From Gemmatimonadota bacterium (lineage in GTDB: Bacteria > Gemmatimonadota > Gemmatimonadetes > Palauibacterales > Palauibacteraceae), in NCBI GenBank assembly GCA_965116475.1, contig OZ220691.1, positions 2,112,001-2,176,000 of the forward strand: 64,000 bases of DNA, given 5' to 3'. The position numbers were made by a program, and so were the translations under genes. Below the pieces are notes generated by a model. It was not told the origin of the DNA. It was given only the letters and a program-made list of their open reading frames with translations, and did no database searches. This document shows, in pieces, positions 1-64,000 of this stretch; positions within the stretch are counted from its first letter, which is position 1; every line of letters begins with the position of its first letter.

Positions 1-339
1 GCGCGGGCGGAGCGGCCGGGCGAGCAGGCCGGTCGATACGCCGAGCTGCTGAGCGAAGCGACCGGGTTCGCGCACCATGCGGGCACCTTCCTCACCGACC
101 ATCGCCGGGCTTTCCAGGCCGCGCGGCGCCTGCGGGGCTGGATGCTCAGCTCCATCATCATCGATCGCCTGAACAAGCGCTTCGGGGCCGAATGGCACCG
201 CAGCGCCGCGGCGGGCAAGTTCCTGCTTGAAGTCCTCTCGGCGGGCCGGCGCGAGGACGCCGCGCAGCTCGCGCCCCAGTTCGGCGTGGAAGGACTCACC
301 CCCGAGATGCTCCTGCCGCGCGTCGAGCGCTGGCAGTGA
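1..339 (+). CDS. 5'-truncated conserved hypothetical protein (C-terminus loosely resembles M3/oligoendopeptidase-like proteins)
   Basis: Frame +1 is open from base 1 to TGA 337-339 (...AARRLRGWMLSSIIIDRLNKRFGAEWHRS...); the start lies outside the window. Confidence 0.6.
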   Translation, partial: ARAERPGEQAGRYAELLSEATGFAHHAGTFLTDHRRAFQAARRLRGWMLSSIIIDRLNKRFGAEWHRSAAAGKFLLEVLSAGRREDAAQLAPQFGVEGLTPEMLLPRVERWQ

Positions 340-386
340 GCGGACAGCAGTGAGCGGACGGCGGAGCGGACGGCGGTGAGCGGGCC
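333..386 (+). repeat. Imperfect tandem repeat (14/14/12/14 bp, GCAGTGAGCGGAC-like) at a gene junction
   Basis: gcagtgagcggaca-gcagtgagcggacg-gcggagcggacg-gcggtgagcgggcc. Confidence 0.85.
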
Positions 387-1422
387 GGGCTGGCCCGGCA
401 GGTTCGCGCTGGGCGCGGCGGCCGGGGTTGCGGGCGTCGCGTGGTGGCTCGCCATGACGCGCCGCAACGAGGCGCTCGTGCGGCCCCCCGTCCGGGACGG
501 CTCCGGCGAGGCGCTCCCCGGCGGTGTCATCGAGTACTCCGACGGCGAGACGGTCGAGTACGTCGACGCGGGGTCGGGAGCAGGGTCGGGAGCGGGGTCG
601 GGGGATGCGCTCGTCTGGATCCCCGGCGCGGACGGGCCGAAGGAGACGTTCCGCTATCAGCTGCCGAACTTCGCCCGGCGCCATCGCGTCGTATGCGCGG
701 ATCTGCGGCGCGAGTTTGCGGTGACGGACGACTTCGACCGCCTGGTCGACGACGTGGCCGAACTCGTCGATGCGCGCGACGTCGACCGCTTCGTGCTCAT
801 CGGAACGAGCCTCGGGAGCGCGATCGCGATGCGCTTCGCGAGCCGGTTTCCGGAGCGCGTGCGGGGGATCGTGCTGTGCAACCCGCTGGCGCGCGTCTCC
901 TACCGCCACGTCGGCTTCAACCGGGCCGCGCTCATCCCCCTCGCCATGGTGACGACCCGATATCTCCCGACGGAAATCTCCCGCGGCCTCGCCCGGGTCT
1001 GGAGCCGTCTCGGCGTGTGGATCTTCGACGACTCGCCGGGTCGGGACGCCCTGATCGAGTACGCGCTCTTCACCGGGCCGCGAACCGTCCGTCCTACGGT
1101 CTCCGACCGCCGCGTCTCCGGCCTGCGGCGGGTCGATCTGCGGACGGACCTGGCGGGCATCGCGGTGCCCGCGCTCGTGGTGAAGGGTCCGCACGACGAG
1201 TATTGTCCGGTGGACTGGGCGCGCGAAATTACCGAACTGCTCCCCGACGCCGAGTACGTCCCCATTCCCGGCACGGGGCACTGCTCGCACATCTCGCGCC
1301 CCGGCGCCTTCAATGGAACGCTGGCGGATTGGTTCCGGCGGCTCCGGGCGCGCGAGGAAGAGGAACGCGAAGAAGAGGAACGCGCGGAAGAGGAAGTGTC
1401 AGTCGAGAGAGGCGACGCATGA
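376..1422 (+). CDS. Alpha/beta hydrolase with N-terminal membrane anchor
   Basis: GTSLG nucleophile elbow, C-terminal D and H (GTGHCSH); AGSG x3 insertion; acidic tail. Confidence 0.85.
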   Translation: MSGPGWPGRFALGAAAGVAGVAWWLAMTRRNEALVRPPVRDGSGEALPGGVIEYSDGETVEYVDAGSGAGSGAGSGDALVWIPGADGPKETFRYQLPNFARRHRVVCADLRREFAVTDDFDRLVDDVAELVDARDVDRFVLIGTSLGSAIAMRFASRFPERVRGIVLCNPLARVSYRHVGFNRAALIPLAMVTTRYLPTEISRGLARVWSRLGVWIFDDSPGRDALIEYALFTGPRTVRPTVSDRRVSGLRRVDLRTDLAGIAVPALVVKGPHDEYCPVDWAREITELLPDAEYVPIPGTGHCSHISRPGAFNGTLADWFRRLRAREEEEREEEERAEEEVSVERGDA

Positions 1423-2906
1423 CGAATCCCGTCTTCAGTTCCCGGGCCGCGATGATGCTGGCCATGCTCGGGATGGCCGTCGGAACCGGCAACATCTGGC
1501 GCTTCCCGCGCATCGCGGCCTCCAACGGCGGCGGCTCCTTCCTCGTCGCCTGGGTCGTGTTCCTCCTCCTCTGGTCCGTGCCCCTGATCCTCGCCGAGTT
1601 CGCCACCGGCAAGGCGACGCGCTCGGGACCGGTTGGAGCGTTCACGAAGCTGGGAGGGAAGAAAACCGCCTGGATGGGCGCCTGGATCGCCTTCATCTCG
1701 ACCGCGATCATGTTCTACTACACGGTCGTGATGGGCTGGACGATCCGGTATCTCGTCGGGGCCGTGACCGGAACCGTGCCGACCGCCCCCTGCGAGGCCG
1801 GGGCTGCGGCGTGCGTCGGGCCGCAGGAGTACTGGGACAGCTTCATCGGCTCCCCGTGGCCCATCCTCACGCACGCGATCGCGATCGCCCTTGCCGTGAT
1901 GGTCGTGCTGCGCGGCGTGAAGGGAATCGAACGCGCCGCGCGCTTCCTCATCCCGAGCCTGCTGCTGCTCGTCCTGGCGCTGACGATCCGGGCGGTCACG
2001 CTCCCGGGAGCGAGCGCGGGCCTCGCGTTCCTCTTCACGCCGGACTGGGCGCAGTTGGGCGATCCCACGATCTGGCTCGAGGCCTTGACGCAGAACGCCT
2101 GGGACACCGGCGCGGGCTGGGGGCTGATCACCGCGTACGCCGTCTACATGAAGAAGCGCGAGGACACGACGCTGAACGCCTTCATGCTCGGGTTCGGGAA
2201 CAACTCCGTGTCGCTGCTGGCCGGGATCATGGTGCTGTGCACGGTGTTCGCGATCCTGCCCAACGCGGCCGACCAGATCGTGGGGGCGGGGAACGAGGGG
2301 CTGACCTTCATCTGGGTGCCGCAACTCTTCGGGCTCATGCCGGGCGGTTCGGTGTTCATGGTCCTCTTCTTCCTCGCGCTCGTGTTCGCGGCCTGGAGCA
2401 GCCTGATCGCGATGATCGAGATGCCCACCCGCGTCCTCGCCGATGCGGGGATCGCGCGCCGGAAGGCGGTGCTGACGATCGGCGGCCTCGGGTTCATCCT
2501 CGGACTGCCGTCGGCGATCTGGATCGAGGTGTTCCGCAACCAGGACTGGGTGTGGGGCGTCGGGCTGATGCTGAGCGGCCTCTTCTTCTCGATCATGATC
2601 ATGCGCCACGGCGTGGACCGCTTCCGCACGCGGCTCGTGAACAGCAGGGGCAGCGATCTCGTGGTCGGAAGGTGGTGGAACGTCGTGATTCGACTCGTGG
2701 CTCTGCAGGCGGTCGTGATCACGGTGTGGTGGCTGTGGCAGTCCGTTGACCTGAACGACCTCGCCGGATCGTTCACGCTGTTCTCCGAGTTCAACGTCGG
2801 CACGGTGCTCATCCAGTGGGCGATCGCCATCGCCGCCTTCCTGGGCCTCAACCGCTGGCTGGCCGCGAACGCCGCGGGCTCGGCGGCTTCGGCGGAAGAC
2901 GCCTGA
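1419..2906 (+). CDS. Sodium-dependent transporter (NSS/SNF family)
   Basis: AVGTGNIWRFP...NGGGSFL signature, GxGLTFI motif, many TM helices; ATG at 1419 overlaps the upstream stop (ATGA). Confidence 0.93.
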   Translation: MTNPVFSSRAAMMLAMLGMAVGTGNIWRFPRIAASNGGGSFLVAWVVFLLLWSVPLILAEFATGKATRSGPVGAFTKLGGKKTAWMGAWIAFISTAIMFYYTVVMGWTIRYLVGAVTGTVPTAPCEAGAAACVGPQEYWDSFIGSPWPILTHAIAIALAVMVVLRGVKGIERAARFLIPSLLLLVLALTIRAVTLPGASAGLAFLFTPDWAQLGDPTIWLEALTQNAWDTGAGWGLITAYAVYMKKREDTTLNAFMLGFGNNSVSLLAGIMVLCTVFAILPNAADQIVGAGNEGLTFIWVPQLFGLMPGGSVFMVLFFLALVFAAWSSLIAMIEMPTRVLADAGIARRKAVLTIGGLGFILGLPSAIWIEVFRNQDWVWGVGLMLSGLFFSIMIMRHGVDRFRTRLVNSRGSDLVVGRWWNVVIRLVALQAVVITVWWLWQSVDLNDLAGSFTLFSEFNVGTVLIQWAIAIAAFLGLNRWLAANAAGSAASAEDA

Positions 2907-2933
2907 CGGGGGCGGCGACCGTTCGATCGCGCT

Positions 2934-3638
2934 GTGAACTTCAACCGATTCGAGACGGCGGCCCGCCGCATGTGGCACGAGATCCCCACGGACGCGCGCG
3001 AGGGGGTCGACGGACTGACGATCGAGCCGGAGTCCGCAAGCCACCCCGATTTCGGCTGGGTGTACACGATGGGGGAGTGCCTCACGGAGGCGTGGCCGAG
3101 CGGTGCCGGCGGGGACGGGGACGTGCGTTCCGAACTCGTCCTCTACCACGGCTCCTTCCGGGCGCTCGCCGAGGACGACCCCGACTTCGACTGGGAGGGC
3201 GAGCTGTGGGAGACGATCCTGCACGAACTGCTGCACCACCGGGAATCCGCCGCCGGGGAGGCCGGTCTGGATGAGGTGGACTGGGCGCACGAGCAGAATC
3301 TGCGCCGGCTCGCGGGAGAGCCCTTCGATCCGGACTTCTGCCGGGCGGTGCCGTCCGGCCCGGACGGCGTCGTGAAGCTGGAATCGGAGCTGTTCGTCGA
3401 GTCGGTGATCGCGGAAAACGCGGATGAAGCCGTCTTCGAATGGCGCGGGCGACGCTACGCGGTGGAGGCTCCGGTGTACGCGAACCGCGCCTTCGTGGAG
3501 GTGCCGAACCTGGCCGGGGGGCGCCTCTGCGTCATCATCCGCCGCCGCCCTCCATGGTGGCGGTTCGGGCGCGGGAAGAACTACCGGCCCGCGCAAGTCT
3601 CCCTCCCGGCGTACCCCCTGCCCGCCGACGACGGCTGA
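2934..3638 (+). CDS. Zincin-like metallopeptidase family protein
   Basis: ETILHELLHH zinc motif preceded by LVLYHGSF, typical of Zincin_1. Confidence 0.75.
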   Translation: MNFNRFETAARRMWHEIPTDAREGVDGLTIEPESASHPDFGWVYTMGECLTEAWPSGAGGDGDVRSELVLYHGSFRALAEDDPDFDWEGELWETILHELLHHRESAAGEAGLDEVDWAHEQNLRRLAGEPFDPDFCRAVPSGPDGVVKLESELFVESVIAENADEAVFEWRGRRYAVEAPVYANRAFVEVPNLAGGRLCVIIRRRPPWWRFGRGKNYRPAQVSLPAYPLPADDG

Positions 3639-4798
3639 TGCCGCTGTTCGGCAGCTTCCGGATCGGGCGCTGGTTCGGCTTCCCCATCCGGATCGACTAC
3701 TCGTGGTTCCCGATCGCGGCGCTCGTGATCTGGACCTTCACCACGCGCGAGTTTCCGCGCGCGCTGCCCTTCTACCCCTCATCCACGTACCTCGCGATGG
3801 GGACGGCGGCGGCGCTCCTCTTCTTCCTCTCCGTGCTCCTGCACGAACTGGGTCACGCCCTCGCGGGCCGGGCTCGGGGCGTGGAGGTCGAGCACATCAC
3901 GCTCTTCATCTTCGGCGGCATCGCGCAGGCGCGCGACGAGGCCCGGCGTCCGCTGGACGAGTTCCTGCTCACCGCGGCGGGGCCGCTGGCGAGCGTGGCC
4001 CTGGCCGGCGCGTTCCACGGAGGGCGGGTGGCGGCGGAGGCCTGGGCCGCCCCGGCGCCCGTGATCGAGGTGCTCGGGTTCCTGGCGCTCCTCAACTTCG
4101 TGCTCGCCGTCTTCAACATGATTCCCGGCTTTCCGCTCGACGGAGGCCGGATCTTCCGCTCCATCGTGTGGGCCGTCACCGGAGATCTCGTCAAGGCCAC
4201 GCGGTGGGCGACACAGGGGGGGCGACTGTTCGGCGGCGCGCTCATCGTGCTCGGGCTCTTCAACCTGACCCGGGGGCAGTTCATCTCCGGCGTGTGGGCG
4301 GCCTTCATCGGCTGGTTCGTGGTCAACGCGGCGTCGTCGAGCCTGCGGCACTTCGAACTCCGCACGCTCCTGCGCCGGATCCCGGTCGCGACGGTCATGA
4401 CCCCCCGCCCCCGCATGATCGAGGCGGCCATGACCGTGGAGCGGGCCATATCCGACTACTTCCTGCGCGGGCGGGAGGAGGCGTATCCGGTCGCGCGCGA
4501 CGGCAGCCTGGTCGGCGTCGTCGAGGCGCGCGCGGTCTCGGCGGTGCCGGAGAAGGTTCGCGCGACGACGCCCGTATCGGCGGTCACGCGACCCGCAGCG
4601 GAGTTCCCCTCGGCCCGTCCCGACGAATCTCTCGCCGACGCCCTGTTCCGGATTCGGGTCCAGGTGTCATACCTGCTCGTGATCGACAACGGGTTCGTGG
4701 TCGGTGCGCTCGACCCGCGGGAGGTCGGCGCCAGAGTGCAGCGGCTGCAGCGGATGGGGCTCGTGAGCCTCGGGTCGCCGTCCGCGAAGAGCGCCTGA
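3638..4798 (+). CDS. Site-2 protease (M50) with C-terminal CBS domains
   Basis: LLHELGH, AGPLAS and NMIPGFPLDGGR motifs, CBS pair; TGATG overlap with upstream gene. Confidence 0.93.
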   Translation: MPLFGSFRIGRWFGFPIRIDYSWFPIAALVIWTFTTREFPRALPFYPSSTYLAMGTAAALLFFLSVLLHELGHALAGRARGVEVEHITLFIFGGIAQARDEARRPLDEFLLTAAGPLASVALAGAFHGGRVAAEAWAAPAPVIEVLGFLALLNFVLAVFNMIPGFPLDGGRIFRSIVWAVTGDLVKATRWATQGGRLFGGALIVLGLFNLTRGQFISGVWAAFIGWFVVNAASSSLRHFELRTLLRRIPVATVMTPRPRMIEAAMTVERAISDYFLRGREEAYPVARDGSLVGVVEARAVSAVPEKVRATTPVSAVTRPAAEFPSARPDESLADALFRIRVQVSYLLVIDNGFVVGALDPREVGARVQRLQRMGLVSLGSPSAKSA

Positions 4799-4802
4799 TC
4801 CC

Positions 4803-5462
4803 GTGCCGCGGCCGCGTTCCTGGAAGGCTCGTTCGGAGTTGGCCGCGGCCCTGTCGCCGCGACTTGCCGCCCTCTACCCGGACCTCACCGTCTCGCTGGA
4901 CTGGGAGACGCCGCTCGAGCTGATCGTCGCGACGGTGCTCTCGGCCCAGTGCACGGACGAGCGGGTGAACCGCGTCACGCGCTCGCTGTTCCCGGCCTAT
5001 CCCGACGCCCGCGCGTACGCCGACGCGCCGCTGGAGGAGCTTCAGGAGGCCGTGCGCCCGACGGGGTTCTTCAACAACAAGGCGCGCCACCTGAAGGGAT
5101 TGGGCCGCCGTCTCGTCGATGTGTACGGCGGGGAGGTCCCGCGGACGATGGAGGAGCTGCTCACGCTGCCGGGCGTCGCCCGCAAGACTGCGAACGTCGT
5201 GCTCTCCAACGCGTTCGGGCTTCACGAGGGCGTGGTCGTGGACACGCACGTGAAGCGGGTCACGCACCGCTTCGGTCTCACGAACGAGGTGGACCCCCCG
5301 AAGGTGGAGAAGGATCTGATGAGGGTGCTGCCGCGCGAGGAATGGCACCCCTTCGCGTGGCGGTCGATCCTGCATGGCCGCACCGTGTGCCACGCCCGGA
5401 AGCCGCGTTGCGCCGAGTGTCCGGTGGCCGATCTGTGCGCGAGCGCCGGGAAGTTCGGGTGA
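4803..5462 (+). CDS. nth: Endonuclease III
   Basis: LSAQCTD, HhH LPGVARKTANVV, VDTHV and C-X6-C-X2-C-X5-C FeS motif. Confidence 0.97.
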   Translation: MPRPRSWKARSELAAALSPRLAALYPDLTVSLDWETPLELIVATVLSAQCTDERVNRVTRSLFPAYPDARAYADAPLEELQEAVRPTGFFNNKARHLKGLGRRLVDVYGGEVPRTMEELLTLPGVARKTANVVLSNAFGLHEGVVVDTHVKRVTHRFGLTNEVDPPKVEKDLMRVLPREEWHPFAWRSILHGRTVCHARKPRCAECPVADLCASAGKFG

Positions 5463-5463
5463 C

Positions 5464-6537
5464 GTGAGTGTCGCCCGCGATGCCGCCGCGCTGAAGCGGG
5501 ACGTGCGCGCCGCCGCGCGGTCCGCCGGGTTCGACCGGGTGGGGTTCGCTCCCGCGGCGCCCCCGGCGCACGCGGGCGTCTACGAGGCCTGGCTCGCCGA
5601 CGGCTACCACGGCGAGATGGCCTACATGGCGCGCGAGGACGCGGTCCGCCGCCGCCTGGACCCGCGAGAGGCCCTTCCCGGCTGCCGGACGCTCATCGTC
5701 GTCAGCCTGCAGTACGGACCGACGCACGCCGGCACGACGACACCGGCGCGGCGGCTGCCGGTCGTCGCCCGCTACGCGCGGGGCCGCGACTACCACGATG
5801 TGTTCGAGGAGCGGCTCGACGCGCTCTCCGCCGCCATCGAAGCGCTTTCCCCCGGCGCGCGCACGAAGCGCTACGTGGACTACGGGCCCGTGCTCGAGCG
5901 GGACCACGCGCAGCGCGCGGGCCTGGGCTGGATCGGCAAGAACACGATGCTCCTCCACCCCGACCTCGGGTCCTATTTCATGCTGGGCGAGTTGCTCACC
6001 GACCTCGAGATCGAACCCGATCCCCCCTTCGTCCCCGACCGCTGCGGCACCTGCCGCCGCTGCATCGACGCCTGCCCGACGGACGCGATTCTGGATGGCC
6101 GCGTTCTCGACGCGCGGCTCTGCATCTCCTATCTCACGATCGAACTCCGGGGTTCCATCCCCGAGGCGCTCCGCCCCGCGATCGGAAACCGTGTGTTCGG
6201 CTGCGACATCTGCCAGGAAGTGTGTCCCTGGAACGCCGACGCGCCCGTGCCCGCGAAGGCGCCGTTCGCGCCCCGCCCCGGCCAGCCGGTGCCGCCTGAC
6301 GACATGATCGCGTGGGCGGAAGAACTCGCCCCCCTCGACGCCGACGAGTTCCGGGCCCGCTACCGCGGCACGGCGTTCAGCCGCCCCGGCCGCGACGGAC
6401 TCCTCCGCAACCTCGCCGTCGGCCTCGGCAACGCCGGCGAACCCGCCGCCCGCCCGATCCTCGACCGACTGCGGGCGGACCCGTCCCCCCTCGTCCGCGA
6501 GCACGCCCGATGGGCGCTCGGCGTGCTCCAGAGTTAG
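5464..6537 (+). CDS. queG: tRNA epoxyqueuosine(34) reductase
   Basis: ARYARGRDYH, VDYGPVLER, GLGWIGKN, CGTCRRCIDACPT, FGCDICQEVCPWN, C-terminal HEAT-like region; GTG start at 5464 inferred. Confidence 0.96.
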   Translation: MSVARDAAALKRDVRAAARSAGFDRVGFAPAAPPAHAGVYEAWLADGYHGEMAYMAREDAVRRRLDPREALPGCRTLIVVSLQYGPTHAGTTTPARRLPVVARYARGRDYHDVFEERLDALSAAIEALSPGARTKRYVDYGPVLERDHAQRAGLGWIGKNTMLLHPDLGSYFMLGELLTDLEIEPDPPFVPDRCGTCRRCIDACPTDAILDGRVLDARLCISYLTIELRGSIPEALRPAIGNRVFGCDICQEVCPWNADAPVPAKAPFAPRPGQPVPPDDMIAWAEELAPLDADEFRARYRGTAFSRPGRDGLLRNLAVGLGNAGEPAARPILDRLRADPSPLVREHARWALGVLQS

Positions 6538-6584
6538 GTTGGATCCGTCGCCAATCAAACGCAGAGAACCGAGGAGAATGACGC

Positions 6585-7667
6585 ATGCCAGGTTATGCCG
6601 TCCTGGGAGAACCGTGGTGGATCGCCCTCGTGTGGATCCTCGTCGCCGGCCACCTCACGAACATGGTCAACACCCTCTATCTGCACCGTTCGGCGACGCA
6701 CGGCGGCGTCGTGTTCCATCCGGTCGTGGAGCACGCGATGCGTTTCTGGTGCTGGCTCACGACCGGGATCGTGACGAAGGAGTGGGTCGCGATCCACCGG
6801 AAGCACCACGCCTATGCGGACCGTGAGGGCGATCCCCATTCGCCCACGCTCGAGGGTCTCGCGAACATCGCATTCGGCGGGCTCTTCTTCTACCGGAAGG
6901 CCGCGAAGGACGAGGTACTGCTGGAGAAGTACGGGAAGGGGACGCCCGACGACTGGGTCGAACGCCACGTCTACTCGAAGCGCCGCGGCCTGGGGCTCAG
7001 GATCATGCTTGTCCTCAGTCTGTATCTGTTCGGGATCATCCCCGGCCTCATCGTCTGGACATGCATGGTGTTCTGGATGCCGATCACGGGGAACATCATC
7101 AACGGCCTCGGACACGCGCTCGGCTACCGGACCTTCGGGACGCGCGACGACAGCCGCAATCTCTATCCGTGGGGGATCTGGATTCTCGGCGAGGAACTCC
7201 ACAACAACCACCACGCGGACCCGCGCTCGGCCAAGTTCAAGGCGCACTGGTGGGAGTTCGACATCGGGTGGTTCTACATCAGGGTCCTCAGCCTCCTTCG
7301 ACTCGCCAACGTGCTTTACGCGCGCACGGCGACCCCCCGGGAATTCGCCGCGAAGTTCTATCGCGATTCGGCGAACCGCGTGAACCGACGCCTCGACCGG
7401 GCGCTGTCGCGCATCCAGCGGACCCGGGAGGCCGGCCTCCTGCGCATCGAACGCGCCCGCGAGGAGCAGTCCCTCAAGCGGCTCGACCGTGCCGCCGCCA
7501 GAGCCCGCGCCCGGCTGGATCGGGTCCGAACCGGCAAGTTCGCGCGCGTCGCCCGGGCGAAGGCGGAAGCCGGCGCTGAACTGGACCGGGCTCGCGAATC
7601 CGCCCGCGCCCGCATCCTCCGTGCCGTGGAGGCGATGACCCTCGAAAGCCAGCCCGCCACGGATTGA
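6585..7667 (+). CDS. Membrane fatty acid (delta-9 acyl-CoA type) desaturase with Arg/Ala-rich C-terminal extension
   Basis: His boxes HRSATH, HRKHH and HNNHH; WWEFDIGW; GAGGAG SD upstream. Confidence 0.92.
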   Translation: MPGYAVLGEPWWIALVWILVAGHLTNMVNTLYLHRSATHGGVVFHPVVEHAMRFWCWLTTGIVTKEWVAIHRKHHAYADREGDPHSPTLEGLANIAFGGLFFYRKAAKDEVLLEKYGKGTPDDWVERHVYSKRRGLGLRIMLVLSLYLFGIIPGLIVWTCMVFWMPITGNIINGLGHALGYRTFGTRDDSRNLYPWGIWILGEELHNNHHADPRSAKFKAHWWEFDIGWFYIRVLSLLRLANVLYARTATPREFAAKFYRDSANRVNRRLDRALSRIQRTREAGLLRIERAREEQSLKRLDRAAARARARLDRVRTGKFARVARAKAEAGAELDRARESARARILRAVEAMTLESQPATD

Positions 7668-7711
7668 CCCCGCCCGCCACGGATTGTAATTTTTAGTCTA
7701 GGCTAAAAATT
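7664..7711 (+). promoter_or_regulatory. Putative sigma70 promoter overlapped by a 24-bp palindromic operator (DtxR/MntR-like)
   Basis: TTGACC(7664)-17 bp-TAATTT(7687); palindrome AATTTTTAG-TCTAGG-CTAAAAATT at 7688-7711. Confidence 0.7.
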
Positions 7712-7760
7712 GGCCCGGGCCGCGGCCCGGACGGGTGTCGGCGGGAAATTCGGAGGACGA

Positions 7761-8867
7761 GTGAGGCCGGAGAGGTTGAGTCGGCGCGACTGGCTGAAGC
7801 TGGGCGCCGCGGGCGTTGCGGGCGTTTCGGGCGCGACGGTGCTGGATCTGGCCTCGCGGGGCGGCGCGCGCGAGGCCCTGGCGGCCAGCGGCGCCATGCC
7901 GCGCGGGCCTGGAGCGGATGGCGCCGTGGCGGGCTCGCACGCGGTGCACCAGGAGGCGATGGGGATCGTCGGCCTGCCCGGGCCCGACGGCGCGTTCGAT
8001 CCGGGGGCCTTCCTGACCGACTTCGACTACGGCGAGGTCACGACCCGGGCCGACGGGCGCGTCGTGCGCCGGTGGCAGATCGTGTCGCTCGACCGGGAGA
8101 TCGAGATCGCGCCCGGCGTCTTCTTCCCGGCGTGGACCTACAATGGGCAGGTGCCGGGCCCGACCCTGCGCTGCACGGAGGGGGACATCCTCCAGGTCGA
8201 GTTCACGAACGCGGGCTCCCACCCCCACACCATCCACTTCCATGGCACGCACCCGCCGGAGATGGACGGTTTCGAACCCATCGTGGAACCGGGGCAGCGT
8301 TTCACCTACGAGTTCGAGGCGAAGCCGTTCGGGCTCCACCTGTACCACTGCCACACGATGCCGCTCAAGCGGCATATCCATAAGGGACTGTACGGGACGT
8401 TCATCGTCGATCCGCCCGAAGGCCGGGAGCCGGCGCGGGAGATGGTCATGGTGATGAACGCGTTCGACAGCAACCTGGACGGCGACAACGAGGTGTACGC
8501 GGTCAACACGTCGGCCTTCTACTACCACCACCACCCGGTGCGCGTGGGCGTGAACGACCTGTGCCGCATCTATCTCGTGAACACGACCGAGTTCGACCTC
8601 ATCAACTCGTTCCACCTGCACGCAGGCATGTTCAAGGTGTTCCGGACGGGGACGCGGCCGGACCAGTACGAACTCACGGACACGATCATGATGTGCCAGG
8701 GCGAGCGGCATGTCCTCGAGTTCCGGCTCGAGAACCCCGGCGCGCACATGTTCCACGCGCACCAGAGCGAGTTCGCGGAACTGGGCTGGATGGGCTTTTT
8801 CGAGGCAGTCGAGCGGCTCGCCGCCAGCGAGGGCGTGCCCGTGGGCCCCGCGCCGCGCGATGTCTGA
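7761..8867 (+). CDS. Tat-exported small (two-domain) multicopper oxidase
   Basis: SRRDWLK Tat motif; HTIHFHG, YHCH, FHLHA and FHAHQ copper motifs; GGAGGA SD before GTG 7761. Confidence 0.9.
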   Translation: MRPERLSRRDWLKLGAAGVAGVSGATVLDLASRGGAREALAASGAMPRGPGADGAVAGSHAVHQEAMGIVGLPGPDGAFDPGAFLTDFDYGEVTTRADGRVVRRWQIVSLDREIEIAPGVFFPAWTYNGQVPGPTLRCTEGDILQVEFTNAGSHPHTIHFHGTHPPEMDGFEPIVEPGQRFTYEFEAKPFGLHLYHCHTMPLKRHIHKGLYGTFIVDPPEGREPAREMVMVMNAFDSNLDGDNEVYAVNTSAFYYHHHPVRVGVNDLCRIYLVNTTEFDLINSFHLHAGMFKVFRTGTRPDQYELTDTIMMCQGERHVLEFRLENPGAHMFHAHQSEFAELGWMGFFEAVERLAASEGVPVGPAPRDV

Positions 8868-10098
8868 CGAGCGGTCCGGCGCCCAGCCGCGCCGGAGCGG
8901 CCCGGCGCGCTGGGTGCTGGGCCTCTTCCCGCTCGCGCTGCTGGCGGGGCTCATCGCGTTCTTCTTCGGTGCCGACCCCACGGCCCCCTTCCGCGACGCG
9001 TTCCCGCCCGTCGAGGACCTCACGATCGAGCGCGTGAGCTTCCCGGAGGGCGGCGTCATGCGCGTGCACGTCGTGAACGGCGGTCCGGAGGCGGCCACCA
9101 TCGCGCAGGTGATCGTCGACGATGCCTACTGGCAGTTCGAGATCGACGGCGATCCGACGCTGCCGCGTCTCGCCCGGGCCACGCTCGAGCTGGACTATCC
9201 CTGGGTGGAGGGAGAACTCCACGTCATCCGGCTCGTGACCTCCACGGGGCTCACGTTCGATCACGAGGTGGCGGTGGCGACGCTCTCGCCGCGCCCCAAC
9301 GCCCTCTACCTGACGACCTTCGGCCTCCTCGGCCTCTACGCGGGCGTGATCCCCGTCCTCGTGGGCCTGCTGTGGTACCCCTTCCTGCGCCGGATCGACC
9401 GCAAGTGGATCCACTTCTACCTCAGCCTCACCGTGGGCCTCCTCGCCTTCCTCGTCGTCGACGCGTTCGAGGACACGCTCAAGGCGTCGGCGCTCGTGCC
9501 GGAGGGATTCCAGGCGGCGGGGCTCATCGCCGTCGGCGTCATCGGCGCCATCGTCGGGCTCCGGGCGCTGGGGAACCTCGGACGCGGCCGGAGCGGCGGA
9601 AACTCCAAGGGCACGGGCGGCGGTGGGGGCGGCGGCGGGACGAGCCCGGGGCTCACGGTGGCGTACCTGATCGCCATCAGCATCGGGCTGCACAACCTCG
9701 GCGAAGGACTCGCGATCGGGGCGGCCTTTTCCCTCGGCGAGATCGCGCTCGGGAGTTTCCTCGTCATCGGCTTCGCGCTCCACAACACGACGGAGGGGCT
9801 GGCCATCGTCGCGCCCGTCGCGGACCGGCGGCCCGCGCTGCGGCACTTCGCCTTCATGGGCGGAATCGCCGGGCTGCCGACCGTCCTGGGGGCGTGGGCG
9901 GGCGGATTCTCCTACTCGCCGACGCTGGCAACCTTCTTCCTCGCCCTCGGGGCCGGAGCCATCCTGCAGGTGATCGTCGAGGTCACGCGGCTGATCCGGA
10001 AGAGCTGGCCGCAGGGCCTGTTCACCCCCCTCAACGCCACGGGCCTCCTCCTCGGCCTGCTGGTCATGTACGGTACCGCACTCATGGTGACCGCGTAG
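8860..10098 (+). CDS. ZIP-family metal transporter with N-terminal extracytoplasmic domain
   Basis: IGLHNLGEGLAIG and FALHNTTEG ZIP signatures; overlaps the oxidase stop. Confidence 0.9.
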   Translation: MSDERSGAQPRRSGPARWVLGLFPLALLAGLIAFFFGADPTAPFRDAFPPVEDLTIERVSFPEGGVMRVHVVNGGPEAATIAQVIVDDAYWQFEIDGDPTLPRLARATLELDYPWVEGELHVIRLVTSTGLTFDHEVAVATLSPRPNALYLTTFGLLGLYAGVIPVLVGLLWYPFLRRIDRKWIHFYLSLTVGLLAFLVVDAFEDTLKASALVPEGFQAAGLIAVGVIGAIVGLRALGNLGRGRSGGNSKGTGGGGGGGGTSPGLTVAYLIAISIGLHNLGEGLAIGAAFSLGEIALGSFLVIGFALHNTTEGLAIVAPVADRRPALRHFAFMGGIAGLPTVLGAWAGGFSYSPTLATFFLALGAGAILQVIVEVTRLIRKSWPQGLFTPLNATGLLLGLLVMYGTALMVTA

Positions 10099-10114
10099 CA
10101 CCAAAGGAGGCGCG

Positions 10115-10546
10115 ATGCTCGGCGGCAGAAACCCCGGCCTCGGTCTGGCCATCCTCCGCGTCGTAATCGGACTGATCTTCGTGATGCACGGCTGGCCGAA
10201 GCTGGCCGGCGGCATCGAAGGCACCGCGGCGTTCCTCGGGTCGCTCGGAGTGCCGCTCTCCGGCGTCGTCGCGTGGGGGATCGCGCTGGCCGAGACCCTG
10301 GGCGGCGCCTGCCTGGTCGCGGGCCTGCTCGTGACGCCCTTCGCCCTGCTTCTCGCCGCCCACATGCTGGCGGGGATCTTCCTCGTGCACCTGGCCAACG
10401 GCTTCTACGTCGTGGGCCCGGGCCAAGGGGGCTACGAGTTCAACCTGCTCCTGGTCGCCGCCCTGCTGACCCTGGTGCTGGCCGGATCGGGGATCGCGAC
10501 GGCCAGGAGCCTCTTCACGAGCGACGTCGAGGTCGTCATCGACTGA
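10115..10546 (+). CDS. DoxX family membrane protein
   Basis: LRVVIGLIFVMHGWPKL and GGYEFNL motifs; AGGAGG SD. Confidence 0.9.
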   Translation: MLGGRNPGLGLAILRVVIGLIFVMHGWPKLAGGIEGTAAFLGSLGVPLSGVVAWGIALAETLGGACLVAGLLVTPFALLLAAHMLAGIFLVHLANGFYVVGPGQGGYEFNLLLVAALLTLVLAGSGIATARSLFTSDVEVVID

Positions 10547-10560
10547 GACGTTCCCGCGCA

Positions 10561-10589
10561 TCGACACCGCGGACGGGGCCATGTAGACT
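10561..10589 (+). promoter_or_regulatory. Putative sigma70 promoter giving a leaderless transcript
   Basis: TCGACA-17 bp-TAGACT, 6 nt before ATG 10596, no SD. Confidence 0.55.
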
Positions 10590-10595
10590 GGAAGC

Positions 10596-10925
10596 ATGCG
10601 CCGATTCGCGATTCCCCTGCTTCTTGCCGCGCTCGTGCTTCCGTACGCGCGCGCCCCGCTGTGCGAGGCGGGGTCGCACGAGCACGGGGAGCACCACGCG
10701 ATGGCGGGATCGCCGACGCTCGTCGAGTCTCCGGTGGAGGGCGCGGACGCCGGCACGGACTGTCACTCGCTGATGGGTTGCGCCGTCGTGCTGCAGGCCT
10801 CGCTTCCGCTCGGCACGGCCGGCTTCCGCTCTTTCGCGCACGACGCGGACGCCGCGCCCGCCGGCGCCGCACTCCAACTCCGGTCCCGAGCCTCTCCCGA
10901 CACCCCTCCGCCCCAAACCGTCTGA
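10596..10925 (+). CDS. Small exported His/Cys-rich peptide with C-terminal polyproline (CutF/CruR/DUF2946-like)
   Basis: Signal-like N-terminus, HEHGEHH, CHSLMGC, ends PDTPPPQTV; directly upstream of cusCBA. Confidence 0.7.
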   Translation: MRRFAIPLLLAALVLPYARAPLCEAGSHEHGEHHAMAGSPTLVESPVEGADAGTDCHSLMGCAVVLQASLPLGTAGFRSFAHDADAAPAGAALQLRSRASPDTPPPQTV

Positions 10926-11012
10926 ACGGACGCACCCACAGGAGCGTCCCGGTCGCCGTTAGACGACGGCGACCCGTGGGCGAGTTGTCACCGTTCAGAT
11001 GAGAGGCATCTC

Positions 11013-12323
11013 ATGCCAGCCGTATACCATGCCGGCGTGTCCCGCAGGAAGGGCGGGATCCGCGGAGGCATCCGGCTCTTCGCGTGTGCCGTGGCGGCAG
11101 GCGGGGCCATGGCGTCTCAGTCGCGGGCGCAGGAGCGCGACACGCTCCACCTGGCCGACGCGGTCGCCGTGGCGCGCGGCGCGAACCCGATGCTGCGGGT
11201 CGCCCGCCTGCGAGCCGACGCCGCCCGGGCGCGCGTGCCGCAGATGGGCGCACCGCCCGATCCGGTCGTCGCGTTCCGCCTCGGAAACCGCCCCCTCGAC
11301 GGCTTCGGAGCGGGCGAGAGAATGACGATGAACACGCTCCAGTTCCAGCAGACGCTGCCCTGGCCGGGGAAGCTCGGGTTCGCGGAGGCGCGCGCGGCAC
11401 ACCTCGCGGGCGCCGAGGAACTGGCGGTCCTCGACGCCGAGGCCGCCCTCGTCCGGCGCGTGAAGGCGGTGTACTTCGAACTCGCCTTCGAAGACCGGGC
11501 ACTGGACATCATGCGCGACACGCGCGACCTCCTGCGTGAGTTTCTCGACGTCTCCAACACGCTCTACGCCGTGGGGGCCGGCCTGCAGAACGATGTCCTG
11601 CAGGCGCAGGTGGCCGTCGCCACGATGAGCGAGGACATCACGGCGGCGGAACAGACCCGGCTCGCCATGGCGGCCCGACTGAACGCGCTCCTGGGGCGCG
11701 AGCCCGAACGGCACGTGGGGGCGCTCGAACTTCCCGGTGCCGGCGAGCCGCTTCCCGGCGTGAAGGACCTCATGGCCCTGGCTGCCGAGAGACGGCCCGC
11801 GCTGCGCGCCGCCCGCGAGCGAATCCGGGCCGCGGAGTCGGCCTACGAGGGCGCCCGCCGCGCCCTGTACCCGGATGTGAGGCTCGGGGCCGACTACGCG
11901 CACCGGCCGCAGTTCGCGGACATGCTGAGTTTCAGCGTGGGAGTCAGCATCCCGCTATGGGCGGGTTCCCGCCAATTGCCCATGCGGGACGAAGCGTTCG
12001 CCCGCCGGGCCGCCGAGGAAGCCGCCGAACTCGAACTCCTGAACGAGACCTATGCCCGGATCGCGGAGGCGCGGGCCGAGTCGGACCGGGCGCTGCGACT
12101 CCACGACCTCTATGCCACGTCGATCCTCCCCCAGGCGCGGGCGGCGGTCGAGTCGTCGCTCTCCGCCTACCGCGTGGGTGAGGTGGATTTCATGACGCTC
12201 GTGCAGAGCGAACTCACCGTGAACCGCTACGAGATCGAACGCGTGAGACTCACCGCCGCCTATCACACGGCCGTCGCGGAGATCGAAGCGTTGCTGGGGG
12301 GCGAAACGGAGGTGATCCGATGA
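11013..12323 (+). CDS. TolC/CusC-family outer membrane efflux protein
   Basis: OEP repeats (QTLPWPGK, GVSIPLW, AYRVGEVDF); first gene of an RND operon; exact start uncertain. Confidence 0.9.
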   Translation: MPAVYHAGVSRRKGGIRGGIRLFACAVAAGGAMASQSRAQERDTLHLADAVAVARGANPMLRVARLRADAARARVPQMGAPPDPVVAFRLGNRPLDGFGAGERMTMNTLQFQQTLPWPGKLGFAEARAAHLAGAEELAVLDAEAALVRRVKAVYFELAFEDRALDIMRDTRDLLREFLDVSNTLYAVGAGLQNDVLQAQVAVATMSEDITAAEQTRLAMAARLNALLGREPERHVGALELPGAGEPLPGVKDLMALAAERRPALRAARERIRAAESAYEGARRALYPDVRLGADYAHRPQFADMLSFSVGVSIPLWAGSRQLPMRDEAFARRAAEEAAELELLNETYARIAEARAESDRALRLHDLYATSILPQARAAVESSLSAYRVGEVDFMTLVQSELTVNRYEIERVRLTAAYHTAVAEIEALLGGETEVIR

Positions 12324-13546
12324 CGCGACTCAACCTCTTGCCGGCCGCGCGCGCCGGGGTCGGGCTCGTTCCGGTCGCAGCCGCGCTCTGGGCCTGCGGC
12401 GGCGGCTCCGAGATGGCGGAGATGCCCGGCATGGAAGGCGATCACTCCGCGCACATGCCCGCCATGGCCGCGCCCTCGGAACCCGACACGATGCCGGCGT
12501 TCGGGCGCGGCCTCGTGCAGCTTACGTCGGAGCAGGAGCAGGCGCTGGGCGTCACGTACACCGCCGTGGAGCGGATCTCGGCGGTGCGCGAGATCCGGAC
12601 CGTGGGCCGCATCGACGCCCCCGAGGGCAACATCGCCGACATCACGCCCAAGACCGACGGCTTCGTCGAAGAACTGCTGGTCGCGACGACGGGTGAGGCC
12701 GTTCGCCGCGGCGAGCCGCTGCTCACGATCTACAGCCCCGCGCTCGTGGCGGCCCAGGAAGAACTCCTGACCGCACGCCGGCTCGCCGCGCAGGTGGACC
12801 CGGCGGCCACCGAGGCATGGTCGGGCGCGCAGTCCATGCTCGAGGCCAGCCGCCGCCGCCTCGCCTGGTGGGATATCACCGAGGAGCAGATCGAGCGGCT
12901 CGAACAGACGGGAGAGGTGACCAAGACGATGCGTCTCGTCGCTCCCGTGAGCGGGATCGTGCTCGAGAAGGATGTCGTCGAAGGACAGCGGGTGACGCCG
13001 GGTATGCGCCTGTACCGGATCGCCGACCTGTCGACCGTTTGGGTGGAGGGAGAGGTATTCGAACAGGACCTCCAGTTCGTCGAGGTGGGTTCCCAGGCCC
13101 ATATCGAGGTCACCGCCTATCCGGGCGAACACATGATGGGGGCGGTGAGCTTCGTCTATCCCACCGTGGAGATCGCGAGCCGCACGAACCGGGTCCGGGT
13201 CTCCGTGCCGAACCCCGGCCTGCGCTTCAAGCCCGGGATGTTCGCCACCGTCTTCTTCGAGGTCGCGGCGATCCAGGACGAAATCGCGGTGCCGCTGGAG
13301 GCCGTCGTCGTCACCGGTGAGAGGAACCTCGTCTTCGTGCGCGACGAGACGGGACTTCTGATGCCGCATGAGGTGGTGCTGGGGGCGCGCGCCGGAGATC
13401 GCGTCCAGATCCTCAGCGGTCTCGTGGAAGGTGAGACGATCGTCGCCTCCGCGAACTTCCTCATCGATGCCGAGTCCCGCCTCGGTGCGACGGGCGGGAG
13501 CATGCCCGGCATGCAGCACGCGGGGCACGGAATGGAGGGACGATGA
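12320..13546 (+). CDS. cusB: Heavy-metal RND periplasmic adaptor (CusB-like lipoprotein)
   Basis: Lipobox-like LWAC, Met/His-rich termini, IYSPALVAAQEELL, LYRIADLSTVWV, KPGMFA, FLIDAESRL. Confidence 0.9.
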   Translation: MTRLNLLPAARAGVGLVPVAAALWACGGGSEMAEMPGMEGDHSAHMPAMAAPSEPDTMPAFGRGLVQLTSEQEQALGVTYTAVERISAVREIRTVGRIDAPEGNIADITPKTDGFVEELLVATTGEAVRRGEPLLTIYSPALVAAQEELLTARRLAAQVDPAATEAWSGAQSMLEASRRRLAWWDITEEQIERLEQTGEVTKTMRLVAPVSGIVLEKDVVEGQRVTPGMRLYRIADLSTVWVEGEVFEQDLQFVEVGSQAHIEVTAYPGEHMMGAVSFVYPTVEIASRTNRVRVSVPNPGLRFKPGMFATVFFEVAAIQDEIAVPLEAVVVTGERNLVFVRDETGLLMPHEVVLGARAGDRVQILSGLVEGETIVASANFLIDAESRLGATGGSMPGMQHAGHGMEGR

Positions 13547-16500
13547 TCACGCGCGTCATCGCGTGGTCGATCCGGAACCGGCTCCTCGTGCTTCTCGGGA
13601 CCGCCGCGATCATCGGCGCGGGCCTTTGGTCCGTGCGTACGACGCCGCTCGATGCGATCCCGGACCTCTCGGATGTCCAGGTCATCGTCCAGACCGACTT
13701 CGCGGAACAGGCCCCGCAGATCGTCGAGGACCAGGTGACGTACCCGATCGCGTCCGAGATGCTGAAGGTGCCGGGCGCGCGCGTCGTGCGCGCATTTTCC
13801 TTCTTCGGGCTCAGCCTCGTGTACGTGATCTTCGAGGACGGCACGGACATCTACTGGGCCCGTTCCCGCGTGCTCGAATACCTGAACGGAATCCGGCGGC
13901 AGTTGCCGGAGAACGTCGAACCCGTGCTCGGCCCGGACGCGACGGGCGTGGGCTGGGTCTACGAGTACACGCTCGAATCCGACAGCCTGGACCTCGCCGA
14001 ACTGCGCACGCTCCAGGACTGGTACCTCCGCTATCAGCTGACCGCGGTGCCGGGCGTGGCCGAGGTCGCGAGCCTGGGCGGGTTCGTGAAGCAGTACCAG
14101 GTGGAAGTGAACCCGGAGCGGCTGCGCGCGTTCGACATCCCCGTCACGCGCGTGTCGCAGGCGATCGGCGACCACAACATCGACATCGGGGCTCGCGTCC
14201 TCGAGATGGGCGGGCGCGAATACATGATTCGCGGCCTCGGCTACCTGCGGGGGACCGTGGACATCGAGAACGTGGCCGTCGGATCGACGCCGAACGGCAC
14301 ACCGATCCGGGTGGCCGACGTGGCGATCGTGCAGGAAGGCCCGGCTCCCCGGCGCGGCGTCGCGGATCTCGACGGCCGGGGCGAGGTCGTGGCCGGGATC
14401 GTCGTCATGCGCTTCGGCTCGGACGCACTCGAGACGATCGAGCGGGTCAAGGAGCGGCTGGAGGAGATCAACGCGGGGCTGCCCGCCGGGACCCGGCTGC
14501 GGCCGGCCTACGACCGGAGCGACCTCATCCACCGGGCGATCGACACGCTACGCGAGAAACTCGTGGAGGAATCGCTCATCGTCGCGGCCGTGGCGCTGAT
14601 CTTCCTGCTCCACGTCCGCTCGGCGCTCGTCGCGATCGTGACGCTGCCCCTCGGCATCCTCATCTCGTTCATCGTCATGCGCTGGATCGGCGTGAACGCC
14701 AACATCATGAGCCTCGGCGGGATCGCCATCGCGATCGGGGCGATGGTGGACGCGGCCATCGTCATGGTCGAGAACATGCACAAGCATCTCGAGCGCGCGG
14801 CACCCGGCACATCTCGCTGGGACGTGGTCCTCGAGAGCGCGAAGCAGGTGGGTCCGCCCCTCTTCTTCTCCCTCCTCATCATCACGTTCAGCTTCCTTCC
14901 GGTGTTCGCGCTCGAGCAGCAGGAGGGCCGGCTGTTCAAGCCCCTCGCGTTTACCAAGACGTTCGCCATGGCGGGGTCCGCGTTCCTCGCGATCACGCTG
15001 GTTCCCGTGCTCATGGGGTATCTCGTGCGCGGGCGGATCCGTCCGGAGCGGGCCAACCCGGTGAATCGCGTCCTGCGCTGGCTCTATCGACCCTTCCTGG
15101 GCTTCGCGCTGCGCCGCCCATGGCTCGTGGTCTGCGCCGCCGTGGCGCTGCTCGGGGCCACGATCTTCCCGTGGCAGCGGCTCGGCAGCGAGTTCATGCC
15201 GCCGCTGCAGGAGGGGTCGATCCTCTTCATGCCGACCACCGTGCCGGGGGCGTCGATCGCCCAGGCGCGGGAGATCATGCGGTACCAGGACAGCGTCCTC
15301 GCGTCGTTTCCCGAGGTTGAGCGTGTGTTGGGGAAAGCGGGGCGCGCGGAAACCGCCACGGATCCGGCCCCGCTCGACATGTTCGAGACGACGATCACGC
15401 TGCGGCCGCCGGAGGATTGGCGCCCCGGCGTGACGTACGCCGGGCTGCTCGCGCAGATGGACGAGGCGGTCGCGCTCCCCGGCGTGACCAACGCGTGGAC
15501 GATGCCGATCAAGGGACGCATCGACATGCTCGCCACCGGCGTGCGCACCCCGGTGGGGATCAAGATCTTCGGACCGAATCTCGACACGCTGCAGGCGCTC
15601 GGGGAGGAGGCTGAGCGGATCGTGCGCCGGATCCCCGGGACGCGGAGCGCGTTCGCGGAGCGCGGGGTCTCCGGGTATTACGTCGACATCGATGTCGACC
15701 GGCCGGAGGCGGCGCGCTACGGCCTCAACGTCGGGGATGTGCACAACGCGATCATGGCGACCGTCGGCGGGATGAACGCGACGGTCACCGTGGAGGGGCG
15801 GGAGCGCTACGCCGTGAACGTCCGCTACCCGCGCGAACTGCGGGACGACCTGCAGAACCTGCGCGAGGTGCTGGTCCCGGTCCCCGATGGCACGCAGATC
15901 CCGCTCGGCCAGGTGGCACGCGTCGCGGCTGTCCAGGGGCCCATGGCCGTGAAGACCGAGAATGCCTTTCCCGTGACGACGATCTTCGTCGATATCGAGG
16001 GAGTGGATGTCGGGAGTTACGTGGACGAGGCCCGGCGCGTCGTCGCATCCCAACTCGAACTTCCCAGCGGGTACTCCCTCGTGTGGAGCGGGCAATACGA
16101 ATTCATGCAGCGGGTGCAGGAGCGTCTGCGCGTCGTGATTCCGGTCACGCTCGCCATCATCTTCCTGCTCCTCTACCTCAACTTCCGCGGCGTGGCCGAA
16201 TCGCTGATCGTCATGCTCGCCCTGCCGTTCTCGCTCGTGGGCGGCATCTGGTTCCTGTGGCTGCTGGGCTACAACACGAGCGTCGCGGTCTGGGTCGGGT
16301 TCATCGCGCTCGCCGGCGTGGCGGCGGAGACGGGCGTCGTGATGCTGATATACCTGGACGAGGCGTTCCGCCGCCGCCTCCGCGAAGGACGGATCGAGAC
16401 CGCCGCGGACGTGATGGCGGCGGTTCGCGAAGGGGCCCTGGAGCGGCTGCGTCCCGTGGTGATGACGGTGACGGCGATCACGGCGGGGCTGATGCCGATC

Positions 16501-16680
16501 CTGTGGAGTTCGGGCACCGGCGCGGACGTGATGAAGCGGATCGCCTCGCCCATGGTCGGAGGAATGATCTCCGCGACCGTCCTCACGTTGCTCGTGATCC
16601 CCGCCATCTACCTCCTGTGGCGCCGGTGGCAACTCCGGCGCCTGGCGGTCGCATCGACGCCGCCCGCTTCCCGGGCGTGA
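13543..16680 (+). CDS. cusA: CusA-family Cu(I)/Ag(I) RND efflux pump
   Basis: LDAIPDLSDVQV, GPDATGVGW, AMVDAAIV; Met-triad contexts FMPTT, PLDMFET and RIDMLATG. Confidence 0.96.
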   Translation: MITRVIAWSIRNRLLVLLGTAAIIGAGLWSVRTTPLDAIPDLSDVQVIVQTDFAEQAPQIVEDQVTYPIASEMLKVPGARVVRAFSFFGLSLVYVIFEDGTDIYWARSRVLEYLNGIRRQLPENVEPVLGPDATGVGWVYEYTLESDSLDLAELRTLQDWYLRYQLTAVPGVAEVASLGGFVKQYQVEVNPERLRAFDIPVTRVSQAIGDHNIDIGARVLEMGGREYMIRGLGYLRGTVDIENVAVGSTPNGTPIRVADVAIVQEGPAPRRGVADLDGRGEVVAGIVVMRFGSDALETIERVKERLEEINAGLPAGTRLRPAYDRSDLIHRAIDTLREKLVEESLIVAAVALIFLLHVRSALVAIVTLPLGILISFIVMRWIGVNANIMSLGGIAIAIGAMVDAAIVMVENMHKHLERAAPGTSRWDVVLESAKQVGPPLFFSLLIITFSFLPVFALEQQEGRLFKPLAFTKTFAMAGSAFLAITLVPVLMGYLVRGRIRPERANPVNRVLRWLYRPFLGFALRRPWLVVCAAVALLGATIFPWQRLGSEFMPPLQEGSILFMPTTVPGASIAQAREIMRYQDSVLASFPEVERVLGKAGRAETATDPAPLDMFETTITLRPPEDWRPGVTYAGLLAQMDEAVALPGVTNAWTMPIKGRIDMLATGVRTPVGIKIFGPNLDTLQALGEEAERIVRRIPGTRSAFAERGVSGYYVDIDVDRPEAARYGLNVGDVHNAIMATVGGMNATVTVEGRERYAVNVRYPRELRDDLQNLREVLVPVPDGTQIPLGQVARVAAVQGPMAVKTENAFPVTTIFVDIEGVDVGSYVDEARRVVASQLELPSGYSLVWSGQYEFMQRVQERLRVVIPVTLAIIFLLLYLNFRGVAESLIVMLALPFSLVGGIWFLWLLGYNTSVAVWVGFIALAGVAAETGVVMLIYLDEAFRRRLREGRIETAADVMAAVREGALERLRPVVMTVTAITAGLMPILWSSGTGADVMKRIASPMVGGMISATVLTLLVIPAIYLLWRRWQLRRLAVASTPPASRA

Positions 16681-16702
16681 CGGCCCGCCAGCCGGCGCGG
16701 CG

Positions 16703-17191
16703 TCAACCGCCCGGCGGACCCAGCGGGCTCGGCTCGCAGTTCTCCGTTTCGCGGGTGTAGGCGATGCTGGAGATCTTCCAGCCGTCTCCGCCACGAACGA
16801 GGCTCACCGCGTCGATCCCGCAGTGGCTGAACCGGCCGTCCACGTGGAAGTCGTAGGGCGTCCACACGACGGCGATCGGACCCTCGATCATCACGTGCGG
16901 GTCCCACATCCGTTCGAGCAGGGCGGGGCCCGGCTGGCCGATGGAGGCGGCGAACTCGGCGCCCGTGCTCTCCCGGACCTGAACTCCGTCTGGGGTCTCC
17001 GCCGTGGCCACGAAGGTGGCGCCTTCGGTCAGCAGGCCGCGGATCGCATCGCCGTCGCGGGCGGCCATGGCGTCGAAGAGGGCCTGCACGGCGGCGACCG
17101 CCCCCGCTTCGGCGTCATCCTGCCCGGCGGCAACCGCGGGCGTGGCGAGGATCGCCGCGGCGAGAAGGAACGTCGCTCCCAACTTTCTCAT
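16703..17191 (-). CDS. Exported NTF2-like (SnoaL/DUF4440/lumazine-binding-like) protein
   Basis: Signal peptide; IAVVWTPYDF, SHCGIDA and GWKISSI motifs. Confidence 0.8.
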   Translation of the reverse strand: MRKLGATFLLAAAILATPAVAAGQDDAEAGAVAAVQALFDAMAARDGDAIRGLLTEGATFVATAETPDGVQVRESTGAEFAASIGQPGPALLERMWDPHVMIEGPIAVVWTPYDFHVDGRFSHCGIDAVSLVRGGDGWKISSIAYTRETENCEPSPLGPPGG

Positions 17192-17258
17192 GAGATTCTC
17201 CCGATTTCTGTCGTCGGTGGTCCTTCGTCCGGCCGGTCTCCATGACACGTCCGGACGC

Positions 17259-19049
17259 TCAGTACGCGGTGGTGCGGAGCACCGGCTGGAAAAGGGCCGT
17301 GCGGTGCGCGCAGACGGGGTCCGCGGGGCACGCCGCGCAGTCGGGTTCCGTCATCTCCGGGCACCGCGTCCGGTTCTGAAAGAAGAACCAGTCCACGGCG
17401 CCCATCGAGCGTCCGCTCAGGCGCCGGATCTCCCCGACCGCCTCGTAGCAGGCGGCGCGCACGGCCTCCTCCTCTTCCACGCTCACAACCTCCCGCTTCG
17501 CGAGCTTCGCGGCCAGCGTCTCGTCGACCGCGGAGACGACGCCGAGCCGGAGGCAACTGCGCTGGCAGTGGTAGTCGATGATCGGCGGCACGTCCGCGGC
17601 CTCCCCCAGCCGCAGGAAGCGCTCCGGCCGCTGGCTGAGGATCGCCGCGAGGAGGGCGGACTTCTTGCGCCACGGGTCCTCCTTGTAGCCGCCGACCGCA
17701 TCGAGGCGAGCGAGAAAGCGGACCAGGGGCCGCTCCGCGGCGTTGGCTTCGGCCAGGAGCGACGCCGGGGTCAGGCCGAGGCCCACCATGTCGCGGCCGT
17801 ATGCCCGCGCGCACGCCGGATGGAGAACGCCCGCGGGGAGCGGGTTGCGGCCTCCGTCGTCCCGGAGGCGATGGTCGAAGTCCGCGTCGTCGAGGCCGGC
17901 CTGGCCCGCGGGGGTGAGTTCGTCCGGCGCCTCGCGGGCCCAGCGCAGGCAGGCGGCCCACAGGTAGTCGCTGCCCTTGAGGGCCCGGCCCCCCAGCGAG
18001 GCGATCATCGGTTCCCCGTAGCGGGCCGCGCGCTCGTGCCAGAAACCGAACTGCTGCACGGTGCCGGCGAAGAAGAAATCGAGCGCCGCCGGATCGCCGG
18101 GTGCGGGGAAGCCGGAGCCCGTGAAGTCGAAGGCCGCGGCTTCGGGCGCCGTCGCGATGACCCCGGCCACGCGCCGAATGCGATCCCCGTTGAGGCGGAC
18201 CCGGGCATCTCGCGCCGGCGCCGCCGGCGGGTCGTCCGAGAGGAGGGGCGCCGGACCGATGCCGGTCACCGTGTGCGCGGCCCGGGCCGCCGCCACGCGC
18301 GCCGCGATGGCGGGGTGGTCTCCGGCCGCGAGCCGGGCCAGCGCCGTCCCGCAGAAGGTGTCGCCGGCGCCCGTCGGATCCACCTCCGCGACCTCGGGGG
18401 TGGGGATGTCGATCGCGTGGTCGCCCACGACGACGCGAGCCCCGCTGGGCCCCCGCGTGACGAAGACCGCGCGCCCCGGCGCGGCCGCCACCCGATCGAG
18501 CGACCCGAAGAGGAGACCGGCCTCCTCCTCGTTGCAGAAGAAGTAGTGGGACGTCTCCGCCACCCGCGCGACGACCTCCCGGTGCGCCCGGATCCCCGGC
18601 GCGTACGTCCCGCACCCGACGCGGACGCCCGCCGCCGACAGCCGCCGCGCGAACCCCAACTGCAGCTCCGGATCGAGGAGAGGGACGACGTACGCGAAGG
18701 CGCCCGGTCCCGCGTCGGGGATGTCGCCGTAGCGGATGTCCCCCTCGGAACCGCGCACCGCCCGGCGATAGACGGTGCGGCCATCGGGAAAGTACTCGAT
18801 CTCGAAGTGGGGGAGCGCCGAGGGCGGGACGGGCGGCCCGCGCCAGTCGAGGAGGCGGTCCGCCGGTTCGAGTTCCGCCGGCATGGGATCGGGCCGCGGC
18901 GCGACGACCGTCACTGCGGCTCCGGCCCGTTGCGCCGCGAGCGCCGTGTAGAGTCCCGCGCCCCCGGCGGACCGCACGGAGCGGCCGCCGAAGTGCAGGA
19001 GGTCCAGTGAGGGGCTCCCGACCACGAGGAGCCGTGGCCGGGTGCTCAT
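17259..19049 (-). CDS. PfkB-family carbohydrate/nucleoside kinase fused to a Qng1/Q_salvage(DUF2419)-like N-glycosylase domain with 4-Cys motif
   Basis: N-half: GGAG, FCNEEEA, VTRGPSG, DPTGAGDTF. C-half: QFGFW, KKSALL, IDYH, EEEAVRAA, VDWFFF, C-X7-C-X2-C-X5-C, RTTAY-stop. Confidence 0.8.
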   Translation of the reverse strand: MSTRPRLLVVGSPSLDLLHFGGRSVRSAGGAGLYTALAAQRAGAAVTVVAPRPDPMPAELEPADRLLDWRGPPVPPSALPHFEIEYFPDGRTVYRRAVRGSEGDIRYGDIPDAGPGAFAYVVPLLDPELQLGFARRLSAAGVRVGCGTYAPGIRAHREVVARVAETSHYFFCNEEEAGLLFGSLDRVAAAPGRAVFVTRGPSGARVVVGDHAIDIPTPEVAEVDPTGAGDTFCGTALARLAAGDHPAIAARVAAARAAHTVTGIGPAPLLSDDPPAAPARDARVRLNGDRIRRVAGVIATAPEAAAFDFTGSGFPAPGDPAALDFFFAGTVQQFGFWHERAARYGEPMIASLGGRALKGSDYLWAACLRWAREAPDELTPAGQAGLDDADFDHRLRDDGGRNPLPAGVLHPACARAYGRDMVGLGLTPASLLAEANAAERPLVRFLARLDAVGGYKEDPWRKKSALLAAILSQRPERFLRLGEAADVPPIIDYHCQRSCLRLGVVSAVDETLAAKLAKREVVSVEEEEAVRAACYEAVGEIRRLSGRSMGAVDWFFFQNRTRCPEMTEPDCAACPADPVCAHRTALFQPVLRTTAY

Positions 19050-19059
19050 GCCGCCGGCG

Positions 19060-20445
19060 TCAGCCGCCCTGCTGGCCCTGCTGCTGGTCCGTCGTGATGC
19101 GCCCGGCCGCGCCCGCCGGCCCGTTGTCCCAGTCCTGGGCGCTGGAGATGTTCGGCACGCCCCAGTCCTCGCCGTTCCAGCCCTGGAAGCCCTCCATCCG
19201 GAAGGTCCACAGACCCGTCGTCATGTCGCTCACCACGATGAGTCCATCCTCGTTGCGGATGTCGACCCCGAACGTGCCGTTGAAGACGGGGGTCCGGTCG
19301 ACGTTCGGCGGCCCGAGGTAGGTGTCGTAGTGGCCCACCGTCATCGGGTTCTCCGGGTCCATCATGTTGAACACGACGAGTCCGTCCAGGTAGCCCGACA
19401 CGAACACGAGCGGCCAGCGCACCTCGTGGTTGTGGACGAGGTTCTTCCAGTTCGCCGTCCACGCCGCGATCGGGCGGTTGATGGCGGACACCTCGCCGTT
19501 CAGTCCCGGCCGGAGATCGAAGATCCTCAGCGGCGCGTACTGATACTCGGTCTCGGCGATCGCGAAGTTCCCGTCCGGCGTGGGCGTGAACGTGTGGCCG
19601 CTGCGAATCCCGGAGACCCCGACGATCTGCGTCAGAAGCTCGGGGCTCCCGAGATCCGTCACGTCGTAGATGTAGTAGCCGCCCGTGCCGCCGCCGTAGA
19701 AGCGGTCCGTCCCGGTTTCCGGGTGATAGCCGAGATAGAAATCGTGGTATCCCCGCCGCCGGTTCCCCTGCATCCCCTGATCCGGGACCGGAATCTGCGC
19801 CACCATCTCATCGCCCCGTCCCTCGACGAGCGCGCCGAGGTCGTAGACGGCCGCGTACGGTCCCGAGACCGTGGCGACGAGATACACGTTCATGTTCGAG
19901 TGCTTGTAGATGAAGATGTTGTGGAAGCCGCCCGGGAGATCGGGCTCCCTGATGCGGGCCACCTCACGCACCGTCGAGGCGTCCGGCAGGCCCGTGACGT
20001 CGAGGACCACGGCCCCCATGTCGGAGTCCGGGCCGCCCTGCCCGAACTGGAGCGACTGCACGACGTAGTAGCGGTCCCCCCACTTGAAGTGCTTCACGTC
20101 CATCCCGCCGGTGCGCTGGTGGAGGTCCTGGTCCTCGATCCGCCACTCGTAGAGCACCTCGGGGTTCTCCGGGTCCTCGATGGAGACGATGTCCAGCCCC
20201 TTTGGGCCCACCGGCCCGTACTGCATGCGCGCCACGTACGCGTAGGGCCGGTGCATCTCCTGCTCGATGTCCATGTCCGCGATGCTGAGCCGCGGGCCGA
20301 GCGGGACGTGTCCGAGCACTTCCATGTTCCGGCTGCCGCGCTCCACGACATCGATCGCCTGGGCGTCGAGTGCCGCCGGGGCGACGAAGACCGCTCCGAG
20401 CACGGCGAGCGCGGAGAGCGTCAGGGTCCGATTTCCAACCTTCAT
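19060..20445 (-). CDS. Secreted LVIVD-repeat (beta-propeller) protein
   Basis: Signal peptide; repeats such as LDIVSIEDPENP, IYDVTDLGSP, VFNMMDPENP; HN/HD motifs; GGAGG SD. Confidence 0.75.
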   Translation of the reverse strand: MKVGNRTLTLSALAVLGAVFVAPAALDAQAIDVVERGSRNMEVLGHVPLGPRLSIADMDIEQEMHRPYAYVARMQYGPVGPKGLDIVSIEDPENPEVLYEWRIEDQDLHQRTGGMDVKHFKWGDRYYVVQSLQFGQGGPDSDMGAVVLDVTGLPDASTVREVARIREPDLPGGFHNIFIYKHSNMNVYLVATVSGPYAAVYDLGALVEGRGDEMVAQIPVPDQGMQGNRRRGYHDFYLGYHPETGTDRFYGGGTGGYYIYDVTDLGSPELLTQIVGVSGIRSGHTFTPTPDGNFAIAETEYQYAPLRIFDLRPGLNGEVSAINRPIAAWTANWKNLVHNHEVRWPLVFVSGYLDGLVVFNMMDPENPMTVGHYDTYLGPPNVDRTPVFNGTFGVDIRNEDGLIVVSDMTTGLWTFRMEGFQGWNGEDWGVPNISSAQDWDNGPAGAAGRITTDQQQGQQGG

Positions 20446-20479
20446 TCTTTCCTCCGTTTTCGAACTGGCGGCCCGCGAG

Positions 20480-22213
20480 CTAGCCGGGATCCACCGTGAA
20501 CACCATGGACATGCCGGCCTCCAGATGCTCCGCAATATGGCAGTGCGCCATCCAGCGGCCAGAGTTGGAGGCCTCGAGCAGGATGTCGAACGTCGACCCG
20601 ACCGGGATCACGACCGTGTCCTTCCAGGCGAGATTGTCCGACGGCACCCCGTCCTTCGAGAGCACGAGGAAGCGCTGGCCGTGGATATGGATCGGGTGCT
20701 GCATCGGGTGGAACGAGCGGCGCTGGTTGTGGATGCGGATCTTCCGCACGTCCCCCACCGTGAACCGCCAGTCGATGTCCCGGTTCTCCTGCCCCGTCCG
20801 CGTGTCGCGCAGGATCCAGGTCAGGTTCTCCGATGTCGAGAGGAAGTTCATCATCGGCATCGCGTCCGTCCACTCCACGGGCGGGAAGTACAGCGTGTCG
20901 ATCGCCATCACCGCGACGATGTCGCTGGGGAGGTTCCCCACCCGGACCGTGAGTTCGAGTTCGTGGTCGACCGGCCGGCCGAACTCGCCGCGGTAGCGGT
21001 CAATGTCCTCGATGACGTCCACGTGCGCGCGCAGAGTGGAGAACGCGTCCCCGTGGTCCTCCGCCACCGGTTCGTCGAGGACCGTGACGAGCCCGAGCGT
21101 ATCCGTCTGCGGATAGAAGCGGCCGTTGAAGTGGTCGATGGCCTGGATCGGGTTGAGGAGCGCGTACGTGCCGGGCTCGTCGAAGCGGGCGTCGACGATG
21201 TACCGCTGGGCCGGGGCGAGGACGACGTTGGAGACGAAGCTCTCGCGCTCGAACTTGCTCACGTCGGCGCCGACGAGCTTCATCTCCGCGCCCTCGAGGA
21301 CGAGGTTGAAGGTGCGCGTGTTGGCGACGTTCGTGAGATAGAGGCGGCGAACCTCGCCGCGGCGGACCGTCGCCTCCCAGCGCGGCTCGCCGTTCACGAG
21401 CAACTGGTTCCCGAACCGGCCCATGAGCGTCTGCACGGCGGCTTCGCGTCCCCAGGGGAAGAGTCCTCCCTCGTCGACGAGCAGGTCGTCGAGCATGAGA
21501 AAGTCCTCGCCGTTCGCGGGACCGTAGTAGTCCGCGGCGGAGGCGTCGACGAGCATGTTCCCGTACAGGCCGAGGTCCTGCTGGATGTCCTCGCGGTGAT
21601 GGGGGTGGTACCAGTAGAGGCCGGCGTCCCGGAAATGGACCCGGTACATGAACGACTCGCCGGGCTCGACCGGATCCTGGGTGACTCCGGGGACGCCATC
21701 GAACTCGTTCTCGAGCCGGACGCCGTGCCAGTGGACGGCCGTCGGCAGGTCGATGTGGTTCGTGAACAGGACGATGATCTCCGCGCCCTGCGGGACGCGG
21801 ATGAGGGGACCGGGATACTGCCCGTTGAAGCCGTACATCGTGAAGGTCCGCGTCCCGATCGTGCGCCGCACGAACCCGGCCTCGAGGCGGAGCGTGTCGC
21901 CGTCGGCCATCTCCACGACCTCGCGGAAGACCGCCTCCGGGAGCATCGCCGGATCGTGGCCGGGGTCGGGCAGGTACGGGGTCACTACGGGGACGGCGCC
22001 CATCAGGCCCGGAAGCATCATCGGCATCGGGATCGGCTGCGGCGGCATGCGCCACACGGCCCCCGTGCTGTCCGTCGCCATCATGTGGCCCGCGTGCTGC
22101 TGCCCCGATGCCGGTGCGCCGCCCAGCCACACCAGCGCCTGAAAGGCCGCGCCGGCCGCGAAGGTACGGGCTGCCCGGTTGCCCGGTCGGCTCCTCGCCG
22201 CGCGAGGCATCAC
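20480..22213 (-). CDS. Three-domain multicopper oxidase (laccase/CueO-like)
   Basis: VHWHG, WYHPH, HPIHIHG and HCHIAEHLEAGM motifs; Met-rich N-terminus. Confidence 0.95.
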   Translation of the reverse strand: MMPRAARSRPGNRAARTFAAGAAFQALVWLGGAPASGQQHAGHMMATDSTGAVWRMPPQPIPMPMMLPGLMGAVPVVTPYLPDPGHDPAMLPEAVFREVVEMADGDTLRLEAGFVRRTIGTRTFTMYGFNGQYPGPLIRVPQGAEIIVLFTNHIDLPTAVHWHGVRLENEFDGVPGVTQDPVEPGESFMYRVHFRDAGLYWYHPHHREDIQQDLGLYGNMLVDASAADYYGPANGEDFLMLDDLLVDEGGLFPWGREAAVQTLMGRFGNQLLVNGEPRWEATVRRGEVRRLYLTNVANTRTFNLVLEGAEMKLVGADVSKFERESFVSNVVLAPAQRYIVDARFDEPGTYALLNPIQAIDHFNGRFYPQTDTLGLVTVLDEPVAEDHGDAFSTLRAHVDVIEDIDRYRGEFGRPVDHELELTVRVGNLPSDIVAVMAIDTLYFPPVEWTDAMPMMNFLSTSENLTWILRDTRTGQENRDIDWRFTVGDVRKIRIHNQRRSFHPMQHPIHIHGQRFLVLSKDGVPSDNLAWKDTVVIPVGSTFDILLEASNSGRWMAHCHIAEHLEAGMSMVFTVDPG

Positions 22214-22270
22214 GTGTTCACACCGGCACCGGTGGGATCGGATCGCGGACCGCGGCTCCGGACTGCCGTC

Positions 22271-22861
22271 TCAGAAATAGAGCTGGCAGTTCATGGCCTC
22301 GAACGGGCCGTGGCCGGCCATCGTGTGCAGCCGGCCGGAGGGGGACAGCCCCGTGAGCATGATCGGCCCCTGCCAGCGCTCGACATCGGCCGAGGCCTCC
22401 TCGCTCACGAAGATGAGGAACTGGTTCCAGGCGACCCGCGCCTCGAGCCCGTTCTCGTCCGACAGGGTGCCGAGTTGCACCCACTCGTCGAGTTCGGGCT
22501 TCGCGGCCCATACCACATAGACCGCGCCGCGCCGCTTGCGCATTTGGTCCACCTGGATCTCGATGTCGAAGGTCTGGAAGCCGCCTTCGTCCACGGTGAT
22601 CTCGAACGGCGACCCGGGCTGCGTGAGCGTCATCGACCCGCGGCTCCCGGGCGCACTCTGGGTGCCCGACAGCCGGACCACTTCGGGGGTGCGGAGGCAG
22701 GCGTCGACGGGAGGGGCCGCCCCCCACGGCGTCGCCCCCACCGGAGCCGGGATGCCGCGCGGTCCGGCGGCCCGTGCCTCGCCCGACACGAGCGAGCCGA
22801 GAGCGATCGCGAAGACGACGGTGGCGCCGGTCGCGCCGGCCTGCTGTTTCATGCTCTTCAT
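22271..22861 (-). CDS. Exported hypothetical protein
   Basis: Clean ORF co-oriented with neighbours, signal-like N-terminus, C-terminal HTMAGH; start uncertain. Confidence 0.6.
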   Translation of the reverse strand: MKSMKQQAGATGATVVFAIALGSLVSGEARAAGPRGIPAPVGATPWGAAPPVDACLRTPEVVRLSGTQSAPGSRGSMTLTQPGSPFEITVDEGGFQTFDIEIQVDQMRKRRGAVYVVWAAKPELDEWVQLGTLSDENGLEARVAWNQFLIFVSEEASADVERWQGPIMLTGLSPSGRLHTMAGHGPFEAMNCQLYF

Positions 22862-22935
22862 GCTCGAAAGGTCGAATCCGCCGCGCCGCCTTGCAAGCGG
22901 CCAGCGGCCGGGCGCGCGCGCCGGGCGATCGCCCA

Positions 22936-23766
22936 TCAGTCCGGCCCGGGCCGCCCGGCTCCCCCGCGCCTGCCGCTGCGGCCATCGGGCCGGCCGATCT
23001 CGGTATCCGTGAGATCGAGGCCCAGGTCGAAGGTGGCCGCGTATCCGTCGTCCGCCTCGCTCACCCGGGCCATCAGCCTCTCGCCACCGTCGCGGCGAAA
23101 GATGCCGTCGTCCGCGTTGCTCATGGGACGTTGTCCGCGCGCCGCGTACGGCGCCTGCGCGTGCACGCTGTCGGTGAGCGCCTCGTCGAAGTAGAGCTGC
23201 GAGGTGAACTCATACGGCTGGCCGGAGATGTCCGTGCGCACCTTGAAGTGTACGTGGACCGCCCGCCCGCGGTACCAGCCCGGATAGATCGTCGTGAACC
23301 GGGCCACGCCGTTCTCGTCCGTGTGCTGGTAGCCCCGGAGGAAGTGTAGTTCCTTCGCCGACTCGGGGGCTCCGTCGTCCTCCACGCCCGAGTACACGCC
23401 CTCGGCGTCGCACTGCCACACGTCGATCAGCGCGCCGGGCAGCGCCGAACAGTCGCCCTGCGCGATCTGCGAGACGTTGAACCTGAGCGTCAGCGGGATG
23501 CCCTCGCTCACCGTGCCGGTCGACGGATCGGACCGGATGTCCGAGCGTTCGAGCCGCGCGTCGACGAAGAAGGGCCCCTCGGTCTGCTCGGGCTTCGCCA
23601 CACAGGTCGGCAGTGGGCGGGCGATCCCGTCCGTCTGGGCGGCGAGAGAGGTGCCCGTTCCCAGAACCCACCGACCGGCGGCCAGCGCCCCGCCGCCGAC
23701 GCCGAGAGCGGCGAGCACCTCGCGCCGCGTCAGTACCCGACCTCGCTCAATGTCCTCGTGCCCCAT
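22936..23766 (-). CDS. Tat-exported intradiol ring-cleavage dioxygenase family protein
   Basis: TRREVL Tat motif; EGPFF, DVWQCDAEGVYS, TIYPGWY.GRAVHVH and TSQLYF motifs. Confidence 0.92.
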   Translation of the reverse strand: MGHEDIERGRVLTRREVLAALGVGGGALAAGRWVLGTGTSLAAQTDGIARPLPTCVAKPEQTEGPFFVDARLERSDIRSDPSTGTVSEGIPLTLRFNVSQIAQGDCSALPGALIDVWQCDAEGVYSGVEDDGAPESAKELHFLRGYQHTDENGVARFTTIYPGWYRGRAVHVHFKVRTDISGQPYEFTSQLYFDEALTDSVHAQAPYAARGQRPMSNADDGIFRRDGGERLMARVSEADDGYAATFDLGLDLTDTEIGRPDGRSGRRGGAGRPGPD

Positions 23767-23798
23767 TGCCGCACCTCCAGAGGGTTTGGGTCCGGGCG

Positions 23799-24323
23799 TC
23801 AGTCGCCTTCCGGATCGCTCTCCTCGATGATGATCTCCCGTGGGGAAGTCCGCGGCCCGCCGCTGCGACCCGACCGACCGGTCCCGGGGCGCGCCCCGAA
23901 GTTGCCGTACAGGCCGCTGAACCCGCCGCCGGATCCGCTCATCACCTGAATTGTGCCACGCTCGATCCCGGCGCTGAGCCGGTCCCGGACACGGGCGATG
24001 AGGCTCCGCCTCACCGGCGGGATGAGCAGCAGGATCCCGGCGATGTCCGTGATAACACCCGGGGTGATGAGCACGATGCCCGCCACGAGGATCAGGAGCG
24101 CGTGGACGAGTGATTCACCGGGGAGCGCGCCCCCCTGGAGTTCGTCCCGGACGGCGAGCCAGGCGCGCAGCCCTTCGCGCCGCGCGAGCCACGCGCCGGC
24201 GAACCCCGTCCCCATGACGAGCAGGAGCGTGGGGCCGAGTCCGAGCAGGCCTCCGACTTGAACGAGGAGCGCAAGCTCCACGACGGGGACGATCGTGAAC
24301 AGCAGGAACAGCCGCAGAAGCAC
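23799..24323 (-). CDS. fxsA: FxsA family membrane protein
   Basis: PVVELALL...G, LITPGVITDIAGILLLIP. Confidence 0.9.
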   Translation of the reverse strand: MLLRLFLLFTIVPVVELALLVQVGGLLGLGPTLLLVMGTGFAGAWLARREGLRAWLAVRDELQGGALPGESLVHALLILVAGIVLITPGVITDIAGILLLIPPVRRSLIARVRDRLSAGIERGTIQVMSGSGGGFSGLYGNFGARPGTGRSGRSGGPRTSPREIIIEESDPEGD

Positions 24324-24359
24324 GGTCAGAACCGCGGGATCTTCAGAATCCGGACACCG

Positions 24360-24770
24360 TCAGAAGCCCATCATCGCCCGCACGGCCGGGTCGATCCTCT
24401 CGGGCGTCCAGAACGGCTTCCACACGAGGCTCACGACGGCCTCCTCCACGCCGTCCACCGTCTCCGCCGCATCCTTCGCGCCCCCGAGAATCTGTCCGCC
24501 GGCCGGGCAGCCGGGGCTCGTCAGCGTCATCGTGACCTTCGCCTCGCCCTCCTCGACCTCCACATCGTACACGAGCCCGAGATCCACGATGTTGATGCCG
24601 AGCTCCGGATCCGTCACGGTGCGAAGCGCGGTCCGCACCTGCTCTGCGATCTCCGGCGTCACTCCGGACGCCTCGTCGGCCGAGCCCGTGCCATCCGCCA
24701 TGCCGTCCGCCATGCCATCCGCCATGCCGTCCATCGGGTCCCTCGTATCCTTCGTGTCCTTCGTGTCCAT
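24360..24770 (-). CDS. Metal-sulfur cluster assembly factor (DUF59/SufT-like)
   Basis: DPELGINIVDLGLVY, MTLTSPGCP and PFWTPERI; start uncertain because of N-terminal tandem repeats. Confidence 0.9.
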   Translation of the reverse strand: MDTKDTKDTRDPMDGMADGMADGMADGTGSADEASGVTPEIAEQVRTALRTVTDPELGINIVDLGLVYDVEVEEGEAKVTMTLTSPGCPAGGQILGGAKDAAETVDGVEEAVVSLVWKPFWTPERIDPAVRAMMGF

Positions 24771-24826
24771 AGGTTTCGTCACCTTTCGACGGTCTGCCTC
24801 GCCTGGCCCGCCATCCGACACCTCGC

Positions 24827-26062
24827 CTATCCGACCAACTCGCCGGGGCGCACGCCCGGCTTCTCGAATTCCTTCAACAGATCCTCCACCGTGGGGCGCG
24901 CGCGCACCAGCGCCCGGCAGTCCTCCATCGCGCCGGTGGCGTTGATGAGGATCGTGCCGGTGAGCCGGTTGTCCGTCACGCAGTACACGATCGAGCGGCC
25001 GGAGCCGAGTTCGCCGGAGACGATCGTACGATCCACCGCGGCCGTCTCCCCGAACACGTTGATACTGAGATCGAACACGTGCGTGAAGAAATAGGAGAGG
25101 TGGTCGAACGCCTCCCGCGCGCCGGCCATGTTGCGGCCCGCGTGGCGGCCGTGCGCGCGGGCGTGGTCCCAGTGTTCGAGGCGCGAGAGCCCGCCCTCGA
25201 TGGGATCCGGGAAGCGGGCCACGTCGCCCGCCGCGTAGATGTGGGCCGCCGTCGTCTCGGCGAACCCGTCCACGACGATCCCGTCCCGAACCGCGAGGCC
25301 GGCCTGGGCGCCGAGTTCCTCGTTCGGCGACATCCCGACGCCTACGATCGCGAGGTCGGCGGAGATCTCCTCGCCGCTGTCGAGCACGACCCGCGCCAGG
25401 CGTCCCTCGCCTTCGAAGGCGGCCACGCCCGAGCCCATCATGAATCGCACGCCGCGCTCCTCGAAGTAGCGGCGGAGGAAACCCGCGATCGTCTCCGGGA
25501 AGACGCGCGCCCAGACGCGCGGCTCCACCTCCGCGACGATGGCATCGACGTCGAACTTCGACAGCGAGGAGGCCAGTTCCATCCCGATGAAGCCGGCGCC
25601 GACGAGCACGGCGCGCGACGCGCCGCGGGCCGTTTCGCGCAGTTGCTCGGAATCGGCGGCGGTGCGGAGCGTCGACACGCCGGAGAGGTGGCTTCCCGGC
25701 ACGTCGAGCCGCTTCGGCCGCCCTCCCGTCGCGATCAGAATGCGCCCGCCTCGAATCTCATCGCCCGCGGCCGTGTGGACGGTCATGGAGCGCGCGTCCA
25801 GGCGCCTCACCGGCGCGCCCGTGAACAGCTTGAGCCCGTCCGACTGCTCCTCGAACCAGCGCGCGGGCTTCACGTGCAGCAGGCTCCGCGGCGCCCCCTC
25901 CGCCTGCAGGAACTCCTTCGACAGGGGAGGTCGGTGATAGGGAGGGTCCGGCTCCTCGGCGAACATGGCGATCGAGCCGTCGCGGTCGATCTCCCGGATC
26001 CCGTCCACCGCCGAGACCGCCGCGAGGCCGCCCCCCACGATGACGTAGTCGAAGCTCCGCAT
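24827..26062 (-). CDS. FAD/NAD(P)-dependent ferredoxin-reductase-like oxidoreductase
   Basis: GGGLAA, PYHRPPLSK, ATGG, GAGFIGME, YAAGDVA and RLEHW motifs. Confidence 0.9.
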   Translation of the reverse strand: MRSFDYVIVGGGLAAVSAVDGIREIDRDGSIAMFAEEPDPPYHRPPLSKEFLQAEGAPRSLLHVKPARWFEEQSDGLKLFTGAPVRRLDARSMTVHTAAGDEIRGGRILIATGGRPKRLDVPGSHLSGVSTLRTAADSEQLRETARGASRAVLVGAGFIGMELASSLSKFDVDAIVAEVEPRVWARVFPETIAGFLRRYFEERGVRFMMGSGVAAFEGEGRLARVVLDSGEEISADLAIVGVGMSPNEELGAQAGLAVRDGIVVDGFAETTAAHIYAAGDVARFPDPIEGGLSRLEHWDHARAHGRHAGRNMAGAREAFDHLSYFFTHVFDLSINVFGETAAVDRTIVSGELGSGRSIVYCVTDNRLTGTILINATGAMEDCRALVRARPTVEDLLKEFEKPGVRPGELVG

Positions 26063-26068
26063 TGGTCC

Positions 26069-26632
26069 TCAGCCTCCGGCGTCTTCGGCCGACTGGTCGT
26101 GGACGATGAGCCAGGCTCCCTCCACGTTCAGCAGCACGAGCGTGAACGGCCCCGTCGATGTGACGGTGCCGTCGCGTTCGAGGACGTAGCGCGCCGTCGC
26201 GACGCCGACCCGCTCATCCACTTCCCGGACCCGCAGGTCCTCGAAGCGAAGGCTGTCCCGCGCCGCGCCCTCCGCGAACCCCCGGGCGTATCGCTCCCGG
26301 ATTCCGTCGTAGCCCTCGATGAGTCCCGTGGATCCGATATAGGTCGTCGTCGGAGATGGCGAGTAGGCGCTCATGAAGCCGTCGAGATCGCCCGCGTTCC
26401 ACGCCGCCGCCTGCCGGTCGAGCAGGGAGGCGACCTGCTCGGCGAGGTCGGGCCCCTCGTCCGCCACCGGAACGCCGTTGCTGTCCAGCCGCTCGAGCTC
26501 GCAGCCCCCCAACGCGAGTCCGGCCAGGGCGACCGCCGTCGCCGCCGCGATCCCCGAGCTTCGCCTCCCGATGTGTCGATTTCGGGTCTTTCGTCCCATC
26601 CCCCTGGTCTCTCTCAACCTGGCCTCTCTCAA
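26069..26632 (-). CDS. NTF2-like/DUF4440 (YybH-like) lipoprotein
   Basis: LGGC lipobox-like motif, AWNAGDLDGFM, WLIVHDQS; start either TTG 26632 (overlaps upstream stop) or ATG 26599. Confidence 0.8.
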   Translation of the reverse strand: MREARLRETRGMGRKTRNRHIGRRSSGIAAATAVALAGLALGGCELERLDSNGVPVADEGPDLAEQVASLLDRQAAAWNAGDLDGFMSAYSPSPTTTYIGSTGLIEGYDGIRERYARGFAEGAARDSLRFEDLRVREVDERVGVATARYVLERDGTVTSTGPFTLVLLNVEGAWLIVHDQSAEDAGG

Positions 26633-27528
26633 GCGAGCGCGCGCGTGAACAGTTCGACCGAGGCGTCGATCGCCTCTTCGAGCTCCGGCGTCGTCCCCGC
26701 GAACGGGTGTCCGGCCTGAAACGTATGCGTACCTCCTTCTACCCCGACGAGCCGCGCGAGGTCGCCTGCCGCGTCGGCGATCCGCCAGGCGTCGCTGAAG
26801 GGCACGGACTCATCGCCCGTCCCGTGCACCACGGTGACCGGAATCCGCAGGCTCGCGGCGCTGGCGAGCACGTCGAGGCGGTCCCGGTTCGCGCGCATGT
26901 CGTCGAGCACATTCCGCTCGAGCGGCATGTCCTGCTTCGTGCGGGCGTTCGGGATGATCACGGTTTCCCCGGCGTCCCACCGGTCGGCGTAGCTCTCGTA
27001 GCGCGTGACCGAGGAGATCGAGGCCCACGTGACGAGCGCCCGGACCTGCGACCGCAGACCCGCCTTCAGGATGCAGGTGGCGCCGCCCCGGCTGTGTCCG
27101 AGCAGGCCGAAGCGCGTGGCGGACGGGACATCGAGGTCGCCGAGCCGGCCCGTCGCGAGTCCATCGAGGATGGCCTCCAGGTCCCACAGTTCGCGGGAGA
27201 AGGTGTTGTGGCTGAAGGCCTCCAGATCATCGAAGTCCGCGTCGCGCACGCCGGAGCCGTCGAAGTTGAAGGAGACGACGGGGATCCCGGTCCGCTCGGC
27301 GAGTCGTTCGCAGAGGTAGGGAAAGAACCCCCAGTCCCTGAACCCCTTGAAGCCGTGGCAGACGACGATCGCCGCGTCGCTCGAGGGGGAAGCGTCTTCC
27401 GCGGGAGAGGCGCCGTCGGCGGGAGCAGCAGTCGCCCAGTAGTCGCCGCGGAGGTCCGCGCCGGGCGGCGCGAGGCGGAACGGGGTGCGCGTCACGGTCG
27501 CCATTGCGTCTTCAGCGCCAGCCTTCAT
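26629..27528 (-). CDS. Alpha/beta hydrolase
   Basis: CHGFKGFRDWG, GHSRGG, HGTGDESV and GTHTF motifs. Confidence 0.9.
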   Translation of the reverse strand: MKAGAEDAMATVTRTPFRLAPPGADLRGDYWATAAPADGASPAEDASPSSDAAIVVCHGFKGFRDWGFFPYLCERLAERTGIPVVSFNFDGSGVRDADFDDLEAFSHNTFSRELWDLEAILDGLATGRLGDLDVPSATRFGLLGHSRGGATCILKAGLRSQVRALVTWASISSVTRYESYADRWDAGETVIIPNARTKQDMPLERNVLDDMRANRDRLDVLASAASLRIPVTVVHGTGDESVPFSDAWRIADAAGDLARLVGVEGGTHTFQAGHPFAGTTPELEEAIDASVELFTRALA

Positions 27529-28115
27529 CCCGCTTCACCCCGCTGCCGCTGCGGTAGCCACATCGCGTCCTCGCGGCCGGCGCGGCGGTTCGCGGCCCGG
27601 GCGAGGGTGAACAGCAGGTCGGAGAGACGGTTGATGTAGGGGACGACGACTTCTCCGAGATCGGGCTGGCCATCGAGGAGAGCCGTGACGCCCCGTTCGG
27701 CCCGCCGACAGACGGTGCGCGCCACGTGCAACTGCGCGGCGAGGGGCGACCCGCCGGGCAGAACGAAGGCCTCGAGCGCGGGAAGCTCGGCGTCCAGCGC
27801 GTCGATCCACGCCTCGAGCGCGTCGATCCGGCCGGCGGAGAGCGTGGGAATCGTGCCCTTGCGCAGCAACCGATCGGGATTGGCGGCGGCGAGGCGGGCC
27901 CCGATCGTGAACAGGTCCTCCTGGACGGCTCGAAGCGCGGGCCCGGACTCGCCGAGCGTCGCACTTTCCGGATCGAGGGCGAGCGCCACCCCGACCGCGG
28001 CGTTGAGTTCATCGACGGTGCCGTATGCCGCGACCCGCGCGTCGTCCTTCGGGACCCGCGCGCCGCCGAGGAGCGTCGTCTCTCCTCCGTCCCCGCCTTT
28101 GGTGTATATCTTCAA
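27525..28115 (-). CDS. pduO: PduO-type cob(I)alamin adenosyltransferase
   Basis: KIYTKGGDGGET, YGTVDELN, ARTVCRRAER and YINRLSDLLF; TTG start. Confidence 0.95.
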   Translation of the reverse strand: MKIYTKGGDGGETTLLGGARVPKDDARVAAYGTVDELNAAVGVALALDPESATLGESGPALRAVQEDLFTIGARLAAANPDRLLRKGTIPTLSAGRIDALEAWIDALDAELPALEAFVLPGGSPLAAQLHVARTVCRRAERGVTALLDGQPDLGEVVVPYINRLSDLLFTLARAANRRAGREDAMWLPQRQRGEAG

Positions 28116-28271
28116 TTCTTCAATCGGGTTTGGCCGTAATCGGATTTGGCCGCATGCCGCGCGTCGAGCGCCACGCTGATGGGCGAACCCTGGTGGCGAA
28201 CCTTAGTGGGCGAACCTTAACAGCCCGCGCCGAAACGCCGCCACCGCGCGGCGCCAACAAGGAGTCGAAAC

Positions 28272-30050
28272 GTGACGATCGACGGAACCGACCTCCGGCC
28301 CGCGGATGTTCAGTCTCGGAGGGCCTTCATCGCCACGGCGGCGGCCGGGGTGGGCGCCGTGGCGGCGGGATCGCTCGGGGCGTGCCGTCCGGAGGCCGAG
28401 GAGATGGCCGCGAGCGCACCGGACAACGGGTCACGGGACGCCGGGGGCGGGATCGTCGTGGCGCGCGGGCCGATCGCGGTGGAGGCCGGGGTCGGGGCCC
28501 TCAGGCGCGGCGGCAATGCGATCGATGCGGCCATCGCGACGGCGTTCGCGCAGTTCATCACGACGCCGTTCTCGGCCGGGGTGGGCGGCTTCGGCTGCAT
28601 GGTCGTGTACGACGCGAGCACGCGGCGCGCCACGTCCATCGACTTCCACGGACGCGCGGGGAGCAGGGCCACGCCCGATATCTACCGCAGCGCGCTCGAG
28701 GGGCGGATCTACGGACACGCGGATCGCTGGAAGGTGCGCGGCGACATCAACCAGATCGGCTACAAGTCGGTCGTCACGCCGGGCACGATCGCCGGCCTGT
28801 GGGAGGCGTGGACCCGCTTCGGGACCCGGCCGTGGGCCGAACTGGTGGAGCCGGCGATCCGGCTCGCGTACGACGGGTTCGAGATCCCCGGCGCCCTCGC
28901 GCGCGGCTTCACGACGCGGACGGAGTCATCCTCGGGCGTGGTACCGTTCTTCACCAAGGTCCGGACCACGGAGGCCTCGGCGCGCATCTTCCTCAACGAC
29001 GGCGTGCCGTGGCGGGCGGGGGAGCGGCTCGTGCAGCGCGACTACGGCCGCACGCTCGAACTCATCGCCGAGGGTGGCGCGGACGTGGTCTACCGCGGGG
29101 AGATCGCCGAACGCATCGCCGCGGACTTCGAGCGCAACGGGGGTCTCCTCACGCTGGCCGACCTCGAGGCGTACACGCCCGACGTCTACGACCCGGTGCA
29201 CGGCACGTACCGGGGACACGACGTGTTCTCGAACGCCCTGCCGGGCAGCGGCGCCCAGGTCATCGAGATCCTGAACCTCCTCGAGGGCTACGACGTTCCG
29301 GGTCTCGAACACGGCAAGGCGGAGCACGTCGAACTCCTCGGCCGCGCCCAGATCCTCTCCTTCATCGACCGGCGCCGGTACCACGGCGACCCGAAGTTCA
29401 TCGACGACCCGACGGACATCCTCGTGTCGAAGGATCGCGCCGCCGAACTGAGGGGCTTCATCGACCGCCGCGAACTCCCCCCCGATGTCGTCGAGGAGCC
29501 GCCGGAGGGACCCGATACGACGCACCTCTCGACGGCCGACCGGGCCGGGAACTGCGTGGCGCTCACGCACACGCTCGGCTCCGCTTCCGGGGTCGTCACC
29601 GAAGGCCTCGGCTTCACGTGGAACAATTGCATGTTCCAGTTCAACCCGGTCGCCGGACGGCCGAACAGCATCGAACCCGGCAAGGCGCGCATCACGGGGA
29701 TCTCGCCAGCGATCGTGCTGCGGGACGGGCAGCCGATTCTGGTCACGGGCGCGGCGGGCGGCACCCGCATTCTCGGCGCCGTGCAGCACACGATCAGCAA
29801 CACCGTCGACTTCGACATGTCCGCGCTGGAAGCCGTCTCCGTCCCCCGCTGGCACTGGGAGGATCACCTGCTGGAGCTGGAGCCGCAGCTCTACCATCAC
29901 TTGAAGGAACAGCTGGAGGGACGCGGCCTGGAGGTCGCGAACGACGCCTTCGTCGCGCAGCTCCACGCGGTCGGCATCGACCCGGACACCGGCCGGCTCG
30001 CGGGGGGACCGGACCCGCGCGGCTGGGGCGGAGGATCGGCTACGGCATAG
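28272..30050 (+). CDS. ggt: Gamma-glutamyltransferase family protein (Tat lipoprotein)
   Basis: SRRAFI Tat motif plus LGAC; GGNAIDAAIA, catalytic DTTHLS, GAAGG and DPR motifs. Confidence 0.92.
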   Translation: MTIDGTDLRPADVQSRRAFIATAAAGVGAVAAGSLGACRPEAEEMAASAPDNGSRDAGGGIVVARGPIAVEAGVGALRRGGNAIDAAIATAFAQFITTPFSAGVGGFGCMVVYDASTRRATSIDFHGRAGSRATPDIYRSALEGRIYGHADRWKVRGDINQIGYKSVVTPGTIAGLWEAWTRFGTRPWAELVEPAIRLAYDGFEIPGALARGFTTRTESSSGVVPFFTKVRTTEASARIFLNDGVPWRAGERLVQRDYGRTLELIAEGGADVVYRGEIAERIAADFERNGGLLTLADLEAYTPDVYDPVHGTYRGHDVFSNALPGSGAQVIEILNLLEGYDVPGLEHGKAEHVELLGRAQILSFIDRRRYHGDPKFIDDPTDILVSKDRAAELRGFIDRRELPPDVVEEPPEGPDTTHLSTADRAGNCVALTHTLGSASGVVTEGLGFTWNNCMFQFNPVAGRPNSIEPGKARITGISPAIVLRDGQPILVTGAAGGTRILGAVQHTISNTVDFDMSALEAVSVPRWHWEDHLLELEPQLYHHLKEQLEGRGLEVANDAFVAQLHAVGIDPDTGRLAGGPDPRGWGGGSATA

Positions 30051-30109
30051 CCCCCTGCGCCCCCGGCTTGAAGCCGCGGGCCGGAGCCCCGCCGGAAGTC
30101 GTTTCGAGG

Positions 30110-30138
30110 TTGACACCTCCCGCACGCGTTTGTATCCT
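30110..30138 (+). promoter_or_regulatory. Sigma70 promoter of the tRNA cluster
   Basis: TTGACA-17 bp-TATCCT followed by a GC-rich discriminator, 11 nt before the tRNA. Confidence 0.8.
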
Positions 30139-30149
30139 GCGGGTCGCGC

Positions 30150-30223
<74 letters not shown>

Positions 30224-30228
30224 TCTCT

Positions 30229-30264
30229 CGCCTCGCCTCGCAAAGCTGCGGGGCGAGGCGTTTT
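30229..30264 (+). terminator. Intrinsic terminator-like hairpin after tRNA-fMet
   Basis: 14-bp stem cgcctcgcctcgca/tgcggggcgaggcg, 4-nt loop, followed by TTTT. Confidence 0.55.
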
Positions 30265-30309
30265 GCTCTCCGATCCGTTTTGCGGAACGCTTGCGGGACG
30301 GGAGTACGA

Positions 30310-30382
30310 TCCGGGGTAGCTCAGTGGCCAGAGCGGGTGGCTGTTAACCACTAGGTCGTGGGTTCGAATCCCACCCCCGGAG
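30310..30382 (+). tRNA. tRNA-Asn(GTT)
   Basis: TCCGGGG/CCCCGGA acceptor stem, anticodon loop CT-GTT-AA, TTCGAAT. Confidence 0.95.
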
Positions 30383-30417
30383 TAGGACAGCAGGGCTCTT
30401 GCCACGGGCTGTCAAAG

Positions 30418-30490
30418 GGCTGGGTAGCTCAGGCGGTAGAGCACGGCGCTGAAAACGCCGGTGTCGGCGGTTCGACTCCGCCCCCAGCCA
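30418..30490 (+). tRNA. tRNA-Phe(GAA)
   Basis: GGCTGGG/CCCAGCC acceptor stem, CT-GAA-AA loop. Confidence 0.95.
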
Positions 30491-30533
30491 TTTTGCCACG
30501 GGCCGCCAATGGCCGGTTCGCGGGAAGCGGCAA

Positions 30534-30606
30534 AGGGGCGTAGCTCAATTGGTAGAGCACCGGTCTCCAAAACCGGCGGTTGGGGGTTCGAGTCCCTCCG
30601 CCCCTG
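30534..30606 (+). tRNA. tRNA-Trp(CCA)
   Basis: AGGGGCG/CGCCCCT acceptor stem, CT-CCA-AA loop. Confidence 0.95.
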
Positions 30607-30609
30607 TCG

Positions 30610-30681
<72 letters not shown>

Positions 30682-30706
30682 TGGAGCAGCTGGAACGGGA
30701 TGGCGG

Positions 30707-30781
30707 GCGCCCGTAGCTCAGTTGGATCAGAGCACCGGCCTTCTAAGCCGGGGGTCCCAGGTTCGAGTCCTGGCGGGCGCG
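30707..30781 (+). tRNA. tRNA-Arg(TCT)
   Basis: GCGCCCG/CGGGCGC acceptor stem, CT-TCT-AA loop. Confidence 0.95.
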
Positions 30782-30827
30782 TGGCAGTCAGGCGACAACG
30801 GACGACATTCGGACGACAGCGGCACGA

Positions 30828-30899
30828 GCCCCCATCGTCCAACGGCTAGGACACCACTCTTTCAAGGTGGAGATAGGGGTTCGATTCCCCTTGGGGGTA
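30828..30899 (+). tRNA. tRNA-Glu(TTC)
   Basis: GCCCCCA/TGGGGGT acceptor stem, CT-TTC-AA loop. Confidence 0.95.
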
Positions 30900-30917
30900 T
30901 GGACGGAGTTGAAGCGC

Positions 30918-30990
30918 GGGGCCGTAGCTCAGCTGGGAGAGCGCTGCAATGGCATTGCAGAGGTCAGGGGTTCGAATCCCCTCGGCTCCA
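30918..30990 (+). tRNA. tRNA-Ala(GGC)
   Basis: GGGGCCG/CGGCTCC acceptor stem with G3:U70, AT-GGC-AT loop. Confidence 0.95.
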
Positions 30991-31050
30991 CTTCGCGGCT
31001 GGAGCGCGACTTGCGGGCGCGAGTCCGTGAACCAGCTTGTGACGTCGTAC

Positions 31051-31123
<73 letters not shown>

Positions 31124-31140
31124 CTTCCCCCGCCTTACTT

Positions 31141-32241
31141 CTACCGGTTGTCGCCGCGCTCCTCCGCGCGGGCGCCGCGCAGGATGTTCTCCAGCGCGTA
31201 GTTCGCCTCGTGGCAGGCGTATTCGTAGAGGAGGTCGTCCATCCTTACGAACGGGACTTCGCCGCCCCACGGGTTCTCCCACGTGTCCGGGTCGTCGATC
31301 AGGAACTCGTAGTTGATCGTGTTCGCGTCCACGCGCGTGAGCCGTTCCGTGATCTTCATGTTCGGGCTCGCGCCGAAGAACTCGCGGTAGGCGGTGAGCT
31401 GCTGCGGGTTGAGCTTCGTCGTCTCGATGACGAGGGTGTCGTCCTCCCACCAGCCGCGCGAATCCCCGAACCAGGGCCGGATCGCGTCCGGGAACGACGG
31501 CGGGGCGCCGGCGCCGCCGGCCTCCCGGGCCTCGCCGGAGCCGGGAGCGACGCCGATCGGGATGATGCGCGCGTCGTGCACCATTTCCGTCATGACCATG
31601 ACGTGGTCCGGCGTCTGCACGATGGTGTAGTTGTTGTTGTAGAAGTAGTTGGGGAGCATGGGCGGGCCGGCGTTGGACCCGAACGAGACGATGCAGCGCT
31701 CGGACAGCGGCCGGTTCTCGGGGTTGTCGTACTCGCCGTGGCGGCCGCGGGCGGCCATGAGCTGGCCGAGCCGCTGCTGCGCCTCGGCGGTGCGCGCGGG
31801 GATGCGGCCGTCCTCCGGGATCGTGAGGAGGGAACTGCGGGGCTCGCCGTTCACCACGGCGACCTGATCTCCCCGGTCCAGGTAGAAGAGGTTGTAGCCG
31901 CCCGTGCCGCCGGCCGCCGCCTCGAGGATGAAGTCGCAGCCGATGGCGATGCCGCCCTCCGCCGGCGCGTCACGGTCGGGATCGCTGGACCCCGAGTGGG
32001 CCTCGATGCACTCCTGCCGTCCGCCCTCGATCTGGGCGACCTGCTCGGGCGTGAGCACCGCCTCGAAGCCCTGCGGCCGCTCGATGGGCGTGATCGTCCC
32101 GTTCGTCCAGTTCCCCTGCAGGTCCGGCCGGCCGTCAGGCGTGCGCGGTACGCCCCCCTGGTCCTGCGCCCGCGCGACCGGGATCGACACCGCCGCGACC
32201 ACCGCCACCGCGACCGCGGCGCGAATCATCGTTACGTTCAT
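31141..32241 (-). CDS. Secreted conserved hypothetical protein
   Basis: Signal peptide; PRTPDGRPDLQGNW, GDSRGWWEDDTLVIET and YEYACHE blocks that I recognise from an uncharacterised family. Confidence 0.8.
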   Translation of the reverse strand: MNVTMIRAAVAVAVVAAVSIPVARAQDQGGVPRTPDGRPDLQGNWTNGTITPIERPQGFEAVLTPEQVAQIEGGRQECIEAHSGSSDPDRDAPAEGGIAIGCDFILEAAAGGTGGYNLFYLDRGDQVAVVNGEPRSSLLTIPEDGRIPARTAEAQQRLGQLMAARGRHGEYDNPENRPLSERCIVSFGSNAGPPMLPNYFYNNNYTIVQTPDHVMVMTEMVHDARIIPIGVAPGSGEAREAGGAGAPPSFPDAIRPWFGDSRGWWEDDTLVIETTKLNPQQLTAYREFFGASPNMKITERLTRVDANTINYEFLIDDPDTWENPWGGEVPFVRMDDLLYEYACHEANYALENILRGARAEERGDNR

Positions 32242-32350
32242 AGGAACTTCTCCTGCGGTTCAGCGTCTCACAGCGTCACTTTCTCATCATATGGCTCGTT
32301 GAGCGATGGTTCACGGGTTCCGGTGGCGATGTCACCGTTCGGCACCGACA

Positions 32351-32413
32351 TTGTGCTTCCGCTTCGAGGGCGGAGACGCGTACGACGTGGAGATCGTTGA
32401 CTACCATCGTTAA
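32351..32413 (+). pseudogene. higB: 3' remnant of HigB (RelE-like) toxin
   Basis: Reads LCFRFEGGDAYDVEIVDYHR*, the conserved HigB C-terminus, 14 nt before higA; upstream in-frame sequence is unrelated and has a stop at 32300. Confidence 0.8.
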
Positions 32414-32427
32414 GGGGCGACAGGGGA

Positions 32428-32721
32428 ATGGTTGAACTGGATCCGGTACACCCCGGCGAAGTCCTGAAACACGACTTCATGGAGCCGTTCGCGCTGTCGT
32501 CCAATGCTCTGGCCAAGGCAATCGGAGTGACTCCCGCACGAATCAACGAGATCGTCCGGGGTCGGCGCGGTATCACGGCGGAGACGGCGCTGCGACTCGC
32601 AAAATACTTCGGCACTGATGCCCAGAGTTGGATGAACCTGCAGGATCGGTACGAACTCAGGCTTGCCGAGCGAGCTGTTGCCGATGCGCTGGAAGCCATT
32701 CGCCCACGTGAAGTTGCGTAG
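32428..32721 (+). CDS. higA: HigA family addiction module antitoxin
   Basis: HPGEVL, HTH, ITAETALRLAKYFGT..WMNLQ. Confidence 0.95.
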   Translation: MVELDPVHPGEVLKHDFMEPFALSSNALAKAIGVTPARINEIVRGRRGITAETALRLAKYFGTDAQSWMNLQDRYELRLAERAVADALEAIRPREVA

Positions 32722-32750
32722 CAACCCTTCGTGAACCCCTGCGTCGCATC

Positions 32751-33341
32751 ATGACCGACGGCGAGCGCAGTCTCTTCTCGTCCCGCCGGGAGAGGCGCCT
32801 GTGGGTGTGGGCGCTGGCGGTGGTCGTGGCGATCTACGCGACGGCCGATCTCGCGCGAACGCTGGCCGACGCCCTGCGCGAGAGCGGGCTGCTCGAACTC
32901 ACCCCGACCATGTTCAGCGCCGGCATGCTCCTGATCGGGATCGCGATCCTGGTGCAGGGGCTGAGGGAGCGGTCGCGCGGCGTGGAGGTCGGCTTCGCGC
33001 TGGGCGTCGCGGGGATCGCGGTTATCGGACTCGCCCGCGGGATCGATGCCGCCGAGCGTTCGCATCTCATCGAGTACGCGGTGCTGGCGCTCATCATCCA
33101 CGAGGCCCTGGTGGAACGGAAGGCCCAGGGGTGGCGCGTCCCGGTGCCGGCCGTGCTGGCCATCGCGGCGACGACGGCAGTCGGCGTGGTGGACGAGTGC
33201 ATCCAGTTCTTCGTGCCCAGCCGTACGTTCGACCTGTTCGACATCGGCTTCGACCTGCTCGCGAGCGTGCTCGCGGTCGGCTCCAGCGTCTCCATCCGCT
33301 GGGTCCGCCGCTGGATCGGCAGGTTCCGCCCCCCGCAGTAG
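32751..33341 (+). CDS. VanZ family membrane protein
   Basis: HLIEYAVLA and DECIQFFVPSRTFDLFDI motifs. Confidence 0.85.
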   Translation: MTDGERSLFSSRRERRLWVWALAVVVAIYATADLARTLADALRESGLLELTPTMFSAGMLLIGIAILVQGLRERSRGVEVGFALGVAGIAVIGLARGIDAAERSHLIEYAVLALIIHEALVERKAQGWRVPVPAVLAIAATTAVGVVDECIQFFVPSRTFDLFDIGFDLLASVLAVGSSVSIRWVRRWIGRFRPPQ

Positions 33342-33387
33342 TCACTGCGGTTGCCCGGATCCGCAGCCGTCCCCGGGGCGTCGTCGA

Positions 33388-33801
33388 TCAGAATCTCGCG
33401 TCCACTGTCCGGACGTGTCCGGCCGCCCCGTAATCCAGCATCGCCCGGTCGGCCGTCATCAGCTGAGCCCCATGGTGGCGAGCGGTTGCTACGATCAGCC
33501 GGTCGGCAGGGTCACGCGTTAAGGTGCCCGGCAAGCGTACGCTCGCCACCGCGATCGCAGGTTCGATGGGCAGGAGCCGGAAGCCCGGCAGGTCCAGGAC
33601 GGCTTCGATCCACTCCACGACATCGCGGTCCAGACGCAACCGTCCCCGTTCGGCCAGGAGGGCGATCTCCCACGGGCTGATGGCGGACACGCCGACGAGC
33701 ATGGCTCGCCCATCGGCTTCGAGGGTGCGTGCCGCGGCGGAACCCAGTCTCGGATCCTCGTGGATGGCCCAGATCAGCACGTGAGTGTCGAGGACGATCA
33801 C
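33388..33801 (-). CDS. vapC: VapC (PIN domain) toxin
   Basis: VLDTHVLIW, SAISPWEI, DPADRLIVATA and LMTAD; GTGA overlap with the antitoxin. Confidence 0.93.
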   Translation of the reverse strand: MIVLDTHVLIWAIHEDPRLGSAAARTLEADGRAMLVGVSAISPWEIALLAERGRLRLDRDVVEWIEAVLDLPGFRLLPIEPAIAVASVRLPGTLTRDPADRLIVATARHHGAQLMTADRAMLDYGAAGHVRTVDARF

Positions 33802-34043
33802 CGCGCGGCATCCCATTCCTCCGGGTCGGCGGCCGGCGCAAACGGGTCATCGTACCCCAGCACGGAGCCCTTCAGCGCCCCAACGATCCGCGAGGTTCCA
33901 TCGTCGGGCGGGGGCACGGGCGACAGCAGTGCCACCGGCCGGCCGTGTTTCGTGATTGTGATCGGCTTCCGTTCCTCTCTCACCTGCGCGATGAGCTGCG
34001 CACACGTCTTGCGGAAAGCTGCGACGCCAACGGTCTTCCCCAT
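33798..34043 (-). CDS. Phd/YefM family antitoxin
   Basis: ITITKHGRPVALL motif; directly upstream of vapC. Confidence 0.92.
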   Translation of the reverse strand: MGKTVGVAAFRKTCAQLIAQVREERKPITITKHGRPVALLSPVPPPDDGTSRIVGALKGSVLGYDDPFAPAADPEEWDAAR

Positions 34044-34079
34044 TTCCAAGCCCCGAGTCCGAGTCCCATATTTTCAAGT

Positions 34080-34100
34080 ATGTACATAACTAGTGTACAT
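34080..34100. promoter_or_regulatory. Phd/YefM-type operator (two TGTACA palindromes, 13 bp apart)
   Basis: ATGTACAT-AACTA-GTGTACAT upstream of the antitoxin gene. Confidence 0.8.
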
Positions 34101-34247
34101 ACATTCAGGAGGCAAACCACAAGACCAATCTCCACGGGGGGTCTCGAAGGCCCCGCCACAAACGTTCTTTGGGGGAGACTCTCAACCAACTCTCAAGGAG
34201 ACCCGGGGGGGGCCGAACTGATGCGGCCGAGCACTGAACCTGGTGCC

Positions 34248-35450
34248 ATGAACCACGATTCCCGGATCCTCGTCGCGTTCTCGGCGGTCATCCTCGCGAC
34301 CGCGCTGATCGCCTGTGCACCGGAGCCGACTCTCCGAGGTGAGATCGACCTGACGATCGGGACCACCGATGGTGAGCCCGAATACCAGTTCCAGTCTGTC
34401 TCGGCGCTCACCCGGGACGCCGACGGCAGGATCTTTGTGGGTGATCGGCTCAAGGAGAACGTGCGGGTATACGACCCGGACGGGCGGTATCTGTTTCACC
34501 TCTTGCGTCCCGGTCGCGGTGGCGGGTCCACGTACCTGCGACCCAGTGGACTTCTGTTCGACCGCGATGGTCTCCTCTGGGTCAACGACATCGGTTCGTA
34601 CAGGGTATTCGACATCCTCGAGAACCGGGCGAATCAGGTGAGGGAGATCCCGCCACCCCGCGAGAGACGGGAGCTCCGGTCAAGACGGGGCACGCTTCTC
34701 GCGTCGGTGGCGGGGACCACGACTTCCGGAAACCCGATGTTCGCGGGCCCCACCGGCTTGATGCTGGCGACGGACAGTGCATCCGCCGACGAGCGCGATA
34801 ACCTGATCTGGCACCGGCAGCTCGTGACCGTGGGACCGGACGGCGATGTCCGCACGCGGGTCACGCTTCCCGAGCCGGATACCGCTGAAGCGAACTGGCG
34901 GGGTCTGGTCTACCGGGATCCGGACTCCGGGCTCAGGGAGAGCAAGGTTCAACCGCCCTTCGCCAGGCAGCAGATCCGGGCCCACGCGCCCGATGGTCGA
35001 TCCGCCTACGTCTACACCGGCGAATACCGGGTCCGGTTGTTCACGGAGGACGGTGACGAGTGGCGCGAGATCCGCCGGGATATCGCGGGCCCTCTGGTGA
35101 CCGAAGCCGAAGCCGAGCGCGAGCGCGAGCGGCTGGAGCGCATGAGGGCCGGCTTGGGAGAGAGACTCGTGGATTTTCCCGCCATCGAAGTGCCGGAGCG
35201 GAAGCCGCCGGTCGGGGACATGTGGTACGACGAGGACGGCCGGCTGTGGGTGCGCCTCGCCTGGGCGGAGGCGGACCCGTTCTTCAGGGCGCACGTCTAC
35301 GACCCGGAGGGAGAGCCGCTCTTCACCGCCGAGTGGCCGCAGGGAATCGATCTCTCCCTGGGCGGGGTGCGCGGGAACGTGGCGCTGGGCGTCCAGTGGA
35401 TGGACCGAGTAACCCCGCGTGTGGTACGGCTCCGTTTCTCCCCACCGTAG
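34248..35450 (+). CDS. 6-bladed beta-propeller (NHL-like) lipoprotein
   Basis: LIAC lipobox; repeats DADGRIFVGD, DRDGLLWVND, DEDGRLWV; start 34221 or 34248. Confidence 0.8.
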   Translation: MNHDSRILVAFSAVILATALIACAPEPTLRGEIDLTIGTTDGEPEYQFQSVSALTRDADGRIFVGDRLKENVRVYDPDGRYLFHLLRPGRGGGSTYLRPSGLLFDRDGLLWVNDIGSYRVFDILENRANQVREIPPPRERRELRSRRGTLLASVAGTTTSGNPMFAGPTGLMLATDSASADERDNLIWHRQLVTVGPDGDVRTRVTLPEPDTAEANWRGLVYRDPDSGLRESKVQPPFARQQIRAHAPDGRSAYVYTGEYRVRLFTEDGDEWREIRRDIAGPLVTEAEAERERERLERMRAGLGERLVDFPAIEVPERKPPVGDMWYDEDGRLWVRLAWAEADPFFRAHVYDPEGEPLFTAEWPQGIDLSLGGVRGNVALGVQWMDRVTPRVVRLRFSPP

Positions 35451-35603
35451 GCACAGAGCGTCCACTTTCCGCGTGGGGGGGCTCTTCGCGGGACGCCGCC
35501 AACGACGCCGCGCTTCTGATCGACCTCCTCCGGGCTCGGTGTGCCGAACGCGTCTCAGTCGTTACGATGCCTGTCTGCGGTCGACTCGAATCAGGAGGTT
35601 CTC

Positions 35604-36896
35604 ATGCAGGTGCAGAGCATGATTCGCGCGCACCGTGGTGCGCTTTGGGCCGGAGTTCTTGCGGTTTCCGCGGTGGTCGCGCTTCCAGGCGTGGTGGCCG
35701 CTCAGTACCTGCCGGCGCGGGGGGACGCGTGGGAGACGCGCGCCCCGGAGCAGGTGGGGATGAGCGCGGCGGGCGTGCAGGCGGCCGTCGAGTACGCGCT
35801 CGAGCATGAGACGAGCCAGGCGCGCGACCGGGAGTTCCAGCACAGCCGGAGCTTCGGGCGCGAGCCACTCGGGGAGGGGATCGGACCCTTCAACGTGCGC
35901 GGCGGGCCGGCCGGGATGATCGTGCGGCACGGCTACATCGTCGCGGAGTGGGGGGACACGAAGCGCGTCGACATGACGTACAGCGTGACCAAGTCCTTCC
36001 TCTCGACGTCGGTGGGACTCGCGTGGGACGAGGGGCTCATCGGCTCGCTCGATGACACCGTGCGCGAGTACATGGCCCCGATCGACGTGCCGCCGGGCGA
36101 CGGAGAGCCCGGCGTCGACCGCATCGGCTTCGGCAAGCCCGACCCGACGACGATGTTCGAGTCCGAGCACAACCGCACGATCACGTGGGACGACCTCCTG
36201 CGGCAGACGTCCGACTGGGAAGGCACGCTGTGGGGCAAGCCGGACTGGGCCGACCGTCCGAGCGGCGACCCGGACACCTGGATGACACGCGACCGCCACC
36301 CGTCCGGCACCGTGTACGAGTACAACGACACGCGGGTGAACCTGCTCGCGCTCGCCGCGATGAGCGTCCTGCGGCGTCCCCTGCCCGAGGTCCTGCACGA
36401 GCGCGTGATGGGGCCGATCGGCGCCTCCCCGACGTGGCGCTGGAACGGCTACGAGAACTCCTGGGTCACGATCGACGGGCGTCGCGTGCAGTCGGTGAGC
36501 GGTGGTGGCCACTGGGGCGGCGGCATGTTCATCAGCGCCCGCGACCAGGCGCGCTTCGGCCTGTTCACGCTGTGGCGCGGAACGTGGGGAGACCGACAGC
36601 TCCTGTCCGAGGAATGGTTCGACCTCGCGACGACGCCGGGCCCGGCGAACGGTTCCTACGGGTTCATGAATTTCATGCTCAACGTCCCGGACGCCGAGGG
36701 GAACAAGCGCTATCCGAGCGCGCCCGCGGAGGCGTGGGCCCACCTCGGCAACGGCACGAACATGATCTACTGCGACCCGGTGAACGATCTCGTCGTGGTG
36801 GCGCGCTGGATCCCCGGCGGCGCGATCGACGGCCTGCTCGACCTCGTCATCGACTCGATCGACGACACGGCCGCCACCTCACCCGGATCGCGCTGA
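35604..36896 (+). CDS. Secreted serine hydrolase (beta-lactamase/AmpC-like family)
   Basis: SVTK (SxxK) and YND motifs, signal peptide, AGGAGG SD. Confidence 0.9.
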   Translation: MQVQSMIRAHRGALWAGVLAVSAVVALPGVVAAQYLPARGDAWETRAPEQVGMSAAGVQAAVEYALEHETSQARDREFQHSRSFGREPLGEGIGPFNVRGGPAGMIVRHGYIVAEWGDTKRVDMTYSVTKSFLSTSVGLAWDEGLIGSLDDTVREYMAPIDVPPGDGEPGVDRIGFGKPDPTTMFESEHNRTITWDDLLRQTSDWEGTLWGKPDWADRPSGDPDTWMTRDRHPSGTVYEYNDTRVNLLALAAMSVLRRPLPEVLHERVMGPIGASPTWRWNGYENSWVTIDGRRVQSVSGGGHWGGGMFISARDQARFGLFTLWRGTWGDRQLLSEEWFDLATTPGPANGSYGFMNFMLNVPDAEGNKRYPSAPAEAWAHLGNGTNMIYCDPVNDLVVVARWIPGGAIDGLLDLVIDSIDDTAATSPGSR

Positions 36897-36999
36897 ACCG
36901 AATCGGGATCGGCCCCCTGCGACAGGTAGACGCTGGGGGCCGATCCGATTAGATTGCCTGTACGGCGCGTCGCCTCTTTCGGCGGCGCGTTTCGTGTCT

Positions 37000-37074
37000 G
37001 CGCCCGTAGCTCAGCCTGGATAGAGCGCTTGCCTCCGGAGCAAGAGGTCACAGGTTCGAATCCTGTCGGGCGCA
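37000..37074 (+). tRNA. tRNA-Arg(CCG)
   Basis: GCGCCCG/CGGGCGC acceptor stem, CT-CCG-GA loop. Confidence 0.95.
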
Positions 37075-37142
37075 CTCGGTCCGGCGGAGCAGAACGCACC
37101 GGGCCGTGAAGCGGCTCCGGACCCGAAGGTTCAGGGGCGCAG

Positions 37143-37228
37143 GCTCGGGTGGCGGAACTGGCAGACGCGCAGGATTCAGGATCCTGTGGGATTAAACTCC
37201 CGTGGGGGTTCGACTCCCCCCCCGAGCA
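37143..37228 (+). tRNA. tRNA-Leu(CAG)
   Basis: GCTCGGG/CCCGAGC acceptor stem, TT-CAG-GA loop, long variable arm. Confidence 0.95.
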
Positions 37229-37234
37229 TCACCG

Positions 37235-37320
37235 GCCCAGGTGGCGGAACTGGCAGACGCGCTAGCTTGAGGGGCTAGTGTCCTTTTACGGACGTGGAGG
37301 TTCGAATCCTCTCCTGGGCA
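37235..37320 (+). tRNA. tRNA-Leu(GAG)
   Basis: GCCCAGG/CCTGGGC acceptor stem, TT-GAG-GG loop, long variable arm. Confidence 0.95.
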
Positions 37321-37361
37321 TGAAGACGTACGACATCGCCGGTCGGGACGGCCGGCTCCGA

Positions 37362-37435
37362 GCGCCCGTAGCTCAACTGGATAGAGCACCTGACTACGGA
37401 TCAGGAGGTTGGGGATTCGAATTCTCCCGGGCGCA
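37362..37435 (+). tRNA. tRNA-Arg(ACG)
   Basis: GCGCCCG/CGGGCGC acceptor stem, CT-ACG-GA loop; T-stem closes with A:U. Confidence 0.93.
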
Positions 37436-37672
37436 TGCTTTCCTTCCTTCGGAAGTCAAACCTGCGCCCGCGAGAATTCGCGCGCTTCGTGGCTTCGCCC
37501 CTTCGCTGACCAAATTCTCCCGGGCACTGCCTTCTCCTGGCACAAGTGACGGGTTGGCTCGTCGGCGGCTCGCGGGGGCTTCGCCCGCTCGCCGGGTCAG
37601 ATGCAACCAGGCGACCAGGCTGTGGGCGATCGACCCGCTTCAACGCTCTCCTCAAGGACGGAGTACGATGGC

Positions 37673-38143
37673 ATGCGCGTGAGATCGGCTGAGAAACGAG
37701 ATGTGGATGGGTTGCTGGAACTCATGCGGGGGCTGGCGCGGTTCGAGGAGTACATCGATGACTTCGCGGTGACGCGGGAGAGCGTGCTCGAGCATGGGTT
37801 CGGGGACGCGCGGCTCTTCACCGCGTTTGTGGCCGAGCGGGACGATGACCTCGTCGGGATGGCGGTCGTCTACACGATTCCGTGGACCTATACGCTGCGG
37901 CCGAAGGTCGTGCTCAAGGAGTTGTTCGTTGAGAAGGCGGCACGGAACGGCGGGGCGGGGAAGGCGTTGATGGCGGCGGTGATTTCGCACGCCGAGTCCA
38001 TCGACGCGGCCGAATTGATCTGGACCGTCATGGACGGGAACCGCGAGGCCGAGGGCTTCTACCGATCCCTGGGCGCCTCGCCGGACCTCAAGTGGAACAA
38101 CTGGTCCCTGAGGCTCCCCGCGAAGGGGTCACTCGCCCGCTGA
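37673..38143 (+). CDS. GNAT N-acetyltransferase (diamine acetyltransferase-like)
   Basis: LARFE, LKELFV...RNGGAGKALM and N..AEGFYRSLG motifs. Confidence 0.9.
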   Translation: MRVRSAEKRDVDGLLELMRGLARFEEYIDDFAVTRESVLEHGFGDARLFTAFVAERDDDLVGMAVVYTIPWTYTLRPKVVLKELFVEKAARNGGAGKALMAAVISHAESIDAAELIWTVMDGNREAEGFYRSLGASPDLKWNNWSLRLPAKGSLAR

Positions 38144-38147
38144 CGAT

Positions 38148-38193
38148 GCCAAGTACTAACGATGTACTAATTCGTGACAAATTAGTATTTGGC
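38148..38193. repeat. AT-rich inverted repeat between convergent genes
   Basis: GCCAAGTACTAA...TTAGTATTTGGC (11/12 match) with a third GTACTAA copy inside. Confidence 0.7.
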
Positions 38194-38207
38194 TCGCGCG
38201 ACAGCCG

Positions 38208-39818
38208 TCAGGGTATGCCTGAAGTCCGGGCCGGGGGGCGGCAGTCGGGCCACTGGGTGCCGGGGGGCATGGTGCGCCGGTCGCGGGGCATGCGGTCCGG
38301 GTCCTCGGAGGCGAGGTAGGCGAACATCGCGGTCATCACGGCGTCGTCGCGCAGGTCCTCGAAGACGATCTTGTCGAAGGTGTCGCGGTTGGTATGCCAG
38401 GTGTAGGTGCTCGTGTCCCAGCGGTTGTCGGCGATGTTCATCTCGCTGCGGCCGGCGCCCACGTGGAAGCTGAAGGCCGGCACCCCCGCGCACAGGAAGG
38501 AGGCGTGGTCCGTGCCGCCGGATTCGGGCATCCCCGGGACCTCAAGGGTGACGAGGTCGGACAGCTCGCTCGGGATCTGCGCGAGCCACTCGCCGAAGCG
38601 CCCCGCGGCGCCGGCGAAGCCCTGCATGGGGATGAAGGTGACCGGGCCGTTCCCGTGATCGACGTTGAACACGGTGTGGGTGCGCTCGAGGATCTCGGGA
38701 TGGTCCTCGACGAAGGCGCGTGACCCGTTCAGGCCCTGCTCCTCGCCGTTCCAGAGGGCGCCGACGATCGTGCGGCGGGGGTTCGGGACGGCGTGTTTGA
38801 GGATGCGCATCGCCTCCATGATCGCGACGGCGCCCGTCCCGTTGTCGAGCGCGCCGTCGGAGCCGTCCCAGGAATCGAAGTGGCCTCCGAGGATCACGTA
38901 CTCCTCGGGTTCGGCGCTGCCGGGGATCACGGCGAACGCGTTGGAGACCGGTACCTCTCCCAGGAAACGGGCCTGTGCGTCGACGCGCAGCACCGGCCCC
39001 TGATCGTTCTCGGCCAGCCGGTACAGGAGGCCGTACGCTTCGCAGCTCAGGTCCAGGACCGGCGCCCGCTCCGCGCGGGTGCCGAAGATCTTGGTGACGC
39101 CCCAGCCCGCGGACCACTGCGAGCGGATGATGCCGGCGGGTTCGGCCGCGCTCAGCGCTTCCGGCAGCGAGCGCGCGTCGAACCCCGTGTTCCCGACGCG
39201 CTCGTCCCATTCCGCGCTGGCGCGCTCGCGCTCCGCCGCCATGCGGGTTGTCGTCTCGGGCCGCGCGAACCACTCGAGGTTGTCGGGCGCGCGGCAACTC
39301 GGCTCCGGGCGCGAGACGAGCACGAACTTGCCGCGCATCTCCGACAGCGCTGCCTCGAAGGCGCCGGGGCTGGCCGCGTCCGGCAGGATCACCACCTCCG
39401 CCTCGACGGGGCCGTCCGTGGCCGGGCTCCACGCGGCCGCCATGCCCTCGAGCGTGCGCACGCGCGGCGCGATGAGATCGATGTGGGTGATCCCGCGCTC
39501 CCAGCCGCGCCAAGTGCCGTACTGCTCCTTGTACGCCTCGATGCCCCACTCCGCGTACTTTGCGAGCGCCCAGTCGTTGGCGCCGGCCATCGCGGGCGAG
39601 CCGGTGAGCCGCGGCCCGATCGAGTCCATCATCACCTGGCCGAGTTCGTAGACCTGCGAGCGCTCGACCCCCTCCTCCCAGATCACCCGGATGACGGGGT
39701 CGTCGGACGGAAACGACTGAGCGGCCGCGGCTTGGGTTGCGCCCGGCATCAGTGAAGCCGTCAGGGTGGAGAGGCATGCCAGCGAACAGGCGAGTCCGAG
39801 ACGAACCGTGCGCTTCAT
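38208..39818 (-). CDS. Secreted M28 family metallopeptidase (carboxypeptidase Q-like)
   Basis: IGPRLTGS, GGHFDSW, DNGTG, GEEQG, TDHASF and WHT..D motifs. Confidence 0.92.
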   Translation of the reverse strand: MKRTVRLGLACSLACLSTLTASLMPGATQAAAAQSFPSDDPVIRVIWEEGVERSQVYELGQVMMDSIGPRLTGSPAMAGANDWALAKYAEWGIEAYKEQYGTWRGWERGITHIDLIAPRVRTLEGMAAAWSPATDGPVEAEVVILPDAASPGAFEAALSEMRGKFVLVSRPEPSCRAPDNLEWFARPETTTRMAAERERASAEWDERVGNTGFDARSLPEALSAAEPAGIIRSQWSAGWGVTKIFGTRAERAPVLDLSCEAYGLLYRLAENDQGPVLRVDAQARFLGEVPVSNAFAVIPGSAEPEEYVILGGHFDSWDGSDGALDNGTGAVAIMEAMRILKHAVPNPRRTIVGALWNGEEQGLNGSRAFVEDHPEILERTHTVFNVDHGNGPVTFIPMQGFAGAAGRFGEWLAQIPSELSDLVTLEVPGMPESGGTDHASFLCAGVPAFSFHVGAGRSEMNIADNRWDTSTYTWHTNRDTFDKIVFEDLRDDAVMTAMFAYLASEDPDRMPRDRRTMPPGTQWPDCRPPARTSGIP

Positions 39819-39943
39819 GGGTCGCTCCGTGAGAAGATGGAACCTGCTCGAAGGTAGGTGTGCCCAGGTGCGTTGCGAATCCCCGTCCCCGCCGGGACTA
39901 TGTGGGTCCGGTAGTCACCCTGGCCTCGAACCCCGGTCTCCTC

Positions 39944-40708
39944 ATGCGTCTTGAAGGGAAGCGTGCTCTCGTCACTGGCGGCTCGCGGAGCATCGGTCGG
40001 GCGATCGCGCTCGGACTGGCGCGCGAGGGTGCGGATGTGGCGGTCAACTACCGGGGGAGTCGTGAGGACGCGGAGAGCGCGGTCGGTGAGATCGAGACGA
40101 TGGGCCGGCGCGCGGTCGCGGTGCAGGGTTCCACGGACTCCCGTTCGGACGTCGAGCGTTTCGTCGCGGAGGCGCGCGACTTCCTGGGCGGCCTCGACAT
40201 CCTCGTGAACAACGCGGGGATCCTGAAGCGGACGCCCTTCCTCGAGATCGATGAGGGAGAGTGGGACGCCATTCAGGGCGTCAACCTGAAGGGATATTTC
40301 CTGGTCGGGCAGGCCGTCGCACGCCGCATGGTCGAGGCCGGGACGGCGGGTGCGATCGTCAACGTGTCGTCCGCCGGGCAGGCGGTGGCCGCGCCGAACC
40401 TCACGCACTACTGCGTGTCGAAGGCGGGGGTCGAGATGCTCACGAAGCAGATGGCGCTCGAACTCGCGCCCCACGGGATCCGGGTGAACGCCATCGCGCC
40501 GGGGCTGATCGAGACCGACCTGAACCGCGCCGACATCGCGCGGGCCGACTTCCGCGAGGGGCGTCTCGCCCGCATCCCGCTGCGGAAGATCGGTGCGCCC
40601 GACGACGTGGTGGGAGCCGTCGTGTACCTCGCGTCGAACGACGAGGCGAGCCTCGTGACGGGCGCCTCCCTGTTCATCGACGGCGGCCAGACGATCTGGG
40701 GCGCCTGA
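39944..40708 (+). CDS. SDR family oxidoreductase
   Basis: TGGSRSIG, NNAG, YCVSK and NAIAPG motifs. Confidence 0.95.
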   Translation: MRLEGKRALVTGGSRSIGRAIALGLAREGADVAVNYRGSREDAESAVGEIETMGRRAVAVQGSTDSRSDVERFVAEARDFLGGLDILVNNAGILKRTPFLEIDEGEWDAIQGVNLKGYFLVGQAVARRMVEAGTAGAIVNVSSAGQAVAAPNLTHYCVSKAGVEMLTKQMALELAPHGIRVNAIAPGLIETDLNRADIARADFREGRLARIPLRKIGAPDDVVGAVVYLASNDEASLVTGASLFIDGGQTIWGA

Positions 40709-40715
40709 CCGGTCC

Positions 40716-41810
40716 GTGATGGCGCGTTCCGCGCAGATCCGGTCCAGATTCTGCCCAGGCGCGGCGGCGACGCTCCCCGTGGTGGCGACGCTCGCGGTGG
40801 TGGCGACGCTGCCACTGGTGGCGTGCGGCGCCCCCGGCCCCGGCGGTTCCGACCCGCCGGCGGACGCGGCCACCTGGGACGTTCGCTTTTCCCACGTGCT
40901 CTCGACCGGCTCGGAGTTCCACCTCATGGCGGAGCGCTTCCGCGATCTCATGCTTGAGCGCACGGACGGACGGTTCCGGGTCGTCATCTATCCCTCCGGG
41001 CAGCTCGGCGGCGAGCGCGTGGCCTTCGAGCAGATCCAGGTCGGCGCGGTGCACATGGCGATCACGGGCACGCCGGTGCTCTCGAGCTGGGTGCCGGAGA
41101 CGCAGGTGTTCGATCTCCCCTTCCTGTTCGAGACCCGGGACCACGGGCTCGCGGTGATGAACGGCCCGGCGGGGGACTGGTGGCGCGAACTTCTCCTTGA
41201 GCGCACCGGCGTCCGCTCGCTCGGGTTCCTCGACTACGGGTTCCGCCACGTCTACAACCGACGCCGGCCCGTGGAGACGCCCGGGGATCTCGCCGGCCTC
41301 AAGCTCCGGGTCCTCCAGAACGCGACGTACCTCGCCGCCTATTCCGCGCTGGGCGTGCAGGCGACCCCGATGAACTACGGCGAGGTCTACTCCGCGCTCC
41401 AGCAGGGCGTGATCGACGGCGGGGAGGCGAACGCGGTCGGCTTCGTGAGCAGCCGCCTCCACGAGGTGGCGAAGTTCTACAGCTTCACATCCATCACCTA
41501 CAATCCCATCACCCTTCTCGTGAACGAGCCGTTCTATCGGGGGCTTCCCGCCGAGATCCGGAGAACTGTCGACCGTTCCGCAGCCGAGGCGCTCGCCTAT
41601 CAGAGCGAGGTCGCGCGCCGGATGGAGGCGGAGGCCATCGAGGCGATGCGCCAGGCCGGCGTGGAGATCTCGCGCCCGGATCCGGCGCCGTTCGCCGCGG
41701 CCGTCGGAGCGCGCACCCGGGACGAACTGGCGAATCGGCTGCCGGATGGCGAAGCGCTGATCGCCAGGCTGGTCGCGGAGGCGGAGCGCGCGGCCGCCGA
41801 GGGCAGGTAG
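40716..41810 (+). CDS. dctP: TRAP transporter substrate-binding lipoprotein
   Basis: YPSGQLGGE, DLPFLF, GFR, GLKLRV and YSALQQGVIDG; LVAC lipobox. Confidence 0.93.
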   Translation: MMARSAQIRSRFCPGAAATLPVVATLAVVATLPLVACGAPGPGGSDPPADAATWDVRFSHVLSTGSEFHLMAERFRDLMLERTDGRFRVVIYPSGQLGGERVAFEQIQVGAVHMAITGTPVLSSWVPETQVFDLPFLFETRDHGLAVMNGPAGDWWRELLLERTGVRSLGFLDYGFRHVYNRRRPVETPGDLAGLKLRVLQNATYLAAYSALGVQATPMNYGEVYSALQQGVIDGGEANAVGFVSSRLHEVAKFYSFTSITYNPITLLVNEPFYRGLPAEIRRTVDRSAAEALAYQSEVARRMEAEAIEAMRQAGVEISRPDPAPFAAAVGARTRDELANRLPDGEALIARLVAEAERAAAEGR

Positions 41811-41836
41811 GCTTCCCGGCCGCCATCAGGAGCGTG

Positions 41837-42991
41837 TCACACCAATAGGTCCTGCCAGAGTTGCCGGGCGAACTCTTCAGCGGGAAGGATGTCGATGCCA
41901 TCGGACGTCCGCCGGGCGCGAGCTTCCAGGCAAACGATGACTCGGCGCCCGATCGAGGGGTGGTCGCGAATGACGCTGCGGAGTCCGCGGAGATGGCGCG
42001 AGCCGATGTTGGCGCTCGCCTTGGCCTCGACCGCCACCTGCATATCACCGACCACGAAGTCGACTTCGGTCCCGCCCGCCAGCCGCCAGTAAGAAAGCTC
42101 GCCATCGAGTTCCCGGTAGCTGAGCCAGGCGGACAACTCGTGGCACACCCAGTTCTCGAAGGCCTTCCCGTACAACTCCGAGCCGGGAGCCACGGAACCG
42201 CGCCGCGCGAGCCGGTTCACGATCCCCACGTCCGCAAAATAGAACTTCGGCGCCTGGATGACCCGCCGCTTTGGGCGCGCGCGATAGGACGGGACCCAGC
42301 GAGCCAGCAGCATGTCCACCAGGACCTGGAAGTAGTTCTTCACCGTTTGCAGCGCGACGCCGCATTCGGCGGCGACGTTCGAGAGGTTGACGATCTCTCC
42401 GTCGCTCAACGAAGCCGCGTCCAGAAAGCGTGAGAAGGCGGGGAGTTGCCGGACAACCCCCTCCGCCGCGACCTCCTGGACGAGGTAGTCGTTGATGTAG
42501 GCGTCCAGGAGACGGCTGGGGCGGGAGGCCTGGTAGATGCGAGGGAGATACCCCGTGTTGAGCAGACGGGTCAGGTCGAAGTCTTCACCGAGCTCGACCG
42601 CGGTGATCCCGAGCAACTCGTAGCGGACGGCCCGCCCCCCGAGGAGATTGGCGGCGCCCCGCTTCACCTTGGTCGCGCTCGATCCGCACAGCGCGAAGCT
42701 GACGCCGCGGTTCTCCATGAGCCAATGGACCTCGTCCAGGAGCGCGGGAACCTTCTGGACTTCGTCGATGACGATCTGGCGGTTCCGGCGATTCCCCTCC
42801 GCTTCGATTTCCTCGCGCAGGAATTCCGGGTTCGTCAGGTAGCGGCGGAACTCGTCGCTCTTCAGCAGGTCGACCCAACGGCCGTCCGGATAGTGCTGCC
42901 GCAAGAGCGTGCTCTTGCCGGCCTGGCGTGGCCCCCACAAGAAGAAAGTCTCCGTGCCGGCGTCCGGCAGGCGCAGTGATCGTTTGAACAT
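41837..42991 (-). CDS. AAA+ ATPase (AAA_14) with DUF4143 C-terminal PD-(D/E)xK-like domain
   Basis: Walker A GPRQAGKST, IDEVQ, CGSS, KFYFADVG, FENWV, EVDFVV..VEAK. Confidence 0.92.
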   Translation of the reverse strand: MFKRSLRLPDAGTETFFLWGPRQAGKSTLLRQHYPDGRWVDLLKSDEFRRYLTNPEFLREEIEAEGNRRNRQIVIDEVQKVPALLDEVHWLMENRGVSFALCGSSATKVKRGAANLLGGRAVRYELLGITAVELGEDFDLTRLLNTGYLPRIYQASRPSRLLDAYINDYLVQEVAAEGVVRQLPAFSRFLDAASLSDGEIVNLSNVAAECGVALQTVKNYFQVLVDMLLARWVPSYRARPKRRVIQAPKFYFADVGIVNRLARRGSVAPGSELYGKAFENWVCHELSAWLSYRELDGELSYWRLAGGTEVDFVVGDMQVAVEAKASANIGSRHLRGLRSVIRDHPSIGRRVIVCLEARARRTSDGIDILPAEEFARQLWQDLLV

Positions 42992-42995
42992 AGCT

Positions 42996-43026
42996 TGCAA
43001 TTTATCATGATAATTTGCAGTAGCAA
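42996..43026 (-). promoter_or_regulatory. Promoter/operator of the AAA+DUF4143 gene (leaderless)
   Basis: 24-bp palindrome TGCAATTTATCA|TGATAATTTGCA (1 mismatch); on the minus strand TTGCTA...TGaTAAATT lies 7 nt before the ATG. Confidence 0.7.
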
Positions 43027-43095
43027 TGCACGTTGTCAGAGATCTTCCGGTCGCCGGGGGTTACGTATCGGGCCGGATCGCAGGTAGTGTAGAGA

Positions 43096-43569
43096 ATGAA
43101 GCGGAGGCTGCGGGCGCTCGACCGGGTGCTGGTCACGCTGGAGACGTACGCCGTCGGCGTCCTGCTGATCGCGGTCTGCGACGTGGTCCTTCTGCAGGTC
43201 CTGATGCGCTACCTCTTCGCCTATCCGAATCCGTGGAGCGAGGAGGTTTCGCGCTTCTGCTTCATCTGGGTGTCGCTGCTCGGGGCCTCGCTGGCCGTGG
43301 CGCATCGGTCTCACTTCCGGTTCGACCAGGTCACGGGGCGGCTGCCTCCGCGCGCGAGGAAGGCGGTGGAGACGTCCGCGGCGGCGGTCGTCCTGCTGTT
43401 CGCATTCGTCCTCATCGGCACGGGCATCGCCCTCATGGACCTCACCATGGGAGAGCGCTCCGCCGCGCTGAACCTGCCTGTCGCGCTCGTCTATGCCGCG
43501 GCGCCGGTGTCCGGCGTGCTGATGGCGATCCACATGCTTGCGGGTCCGACGGCCGAGGGCGGCGGTTGA
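43096..43569 (+). CDS. dctQ: TRAP transporter small permease
   Basis: QVLMRY, WSEEVSRF, 4 TM helices. Confidence 0.93.
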   Translation: MKRRLRALDRVLVTLETYAVGVLLIAVCDVVLLQVLMRYLFAYPNPWSEEVSRFCFIWVSLLGASLAVAHRSHFRFDQVTGRLPPRARKAVETSAAAVVLLFAFVLIGTGIALMDLTMGERSAALNLPVALVYAAAPVSGVLMAIHMLAGPTAEGGG

Positions 43570-44843
43570 TGGGCGGGCTCCTCCTCGGCGCTTTCGGCTT
43601 GCTCGTGCTGGCAGCGGTGCCGATCGGTTTCGCACTCGCGCTCGCGGCCGTCCTCGCGATCATCGTGGCGGATCTCCCGCTCGTCGTCATCCCGCAGCAG
43701 ATCGTCGCGGGGATGGACTCCTTCCCCATGCTCGCGGTGCCCCTGTTCATCCTCGCCGGCTACCTGATGGATGTCGGAGGGATCAGCCGCCGCCTGGTGA
43801 CGCTGGCCCGCGCGCTCGTGGGCCACCTCCCCGGAGGACTCGGGCAGGTGGTCGTCATGGCCGAGGTGTTCTTCTCGGGCGTGTCGGGCTCGACGTCCGC
43901 GGACGCGGCCGCCGTCGGCGGCATCATGGTGCCGCAGCTGACCGCGAACGGGTACGGCCGGGCGCGCGCCACCGCGATCGTCTCGGCCGCGTGCGGCATG
44001 GGGATCCTCATTCCGCCCGCCATCGTGATGGTCGTCTACGGCGTCATCGGGAACGTCTCCATCGGCGCCCTGTTCGTCGCCTCGATCGTCCCCGCGCTCC
44101 TCATCGCGGCGGGCCTGATGACGCAGATCGGGTGGCAGGCGCGAAGGGAAGGGTGGCCGCGCGGGGAGCGCGCCTCGCTCGCGGAACTCCGCCGCGCGAC
44201 GCTCGACGCCGTGCTCCCGCTCTTCATGATCGTCGTCATCCTGGGGGGCATCCGCTTCGGACTCTTCACCCCCACGGAAGCCGCCGCGGTCGCCGTCGCC
44301 TACGCTCTGCTCCTGGCCGGACTGGTGTACCGATCCCTCACCGTCGCGGAGCTATGGAGCAAGGTCGTCCAGACGGCCGTGGTGTCGGGGATGGTGCTGT
44401 TCGTCGTCGGCGCCGCGCACCTGCTGGGCTGGGTCCTCGCCGTCCTGCAGGTGCCCCAGACGCTGGCGGCATCGGTAGCGGGGATCGGCGGCGGCCCGAT
44501 CGGCTTCATGCTCCTCACGATTCTCATCTTCCTTCCGCTCGGCGCCATCCTCGAGGGCGTGCCCGCGGTCGTCCTGCTGACGCCGATCCTCCTGCCCCTC
44601 GCGACGCAGCTCGGGATCGACCCCGTGCACTACGGCGCCGTGATCGTCGCCACGCAGGGAATCTCGGTGTTCCTGCCACCCGTGGGCGTGAGCCTGCTCG
44701 TCGCCTGCTCCGTGGGAGGTGTCCAGCCGGCCGAGGTCGCGCGCCCGCTCTGGCCCTACCTCGCGCTCATGCTGGCGCTCACAATCGCCATCGCCTTCCT
44801 CCCCGACGTCGTACTCTTCCTGCCGGAACTGCTCGGGTACTGA
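43569..44843 (+). CDS. dctM: TRAP transporter large permease
   Basis: LAVPLFILAG, SGSTSADAAAVG, LIPPAI, FTPTEAA and GIDPVHYG; TGATG overlap. Confidence 0.95.
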   Translation: MGGLLLGAFGLLVLAAVPIGFALALAAVLAIIVADLPLVVIPQQIVAGMDSFPMLAVPLFILAGYLMDVGGISRRLVTLARALVGHLPGGLGQVVVMAEVFFSGVSGSTSADAAAVGGIMVPQLTANGYGRARATAIVSAACGMGILIPPAIVMVVYGVIGNVSIGALFVASIVPALLIAAGLMTQIGWQARREGWPRGERASLAELRRATLDAVLPLFMIVVILGGIRFGLFTPTEAAAVAVAYALLLAGLVYRSLTVAELWSKVVQTAVVSGMVLFVVGAAHLLGWVLAVLQVPQTLAASVAGIGGGPIGFMLLTILIFLPLGAILEGVPAVVLLTPILLPLATQLGIDPVHYGAVIVATQGISVFLPPVGVSLLVACSVGGVQPAEVARPLWPYLALMLALTIAIAFLPDVVLFLPELLGY

Positions 44844-44895
44844 AGGGTCGGAGCCACGCATGGTTTCGCGAACGACATGACGATGGGACCTAAAA

Positions 44896-45441
44896 ATGGA
44901 GACACGGGAGTTTGAGATCGGGACGGAGCGGTTGCTGCTGCGGCCGCACAGGCGGGAAGATGTGGACGACATCTTCGAGTTCGCGCGCGATCCGGAGTGG
45001 GGCCGATACCTGACGGCGCCGATGCCCTACCTCAGGGAACACGCGGTGGAGTTCGTGGAGGACCGGATCCGCACGCCGCGGGACCTGTGGCCGGTGTGGG
45101 CGATGGAGTTGGAGGGGAAGGTCGTCGGGGGCATCGGCATCGAGATCGACGTCGAACATGCGACGGGGGCCCTGGGCTACTCGCTCGCGAGGGCGCATTG
45201 GGGCCGGGGCCTGACCGTGGAGGCGGCCCGCGCCGTCGTCGACTGGGCGTTCCGCGAGCGCGGGCTCGCGAAGGTGTACGCGTACGCCGATGCGCGGAAC
45301 ACGGCGTCTCTGAGGGTGATGGAAAAGCTGGGCATGACCCGGGAGGGGCTGCTGCGCGGCCACCGGATGCTGCGGGACGAGCGCGTCGACGAAGTGCACT
45401 ACGGACTCCTCAGGGAAGAGTGGGAGAGGAGCGTCCGCTAA
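44896..45441 (+). CDS. GNAT N-acetyltransferase (RimJ/RimL-like)
   Basis: TERLLLRP, WGRGLTVEA and NTASLRVMEKLGM.REG motifs. Confidence 0.92.
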   Translation: METREFEIGTERLLLRPHRREDVDDIFEFARDPEWGRYLTAPMPYLREHAVEFVEDRIRTPRDLWPVWAMELEGKVVGGIGIEIDVEHATGALGYSLARAHWGRGLTVEAARAVVDWAFRERGLAKVYAYADARNTASLRVMEKLGMTREGLLRGHRMLRDERVDEVHYGLLREEWERSVR

Positions 45442-45448
45442 GGCTCGT

Positions 45449-46315
45449 TCACTCCGACGCGCGCATATCGCCCAGCCCCGTGGCTAGCCGTTCCACGTAT
45501 TCTACTACTGGGTCCCACACTTCCTCGAACTCCCGCTCAGCACCCGGAGGGAGCAGGTGAGCCAGGTTGCGCTGCCAGTCAGCGTGGAACTCGCCCTTGC
45601 GTTCCAGAAGACGGCCCGGGTCGACAACCTCCAATTCGACTTTTCTCGCCTGCAGTTTCCGGGGGAGGTTGACTCGTACCTTCCGCTCATCCACGTGCTC
45701 CAGGAGCGAGAAGATGTCGTACACATCTCTCGATACGGCGTGAAGCCGTTGGCCGAGGACGGCTCGGACCTTCTCGGACATGACCTCTTCCAGGGCATAA
45801 CACGTCAACTGGGGCCGCCCCAGATCGTCGGCGTCGGAGAAAGGATGGAATAGCGAGCGCGACACGGGGCTGAACGTCAGCACTTCGTTCCGCGTGATGT
45901 CGAGGCGAAGGCCGGGTGGAGATCCACCCGAAGCATGGGGTCCGCGCCAGTAGAGCGTGAACTTGAGACTCTCGCGCCCGTACTCGTCGTCAATGACTCT
46001 CAGCCTCGGTGCCCGGGCCGCGAAGTCGATGCCGCTGGCCCCCTGAGCCGCTGCGAATGCCTCGCCGACCGATTTCTCAAACTCCTCCCAACCAAACCAC
46101 TGGGTTGCTGTGAAGTCGAGGTCTTCCGAGAACCGGTAGTGTGGGAAGTAGCACTTCCGCAGGCAGGTCCCACCCTTGAAGACCAGCCGCCTGGCCAGGA
46201 AAGGGTGTCCCGCGAGACCTCGGAGGGCCCATCCGAGCGCGTAATCCAACTCCACGATGCGAGGCTCGACACCCGCCGTTGCCGCGCGTCGGCGGATCTC
46301 CGCGTCCTGAATCAT
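45449..46315 (-). CDS. abiEii: AbiEii/AbiGii-family nucleotidyltransferase toxin (type IV TA)
   Basis: FKGGTCL, RFSEDLDF, EK and RDVYD motifs; ATGA overlap with the antitoxin. Confidence 0.93.
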   Translation of the reverse strand: MIQDAEIRRRAATAGVEPRIVELDYALGWALRGLAGHPFLARRLVFKGGTCLRKCYFPHYRFSEDLDFTATQWFGWEEFEKSVGEAFAAAQGASGIDFAARAPRLRVIDDEYGRESLKFTLYWRGPHASGGSPPGLRLDITRNEVLTFSPVSRSLFHPFSDADDLGRPQLTCYALEEVMSEKVRAVLGQRLHAVSRDVYDIFSLLEHVDERKVRVNLPRKLQARKVELEVVDPGRLLERKGEFHADWQRNLAHLLPPGAEREFEEVWDPVVEYVERLATGLGDMRASE

Positions 46316-47139
46316 GGCTGCTCGCGGAGCCCTTCCTCCGGGAGATTGATTTCGACGCGCCAGCGAGTGACGATCCGATGGGGCTTCCGTGGAGTGGACG
46401 GATCGAGTCTGCTGATGCCAGCCGTGAGAAGATCCAACCATTCGTGCAGCATCGCCCGCTTCGGAGCATGGGTTAGCTCAACGCTCTCGACCAGAAACCC
46501 GAGCCGCTTCACGACCGCGCCGGAACCAAAGCGGCGCAGGTAATTCGTCATGCGGTCCCACTTGAAGTCGCCATCTCCTGCGAGTAGTGCCTCCGTGACC
46601 TGGGCCACTCCTCCGCTTAGCTCGGGCCTGTCGAGGCAATCGATGATCGTTTTTTCCCGATCCGTGACCTTGACTTGGGATTCTCCGGCACGGTATGCGT
46701 GGCAACCGAAGAACTTCCGAGGCTTCACCCGGACGATCCGAAACCGCATCCCGAGAACCTGCAGGGTGCGGCGCTCCTTGCGGGCGGTCGTCTGCACGTA
46801 CGTAACGCGGGGGATCTGGTCGGTGAGGTTCCAGTAGTTGAGGGCAGACCAGTAGCTGACCATGGCGTGACTCACCAGGTGTCCGGCAACGACGTGGGCG
46901 TCCTCGGTCCAGGTGCGGTCGGGGCCGGCTTCGAGTGGAACGATGAGGTACTTCCCCTTCTCAAGGCGTTCCAGCCAGCCCTTGTCGACGAGTCGTGCCA
47001 GCGCATCCCTGGTCGCCCTGCCTTCGCCAAGCACATCGTACGCATCCTTTGTTGCGAAGATCTGCTTCCCGCTCGCGGCCAAGGTGGTGAGAAATGACGC
47101 TTCGGCGTCGCTGAGGCTTATTGTATTACGATACGCCAT
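46312..47139 (-). CDS. abiEi: AbiEi-family antitoxin/transcriptional regulator
   Basis: wHTH (LVDKGWLERLEKGKY), SYWSALNYWNLTDQIP, TDREKTIIDCL and KRLGFL motifs. Confidence 0.92.
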   Translation of the reverse strand: MAYRNTISLSDAEASFLTTLAASGKQIFATKDAYDVLGEGRATRDALARLVDKGWLERLEKGKYLIVPLEAGPDRTWTEDAHVVAGHLVSHAMVSYWSALNYWNLTDQIPRVTYVQTTARKERRTLQVLGMRFRIVRVKPRKFFGCHAYRAGESQVKVTDREKTIIDCLDRPELSGGVAQVTEALLAGDGDFKWDRMTNYLRRFGSGAVVKRLGFLVESVELTHAPKRAMLHEWLDLLTAGISRLDPSTPRKPHRIVTRWRVEINLPEEGLREQP

Positions 47140-47150
47140 TACCGCTCCCA

Positions 47151-47177
47151 GATACGTCAATCACGTATCGAAATATA
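47151..47177 (-). promoter_or_regulatory. Putative abiE operator and -10 element
   Basis: Inverted repeat GATACGT-CAATC-ACGTATC (47151-47169) just downstream of minus-strand TATATT. Confidence 0.6.
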
Positions 47178-47249
47178 ATCGACGCGAATGGATTCCGCTA
47201 ACGCGGATTCCTGTACGGGGGATGGCTCCGGACGCCGGCGTTGGGCCCG

Positions 47250-47966
47250 TCAGTACTTGATGTCGGTTCGGCCGACCGTCATTCCGATGTTGCCGACCCG
47301 CCGGCCCGTCGTGTAGTGCTCGCCGCTTCCGGCGGTCATCCCGAAGAAGTCCACGGCGGGCACGATGAGGCGGCCGGCGTCGTCGACCGCGCCCTCGATG
47401 GCGGTCGTCGCCACGACCTCCGCGAGGAAGATCTTCCGTTCGGGCGGCACCTCGAGCGAGTCGAAGATCCGGCACTCGCAGTGGATCGGGGATTCCTCCA
47501 CCGTGGGCGCATCCACGACCGTCGCCGCGCCGCGCGTCAGCCCCGAGAGTTCGAACTTGTCGGCCACGCGTCCGGAGTTCATGTCGACGGTGTCGAATGC
47601 CTCGACCATCGACGCGAGCGGCACGTTCAGCACGAACTCGTCGTGCATCTCCAGGAGTTCCCTCGCCTGGTGCTCGAAGGCCGCGCTCACGCCGATCTGG
47701 GGCGGGTCGCCGCTCACGACGAACGTCCACAGCACCGAGATCTCGTCCGGGTCGCCGGGTCGGCCATTCACGGTGAGCAGGATCGCCGGGACGGGCGGCA
47801 GCATCGGCCCCGGCTCCGCCAGCGAGCGGCGGGGCCCGGTGAGCGGCGCGGGCGGCCTACCCCCGCCCACCGGCAGCCCCTCGTCGGGTGCACAGCCCCA
47901 AACGGCGGCGACCGCGGCGGCCGCCGAGCCGCTCCCCAAAAACCGCCTCCTCGACCAGCCCGACAT
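47250..47966 (-). CDS. Flavin reductase-like protein with Tat lipoprotein signal
   Basis: SRRRFLG...WGC signal; PPQIGVS, EFVLNVP, DKFELSGLT and ESPIHCEC motifs. Confidence 0.85.
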   Translation of the reverse strand: MSGWSRRRFLGSGSAAAAVAAVWGCAPDEGLPVGGGRPPAPLTGPRRSLAEPGPMLPPVPAILLTVNGRPGDPDEISVLWTFVVSGDPPQIGVSAAFEHQARELLEMHDEFVLNVPLASMVEAFDTVDMNSGRVADKFELSGLTRGAATVVDAPTVEESPIHCECRIFDSLEVPPERKIFLAEVVATTAIEGAVDDAGRLIVPAVDFFGMTAGSGEHYTTGRRVGNIGMTVGRTDIKY

Positions 47967-47987
47967 GGATGACCTTTCTCTCGGCGT

Positions 47988-48701
47988 TCAGTAGCCCTCT
48001 TCGACGTTCAGATTGTGAATGATCTCTCCATCTCGCCAGAACGTCAGGCCGAGAAACGGCTCATCGTGGTATGGCATGGAGCCCTCAGGTCCCTTGCCAA
48101 GGAACATGAAGTCTCCCCCTTCGTTCAGGTAGACACCGACCATACCCTCATCGTACGCGATCAGGGAAACGGCCTCCCCACCGTCCGAATCGAGGCCCAA
48201 AGCGACGTAGTCGCTGTCCTCTCGGCTGAGCACGCCGAAACCGCCCCGTTCGAATCCGTAGCGATCATGGACCACCAGACCCGAAGACGGCGCGATGCGT
48301 TTGCCCACGTGCGGATCGGGCGTCTCTTCACCAAGGACAAGCCGATCAAAACCATCCTCGTTGAGGATCACGAGCCCGCTGGTCCCGTGGTTATAGTCCT
48401 GGTAGGAGTCCATATACTCATCGATGTCTGGATGTTGAGGCCCCCACAGCGCACGCAGTCGAGCCGTATCGGTGCGAACGCGGTTGGTCGCCTCGGGAAT
48501 TGGTGCGCCGAGGAGGATCCGTTCGCGTCCGGCCTCGTCCTCGATGATCAGCCCGCGCGCCCTCAGGACGCCCTCAGTCGCTGTTCCGCCCCTGACGAAC
48601 AGGATGACGAGTGCAACGCTGGCCAGGGCGGCGTAGGCCTGAAGCCAACGGATCGTGCGCCTCACCTGCTCCATTTCCGCTTTCACGAACAACTCCTTCA
48701 T
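47988..48701 (-). CDS. Hypothetical membrane-anchored protein
   Basis: One N-terminal TM, then beta-rich repeats (IIEDEAGRER, ILNEDGFDR, VHDRYGFER); visibly more AT-rich codons. Confidence 0.7.
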   Translation of the reverse strand: MKELFVKAEMEQVRRTIRWLQAYAALASVALVILFVRGGTATEGVLRARGLIIEDEAGRERILLGAPIPEATNRVRTDTARLRALWGPQHPDIDEYMDSYQDYNHGTSGLVILNEDGFDRLVLGEETPDPHVGKRIAPSSGLVVHDRYGFERGGFGVLSREDSDYVALGLDSDGGEAVSLIAYDEGMVGVYLNEGGDFMFLGKGPEGSMPYHDEPFLGLTFWRDGEIIHNLNVEEGY

Positions 48702-48825
48702 GCATGGGTTGACTCACATCGAGAGACTCGCTGAAGGCTGGACAACCGAGAGACGACAGGAGGTTGCAGCTTTCGCCGGTGCCGTTCATTGGCTTTCCGA
48801 ACCGACGGCCGCGTTCCCGGAGTGT

Positions 48826-49965
48826 TCAATAAATGCCGGGGATGATGCGGTATTTCACGCGCGCCTGGTACTCGGCCCACTTCTCGGGGCCGTATTTCTC
48901 GGCGCAGAACTTGTCGTCGAAGCGCTGCCGGAAAATGAACAGTCCGACGATGAAGACGAAGTAGGTCCAGGCCCAGGGGTTGGCGAAGTAGCCGAACACG
49001 AGGGCGATCGAGAGGGCGAAGCAGCCCTCGCCCATGTAGTTGAAGTGGCGCGCGACGCCCCACAGGCCGCTGCACAGGATCTTGCGGTCGCCGGCCTCGA
49101 TGTACTCGGGTGCGATGAGGCCGAGGAACTGGCGCTCGGGCCAGCGCTTGAAGGTGTACTTCTGCATGTTGGCGCCGCGCGTGATGCCCCACCCGACCAG
49201 GAACAGCGCCGGGGCGCCGATCAACCACACCTGCCTCCACGGCGCCGCGAAGCCGGGGTCCGGGTACACGGCCAGACCCCACAGCGGAAGGATGTAGAGC
49301 CACCCGTACACCAGGATCCCGCCCCAGATCATCTTGAAGCCGAGCTTCTCGTGGATCACGTCGTAGGTGTAGAGCTGGACGCGCTCGAAGACGAAGTAGT
49401 CGAAGACGTAGAAGGCGAGGAACGCGGCATAGAGGAAGACGCCGGGGTTGGAGTCCGCGCCGAAGAGTCCGTAGTGGTACGCGGCGCCGGAGAGCGCGTT
49501 CAGCGACAGCATGGTCCCGCCGACGACGTACAGGAACATCTTCACGTCGAAGCGGTCGCCGAAGAACGACATCTCGAGGACGCGCCCTTCCCACAAAGCG
49601 GCGAGCGGCCGCCCCACCTTGCCGCGCGACCCGCCGAACACGGCGAGGAGGGCGAAAACGAGACAGAGGACGGTGCCGCCGGCGACCTGGTAGACGGTGG
49701 ACCGGTAGAACCAGTCCCGCGGCATGCCGGTCAGTTCGAGCGCCCACACGAGTTCCGCGAGCACGAACACGAGGAGGCCGTTCAGCCGGTAACTGCGGGG
49801 TTCGCCGGTCTCCGCGTCGACGACGTAGCCGGGCACCCGACGACCCGGCAGGACGAGTTGTACCACGAAGAATGCGGCGCAGATCGCCAGCGGCGTGAGG
49901 AAGCCGGCCAGCGCTTCGGTCCCGGACAGCTCGAACAGGTGGCCGATGCCGAGCCATTCAATCAT
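48826..49965 (-). CDS. ERG4/ERG24-family sterol reductase
   Basis: YRLNG, FDVKMF, DVIHEKLGF, ANMQKYTFK, SGLWGVARHFNYMGE, CAEKYG..W..Y..RVKYRIIPGIY; ATGA overlap. Confidence 0.88.
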   Translation of the reverse strand: MIEWLGIGHLFELSGTEALAGFLTPLAICAAFFVVQLVLPGRRVPGYVVDAETGEPRSYRLNGLLVFVLAELVWALELTGMPRDWFYRSTVYQVAGGTVLCLVFALLAVFGGSRGKVGRPLAALWEGRVLEMSFFGDRFDVKMFLYVVGGTMLSLNALSGAAYHYGLFGADSNPGVFLYAAFLAFYVFDYFVFERVQLYTYDVIHEKLGFKMIWGGILVYGWLYILPLWGLAVYPDPGFAAPWRQVWLIGAPALFLVGWGITRGANMQKYTFKRWPERQFLGLIAPEYIEAGDRKILCSGLWGVARHFNYMGEGCFALSIALVFGYFANPWAWTYFVFIVGLFIFRQRFDDKFCAEKYGPEKWAEYQARVKYRIIPGIY

Positions 49966-50417
49966 CGAAAAAGATCCTCTCCGGGGTGCGCGGCCGCCTG
50001 CCTGAGCCAGCTCACGAGGAGGCCCTCGTCCGGCTCGTCGCCTTCGTGGATGTGGAAGTAACGCACATGCTCGTGCTTCGAGTCCACCGGCGGCACGGGT
50101 CTGAGCGAGGCGCCATTGAGGAAGGTCACCTTGATGTACCGCGTGAAACAATGGAACGAGAGGAACCAGCCCTGGTCCTCGATGCCGTAGAAGGGAGAGT
50201 TCCACCGGACAGCCTTGCGCGCGCCGGGCACGACGCGCTCGACCAGCCCGTCGAGGTAGCGGCCGACCCCACGTTTCCAGCCCGGCATGGCCGCGATGTA
50301 GGCCTGGACGGGCGCGTCTCCATCCCCCTTCGGAATCCGGGGATTGCCTCCGGAGAGGAGTCTCGGTTTCGCGGCCGCGGCGCCGGCGGCGCCCTCCGGT
50401 GCGTTCTCCGGGATCAG
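49962..50417 (-). CDS. DUF1801 domain-containing protein (probable CTG start)
   Basis: KPRLLSGGNPRIPKGDGDAPVQAYIAAMPGWK...KAVRWNSPFYG; the conserved block extends upstream of the first ATG (50288). Confidence 0.85.
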   Translation of the reverse strand: MIPENAPEGAAGAAAAKPRLLSGGNPRIPKGDGDAPVQAYIAAMPGWKRGVGRYLDGLVERVVPGARKAVRWNSPFYGIEDQGWFLSFHCFTRYIKVTFLNGASLRPVPPVDSKHEHVRYFHIHEGDEPDEGLLVSWLRQAAAHPGEDLFR

Positions 50418-50421
50418 GCGC

Positions 50422-51927
50422 CTATCCCTCCGTCCGCGCGAAGCGGAGGTTCCTGACCCGCCCGGCGTCGACCGTCATCGCCTCGTACCGGCTGGCGACG
50501 AGTTCGGAGAAGCGGAAGGTCGGCCCGTTCTCGGTCGTGAGCTGCCCGTCCGACTCGGCCACGAACGGGACCGGGTCCCGCCGTCCGACGTGCAGCGCGA
50601 GCCCTGAGGCGCCTTCCGCGACGATCCGATAGGTAGCGTCCAGCTCGGGGCTGTAGAAGGAGCCCGCGTACCGCGATCGATTCGGGATGTCGTGGTCGGG
50701 CGCAGCGCCGGGAGCGTCGTCTCCGGCTGCGGCCTCCGCGGCCTCCTCGGCGGCCTGCTCCTCCGCGGTCTCCGCATCCTCTCCGTCGTCATCTTCCGCG
50801 ACGTCGGCGGGCGGGTCCATCGCGTCTTCCAGGTAGATCTCGGCCGTGCTCGCGATGAGGGCCCCGGGATCGATGCGCGACCGGTTGCACAGGGCCACGA
50901 AGGAGTAGCCGGCGTCGGGATAGCGGGTCATTGCCGTTCGGTAGCCGACCCAGGAGCCGCCGTGCCCCACCGTGGCCAACCCCCGGTGCTCGCCGTGGGA
51001 GAGACCGAAGGCGTAGGGAATCGTGTCGCCGGAGGTGAGCACGCCCCGCTCATGCATGAGCGCCACCCACTCGGGCCCGCCGACGGTGCCCTCGGTGAGG
51101 TTGCGGTCCCACGCGGGCCACTCCTCCACCGACGTGTAGATGCCGCCGTCTCCGACCACGTCGAGCGTCGTCATGTTGATGCGGAAGCCGTCATCGGTGG
51201 GCGAATAGCCGGTCGCCCGGTCGGGCGCGACTTCGTTGTGGTCGTCGTGGAAGTGCGTGCGCGGCATGCCCAGAGGGTCGAAGAACTCGGTTCGGGCGAA
51301 CTCGCGCAAGCTCTGTCCCGAGACACTGGCCACGATCTCGGCGAGCAGGACATAGCCGGAGTTGCTGTACAGGTACTCGGAGCCCGGGGGAAAGTTGAGT
51401 TCGCGCTGCCGAGTGATCGCGTCGAGGATGTCCTGGTTCGTGATAAAGTCCTCGCTTCGGTTCCCCGCCAGGGTGAAGAGCCCGAGGTAGTCGCGCACGC
51501 CGGAGGTGTGGTGGATCAGGTGCCGAACGGTGGGCGGGTCGGCGTAGTCGGGGAATTCGGGGACGTAGTGCTGGACGGGGGCGTCCAGATCCACCTCTCC
51601 GCGGAGTGCGAGCAGGGCGACCGCGCCGGCCGTGAACTGCTTGGAGACCGACGCGATGCGGTAGATGGTCCCGGGGCCGTTCGGGATGCCGAAGTCGAGG
51701 TTGGCGGTGCCGTAGCCGGCGGCCTTGATCAGGCGGCCGTCCCGGATCACGCCCACCGAGCAGCCGGGCCCATCGGCGCTGGAGTAGTCGGCGAAGACGG
51801 CGTCGACCCGGGCGGCCATCCCGCCGTCGTCGTCGGGGGTGCACCCGGTGAGGGCGCCGGCCACGACCGCGACGATCGCGGCGCCGCCGATCCGGGAGGG
51901 GTCGTCGCTCCTCTGGCGCGCCCTCAT
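50422..51927 (-). CDS. Serine hydrolase lipoprotein (class C beta-lactamase / D-aminopeptidase-like)
   Basis: SVSK, HHTSG, YSNSGY and HGGSW motifs; LTGC lipobox; ATGA overlap. Confidence 0.92.
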   Translation of the reverse strand: MRARQRSDDPSRIGGAAIVAVVAGALTGCTPDDDGGMAARVDAVFADYSSADGPGCSVGVIRDGRLIKAAGYGTANLDFGIPNGPGTIYRIASVSKQFTAGAVALLALRGEVDLDAPVQHYVPEFPDYADPPTVRHLIHHTSGVRDYLGLFTLAGNRSEDFITNQDILDAITRQRELNFPPGSEYLYSNSGYVLLAEIVASVSGQSLREFARTEFFDPLGMPRTHFHDDHNEVAPDRATGYSPTDDGFRINMTTLDVVGDGGIYTSVEEWPAWDRNLTEGTVGGPEWVALMHERGVLTSGDTIPYAFGLSHGEHRGLATVGHGGSWVGYRTAMTRYPDAGYSFVALCNRSRIDPGALIASTAEIYLEDAMDPPADVAEDDDGEDAETAEEQAAEEAAEAAAGDDAPGAAPDHDIPNRSRYAGSFYSPELDATYRIVAEGASGLALHVGRRDPVPFVAESDGQLTTENGPTFRFSELVASRYEAMTVDAGRVRNLRFARTEG

Positions 51928-52544
51928 GACCGCGTCCTCGGCCACAGGCTGAACGGTTCGCGGGCGAACACGCGGCGGACCATCGGCTCGAAGAACTCCA
52001 GCGGCAGCGACTCGTAGTCGGGATCGAACGAGGACTGGTCCCAGCGGTGGCAGAAGTCGACGGCGGCCTGGTACCAGGGGTGGTCGCGGTATCTGTCGCG
52101 CGCGTTGCGGTCGCGGCCCAGGTGGTGGGCGTAGTAGATGAGCTGGAAGAGGCCGTGGTGCCGGACGATCCAGTGCGTGCGCTCGGTGACGAACGGGCGC
52201 AGGAGGAGGGCGGCCAGCTCGCCGTGGCTGTGCGGGGCCAGCAGATCGTCGATGTCGTGGAGCAGCGCCGCCACGACCATCTCCTCGTCGGCGCCGTCGC
52301 GGTGGGCGCGGGTCGCGCTCTGCAGGGAATGTTCCAGCCGGTCGACCTGGTAGCCGCCGACCGAGCCGGAGAGCTGGCGGAGGTGCGCCAGGATGCGATC
52401 GGCGGTGTCGGCGGCGAACTCGTCCTCGAGGCGCGAGAGGAGTTCGTAGTCCTCGCGGGTGCCGTCCTCCATGCGGGTGAAGCTCACGACGGGGCCGCTC
52501 GGCTCCGTGCCGGCTGCTGCGCTCGGCGTCGCCTTGGGGGGCAT
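51924..52544 (-). CDS. HD-domain protein (PhnZ/TmpB-related diiron oxygenase superfamily)
   Basis: LEHSLQSA, ALLHDI, H.H, VRHH and WD metal ligands; GGAGAG SD. Confidence 0.85.
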   Translation of the reverse strand: MPPKATPSAAAGTEPSGPVVSFTRMEDGTREDYELLSRLEDEFAADTADRILAHLRQLSGSVGGYQVDRLEHSLQSATRAHRDGADEEMVVAALLHDIDDLLAPHSHGELAALLLRPFVTERTHWIVRHHGLFQLIYYAHHLGRDRNARDRYRDHPWYQAAVDFCHRWDQSSFDPDYESLPLEFFEPMVRRVFAREPFSLWPRTRS

Positions 52545-52688
52545 GGCCGTCACTCTCCGATGAAGGCTGAATCGAGGGCGCTTCCGGGCTCCTCTCCAAG
52601 CAGCGTCGGTGGACGCGAAGGGCCTTGTCAAGCGCGCTCCGTGCCCGACATGCTTCGGGTCGGTCACGGCAGACGGAGGGGATCGACC

Positions 52689-53804
52689 ATGACTCACTCG
52701 ATCAGCAGCCTCGTGCAGAAAGGCGACGCCCTGACGGCGGTCTGGAGCGACGGCGCACGCACCGATCTCCCCTACCTCTGGCTGCGCGACAACTGCGGCT
52801 GCGGCGAGTGTTGCGTGGAGCAGACCACGGAGAAGCGGTTCCACGTCTTCCGCGTCCCCAGCGACCTGAGACCGGCCACGGTCGATATCGAAGGCGCCGG
52901 GTCCGACGACGAGGCGATCTCCATCGCCTGGCCGGACGGCCACCGCACGCGCCACCGGTCGAGCGACCTCCTTGGCCTCCTGAGCCGGCCTCGGCTCGAG
53001 TTGCGATACTGGGACGGCGCGTTCCAGCCGCGGAGGTTCGACTACCAGCGGTTCCTGGCGGACGACCGCGCGGCGGCGGAACTGATCGAGGAGTTTCTAC
53101 GCACCGGGGTCTGCGTGCTGGTCGACGCCCCCACCGAACCCGATTCGCTGGAGGAACTCGCGCCCCGCCTGGGTCCGGTCCGGGAGGTCCTGTTCGAGCG
53201 CATCCACAACGTCAAGCTCGATCCGAAGGGATACAACATCGCGCACACGGCGCTGGCCGTCGGAGCGCACAACGACTTCACCAGCTACACCTGGCCCCCG
53301 AGCGTGCAGGCGCTGCACATGCTGGTGAACGAGTGCGAGGGCGGCGCGTCGACGGTCGTGGACGGCTTCGGCCTGCTGGAGGCGCTGCGCCGCGAGCACC
53401 CCGACAAGTTCGACGCGCTGTGCTCGGTGCCGGTGCCGTTCCGGATCTTCAGCGACGAGTACGAGTGCTACGCGGCCAACCCCATGGTCGATGTGGACAG
53501 CGACGGGGAGATCACGATGATCCGCTTCAACACGGCGCAGATGCAGGCCGTGCCCCTGTCGGAGCCCCGGCTGGGCGAGTTCTACGCCGCCTACCACGAA
53601 CTGTCGAGCCGCGTCAACGACCCCCGCGCCCAGGTGACCTTCCGGCTGGAGGGCGGGATGATCCTGCTGTGCGCCGGACACCGCGTCCTCCACGGCCGCA
53701 CCGAGATGGTATCGTCCGGGCCGCGCCACCTGCAGGACGCCTACTTCGAACACGACAACGTCCGCACCCATCTCAGGCTGCTCCGCCGCACCGGCCGCGC
53801 CTGA
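52689..53804 (+). CDS. Fe/2-oxoglutarate dioxygenase, gamma-butyrobetaine hydroxylase (BBOX/TauD)-like
   Basis: WLRDNC.C..C and WPDGH Zn domain; HND...HRVLHGR...R.L iron and 2OG ligands. Confidence 0.92.
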   Translation: MTHSISSLVQKGDALTAVWSDGARTDLPYLWLRDNCGCGECCVEQTTEKRFHVFRVPSDLRPATVDIEGAGSDDEAISIAWPDGHRTRHRSSDLLGLLSRPRLELRYWDGAFQPRRFDYQRFLADDRAAAELIEEFLRTGVCVLVDAPTEPDSLEELAPRLGPVREVLFERIHNVKLDPKGYNIAHTALAVGAHNDFTSYTWPPSVQALHMLVNECEGGASTVVDGFGLLEALRREHPDKFDALCSVPVPFRIFSDEYECYAANPMVDVDSDGEITMIRFNTAQMQAVPLSEPRLGEFYAAYHELSSRVNDPRAQVTFRLEGGMILLCAGHRVLHGRTEMVSSGPRHLQDAYFEHDNVRTHLRLLRRTGRA

Positions 53805-53925
53805 GGCTCCGGACCCTCCGCGGCCGCGGCGAATCCAGGGAGGCCCGTTACACGTACGCCAGGCTGCGGATCGGAATGGCAGCTTACAGCCAGGAAGCGG
53901 TGGCACACCGGATGGAGGTGGACAC

Positions 53926-54441
53926 GTGTCGGAACTGTCGGGCTGGCTTCGGGCACTGGGCGTAGACGGCCTTCAGAGCATCTTGACGAAAATCGACGAG
54001 CGAGGAGGGGAACCGTTCGCGGAAGAACTCGACGCGGATGGAGACGTGCGCGTGGAAGGACAGCGCACGAGCGATGAACTGATGGCGAAGTTCGTCGCCG
54101 CCGGGGACGAAGGGCTCTCGACGCGGATCTTCCAGGCGACGGCGGACCGACCGGAGGGGTATCCGGATGACCTGCCGTTTCTCTCACTGACGACAATGAT
54201 GACTTGCCTTGCGTCGGTAGGTGTTCGTCAACCCGGAGTGCGGGTCGCCATTTGGACCGGCGAACGGAATGCAGTCGAAACCCTGAAGGCAGTAGTGACC
54301 GAGAGCGCGAAGATTGGCTGGGCAGTGGCATCGCAAAGCGGTCTCGTGACGCGCATGGTCTCGGGAGACCGTGAGCGAATAGTGTCGTATCTGCCGGCGG
54401 GAGCGGGGACGCCTGCCGTCATGCTCTTCGAGCGGACCTAG
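53926..54441 (+). CDS. Hypothetical protein
   Basis: GGAGG SD before GTG, 171-aa ORF, no recognisable motif, atypical codons. Confidence 0.55.
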   Translation: MSELSGWLRALGVDGLQSILTKIDERGGEPFAEELDADGDVRVEGQRTSDELMAKFVAAGDEGLSTRIFQATADRPEGYPDDLPFLSLTTMMTCLASVGVRQPGVRVAIWTGERNAVETLKAVVTESAKIGWAVASQSGLVTRMVSGDRERIVSYLPAGAGTPAVMLFERT

Positions 54442-54627
54442 GCTCTGCTGCGAGGTCCAACCACACGGGAGCCTCTCCAACACGCCGGACGCCTTGCTCC
54501 GTGGGATCATTCGCGTCGTAACCATGCAAATCCAACATCTGATGTAAGATCTGCATGGTTATTTCACTCCGGCACGCAAGGAGATCGAGGCCCCTGAGTC
54601 GAGGCCGCAGACGCGGGACTGATCCGG

Positions 54628-55740
54628 TCAGGCTCCCGAGCGCGGCGGCTTGCGGGCCAGGAAGAAGAACATCGGAGTGAAGATCCCGGCCTTGCCACCC
54701 GCGACCAGTGCGTCCGCTGTCCGGTTCAACATTGAGCTCACTGCGGCGGTACCCTCCGGAAACGCTCTCAACCTCTCGCCGACTGTCAGCACCAGATTCG
54801 TCAGCGCGCGGCCAACGGGTGTCCGCGGAATGCTCCTGAGGTTGAGGTCGCGACCCTGCAGAGCGCGGTACCAGGGCGTTGTCGGGTCCGCCGCGGGGGC
54901 GCGATCATGGGATTCGACGAGTTCGAATCCCGCCGTGCGCAGCGCGATGTCTATCTCCGAAGAGCGCGCGACATCCGGCAGCGCATCGCCCGCCACGATG
55001 TCCTGCTTGATCCGCACGTGTTCGGCGTCCCGTGGATCGAAGTCCTCGGTGAGGCACCAGTCGTAGCCCGCGATGCAGGCCCCCCGACGCAGGACGCGGA
55101 AGATCTCCCGGAACGCCGCCGTCTTGTCCGGTGCGTGCGGCATGGACTCGATGGCGATGGCGGCATCGTATCGGTCCTCGCTCTCGGGTATCTGCATGTA
55201 GTCGCCGTGGATAAAGCGGCACAGAGATTCGACATCCCGGGTGTGTTCCTTCGCGCGCTCAATCTGGTAGGCGTTGTTGTTGATGCCTACGAAGCTCGCC
55301 CCGGAATAGCGGGCCAGGGCGCCCATCGGTCCCCCGACTCCGCATCCGACATCGAGCACCCGCATCCCCGGTGCAAGGGACAGGTGATCGGCGAGAAAGT
55401 GCTGATGCCTGAGCAGCGACGTTTTGAAGCTCTCGCCCCGGCGCCGGGGAGCGAAGTGAAAGGACCGCCCCCAGCCGAACTCGTAGAAATCCGTGACCAG
55501 GTCGTAGTAGTGATTGACGAACTCCCGATAACGCTCTCGTCTGCCCTCCACACCGGCATCGTGGATGCCGGTGTATTGCTCGACCACCGACTTCACTTCG
55601 TCCGGGGCGAGGTCGCCGAGAGATCGAGCGTCCGATTGCTTTGCGGGTGTAGGGGTCACCCAATTCGTCCCGTTGAGTTCACAGGGTTGCCCTGAGAGTC
55701 GCGCGGGAAGGAACACCGATGCGCCGACGTCCGCAAGCAT
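54628..55740 (-). CDS. Sterol 24-C-methyltransferase (SMT/ERG6-like)
   Basis: YYDLVTDFYEFGWGRSFHFA, LDVGCGVGGP, GINNNAYQ, IE..HAP, YDW and GIFTPMFFFLARKP; start uncertain. Confidence 0.9.
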   Translation of the reverse strand: MLADVGASVFLPARLSGQPCELNGTNWVTPTPAKQSDARSLGDLAPDEVKSVVEQYTGIHDAGVEGRRERYREFVNHYYDLVTDFYEFGWGRSFHFAPRRRGESFKTSLLRHQHFLADHLSLAPGMRVLDVGCGVGGPMGALARYSGASFVGINNNAYQIERAKEHTRDVESLCRFIHGDYMQIPESEDRYDAAIAIESMPHAPDKTAAFREIFRVLRRGACIAGYDWCLTEDFDPRDAEHVRIKQDIVAGDALPDVARSSEIDIALRTAGFELVESHDRAPAADPTTPWYRALQGRDLNLRSIPRTPVGRALTNLVLTVGERLRAFPEGTAAVSSMLNRTADALVAGGKAGIFTPMFFFLARKPPRSGA

Positions 55741-55803
55741 CGTTGCCGTTCCTGCGGTTAGATTGCTGTCGAATCTGCCGCTGGACCGATTGAAGGAGGG
55801 CTC

Positions 55804-56742
55804 ATGACGACCCCGAGCGATAAGACGCGCCGCGACTTCCTGATTCGTCTGGCGGGTGCCGGAGCCGTGCTGGCGGCCCCGCGCGGCGTGTTCGGGAACG
55901 CGCTATCGGGCCAGGACGCGCTTCCCACCCGCTCCATCCCGGGAACCGAGGAGACGCTGCCCATCGTCGGCTTCGGATCGTCGAAGCCCGTGCTGGAGAT
56001 CCCGACCGAGGGGACGGAGCCCGTGGCTGGCGTGATCCGCGTGCTCCTCGAACACGGCGGGCGGGTTGTCGATACCTCGCCGCGCACGCCGGAGATCGAC
56101 GCGGAGTTCGGCACCGTCCTGACGGCGCCGGAGTTCAGCGGCCGCCTCTTCATCGCGACGAAGATCAACACGGAGGGGGAGGCGTCGGGCATCGAGCAGA
56201 TGCGGCAGAACCAGCGGCTTGTCGGAAACCGCACCCTGGATCTGCTCGAGGTCGAGAGCATGCGCGATCTGGACGTACACTGGCCCAACGTGCTCCGCTG
56301 GAAGGACTCGGGCGAGGCGCGCTACATCGGCGTCACCACCTCCAGCATCCCTCAGCACGAGGCGTTCGAGTCGTTCATGCGGACGCAGCCCCTCGACTTC
56401 GTCCAGGTCAACTACTCGGTGATGGAACCCAACGCGGAGGATCGCCTCCTGCCGCTCGCTCAGGATCTCGGGCTGGCCGTCCTCATCAACCGCCCGTTCA
56501 TGAACGGCAGCTACTTCGGCCGCGTGAGCGGGCGCGACCTGCCCGAATGGGCGGCCGAGTTCGACTGCGCGAGCTGGGCGCAGTTTTCCCTCAAGTACAT
56601 CCTCGCGCACCCCGCCGTGACGTGCGCCCTCACGGAAACGACGAATCCGGGCCACATGGCGGAGAACATCGGCGCCGCCTTCGGCCGCCTCCCGGACGCG
56701 GCGACGAAGCGCCGCATGCGCGAACTCGTCCGGGACTTCTGA
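55804..56742 (+). CDS. Aldo/keto reductase fold protein with Tat signal
   Basis: TRRDFL Tat motif; LFIATK, RYIGVT, DFVQVNYS and WAQFSLKYIL motifs. Confidence 0.88.
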   Translation: MTTPSDKTRRDFLIRLAGAGAVLAAPRGVFGNALSGQDALPTRSIPGTEETLPIVGFGSSKPVLEIPTEGTEPVAGVIRVLLEHGGRVVDTSPRTPEIDAEFGTVLTAPEFSGRLFIATKINTEGEASGIEQMRQNQRLVGNRTLDLLEVESMRDLDVHWPNVLRWKDSGEARYIGVTTSSIPQHEAFESFMRTQPLDFVQVNYSVMEPNAEDRLLPLAQDLGLAVLINRPFMNGSYFGRVSGRDLPEWAAEFDCASWAQFSLKYILAHPAVTCALTETTNPGHMAENIGAAFGRLPDAATKRRMRELVRDF

Positions 56743-56780
56743 ACTCCGGATCCGCGCCCGGACGTTCCCGCGGGAACGTC

Positions 56781-57758
56781 CTACTCCGCAGCGTCCTGTT
56801 CGTCGACGCTGACCTCTCCCTCGCAGAGAATCAGCTCGTCGTCGATCCAGACCGTAGGGATGCGGTTGACGGCGTCGAAGTGGGTCTTGGCGGAGACGGT
56901 GCCGCCGAGGTTGGCGGAGGTGCCGATGCCGATGTGGACGGTGCCGTTCACGCCCTCGTCGTTGAGCATCTCGCCGGTGAAGTCGGTGCAGGCCGGGTTC
57001 AGGCCGAAGGCGAACTGGGCCAGGTTGTAGACCCAGGGGTCGTCCTGCCGGGCGAGGAGGTCCGCGAGGAATTCGGCCTGGCCGCCGCCCTCGATATCGG
57101 TGACGAAGCCTTTCGAGATTCGGAAGGTCACGGGTTCACGGATCGGGCCCACGCCGTAGTAGGGGATGCTCCCGTCGCAGACGAACACGCCCTCGGCGGT
57201 GCCCTGCGCGGGGGCGCAGTTCGCCTCGATGTTGGGGACGGCGGTGAAGCCGCGGCCGTCCAGCAGGCAGGCGTGGCTGTTGCCGGTCACGTCCGCGAGG
57301 CTCATGGCGAGGTCGGTGCCGGCGGGGTTCGTCACCCTCAGGCGCTCGCCCGCGGTGAGTTTCGCCGCGATGGCGTCGCACAGCGGTTTGCGTGCCCGAA
57401 AGTCCGTGAACAGCCCGCCCTCGCGCATCATCCGCTCGGTGAACGCGGTCATGGAGAGCACTCGGGCTCCGGCGCCTATGGCCTCGCGCACCGCGCGGGT
57501 GTGGGCCAGCGCCAGCGTCACGGGCAGGAAGGCCACGTCCGCGGCGGAGAGCGCCGCGGCCACGGCCGGTCCCGGCTCCTCGTTGTCGATCGCCCGCTCG
57601 GGCGGCGTCACGATGCTCGGCGTGGCTCCGGCCTCAAGCGCCGCGTCGGCTACGGCCCGGGCGATCGACAGCCGTTCCGGATCCGTGACGATGACCACGT
57701 CCTCGGCGGGCCGTACGTTGGCGCAGGTCCGCACCAGGATCTCCGCACCTCGTCTCAT
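56781..57758 (-). CDS. M29 aminopeptidase/NicX-like metalloenzyme, paralog 2
   Basis: GTDL, FGLNP, DE..NGTVHIGIG and THFD motifs; ATGA overlap. Confidence 0.85.
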   Translation of the reverse strand: MRRGAEILVRTCANVRPAEDVVIVTDPERLSIARAVADAALEAGATPSIVTPPERAIDNEEPGPAVAAALSAADVAFLPVTLALAHTRAVREAIGAGARVLSMTAFTERMMREGGLFTDFRARKPLCDAIAAKLTAGERLRVTNPAGTDLAMSLADVTGNSHACLLDGRGFTAVPNIEANCAPAQGTAEGVFVCDGSIPYYGVGPIREPVTFRISKGFVTDIEGGGQAEFLADLLARQDDPWVYNLAQFAFGLNPACTDFTGEMLNDEGVNGTVHIGIGTSANLGGTVSAKTHFDAVNRIPTVWIDDELILCEGEVSVDEQDAAE

Positions 57759-58732
57759 ACCAGAACCTGCTTGTCGCGCTGCACGACGCGGCCGTCGACG
57801 GCGATCGTCGGCTCCCACATGAGCAGGTCGTAGTGGGTCGGGGCCACGATCTCGCCTCCGAGGGTGTGGCTGGTGCCGATGCCGATGTGGATCGTGCCCA
57901 TGACGCCCTCGTCCTCGAGCATTTCTCCGGTGAGGCGGGCGTTCGGGTTCAAGCCGACGCCCAGTTCGGCGACGTTGAAGCAGTGGGGGTTCCCGAAGGA
58001 GTTCAGGTGCTCGCGCAGGAAGTCGGCCTGAGGTCCGCCGGCCATTTCCACGATGGCGCCGCCGCGCACGGAGCAGACGATGGGTTCCTCCAGGATGCCG
58101 ATACCGAGGTAGGGGACCGAGGCGTCAAAGATGAGCGTGCCCTCGGCCGAACCCGTCACCGGCACGACATTGACCTCGATGTCGGGGACAGGAGCCAGTT
58201 CTCCGGGTTCTGGAACGTTCGTCAGGATGTTCGTGACGCGGCCCTCGATCCCGAAGCGGAGATCGGTGCCCCGCGGGGACGTGAGGTGAACCGACTCCCC
58301 CTCGGTGAACGCCGCACCCAAGCGCCGGCAGACATCGGCCTGCGCCTCGAAGTCCGTCTCGAGCAGAGCGGGGCTGGTCATGATCGCGTCGGTGTAGGCC
58401 GTCATCATGCAGACGCGCGCGCCGGCTTCCATGGCGGTCCGCATCGCCCGCGTGTGGGTGATCGAGATGCGCACGGGGGAGAAGATCACGGCCGCCTCGG
58501 CCATGGCGCGGGCGACCGGCGGGGGTGGCTCCTGCCCGTCCTGGTCTCGCATCGGGATGATGCACTCGGTCACGGCGGCCCCGGCCTCGCGGGCGGCCGC
58601 TGCCACGGCATCCGCGTACCGCCGCATCGTCGGGTCGGTCACGATCACGACGGCTTCGCCCGGCTGGACGCGGCCGTTGACCTGCACGAGACGCCGCGCT
58701 CCGGGCGAGAGATCCACGCCCGCCTCAGCCAC
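57755..58732 (-). CDS. M29 aminopeptidase/NicX-like metalloenzyme, paralog 1
   Basis: GQEPP, SITHT, GTDL, AELGVGLNP, EDE..GTIHIGIG and THYD motifs. Confidence 0.87.
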   Translation of the reverse strand: MAEAGVDLSPGARRLVQVNGRVQPGEAVVIVTDPTMRRYADAVAAAAREAGAAVTECIIPMRDQDGQEPPPPVARAMAEAAVIFSPVRISITHTRAMRTAMEAGARVCMMTAYTDAIMTSPALLETDFEAQADVCRRLGAAFTEGESVHLTSPRGTDLRFGIEGRVTNILTNVPEPGELAPVPDIEVNVVPVTGSAEGTLIFDASVPYLGIGILEEPIVCSVRGGAIVEMAGGPQADFLREHLNSFGNPHCFNVAELGVGLNPNARLTGEMLEDEGVMGTIHIGIGTSHTLGGEIVAPTHYDLLMWEPTIAVDGRVVQRDKQVLV

Positions 58733-59927
58733 GGTCCCTCGCGAAGAACTCGTCGAATCGACCGTCGAAGATGATCGCGGTGTAGCCGTCTCCGGTCGTG
58801 TTCGTCGCGGTGCGCAACATGTCCGGGATGCCGCCGGAGAGCGCGATCCAACTCGCGATGAACTCGCCCTGCGCCTGGCCCTCGAGCCCCAGCATGCTCG
58901 CGAACAGCGTCGCGCTCCACAGCGCCGTCCCCATGCCGGCCGGGAGCCCGGGAGCGGCGATCGTGAACAGGACGACGGCGGGCCAGGCGGCGAGCATCAT
59001 CATCCAACTGAGTTCCAGGCCGAACACATGGGTGACGACGAAAGGCCCGTACGCGACGTAGGCCAGCGCGCTCGCGTCCAGGTTCGCGACGGCGCCGAAC
59101 GGGAGGACGAAGTCCGCCACCTCGTCACGGACGCCGACCTTCTTCGCGTTGGCGAGGTTGACGGGGAGCGTGGCCAGCGACGAGCACGTGCCCGCGGCGA
59201 AGACCGCGGTGGGCGCATAGTAGTCCCTCAGAACGGGCCCCACGGGCCGGTGTCCCACTCTCCGCACGAGCACGAACGTGTAGAACGTCCACCAGACCAG
59301 GACGAGCGCGCCGGTATAGGCGGCCATCGTCAGATAGTGGGAGAGCCCCAGGCTCGCGCCGAAGCGCACGCCCAGGGTGACGCCGAAGGCGAGGATGAGC
59401 GGGAGCATGACGTAGGCCAGCCTGCCGCCCGCCTGCTCGATCGAGTCGGCGGTTCGCCGGAGCACGCGGTAGGTCGGATCGTGCCGGGCGCCGAAGGCTC
59501 CGAGCAGAACTCCGGCGAGGATCGCGAGCAGCGGCCACGAGGCACCGCCATCTCCGAGGCTCCGCAGCATGGCGGCGGCTTCGGTCCACACCCCACGGTC
59601 CCCCGTTGCCAGCGGGATGCGGAAGATCGTGGCGGAGGTCACGACGGCGATGAGCCCGGCGACGGTCGACGTGAAGACGTACCACAGGACGACCGCGCCC
59701 GCGAAGCGTCCGGCGAGCCCGCGGCGCACCAGCGTCGCGATGGCCGGACTGAGGGCCGCCAGAATGAGCAGCGGTACGACCGCGACCACCCAGGCGATGA
59801 GCGTCGCCGTGGCATCGGCCACCGGCGCGAGCGGCCCCGGGAAGACCCCGCCCGCGGCCAGACCCGCCACCAGCGCCAGGATCGTCCACACATACGCGGG
59901 GACTCTGGTCAGGATCTTCGCAGCCAT
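58725..59927 (-). CDS. Dicarboxylate/amino acid:cation symporter (DAACS)
   Basis: TCSSLATLP, FVLPFGAVANLDA and DMLRTATNTTGD motifs. Confidence 0.9.
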   Translation of the reverse strand: MAAKILTRVPAYVWTILALVAGLAAGGVFPGPLAPVADATATLIAWVVAVVPLLILAALSPAIATLVRRGLAGRFAGAVVLWYVFTSTVAGLIAVVTSATIFRIPLATGDRGVWTEAAAMLRSLGDGGASWPLLAILAGVLLGAFGARHDPTYRVLRRTADSIEQAGGRLAYVMLPLILAFGVTLGVRFGASLGLSHYLTMAAYTGALVLVWWTFYTFVLVRRVGHRPVGPVLRDYYAPTAVFAAGTCSSLATLPVNLANAKKVGVRDEVADFVLPFGAVANLDASALAYVAYGPFVVTHVFGLELSWMMMLAAWPAVVLFTIAAPGLPAGMGTALWSATLFASMLGLEGQAQGEFIASWIALSGGIPDMLRTATNTTGDGYTAIIFDGRFDEFFARDRG

Positions 59928-60229
59928 TCCGGGATGTCGCGCCGGCTGTGCAAAACGCGCCAGACATCGATCTGATCGTGGCCTGTCATGTAGAAGACAA
60001 CGTGGGGGTAGCCCTTGAGCGGCCACGAGCGCAATCCGGGCAAGTTCACCTCGTGACCGTGCCGGGGTGAACCCGAGCGCGGGTTGTCGGCGATGTGCCG
60101 GAAGGCTTCCTGGAGCGCGTCAATGAAGCCAAGCGCGACCTGCGATCCGACTTCCTCCAGGTAGTGAGCGGTCGCCTGATCCACGTCCTGCCGGGCAGCC
60201 GCCCTCAGGACCACGGAAGCCGGCGTCAC
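59909..60229 (-). CDS. parE: ParE/RelE family toxin
   Basis: ARQDV..A..HY, P.SGSPR, LRSWPLKGYP and WRVLHSRRDIP motifs. Confidence 0.92.
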   Translation of the reverse strand: MTPASVVLRAAARQDVDQATAHYLEEVGSQVALGFIDALQEAFRHIADNPRSGSPRHGHEVNLPGLRSWPLKGYPHVVFYMTGHDQIDVWRVLHSRRDIPEWLRRS

Positions 60230-60465
60230 TCCGTTGCGTGTCTGCGAATCCGGGCGCGTAGCGCGTCGAAGTACGTCGTATCGGCGGTGACAGCGGGATC
60301 GGACTCACCGCCCTCCAACAGCAGATTTCGAAGGTGCTGCCGATCCTGATCTCGGCGGATCAGTTCACGGATGTACGCGCTGCAACTGCCGTAACCGCGA
60401 CCGACGACCTGCTCGTCGACAAACGACTTCAGAGGAGCGGGGAGCGAGATGTTCATGGTACTCAT
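60226..60465 (-). CDS. parD: ParD family (RHH) antitoxin
   Basis: MSTMNISLP..LKSFVDEQV..RGY...YIRELIRRDQDR; GTGA overlap with the toxin. Confidence 0.93.
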   Translation of the reverse strand: MSTMNISLPAPLKSFVDEQVVGRGYGSCSAYIRELIRRDQDRQHLRNLLLEGGESDPAVTADTTYFDALRARIRRHATE

Positions 60466-60471
60466 GTCCAA

Positions 60472-60501
60472 AGCGTAGAGCGTTTGGCAAGAAATGGCAA
60501 A
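60472..60501 (-). promoter_or_regulatory. parDE promoter (leaderless) with operator
   Basis: Minus-strand TTGCCA-17 bp-TACGCT, 6 nt before the ATG; imperfect IR TTTGGCA-AGAAA-TGGCAAA at 60483-60501. Confidence 0.7.
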
Positions 60502-60549
60502 CACATTCGGCATGCCATCCCCTCTCCCCGTTGCCGGTCCGAAGTGTCA

Positions 60550-60570
60550 TAGCTAGACTTAGTCTAGCTA
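60550..60570. promoter_or_regulatory. Perfect palindrome, probable operator of the downstream Phd-VapC pair
   Basis: TAGCTAGACT-T-AGTCTAGCTA. Confidence 0.75.
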
Positions 60571-60606
60571 GATTCTGCGCAAGTGGGCGAGGAGAGGACG
60601 TGCCGC

Positions 60607-60858
60607 ATGAGGGTGAACATGCACGAAGCGAAGTCACAGCTTTCCCGTCTGGCCAGGCTGGCCCGAGAAGGGGAAGAGGTCGTGATCTGCAACTCGGGAC
60701 AACCGTGGGTGCGCCTGATGCCGTACCGGGAACCCGTTGAACCCCGACAGCCGGGCGGCCTCGAGGGCCAGATCGTGATCGGTCCGGACTTCGACGACGA
60801 GGACGAAGAGATCATTGCGGCGTTCGAAAACTCCAGGATCTTCCCGGACGCCGACTGA
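60607..60858 (+). CDS. Phd/YefM family antitoxin
   Basis: VNMHEAKSQLSRL...GEEVVI..GQP.VRL and PDFD motifs. Confidence 0.92.
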   Translation: MRVNMHEAKSQLSRLARLAREGEEVVICNSGQPWVRLMPYREPVEPRQPGGLEGQIVIGPDFDDEDEEIIAAFENSRIFPDAD

Positions 60859-60860
60859 CG

Positions 60861-61238
60861 ATGCGGCTGCTGCTCGACACACACGCGTTTCTCTGGTGGG
60901 TGTCCGACTTTCGTCGGATCGCCGAGTCGGCCCGGAAGGCGATCGCGGACCCTGAAAGCGAGGTGTTCGTGAGCGCGGTCTCCGGGTGGGAGATCGCGAT
61001 CAAGAAGGCCAAGGGTCGACTTGTCGCACCGGACAACCTGGCGGCCGTGGTAGACGAAAAGCAGTTCGCACACCTGCCGCTGACGTTCGACCAGGCCGAG
61101 CGAGCCGCGACCCTGCCGCCGCACCACCGCGATCCGTTCGACCGAATGCTCATCGCTCAAGCGCGGGCCGAAGGGCTCATCCTGGTCACGCGCGATTCGC
61201 GCATTCCGCTCTACGACGTGCCCACGCTGCGGGCCTAG
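60861..61238 (+). CDS. vapC: VapC (PIN domain) toxin
   Basis: LLLDTHAFLW, SAVSGWEIAIK, HHRDPFDRMLIAQA and LVTRD motifs. Confidence 0.95.
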   Translation: MRLLLDTHAFLWWVSDFRRIAESARKAIADPESEVFVSAVSGWEIAIKKAKGRLVAPDNLAAVVDEKQFAHLPLTFDQAERAATLPPHHRDPFDRMLIAQARAEGLILVTRDSRIPLYDVPTLRA

Positions 61239-61322
61239 CAGGGGCTGTCAGGGGTTTTGCGGCGGGACGTTAAGCGTACATTTGCGCTGTCAATCCACCG
61301 CCCGCTGAGCCCGGAGGGCCCC

Positions 61323-62588
61323 ATGGATCGCCGGTCATCGCCTCTCCCGCGCCGCCGCTTTCTCCACCTGACCGGGGCCGCCCTCGGCCTCGCCGCGACC
61401 TCCGGCTGCGCGACCGCCGCGGGGGTGCGCGGTACGGGCGCCGGCCTGCTGTCCGCCGCCGGCACCGCCGACCGCACCTGGACTCCCGAGCGCTTCGATC
61501 CGTGGATCGAACTCGACCGCGCCGCCTGGACACACAACGTTCGCGAGGCCGCGCGGCTGGCGAGCGGACGCCCCATCCTCGCGGTCGTGAAGAACAACGC
61601 CTACGGCCTGGGCGACCGTGCGGTCGGCCCGCTCCTCGCCGGGCTGCCCGAGGTGGGCGGCATCGCCTCCGTACGCGCCGAGGAAGCCCTCGCCATGCGG
61701 GAGGCGGGGGTGACCAAGCCCATCGTCGTCATGGCCGAGGGACCCGAGGACGAGATCGAGGAACTGGCGAGGCACGACGTGCTCCCGTCCGTGTGGCTGG
61801 ATGATGCGCCCGTGCGGCTGCGGAGCGTGTCCAGGCGACTCGGCCGTCCCGTGCCCGTCCAACTCTTCATCGATACGGGGATGAACCGGGAGGGGATGCC
61901 GTACACCCGCGCGCGCGGGTGGATCGAGGAACTCGTGCAAAGCGAACACGTCGACGTGAACGGCACCTACACCATGTTCACGCACGACCTCGACTTCGAC
62001 CGGGAGCAGCTCGCCCGCTTCGAGGAACTCCTCGCGTGGGCCCGCGGGAAGAACCTTCCGCTCGGCACCCTCCACGCTTCACCCTCGTTCGAGCTGTTCC
62101 ACCTGCCCGAGGCGCACTACGACATGGTGCGGCCCGGGAACGCGCTGTTCGGCAACCACCCCGGCGGCGAGGGTGCCAGTGAAATGGCCGACCTCAAGCC
62201 CGTGTTCCGCCTGAACGCGCGCGTCGTGCGCGTCGAACGCCTCGAGCCGGGCGACGGCGCGGGCTTCTACCACACCTTCACCGCCGACCGTGCGACGTGG
62301 GTGGCGCTGCTGCCGATCGGCCGCACCGACGGCTATCCGTCCGAAGCGAACGGGACCTGCGAGGTGTTGATCAACGGCCGTCTCTACCCGGTTGCGGGAG
62401 GGGTCAACTCCGCGCACACCATCCTCGACATCGGTCCGGAGAAGACGGTCGAGGTCGGCGATGTCGCCACCCTCATCGGCCCCGACCATCCGTCCGTGCT
62501 CCCCCACACCGTCGCCGAACGGACGGGCCGCGGCTTCCTCGGCATCATCCAGTTCATGAACCCCCGACTCCCGAGACGGGTGGTGTAG
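61323..62588 (+). CDS. Alanine-racemase-fold PLP enzyme with Tat (lipoprotein) signal
   Basis: RRRFL...SGC signal; AVVKNNAYGLG, IDTGMNREG, DMVRPG and G..DGYP motifs. Confidence 0.88.
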   Translation: MDRRSSPLPRRRFLHLTGAALGLAATSGCATAAGVRGTGAGLLSAAGTADRTWTPERFDPWIELDRAAWTHNVREAARLASGRPILAVVKNNAYGLGDRAVGPLLAGLPEVGGIASVRAEEALAMREAGVTKPIVVMAEGPEDEIEELARHDVLPSVWLDDAPVRLRSVSRRLGRPVPVQLFIDTGMNREGMPYTRARGWIEELVQSEHVDVNGTYTMFTHDLDFDREQLARFEELLAWARGKNLPLGTLHASPSFELFHLPEAHYDMVRPGNALFGNHPGGEGASEMADLKPVFRLNARVVRVERLEPGDGAGFYHTFTADRATWVALLPIGRTDGYPSEANGTCEVLINGRLYPVAGGVNSAHTILDIGPEKTVEVGDVATLIGPDHPSVLPHTVAERTGRGFLGIIQFMNPRLPRRVV

Positions 62589-62623
62589 GTCCCACGTCCG
62601 GTGAGCTGCGCCCGCGGCACCGC

Positions 62624-63919
62624 TCAGGCACAGCGGTCCGCAATCGCCGCTATCGCGGCGTCGATCTCGTCGCGGGTGTTGAAGAAGTGGATCGACAGGC
62701 GGAAGTCGCGCTCGTGCCGGACCGGAGAGCCGAGGATCCCCTCGTCTTCGCGCAGATCGCTGTATAACTGCGTGGCGTCGCATCCCTCCGGGAGTCGAAC
62801 GACGAACACGCCCGAGCGGTCCGGGCGCGCCCGGGGGGATGACACGCCCAGTCCCTCGGTGGCGTCCACGGCTTCGGTCGCGTGGTCGACGAGCCACTGG
62901 ATTCGCTCCTCGATCCTCGCCAGGCCGATGTCCTCCATCCAGTCGACCGCGTGGGCGAAGCCGGCGAAGTCCGCGAGCGCGCGGGTGCCGAACTCGTAGC
63001 GGGCGGCGCTGGGGAGCAGCGTGTAGGCGCCCTCGTAGTCCATCGTCGCATGGCTGTGCGAACCGGCCCAGCTGAGTTGCACGTCATCGAGCATCTCCCG
63101 GCGCACGAAGAGCGCGCCCGTACCCTTGGGGCCGAGCAGCCACTTGTGGCCGCACGTCGAATAGCCGTCGCAGCCGAGGGCGCGGAAGTCGGTCGCGACG
63201 CAGCCGGGGCCCTGCGCGCCGTCGAGGTGGTAGCGCACGCCGCGGGCGCGCAGGAGGTCGCCCAGTTCGGCGGACTCGTCCGCCCGCAGCGTCCGTCCGT
63301 TGTTCCGCGATACGTGGCTGATACTCACCATCCGCGTGCGGTCCGAGAGCTGGCCGCGAACCTCGTCGATGAGCCCGGTGCCGGGACTCAGGTCGATCTC
63401 GCGGATCACGATTCCGAACCGGTCCCGCAGGACGTACCACGGGATGACGTTGGCGGGATGTTCCGTGTTGGAGATCACGACCTCGTCGCCCGCCTCCCAG
63501 TTCAGGCTCCAGGCGACGATGGCGATCCCCTCGGAGGTGCTGTGCGTGAGCGCGACCTCTTCGGTTTCGGCGCCGAACACGCGCGCCAGTTGCGCCCGCA
63601 GGTCGGGCTCGATGCGGGCCATCTCGTCCGAGATGCGGGGCTCGGCCGGACTCCGGTTCTGGAAGGCGAGCCGCTCCTGGATGTGGTCGATGACCGCCTC
63701 GGGAGCCGGGCCGATGCCGCCCGTCTGGAAGTACAGGCTCTCCGTCGAGGCGGGGATCTCGGCGCGCGCCCGCGCCACCCAGGCTTCCTGAGGGCGACCC
63801 CGACCGGCGGGGCGCGAAACCGGGTCGACCGACAGGGCGAGCCGCCCCACGGGCACGATCGGCGCCAGCGCCAGCGCGCCCGCGGACCGGCGGAGGAAGC
63901 TGCGTCGACTCGTGTTCAT
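62624..63919 (-). CDS. Class V aminotransferase-fold PLP enzyme with Tat signal (isopenicillin N epimerase / cysteine desulfurase-like)
   Basis: SRRSFL Tat motif; THSTSEG, EHPAN, DGAQ, GHKWLLGPKGTG and RYEFGT motifs; GGAGGA SD. Confidence 0.9.
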   Translation of the reverse strand: MNTSRRSFLRRSAGALALAPIVPVGRLALSVDPVSRPAGRGRPQEAWVARARAEIPASTESLYFQTGGIGPAPEAVIDHIQERLAFQNRSPAEPRISDEMARIEPDLRAQLARVFGAETEEVALTHSTSEGIAIVAWSLNWEAGDEVVISNTEHPANVIPWYVLRDRFGIVIREIDLSPGTGLIDEVRGQLSDRTRMVSISHVSRNNGRTLRADESAELGDLLRARGVRYHLDGAQGPGCVATDFRALGCDGYSTCGHKWLLGPKGTGALFVRREMLDDVQLSWAGSHSHATMDYEGAYTLLPSAARYEFGTRALADFAGFAHAVDWMEDIGLARIEERIQWLVDHATEAVDATEGLGVSSPRARPDRSGVFVVRLPEGCDATQLYSDLREDEGILGSPVRHERDFRLSIHFFNTRDEIDAAIAAIADRCA

Positions 63920-64000
63920 GGCTCGTCCTCCGGATTCCCCTCGCTCAGGATCAGCCACCGCAACCTTTCCTCGCTGACCGTTCTGCGCAGGGGGGCGGCG

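Follow-up and report, generated by a model that had tools for sequence, protein, structure and literature searches.

Results

Layout of the gene and its protein

The window, i.e., the whole stretch of 64,000 nucleotides analyzed, carries at positions 17259..19049 of the minus strand a gene with an ATG start and a TGA stop, the stop included, for a putatively bifunctional protein of 596 amino acids. All further features of this gene lie on the same strand. The protein consists of a PfkB (ribokinase-family) kinase domain with a small β lid (aa 1–270, 18240..19049), assigned from PF00294 and fold matches, a short linker without regular secondary structure (aa 271–283, SDDPPAAPARDAR; 18201..18239; pLDDT 82), and a Qng1-like HhH N-glycosylase domain (aa 284–596, 17262..18200), assigned from a family profile, an AF2 model and Foldseek. 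Full-length homologs covered 100% of the 596 residues, and an AlphaFold model of the full-length protein reached a pLDDT of 92.4 and a pTM of 0.92.

A first-pass annotation had read this open reading frame as a PfkB kinase fused to a Qng1-like C-terminal domain, which was confirmed on the levels of sequence, profile and fold. All motifs listed there were found in the protein and in the given order, i.e., DPTGAGD at aa 224–230, QQFGFW at 332–337, GRALKG(SD) at 354–361, KKSALL at 462–467, IDYH at 491–494, LAKREVV at 516–522, EEEAVRAA at 526–533, VDWFFF at 552–557 and RTTAY ending at residue 596.

The kinase domain

In a Pfam search of the window protein, PF00294 (PfkB) scored 69.5 bits against a cut-off of 25.8. 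The domain had been described as complete. The Pfam alignment itself spans only aa 157–267, whereas completeness follows from the fold search, with about 300 aligned columns to kinases of ~300 amino acids, and from the multiple alignment. This score above gathering, together with conserved GG, NxxE and DPTGAGD motifs, places the domain in the PfkB family.

Residue conservation was counted in a MAFFT alignment of 72 kinases. NEEE (18522..18533), which we take to be the NxxE motif of PfkB kinases, has N173 and E176 each conserved in 71/72. DPTGAGD (18360..18380) comprises the anion hole and the catalytic Asp230, with D224 and G227 in 72/72 and D230 in 71/72. Asp16 (19002..19004; D in 70/72) aligns to the Asp of a ribokinase-like open reading frame, L046, and is the equivalent of the Asp that binds the sugar 2'/3'-OH in ribokinase-family kinases, a role described for D27 of human RK (PMC12621476). 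In AGGAGLY (18948..18968), the GG is followed by Ala31 and Tyr34 at the positions where ribokinase has Lys and Asn. The alanine mutants K54A and N57A of human RK had nearly abolished activity (PMC12621476); in our alignment the Lys was absent in 71/72 and the Asn likewise in 71/72 kinases, with L046 as sole exception. The ribokinase equivalog model TIGR02152, still the best NCBIfam match, gave only 46 bits for the window protein at a cut-off of 299.65, compared with 297.7 bits for L046. Because the ribose-binding Lys and Asn are missing and TIGR02152 remains far below its cut-off, the kinase, judged from its sequence, is not a canonical ribokinase.

Fold matches of the kinase domain were ribokinases and nucleoside kinases, with nucleoside and adenosine kinases among the top matches. 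The Chlorobium tepidum protein 3kd6 was both the best TM match (0.74) and the best sequence match (E 3.2e-7); the depositors' title names it a nucleoside kinase with AMP, and its substrate assignment comes solely from this title. Identity to 3kd6-type nucleoside kinases is about 23%. These proteins, BthNK (3b1n-r), MjNK (2c49) and adenosine kinases share with the window kinase the motif GG-[SA]-x-x-[YF], which replaces GGKGAN of ribokinases. A Glu at position 102 is characteristic of the fused clade: only 11/72 kinases have E there, whereas most standalone kinases have F or L. The closest standalone kinases gave little further information: L007 was a decayed fusion, and L021 adjoins Fpg, a folate enzyme and transporters, a neighborhood uninformative on function.

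The C-terminal domain is homologous to Qng1

With the C-terminal domain as a single query, no Pfam match and no PDB match (phmmer) were obtained at E≤10, and PF10343 did not match at E≤1 for the full protein or at E≤10 for the domain. Homology was seen only with a family profile, built from 56 relatives and run against the PDB. This profile matched the Qng1 chains 7uk3/7u07 with E 6.4e-15 over profile positions 3–294 and human Qng1 7ugk with E 2.4e-14. Moreover, PF10343 matched 43/56 family members at E≤0.01 and was present as precomputed annotation on 8/120 of the fused homologs listed.

An AF2 model of the domain (pLDDT 97.1, pTM 0.94) folds as a two-lobe HhH protein and includes the additions specific to Qng1, as seen with Foldseek. 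Foldseek ranks 1–11 were all Qng1, with TM 0.75–0.78 and E 2e-12 to 1e-10; identity to solved Qng1 is only 16–18%. Profile and structure thus both led to Qng1/Q_salvage. The motifs that the first-pass annotation had given for Qng1, NFCFW, YKRAQIL, ADYKVPQ, EEVEIRAA and VDWLLW, are visible in the S. thermophilus chain, and the published tail is I321-F-Y323; the 'RT' of the RTIFY given there was not seen.

The HhH-glycosylase-like fold of Qng1 and its preference for queuosine-5'-monophosphate (Q-5'MP), both stated there as well, are borne out by the Qng1 paper, where the preference is 12-fold for the human enzyme and only 1.7-fold for the bacterial one, whose rate on the nucleoside is about 60% of that on the monophosphate (PMC9881137). 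Characterized Qng1 is queuine-specific, inactive on GMP, AMP, UMP and CMP, without activity on tRNA, and is described as metal-independent (PMC9881137).

A conserved active site with an altered base pocket

Active-site positions were compared over 74 full-length domains, with residue roles taken from PMC9881137 (sections 21–23). D231, K199, Y232, F75, I203, D298, E267 and Y323 of StQng1 align to D492, K462, Y493, F336, L466, D553, E527 and Y596, respectively, and these eight aligned residues are kept in 61–71/74 domains. Lys462 (17664..17666; K in 71/74) corresponds to the HhH-motif Lys199, which contacts the ribose 2'/3'-OH. In IDYH (17568..17579), Asp492 is the equivalent of the nucleophile D231 and Tyr493 that of Y232, while His494 replaces the phosphate-binding K233 (D in 71/74, Y in 68/74, H in 71/74). 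Asp553 (17391..17393; D in 70/74) corresponds to D298, which reads a guanine-type base edge. The C-terminal stretch FQPVLRTTAY (17262..17291), ending in Tyr596, corresponds to the Y323 tail of Qng1, the carboxylate of which enters the active site and completes it (PMC9881137). An FQP...Y tail was present in 110/150 of the relatives listed and the terminal Tyr in 65/74 domains; in the full-length model, the last four residues have pLDDT <50.

The pocket for the 7-substituent has changed. In KGSD (aa 358–361, 17967..17978), aligned with high posterior, S360 and D361 replace Y93 and W94; Ser stands for Y93 in 62/74 domains, and W94 is replaced by Asp in 56/74 and by Glu in 7/74. The position of W299 is variable across the 74 domains, and the full aromatic side-chain pocket of Qng1 (W48, Y93, W94, W299) is hence not found here. 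At W48 an aromatic residue, Phe309, is retained (64/74). In the phosphate site, R80 falls where the alignment is of low confidence, K233 is replaced by His494 as given above, and Q306 by Thr, adjoining an Arg560 conserved in 68/74. With Ser and Asp in place of Y93 and W94 in the Q pocket, there is support for the earlier warning that the enzyme may act on something other than Q. From the aligned residues, the changes at Y93, W94, W299 and K233 would count against taking queuosine as the substrate, or a conserved phosphate site, as established.

A four-cysteine motif precedes the tail

The domain contains the motif C563-X7-C571-X2-C574-X5-C580 (aa 563–580), a putative [4Fe-4S] loop, exactly at 17310..17363, where it had first been noted. 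Each Cys is conserved in 72–73/74 domains. Among the 150 relatives listed, 110 have an intact C-terminus; 106/110 of these have the four cysteines and 98/110 the exact spacing, and in the printed rows the motif mostly lies 16 residues before the end. To judge from these sequences, its recurrence is more than chance. The Cys region is modeled with a pLDDT of 96–98 in the C-terminal domain model. As had been supposed, solved Qng1 lacks the motif, i.e., the profile alignment shows no Cys at these positions.

The proposed likeness to the loop of Nth fared less uniformly. After Qng1, the second Foldseek tier comprised the Fe-S HhH enzymes EndoIII, MutY/MUTYH and NTHL1, with TM at most 0.49; in sequence, the domain profile gave only weak matches to EndoIII chains over the Cys region (E 0.13–1). 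When the Cys loop by itself was searched as a single sequence in the PDB, no endonuclease III was matched, and PF10576 matched 1/56 relatives (E 0.0062) and not the window protein. Like the window domain, EndoIII, MutY and NTHL1 combine the HhH fold with a four-Cys motif at its C-terminal end. In contrast, their DNA cleft is filled by Qng1-type insertions in the window domain, and the first Cys spacing, X7 in the window family, is X6 in EndoIII. By analogy with endonuclease III and MutY, the four conserved cysteines are most likely the ligands of a structural [4Fe-4S] cluster, which would shape the loop leading into the active-site tail.

The fusion recurs across phyla

Among 8000 scored candidates, 445 relatives reached E≤1e-3; the family reaching this threshold amounts to 339 clusters at 50% identity, publicly labeled only as 'hypothetical protein' or 'carbohydrate kinase'. 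Homologs of ~600 amino acids number in the hundreds and occur in several phyla, and nearly all of the 120 fused homologs listed are 541–644 amino acids long. The same junction and motifs are shared by 23 aligned fused proteins, down to 30% identity. A scan of genome loci yielded 9/80 true relatives, the remainder having matched the generic DPTGAGD kinase motif, and five full-length loci came from Gemmatimonadota, Neomarinimicrobiota and one 'Proteobacteria' MAG. An assembly or frameshift artefact, which had been named as a way in which the reading could fail, is excluded by the architecture common to the 23 proteins and the five loci from different phyla.

The relatives listed also include 49 standalone glycosylases (295–375 aa), and some fused relatives, e.g., P0155, have degenerate kinase motifs. 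In a quick tree, where 'fused' was defined as a length ≥420 aa and so takes in the GTP-cyclohydrolase fusion P0226, the fused/alone label switches at least five times, and fused forms lie within one 38-row part. In a divergent clade, members of the same glycosylase family are joined to GTP cyclohydrolase II, a second fusion that again ties the family to guanine-type nucleotides.

Genomic context

The queG gene reported for the window was found at 5374–6537 (plus strand), with TIGR00276 at 355 bits against a cut-off of 200. QueG catalyzes the final step of the canonical route in bacteria, where TGT inserts preQ1 and not queuine. No queuosine-pathway gene stands beside the kinase–glycosylase gene in the window or at nine related loci, and a scan of the window and the nine loci gave no preQ1 or other riboswitch near it. 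A survey of neighbors, proposed at the outset, hence revealed no link to queuosine genes at these loci. Outside Gemmatimonadota no neighbor is conserved; within this phylum, a multicopper oxidase and an unknown protein of 489–491 amino acids lie upstream, which we read as lineage synteny. Neither the gene context, nor the riboswitch scans, nor QueG in the window speaks independently for queuosine.

Discussion

A proposed kinase–glycosylase pathway on one polypeptide

We infer both activities of the protein, their coupling, the substrate and the cluster. The substrate would be a modified purine nucleoside, derived from RNA turnover or taken up from outside, and its class is most likely queuosine or another 7-substituted 7-deazaguanosine. 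In a first step, the PfkB domain would phosphorylate the nucleoside 5'-OH with ATP. In a second step, proposed from homology, the Qng1-like HhH domain would cleave the N-glycosidic bond of the 5'-monophosphate, with Asp492 as nucleophile or stabilizer, Lys462 and the Tyr596 carboxylate holding the ribose and Asp553 reading the guanine-type (2-amino-6-oxo) edge of the base, to yield the free base and ribose-5-phosphate. For this full sequence of steps, acting on queuosine or a related 7-deazaguanine nucleoside, we see the chances as evenly balanced.

The same logic is known for pseudouridine, where, according to PMC7797080, the PfkB kinase PUKI/YeiC forms the 5'-monophosphate and the glycosylase PUMY/YeiN then releases base and ribose-5-phosphate, the two activities being joined on one polypeptide in animals. 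In the window protein Pfam finds only PfkB and no PUMY-type domain; the likeness is one of pathway logic, not of membership. The fold of PUMY is unrelated, the bond that it cleaves is C-glycosidic, and pseudouridine is a pyrimidine C-nucleoside, unlike the guanine-type substrate proposed here. With Qng1 (7u07, 7uk3, 7ugk), the window domain shares the fold, the catalytic Asp and Lys, the ribose-stacking Phe and Tyr, the guanine-edge Asp and the Tyr tail; it differs in the missing PF10343 match, the Ser-Asp pocket, the K233 to His replacement, the four-Cys stretch before the tail and the kinase fusion. QueK of Clostridioides difficile also releases queuine in bacterial salvage, and it is described as unrelated to Qng1 in both structure and mechanism: it belongs to the Ca2+-dependent nucleoside hydrolase superfamily, prefers the nucleoside and needs no kinase.

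Alternative substrates and functions

The same kinase-then-glycosylase chemistry might serve another substrate with a guanine edge that is neither queuosine nor a 7-deazaguanosine, e.g., m7G, glycosylated or epoxy Q, or a ring-opened guanine derivative, in catabolism or damage control and not on the way to Q-tRNA. The polar Ser-Asp of KGSD in place of Y93/W94 would fit such a substrate, and so would a canonical preQ1 route as implied by QueG, with neither Q-gene neighbors nor a preQ1 riboswitch. The divergent clade fused to GTP cyclohydrolase II points the same way. The product of this enzyme is ribosylaminopyrimidine 5'-phosphate, with the same 2-amino-4-oxo edge. The pseudouridine pair, moreover, is catabolic (PMC7797080). 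On the other hand, the only characterized relatives are queuine-specific and inactive on GMP, AMP, UMP and CMP (PMC9881137), the pocket aromatic at W48 is kept as Phe309, and nothing positive points to any particular alternative. We hold this explanation to be rather doubtful, if the best of the rivals.

Of the two functional options in the first-pass annotation, the conversion of nucleoside to 5'-monophosphate to base is favored because the kinase lacks the ribokinase Lys/Asn and scores only 46 bits with TIGR02152. In the other option, the glycosylase would act on the nucleoside, and the PfkB domain would be a ribokinase recycling the released ribose to ribose-5-phosphate. Ribokinases are indeed among the top structural matches, the ribokinase model is the best NCBIfam match, and bacterial Qng1 also cleaves the nucleoside at the rate given above (PMC9881137). 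However, the two residues essential in human RK are Ala31 and Tyr34 here, the ribokinase-like L046 scores far higher with TIGR02152 than the window protein, and the closest neighbor by both sequence and TM is titled a nucleoside kinase. We therefore hold ribose recycling to be unlikely.

It is similarly improbable that the domains are uncoupled, the kinase-like domain being regulatory or scaffolding (a pseudokinase in some lineages) and the glycosylase acting alone on RNA-turnover nucleotides. The 49 standalone glycosylases would agree with this, as would the two standalone loci L008 and L009, which have no PfkB gene among the scanned neighbors, the degenerate kinase motifs in some fused forms and the repeated changes of the fused/alone label. 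Yet all kinase catalytic motifs are intact in the window protein and in most fused forms, the latter lie within one part of the quick tree, and the pTM of 0.92 suggests a fixed inter-domain arrangement. A role of the C-terminal domain as an endonuclease III/MutY-type glycosylase of DNA or RNA polymers is very improbable despite the HhH fold, the four-Cys loop, the second-tier Foldseek matches and a profile match to ROS1 (E 8.9e-4), as TM values to such enzymes stay at or below 0.49 against 0.75–0.78 for Qng1, the β-hairpin after FGFW and the Tyr tail that block the DNA cleft of Qng1 are both present, and Qng1 is inactive on tRNA (PMC9881137).

Possible relation to the missing queuosine kinase and significance

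Returning to the reading as a 7-deazaguanosine salvage enzyme, we tentatively suggest, as a possibility and not as our expectation, that the PfkB part of the fusion phosphorylates queuosine (7-deazaguanosine) at the 5' position, and that the cluster-bearing family links Qng1 to an Fe-S HhH DNA glycosylase ancestry, the cluster having later been lost. Eukaryotes depend on salvage for queuine, a micronutrient of bacterial origin. The kinase making queuosine-5'-monophosphate has been called 'unidentified' (NAR 2023) and 'unknown' (PNAS 2025).

Our literature search found no paper describing this fusion or the cluster-bearing family; the original DUF2419 paper (Zallot et al. 2014), which may discuss bacterial architectures, lay outside this search. 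Likewise, no paper was found on a queuosine kinase, a queuosine-salvage nucleoside kinase, a queuosine salvage protein with a 4Fe-4S cluster or queuine salvage in Gemmatimonadota. Papers on queuosine together with adenosine kinase name no Q kinase in their titles or the opening lines of their abstracts, and among the matches listed for Qng1 with ribokinase, adenosine kinase or carbohydrate kinase none names Qng1. The supplement of the Qng1 structure paper does not mention 'fusion', 'fused', 'iron', 'PfkB' or 'cluster'. A study on Q deficiency in E. coli, considered as a report on DUF2419 and PfkB, was judged unrelated from its title and the start of its abstract.

With a kinase and a Qng1 relative joined by nature in a conserved fusion, there is a Rosetta-stone lead to the enzyme class of the missing kinase. 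If the PfkB domain is a queuosine 5'-kinase, its standalone relatives come into question for the missing step, as do, by extension, eukaryotic kinases of the ribokinase family. By combining a Qng1 active site with a four-Cys loop, the family widens the circle of nucleotide-directed HhH glycosylases to include putative Fe-S enzymes, and it suggests a path by which Qng1 evolved from glycosylases of DNA repair. Should the substrate be other than queuosine, bacteria would have in this family a new route for recycling modified nucleosides, parallel to pseudouridine catabolism.

Kinase and glycosylase domains in a single polypeptide

The open reading frame at 17259–19049 (−) runs from ATG to TGA and encodes 596 residues, in a window of about 70% G+C. 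The translated protein contained, in the claimed order, all motifs that the first-pass annotation had named for a PfkB kinase followed by a Qng1-like glycosylase, and its C-X7-C-X2-C-X5-C motif was found where it had been placed, i.e., at residues 563–580 (17310–17363). Pfam matched PfkB to the protein with 69.5 bits (cut-off 25.8), the aligned span covering only residues 157–267, and no second Pfam family was detected in it. No NCBIfam model was passed by the protein; the top one was the ribokinase equivalog with 46 bits versus a cut-off of 299.65. The full-length AlphaFold model had a pLDDT of 92.4 and a pTM of 0.92, the latter suggesting that the arrangement of the two domains is fixed. The last four residues (17262–17273) had pLDDT values below 50 in this model, which was built with a shallower alignment; a model of the C-terminal domain only placed them confidently (final pLDDT blocks 97–98).

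The kinase-glycosylase fusion is real and recurrent. The full-length protein had 445 relatives at E ≤ 1e-3 from 8000 scored candidates. Among the 120 matches listed, nearly all 541–644 residues long, PF00294 was present in every one and PF10343 (Q_salvage) additionally in eight; source names among these matches pointed to Candidatus Palauibacter (91% identity), further Gemmatimonadota, Acidobacteriota and Anaerolineae. When 23 fused proteins with identities as low as 30% were aligned, they shared a single junction, and each half contained invariant residues.

We also scanned genomes and obtained 80 loci, dominated by the generic kinase motif, with nine true relatives. Five of these nine were full-length fusions, from two Gemmatimonadota MAGs, Ca. 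Palauibacter irciniicola, a Neomarinimicrobiota MAG and a 'Proteobacteria' MAG. Two were standalone glycosylases (Lindowbacteria and Paceibacterota), one was a partial locus (Ilumatobacteraceae) and one a decayed fusion in a Chloroflexota MAG (L007, 7001–7989). In the latter an intact kinase part (aa 6–304, 45% identity) precedes a 38-aa glycosylase remnant (aa 456–493, 66% identity), with a phosphoribosyltransferase gene coming next. The Lindowbacteria locus (L008) also carries a group II intron (RF02005, 132.8 bits, 308–557 (−)), several kb off the standalone glycosylase gene.

In a quick tree of 74 glycosylase domains, all 22 long forms fell within one 38-row clade (SH-aLRT 90). The clade of the window protein comprised 15 rows, 14 long and one short (support 96), and at least five changes between long and short labels were forced on this tree. 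Outside the window, two proteins (P0226 and P0386) represent a divergent clade of the four-Cys Qng1-like family fused to GTP cyclohydrolase II (PF00925, E = 4.5e-38) and have no kinase. All catalytic residues and the four cysteines are kept in this fusion, of which two clusters were found, and it ties the family to guanine-type nucleotides. GTP cyclohydrolase II is also known fused to an N-glycosidase for riboflavin intermediates.

The C-terminal domain has the fold of Qng1

Searched as a single sequence (P0002, 316 aa), the C-terminal domain matched no Pfam family at E ≤ 10, including PF10343, AGOG and the endonuclease III Fe-S domain, and phmmer found no match among PDB chains. When 1.84 billion cluster representatives were searched exhaustively, the domain had 339 relatives at E ≤ 1e-3, of which 174 reached 1e-10 and 84 reached 1e-30; the relatives were either fused (~600 aa) or standalone (~320 aa). 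From the domain and 55 standalone relatives we built a profile, A1. Among PDB chains it matched Qng1 of S. thermophilus (StQng1; 7uk3/7u07, E = 6.4e-15, profile positions 3–294) and human Qng1 (7ugk, E = 2.4e-14) and, far more weakly, the Fe-S glycosylase ROS1 (E = 8.9e-4). Endonuclease III chains were hit in the Cys region only and not significantly (E 0.13–1). When the 56 A1 members were scanned singly, PF10343 was matched by 43, AGOG by two and the endonuclease III Fe-S domain by one.

The AlphaFold2 model of the domain computed from A1 (pLDDT 97.1, pTM 0.94) retrieved exclusively Qng1 structures at ranks 1–11 of the PDB, with E from 2e-12 to 1e-10, TM-scores of 0.75–0.78 and 16–18% identity. 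A second structural tier (E from 5e-3, TMq ≤ 0.49) comprised endonuclease III, MutY/MUTYH, NTHL1 and the thermostable thymine-DNA glycosylase MIG (1kea), all of which we take to be cluster-bearing HhH enzymes. They outranked AGOG and OGG1.

Active-site residues compared with Qng1

We used the residue roles given for StQng1 in PMC9881137, placed them with the A1-profile alignment and counted conservation over 74 full-length domains. The nucleophile D231 corresponds to D492 (71/74) and K199, which contacts the ribose 2′/3′-OH, to K462 (71/74). Ribose stacking by Y232 and F75 maps to Y493 (68/74) and F336 (69/74), the base sandwich residue I203 to L466 (67/74) and the guanine-edge residue D298 to D553 (70/74). 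The base-stacking W302 is F557 here, with Phe in 40 and Trp in 30 of the 74 domains. E267, which binds the terminal Tyr, and Y323, which provides the terminal carboxylate, are E527 (61/74) and Y596 (65/74). With the catalytic and guanine-edge residues conserved, the C-terminal domain is predicted to keep both the Qng1 chemistry and a guanine-type base edge.

In contrast, the cyclopentenediol pocket of Qng1 is altered. Y93 is replaced by Ser360 (62/74) and W94 by Asp361 (56/74, plus seven Glu), both aligned with high posterior probability and situated within an invariant KGSD motif, and the position of W299 is variable in the family of the window protein. Moreover, the phosphate ligand K233 is His494 here (71/74); the R80 position falls in a poorly aligned hairpin. 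His494, Arg560 and Lys358 are candidate residues of the phosphate site. The changes at Y93, W94, W299 and K233 lend support to the caution in the first-pass annotation that the enzyme may act on a substrate other than queuosine.

A four-cysteine motif near the C-terminus

Profile alignment showed that Qng1 has no Cys at the four positions where the family of the window protein does. Among the 150 matches listed, 110 had an intact FQP...Y tail, the other 40 being fragments or tail-less; the four-Cys motif was present in 106 of these 110, with the exact C-X7-C-X2-C-X5-C spacing in 98. Each of the four Cys was found in 72–73 of the 74 full-length domains, of which P0260 lacks them. In most relatives displayed, the motif lies 16 residues from the C-terminus. 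Two standalone proteins, P0244 and P0246, keep the four Cys and have lost the catalytic Lys and Asp and the guanine-edge Asp; they may represent inactive paralogues that conserve just the cluster module.

As a single-sequence query the Cys loop gave no endonuclease III match. Its C-terminal position in an HhH fold, the second structural tier and the automatic name of an Atlas cluster of archaeal relatives, 'iron-sulfur cluster loop family protein', which we treat as a lead only, make a well-founded case that the four Cys form a putative endonuclease III-type Fe-S cluster loop.

The kinase domain differs from ribokinase

By sequence, the best solved relative of the kinase domain was 3kd6 (E = 3.2e-7), followed by YdjH, by the nucleoside kinase set 3b1n-r of Burkholderia thailandensis, by a KDG kinase and by the nucleoside kinase of M. 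jannaschii. By structure, ribokinases, nucleoside kinases, adenosine kinase and KDG kinase ranked on top, all with E of about 1e-13; the best TM-score (0.74) was again that of 3kd6, which its depositors titled 'nucleoside kinase ... with AMP'.

In human ribokinase, ribose is contacted by D27, K54, N57 and E154, and the K54A and N57A variants are nearly inactive (PMC12621476). We aligned 72 kinases, i.e., the window domain, nine fused forms and the PfkB ORFs of the fetched loci. The sugar-binding Asp is kept in 70 of them. The ribokinase Lys and Asn positions are Ala31 and Tyr34 here, and each of the two residues is missing in 71 of the 72; the sole exception is the ORF of locus L046, which scored 297.7 bits on the ribokinase model (cut-off 299.65). 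From the intact GG, NxxE and DPTGAGD motifs and the missing ribokinase Lys and Asn, the domain is predicted to be catalytically competent and to belong to a PfkB subfamily distinct from ribokinase. Within the kinase lid, Glu102 (18744–18746) does not vary among the 23 fused proteins; Glu occupies this position in 11 of the 72 kinases, and the standalone members of this subfamily mostly have Phe or Leu. We regard Glu102 as a candidate base-recognition residue.

Genomic context

The queG gene claimed for the window was found at 5374–6537 (+), where it encodes epoxyqueuosine reductase (TIGR00276, 355 bits versus a cut-off of 200). No further Q gene was recognised among the 51 called genes of the window. 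The fusion gene is flanked by a CusCBA/CzcCBA-type metal efflux operon and a multicopper oxidase gene (11013–16680 (+) and 19060–22213 (−)), and by genes for a DUF4440/SnoaL-like protein and a 491-aa protein of no assigned family. Of these neighbours, the oxidase and the 491-aa-type protein alone recurred, and this was confined to Gemmatimonadota loci: the oxidase lies upstream of the fusion gene together with an uncharacterised protein of 491 aa in the window, 489 aa in L001 and 454 aa in L002; for L003 the scan covered the oxidase but not the second protein. We read this neighbourhood as lineage synteny. No riboswitch was found close to the fusion gene, either in the window or in the nine related loci. 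With no other Q gene, no riboswitch and lineage-limited neighbours, the context speaks neither for nor against a connection with queuosine.

The window also holds two tRNA arrays, at 30150–31124 (+) with nine genes (Met, Asn-GTT, Phe, Trp, Thr, Arg, Glu, Ala, Lys) and at 37000–37435 (+) with four (Arg, Leu, Leu, Arg); tRNA-Asn is the only one in them with a queuosine-type GUN anticodon. A ParD-family antitoxin at 60229–60513 (−), with small ORFs nearby, scored 45 bits on TIGR02606, just under the cut-off of 46.2.

A possible kinase-then-glycosylase route

The best-supported reading of the fused protein is that the PfkB kinase would act first, giving a nucleoside 5′-monophosphate on which the glycosylase domain would then act. 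Three lines of published work argue for this order. Qng1 favours queuosine-5′-monophosphate, 12-fold with the human and 1.7-fold with the bacterial enzyme, and neither enzyme was active on AMP, UMP, CMP or GMP (PMC9881137). The PUKI/PUMY pair follows the same logic with pseudouridine and is one polypeptide in animals (PMC7797080). Moreover, ribokinase-family adenosine kinases bind 7-substituted 7-deazapurine nucleosides (PMC5656927). The GTP cyclohydrolase II fusion points in the same direction.

The kinase step of queuosine salvage was called 'unidentified' in 2023 (NAR; PMC9881137) and 'unknown' in 2025 (PNAS). In the literature searched, including the supplement of the Qng1 paper, we found neither the fusion nor a cluster-bearing Qng1 relative, and the architecture may be listed elsewhere without comment. 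The relatives carry the public names 'hypothetical protein' or 'carbohydrate kinase family protein'.

As it has QueG, the organism follows the canonical route to complete Q, a route in which TGT inserts preQ1, not queuine. A queuine-releasing role of the fused protein in this organism could be catabolic, as with pseudouridine.

Follow-up and report, generated by a model that had tools for sequence, protein, structure and literature searches.

The TRAP transporter operon examined here is split by a gene for a putative ATPase-nuclease that lies antisense between dctP and dctQ, which raises the questions of how a gene without an accompanying transposase came to occupy this site and whether the short direct repeat around it, GCAGGTAG, is a trace of its arrival. 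The window, i.e., the whole stretch of 64,000 nucleotides from a Gemmatimonadota bacterium (contig OZ220691.1 of assembly GCA_965116475.1) that was analyzed, contains the following features at this locus:

40716-41810, plus strand: dctP, TRAP periplasmic solute-binding protein (Pfam DctP, E 7.7e-73, residues 58-332)
41803-41810, plus strand: left GCAGGTAG copy, formed by the end of dctP including its TAG stop
41811-41836: spacer of 26 nt separating the stop codons of the convergent dctP and ATPase-nuclease genes; cross-genus homology ends at the stop codon
41837-42991, minus strand: AAA_14 + wHTH + DUF4143 (PD-(D/E)XK) ATPase-nuclease gene, 384 aa (Pfam; PADLOC PDC-S01)
42992-43041, minus strand: putative promoter/operator region with a sigma-70-like site and a palindrome; travels with the gene
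42996-43019: palindrome with 13-nt arms, 92% complementarity
43039..43010, minus strand: sigma-70-like site CTGACA-18-AATTAT (promoter scan)
42985-43014, plus strand: outward-facing promoter-like site TGAACA-18-GATAAT in the same palindrome, towards dctQM (consensus match only)
43042-43095: lineage-specific spacer before dctQ, containing the right copy of GCAGGTAG (43080-43087)
43096-43569, plus strand: dctQ, TRAP membrane component (Pfam DctQ, E 2.4e-34)
43566-44843, plus strand: dctM, TRAP membrane component (Pfam DctM, E 1.3e-109)

This layout agrees with the preliminary description in the antisense AAA_14+DUF4143 gene, the palindrome upstream of it, the two copies of the 8-mer (the right one 8 nt ahead of the dctQ ATG) and the absence of any visible mobility apparatus: a Pfam scan of 46 window ORFs, cassette included, revealed no transposase or integrase family, and there is no terminal inverted repeat at the cassette edges among the 25 listed of the 31 inverted pairs found. 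A search for an intrinsic terminator between the convergent genes found none, and Rfam yielded two chance-level matches only (E 0.4 and 0.71), both far under the gathering scores. The TRAP operon set is complete, with DctP, DctQ and DctM all matching Pfam. The 5' part of dctP is overlapped by an antisense ORF and the alignments of relatives begin only at about residue 25-37; the true start is probably downstream of 40716. Orthologs of dctP are present in 18 further genomes of the genus, and dctQ and dctM are under purifying selection in the genomes that carry the cassette (hereafter filled, as opposed to empty).

The 384-residue protein matches AAA_14 (PF13173; 63.3 bits, cut-off 27) with its N-terminal P-loop ATPase domain and DUF4143 (PF13635; 104.9 bits, cut-off 28.1) with its C-terminal domain, and seven PADLOC models of PDC-S01 (best, PDLC04790, E 1.2e-52), which assigns it to this known candidate family; the label 'defence-like' given to it earlier is thus borne out at the level of membership in a listed PADLOC phage-defence candidate. 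No NCBIfam family corresponds to the protein and a PDB sequence search returned nothing at E up to 1; its AF2 model has a pLDDT of 90.9, and its fold resemblances are ORC/Cdc6-, SSO1545- and STAND-like. The Walker A residues G20, R22, G25, K26 and T28 and the Walker B residues D76 and E77 do not vary among 22 sequences, four of which are paralogs with 27-41% identity; R120, E279, D311 and E322-x-K324 are invariant in the ATPase-nuclease alignment as well. The residues E279, D311, E322 and K324 would constitute the PD-(D/E)XK catalytic motif according to the family description, where DUF4143 is entered as a PD-(D/E)XK of unknown function (PMC3424549). The work on PDC-S01 presents this family as an ATPase fused to a PD-(D/E)XK nuclease, a defence candidate only, and places it among the most abundant 'defence candidate' gene families of prokaryotes (PMC12988326). 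Compared with PDC-S01 (AAA_14 and DUF4143; COG1373, 'predicted AAA+ ATPase'), the protein shows no difference; peculiar to the present case are the placement in a TRAP operon and the history of presence and absence. The family is represented by many divergent paralogs with private operators, and the next-best paralog in the same genome is only 42% identical. The gene evolves with a dN/dS of about 0.1. We infer that its product is an ATP-dependent DNA-binding nuclease, possibly involved in phage defence.

The promoter scan detected 2 sites where 0.1 are expected. The palindrome is conserved together with the gene across phyla, its core, ATCATGAT, recurring at a constant distance in 53 of 79 loci, and nucleotide homology to the cassettes of other genera and phyla runs to about 43020-43043 and then ends. 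The ATPase-nuclease would repress its own promoter via the palindrome. In restriction-modification systems, genes are autoregulated by a controller (C) protein that acts at a C-box. The present case is similar in that the gene encodes a nuclease with a helix-turn-helix of its own and has a palindrome overlapping its promoter, and differs in that the putative regulator is a domain of the ATPase-nuclease whereas the C protein is a separate small protein. In the filled alleles, dctQM would be transcribed either by read-through or from the outward-facing promoter-like site within the palindrome.

The limits of the unit become apparent from comparison with other Longimicrobiales MAGs, in which cassettes with 83-86% nucleotide identity are homologous only from about 43034-43043 through 41834-41850. 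There, in related genera, they are located in at least two contexts, one with ychF and DUF1761/HMGL genes as neighbors and another with an aminotransferase gene. Given that such similar cassettes occur in at least two other contexts, the promoter/operator and the coding sequence, about 41837-43041, form a portable cassette, with the 26-nt spacer at 41811-41836 genus-specific and outside it. A TRAP match of any kind is found at only 8 of 80 related loci, and 7 of these 8 are in Palauibacter-titled records. Loci related to the present one bear the title Candidatus Palauibacter and stem from sponge metagenomes.

The resemblance to an insertion sequence or transposon is limited to the short direct repeat that flanks the extra DNA in the present genome; unlike such elements, the cassette has no transposase, no terminal inverted repeats and a single copy, and the repeat is unconserved and off the true limits of the cassette. 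Multiple near-identical copies or other sites were sought among the 9 carriers in 36 genomes of the genus, and none were found: each carrier has a single copy, and its location is the same throughout. An integrative island was also considered and rejected, there being no tyrosine or serine recombinase in the scanned window ORFs and no supported flank repeat, and the site being an operon spacer. Morons are free-standing, promoter-carrying single-gene inserts, and defence genes are exchanged by flanking homology in chromosomal hotspots. The cassette resembles both in consisting of one gene that brings its own promoter, in lacking mobility genes, in being located between conserved genes, in varying in presence among close relatives and in being exchanged together with its flanks; it differs in that the site is not a multi-cargo hotspot among the 20 genomes examined and in that no terminator was detected.

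Within the genus, the ortholog (92-94% amino acid identity) is located at the TRAP locus in every carrier genome. Across the 20 genomes with locus data, the dctP-dctQ site contains only the cassette, its scar or nothing: dctP is directly followed by dctQ in 9, in line with the expectation of the preliminary description that the two genes are adjacent in relatives, and 2 have a deletion scar. Of the filled alleles, the 8 in which dctP is retained all have their left junction at one and the same alignment column. The scarred alleles, G008 and G011, have spacers of 115-116 nt that match a segment of the filled allele reaching from 34-40 nt within the coding sequence to 49-65 nt ahead of the ATG, with identity of 63/81 to 76/97 and scores of 33-40 compared to a maximum of 18 in 300 shuffles. 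The scar retains the operator and the first ~12 codons, and these spacers are best interpreted as loss of the gene by deletion that left an orphan operator behind.

The insertion is not recent. For the same 21 genome pairs, NG86 dS is 0.17-0.36 for the gene and 0.16-0.55 for dctP, dctQ and dctM, and the supported splits are common to the gene tree and the flank tree; the equality of gene and flank dS indicates an old insertion and not a recent mobilization. The tight empty alleles of both deep clades share ...GGTGAG(N)GG ATG, which is absent from all filled alleles; this shared junction sequence, from which the presumed polarity of gain and loss is derived, suggests that an ancestral empty haplotype persists beside the filled one. 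The contigs from four runs, which carry no information on starts, strands or expression levels and whose uncovered parts have no meaning, include ones identical to the window across 41606-43254 in two runs and a sole contig that skips the cassette, which has 27 other letters at the joint and resembles the empty haplotype. Empty and filled alleles coexist in one community. Contigs from an RNA library that cover the gene are about 97% identical and, as contigs, are no indicator of transcription.

The history of the locus departs from that of the species. With rpoB and gyrB alone as the housekeeping baseline, and with NG86/Jukes-Cantor estimates in a ~70% GC genome, dS between the deep clades is about 0.66-0.71 for rpoB and 0.44-0.58 for gyrB, compared to 0.27-0.36 for the gene and 0.31-0.41 for dctPQM. 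In close pairs the order is reversed: housekeeping dS is 0.13 and 0.11 against about 0.35 for the locus in G023-G020, and 0.06 and 0.08 against 0.17-0.20 in G051-G013. By species, G023 is sister to G020 and G011, yet its locus groups with G000 and G003. The pattern of presence and absence requires a minimum of 5 changes with the species tree and of 6 with the locus tree; a proximal-junction tree (last 80 dctP and first 80 dctQ codons), in which 2 of 14 branches are well supported, still requires 5, and in this poorly resolved tree the empty G016 and G022 pair together (82/87). This decoupling of locus divergence from rpoB and gyrB suggests that whole alleles are exchanged through homologous recombination.

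Several other accounts of the locus have to be weighed against these observations. The preliminary description took the 1277 bp at 41811-43087 for a discrete element, mobilized in trans and bounded by GCAGGTAG as an 8-bp target-site duplication or microhomology. In its favor, the 8-mer is exact at both places, one of them ending at the dctP stop, only 0.5% of simulations place this specific 8-mer in the right spacer, and G023 likewise has both copies. However, the unbiased chance is far higher: some shared word of at least 8 nt between a 60-nt segment from the dctP end and the 104-nt spacer ahead of dctQ arises in 10% of Markov simulations and in 18% of equally spaced segment pairs from the GC-rich window. 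In the window as a whole, the 8-mer has 3 matches (the third on the minus strand at 14241) where 0.41 are expected. Both copies are present in only 2 of the 9 gene-carrying genomes, at least 5 of the 9 lacking one or both (in this tally G042 is without dctP and the right flank of G043 is off its contig), and the column of the left 8-mer in filled alleles reads GGCAGGTAG, CGCCCGTAG, AGCCGGTAG or AGCTCATAG. The right 8-mer is confined to one of two right-flank classes (class 1), the other (class 2) having sequence unrelated to the 43042-43095 spacer. Class 1 also comprises G003, G023 and G042, in each of which roughly 100 additional nt separate the 8-mer from dctQ; the right copy is about 115 nt from dctQ in 3 of the 4 genomes, so that removal of the interval, although its arithmetic is right for the present genome, leaves no tight junction in these three. 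Cross-genus homology gives limits of about 41837 and 43041, not 41811 and 43087; the contigs contain no excision joint at the 8-mer; and, whereas an empty-site junction apart from the 8-mer had been named at the outset as evidence against this model, exactly such junctions are found, the predicted ...GCAGGTAGTGTAGAGAATG occurring in 0 of 9 empty and 0 of 2 scarred alleles. We consider this model hardly credible. The right 8-mer might instead be a remnant of a dctP 3' end that imprecise recombination displaced during replacement by a donor allele, which would be homology rather than target-site duplication: in the best local alignment of the two flanks the match grows to 13 of 16 positions, with a single gap, and the motif is tandemly duplicated in G023. 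Yet this alignment is no better than those of shuffled flanks (p = 0.20, 1000 shuffles) and the motif is missing from class 2 right flanks, which makes such an origin very unlikely. Most likely the pair is a coincidence, one copy being the dctP end and the other part of a lineage-specific spacer. At dS of about 0.3, a target-site duplication of a few bases made at the original insertion may have become unrecognizable. Among 7 filled genomes tested for other flanking direct repeats, G017 has GTATCGC...CGATACA (p = 0.022, not significant after 7 tests) and the remaining ones give p = 0.20-0.99. Two similarities noticed by eye, CTTCC(C)GG(C/T)CGCC in both flanks of the present genome and CGGGCCG in common with the empty spacer of G014, were dropped, being not conserved in other alleles.

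The scatter of filled alleles over the species and locus trees, with 5-6 changes, and the existence of two distinct right-flank classes could also be explained by repeated, independent site-specific insertions into the dctP-dctQ spacer as a preferred target in different Palauibacter lineages. But the flank classes track the locus tree, gene and flank trees are in agreement and their dS matches pair by pair, the left junction column is the same in the 8 filled alleles with dctP, and in other genera the cassette lies outside TRAP operons; so far there is neither a strong conflict between cassette and flank trees nor any differing insertion point, and repeated insertion is accordingly very improbable. 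Selfish, homing-like spread, in which the ATP-driven PD-(D/E)XK nuclease would cut the empty dctP-dctQ junction or operator-less allele and repair templated by a filled allele would copy the cassette in, in the manner of free-standing homing endonuclease genes, is compatible with a cassette that occupies a single fixed site within conserved genes in some genomes and is missing there in others, with flanks that move along with it, with a locus history decoupled from that of the species, with intact putative catalytic residues and with the lack of mobility genes. If true, it would explain how an extremely abundant, transposase-free PDC-S01 gene spreads between species and phyla and why the flanks travel with the cassette. 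Ordinary recombination, however, accounts for the pattern equally well, the many divergent paralogs with private operators better fit a cellular or defence role, the AAA+/wHTH/PD-(D/E)XK architecture is unlike that of known homing enzymes, empty alleles persist beside filled ones in the same community, and the gene has been deleted in some lineages; homing thus appears quite improbable. A dN/dS of this magnitude over long times is compatible with either a homing-like or a cellular reading.

The history that we favor, with a probability of roughly 75%, is a single early landing of a portable unit followed by inheritance, allele exchange and occasional deletion, with the GCAGGTAG pair being coincidental. 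Under this scenario, a compact unit of promoter/operator and one gene would have entered the dctP-dctQ spacer in a single event, at an early stage of this locus within the genus, by a mechanism that left no recognizable signature. It would then have been inherited with its flanks under purifying selection, would move between species as whole dctP-cassette-dctQM alleles by ordinary homologous recombination and would sometimes be deleted, with an orphan operator scar remaining.

Current views are not overturned by this analysis, and the apparent target-site duplication is a false lead. Rather, the locus would offer the natural history of one PDC-S01 gene: a minimal portable unit under long purifying selection that spreads between species by whole-allele exchange, not transposition, is lost by deletion that leaves an orphan operator, and resides as an antisense insert that is tolerated by an operon that stays functional.

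The genome that contains the window (G000) comprises 3.62 Mb on a single contig, with about 70% GC. An antisense AAA_14+DUF4143 gene lies within a TRAP transporter operon, and the same gene order is found at related loci in MAG records titled Candidatus Palauibacter. The features of this locus are as follows (window coordinates).

40716-41810 (+), dctP (Pfam DctP, E 7.7e-73)
41803-41810 (+), left copy of GCAGGTAG, the last bases of which are the dctP stop codon TAG
41837-42991 (-), AAA_14+DUF4143 gene (Pfam), 384 aa, between dctP and dctQ
42996-43019, palindrome just upstream of the ATG of the antisense gene, 13-nt arms, 92% complementary
43080-43087 (+), right copy of GCAGGTAG, 8 nt 5' of the dctQ ATG
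43096-43569 (+), dctQ, the TRAP gene 3' of the antisense insert
43566-44843 (+), dctM, the TRAP gene after dctQ

In all these respects the preliminary description agrees with the sequence, and its statement that mobility determinants are absent is borne out as well: no transposase or integrase family was detected among the 46 window ORFs scanned with Pfam, and no terminal inverted repeats were found at the insert edges. The dctP start probably lies later than 40716 because DctP proteins of relatives can be aligned only from about residue 25-37; a 390-aa ORF without a Pfam family (39815-40987, -) runs antisense to the 5'-most 272 nt of this frame. The TRAP operon and a GNAT gene (44896-45441, +) are followed immediately by an AbiE pair (45449-47160, -), AbiEii being the toxin (Pfam E 8.5e-34) and AbiEi the antitoxin; this is a second defence-type module in this neighborhood. 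The window also encodes an ERG4/ERG24-type sterol reductase (48826-50205, -; E 3.9e-36) and a methyltransferase whose C-terminal domain is that of sterol methyltransferases (54628-55740, -; E 6.8e-21), that is, eukaryote-like sterol modification genes in a bacterial genome.

An orthologue of the antisense gene, which together with its promoter and palindrome region is here termed the cassette, is present in a single copy in each of 9 of the 36 genomes of the genus. The locus, including dctP, was compared in 20 of these genomes, which carry three kinds of alleles.

Alleles of the TRAP locus in the genus
Cassette gene present (filled; 92-94% aa identity), nine genomes: G000, G003, G013, G017, G020, G023, G043, G051, G042
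Empty, dctP followed directly by dctQ, nine genomes: G002, G006, G007, G010, G012, G014, G015, G016, G022
Scarred, with a 115-116-nt spacer, two genomes: G008, G011

The 8-bp repeat had been read as a target-site duplication or a trace of microhomology, with the empty-allele junction in relatives named beforehand as the refuting test. The junction predicted by this model (...GCAGGTAG TGTAGAGA ATG) is absent from all nine empty and both scarred alleles, which is the refuting outcome. In the empty alleles, dctP and dctQ overlap by as much as 4 nt or are separated by up to 67 nt. Tight empty junctions have the sequence ...GGCGGCCGA TCCAGCGAGTCACGGTGAGCGG ATG in G016 and G022 (similar in G002); in G014 the junction is ...CGG TAG CGGGCCGAGAGTGAGCGG ATG, and in three genomes ...GAGCGC CG ATGA. 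Across the filled alleles, the dctP stop occupies one alignment column and the preceding bases differ (GGCAGGTAG in G000 and G023; CGCCCGTAG in G003, G017 and G043; AGCCGGTAG in G013 and G051; AGCTCATAG in G020). The right flanks fall into two classes unrelated to each other, class 1 (G000, G003, G023, G042), which contains GCGCAGGTAGTGTAG, and class 2 (G013, G017, G020, G051), which lacks this 8-mer. Given the variable dctP ends and the restriction of the 8-mer to class 1, both copies occur together in just two of the nine filled genomes. Furthermore, three of the four class 1 genomes have about 100 extra nt between GCGCAGGTAGTGTAG and dctQ, indicating that the tight 8-mer-dctQ junction in the window is a secondary deletion. 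The GCAGGTAG pattern has three matches in the window versus 0.41 expected; any 8-mer common to both flanks arises in 10% of Markov simulations (60-nt dctP-end segment versus the 104-nt spacer before dctQ) and in 18% of segment pairs set equally far apart in the GC-rich window, and aligning the left flank locally with the right one gives a best score no better than shuffles do (p = 0.20). Thus, the observation is real but its interpretation as a target-site duplication is unsupported.

The right flanks have further peculiarities. In G023 (locus L026), about 11 nt that span the GCAGGTAG motif are duplicated in tandem (...tcgcaggtagta tcgcaggtagtg...). In three class 2 flanks (L027 of G017, L025 of G051 and L030 of G013), the cassette-dctQ spacer carries a short ORF that has an AGGAGG box. 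This ORF has 9 codons in G017 and more in the other two genomes. Its stop codon and the dctQ start overlap (...TTCGAATGA...), and such coupling may restore dctQ translation.

The extent of the transferable unit can be read from loci outside the genus. Other Longimicrobiales MAGs, along with ones labelled Gammaproteobacteria and Acidimicrobiia, encode protein relatives with 85-90% aa identity; relatives with 70-75% identity come from many phyla and are part of a set of at least 7999 proteins that reach E 1e-20 among the 8000 candidates scored. Only 8 of the 80 related loci include any TRAP hit, seven of them in Palauibacter-titled records and the eighth being a distant hit (~33% identity) in a Binatia-titled record. 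Six cassettes from other Longimicrobiales MAGs, with 83-86% nucleotide identity to the window, occupy two kinds of sites, one flanked by ychF and DUF1761/HMGL-type genes and the other behind an aminotransferase gene; mobility genes are absent from the surroundings of both. The cross-genus homology extends from ~43034-43043 to 41834-41850 and ends abruptly at both sides, so that the unit consists of the CTGACA box, the palindrome and the coding sequence through the stop codon; 41811-41836 and 43042-43087 lie outside it. In 53 of 79 loci, from various phyla, the palindrome core ATCATGAT precedes the start by a constant distance. Nothing resembling a recombination site is present at the cassette edges. 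The occurrence of closely related cassettes in other contexts implies that the unit is horizontally portable. In one non-TRAP context (L088, L090, L092), replacement of the stop codon lengthens the protein by 8 residues, matching 392-aa database forms.

Loss has operated in both directions. The two scars match the filled allele over a stretch that begins 34-40 nt within the coding sequence and reaches 49-65 nt beyond the ATG on its upstream side (identity 63/81 to 76/97; scores 33-40 versus a maximum of 18 in 300 shuffles), and their start codon is mutated; by sequence comparison, ~1.1 kb of coding sequence was deleted, with an orphan putative operator left behind. G042 (L029/L085) is the reverse case, with TRAP genes lost and the cassette kept: the cassette is intact (92.7% aa identity) amid a decayed TRAP operon, deletion has removed dctP and the M28 peptidase gene, dctQ is a fragment (residues 41-81), and the orthologue of the GNAT gene at 37601 directly adjoins the cassette.

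For the species baseline we used a tree of 18 genomes built from two housekeeping genes only, rpoB and gyrB. This tree contains two deep clades, each with filled and empty genomes, and requires at least five presence/absence changes, compared to six on the dctPQM tree. Presence or absence at one site, with flanks that travel along, would also fit a homing-like element; nothing beyond this pattern speaks for that explanation, which we regard as very improbable. The cassette differs from IS elements or transposons and from integrase islands in every criterion tested, and resembles promoter-carrying single-gene inserts exchanged by flanking homology.

Divergence (dS) of housekeeping genes and of the locus
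Between the two deep clades: rpoB 0.66-0.71, gyrB 0.44-0.58, cassette gene 0.27-0.36, dctPQM 0.31-0.41
G023-G020: rpoB 0.13, gyrB 0.11, cassette gene 0.36, dctPQM 0.35
G051-G013: rpoB 0.06, gyrB 0.08, cassette gene 0.17, dctPQM 0.20

A rate difference alone is ruled out since the mismatch between locus and housekeeping dS runs both ways; whole-locus allele exchange among species by homologous recombination can account for both directions. G023 is the species-level sister of G020 and G011, yet its locus belongs to class 1, as do those of G000 and G003. The empty G016 and G022 pair weakly (82/87) in the junction-proximal tree, and in the whole-locus tree group with the filled G023 and G003. The motif ...GGTGAG(N)GG ATG is common to tight empty alleles of both deep clades and occurs in no filled allele, and a contig from a sponge-metagenome RNA library passes from 41797 to 43106 via 27 other nucleotides, forming a junction of the same kind. 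With the polarity that we infer, an old empty haplotype would have persisted alongside the filled one. The dS of the cassette gene (pairwise Nei-Gojobori, 0.17-0.36, 21 pairs) is about equal to that of dctP, dctQ and dctM in those pairs, and supported splits are common to the gene and flank trees, which indicates that the gene has been resident about as long as the locus alleles have diverged. The dN/dS of the cassette gene is ~0.1.

Pfam, seven matching PADLOC models (best E 1.2e-52) and passages from the literature identify the protein, at the sequence level, as an ordinary member of PDC-S01/COG1373, an ATPase joined to a PD-(D/E)XK domain. The relevant passages describe PDC-S01 as a very abundant, untested defence-candidate family (PMC12988326) and DUF4143 as a PD-(D/E)XK domain of unknown function (PMC3424549). 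Across 22 aligned sequences, four G000 paralogues (27-41% identity) among them, Walker A, Walker B, R120, E279, D311 and E322-x-K324 are invariant. The confident AlphaFold model (pLDDT 90.9, pTM 0.92) is structurally similar to ORC1/Cdc6, to the archaeal ATPases SSO1545 and PAB2304, to STAND NTPases and to RuvB; there are also matches to CARF-nuclease entries, we suppose through the C-terminal domain. G000 encodes six AAA_14/DUF4143 paralogues with 26-42% identity to the window copy; five of the six are within ~200 kb (2.09-2.29 Mb; L002-L005 and the window copy), and L006 is at 0.60 Mb. By eye, an AT-rich stretch resembling an inverted repeat lies just 5' of the start in L002, L003, L004 and L006, and is different in each.

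A promoter scan yielded two sites versus 0.1 expected, both within the palindrome region, one directed toward the cassette gene (CTGACA-18-AATTAT) and one facing dctQ (TGAACA-18-GATAAT). The protein might bind its own palindrome via a winged helix, repressing its own promoter, and might, as an ATP-dependent nuclease, act on a DNA target, possibly one of foreign origin. Because dctQM evolve under purifying selection in the filled genomes, they are presumably still expressed; transcription could proceed by read-through or from the outward-facing site, and the latter, if used, would link dctQM to the putative operator of the cassette. Overall, the natural history of a single cassette from a known, uncharacterised family is well documented here.
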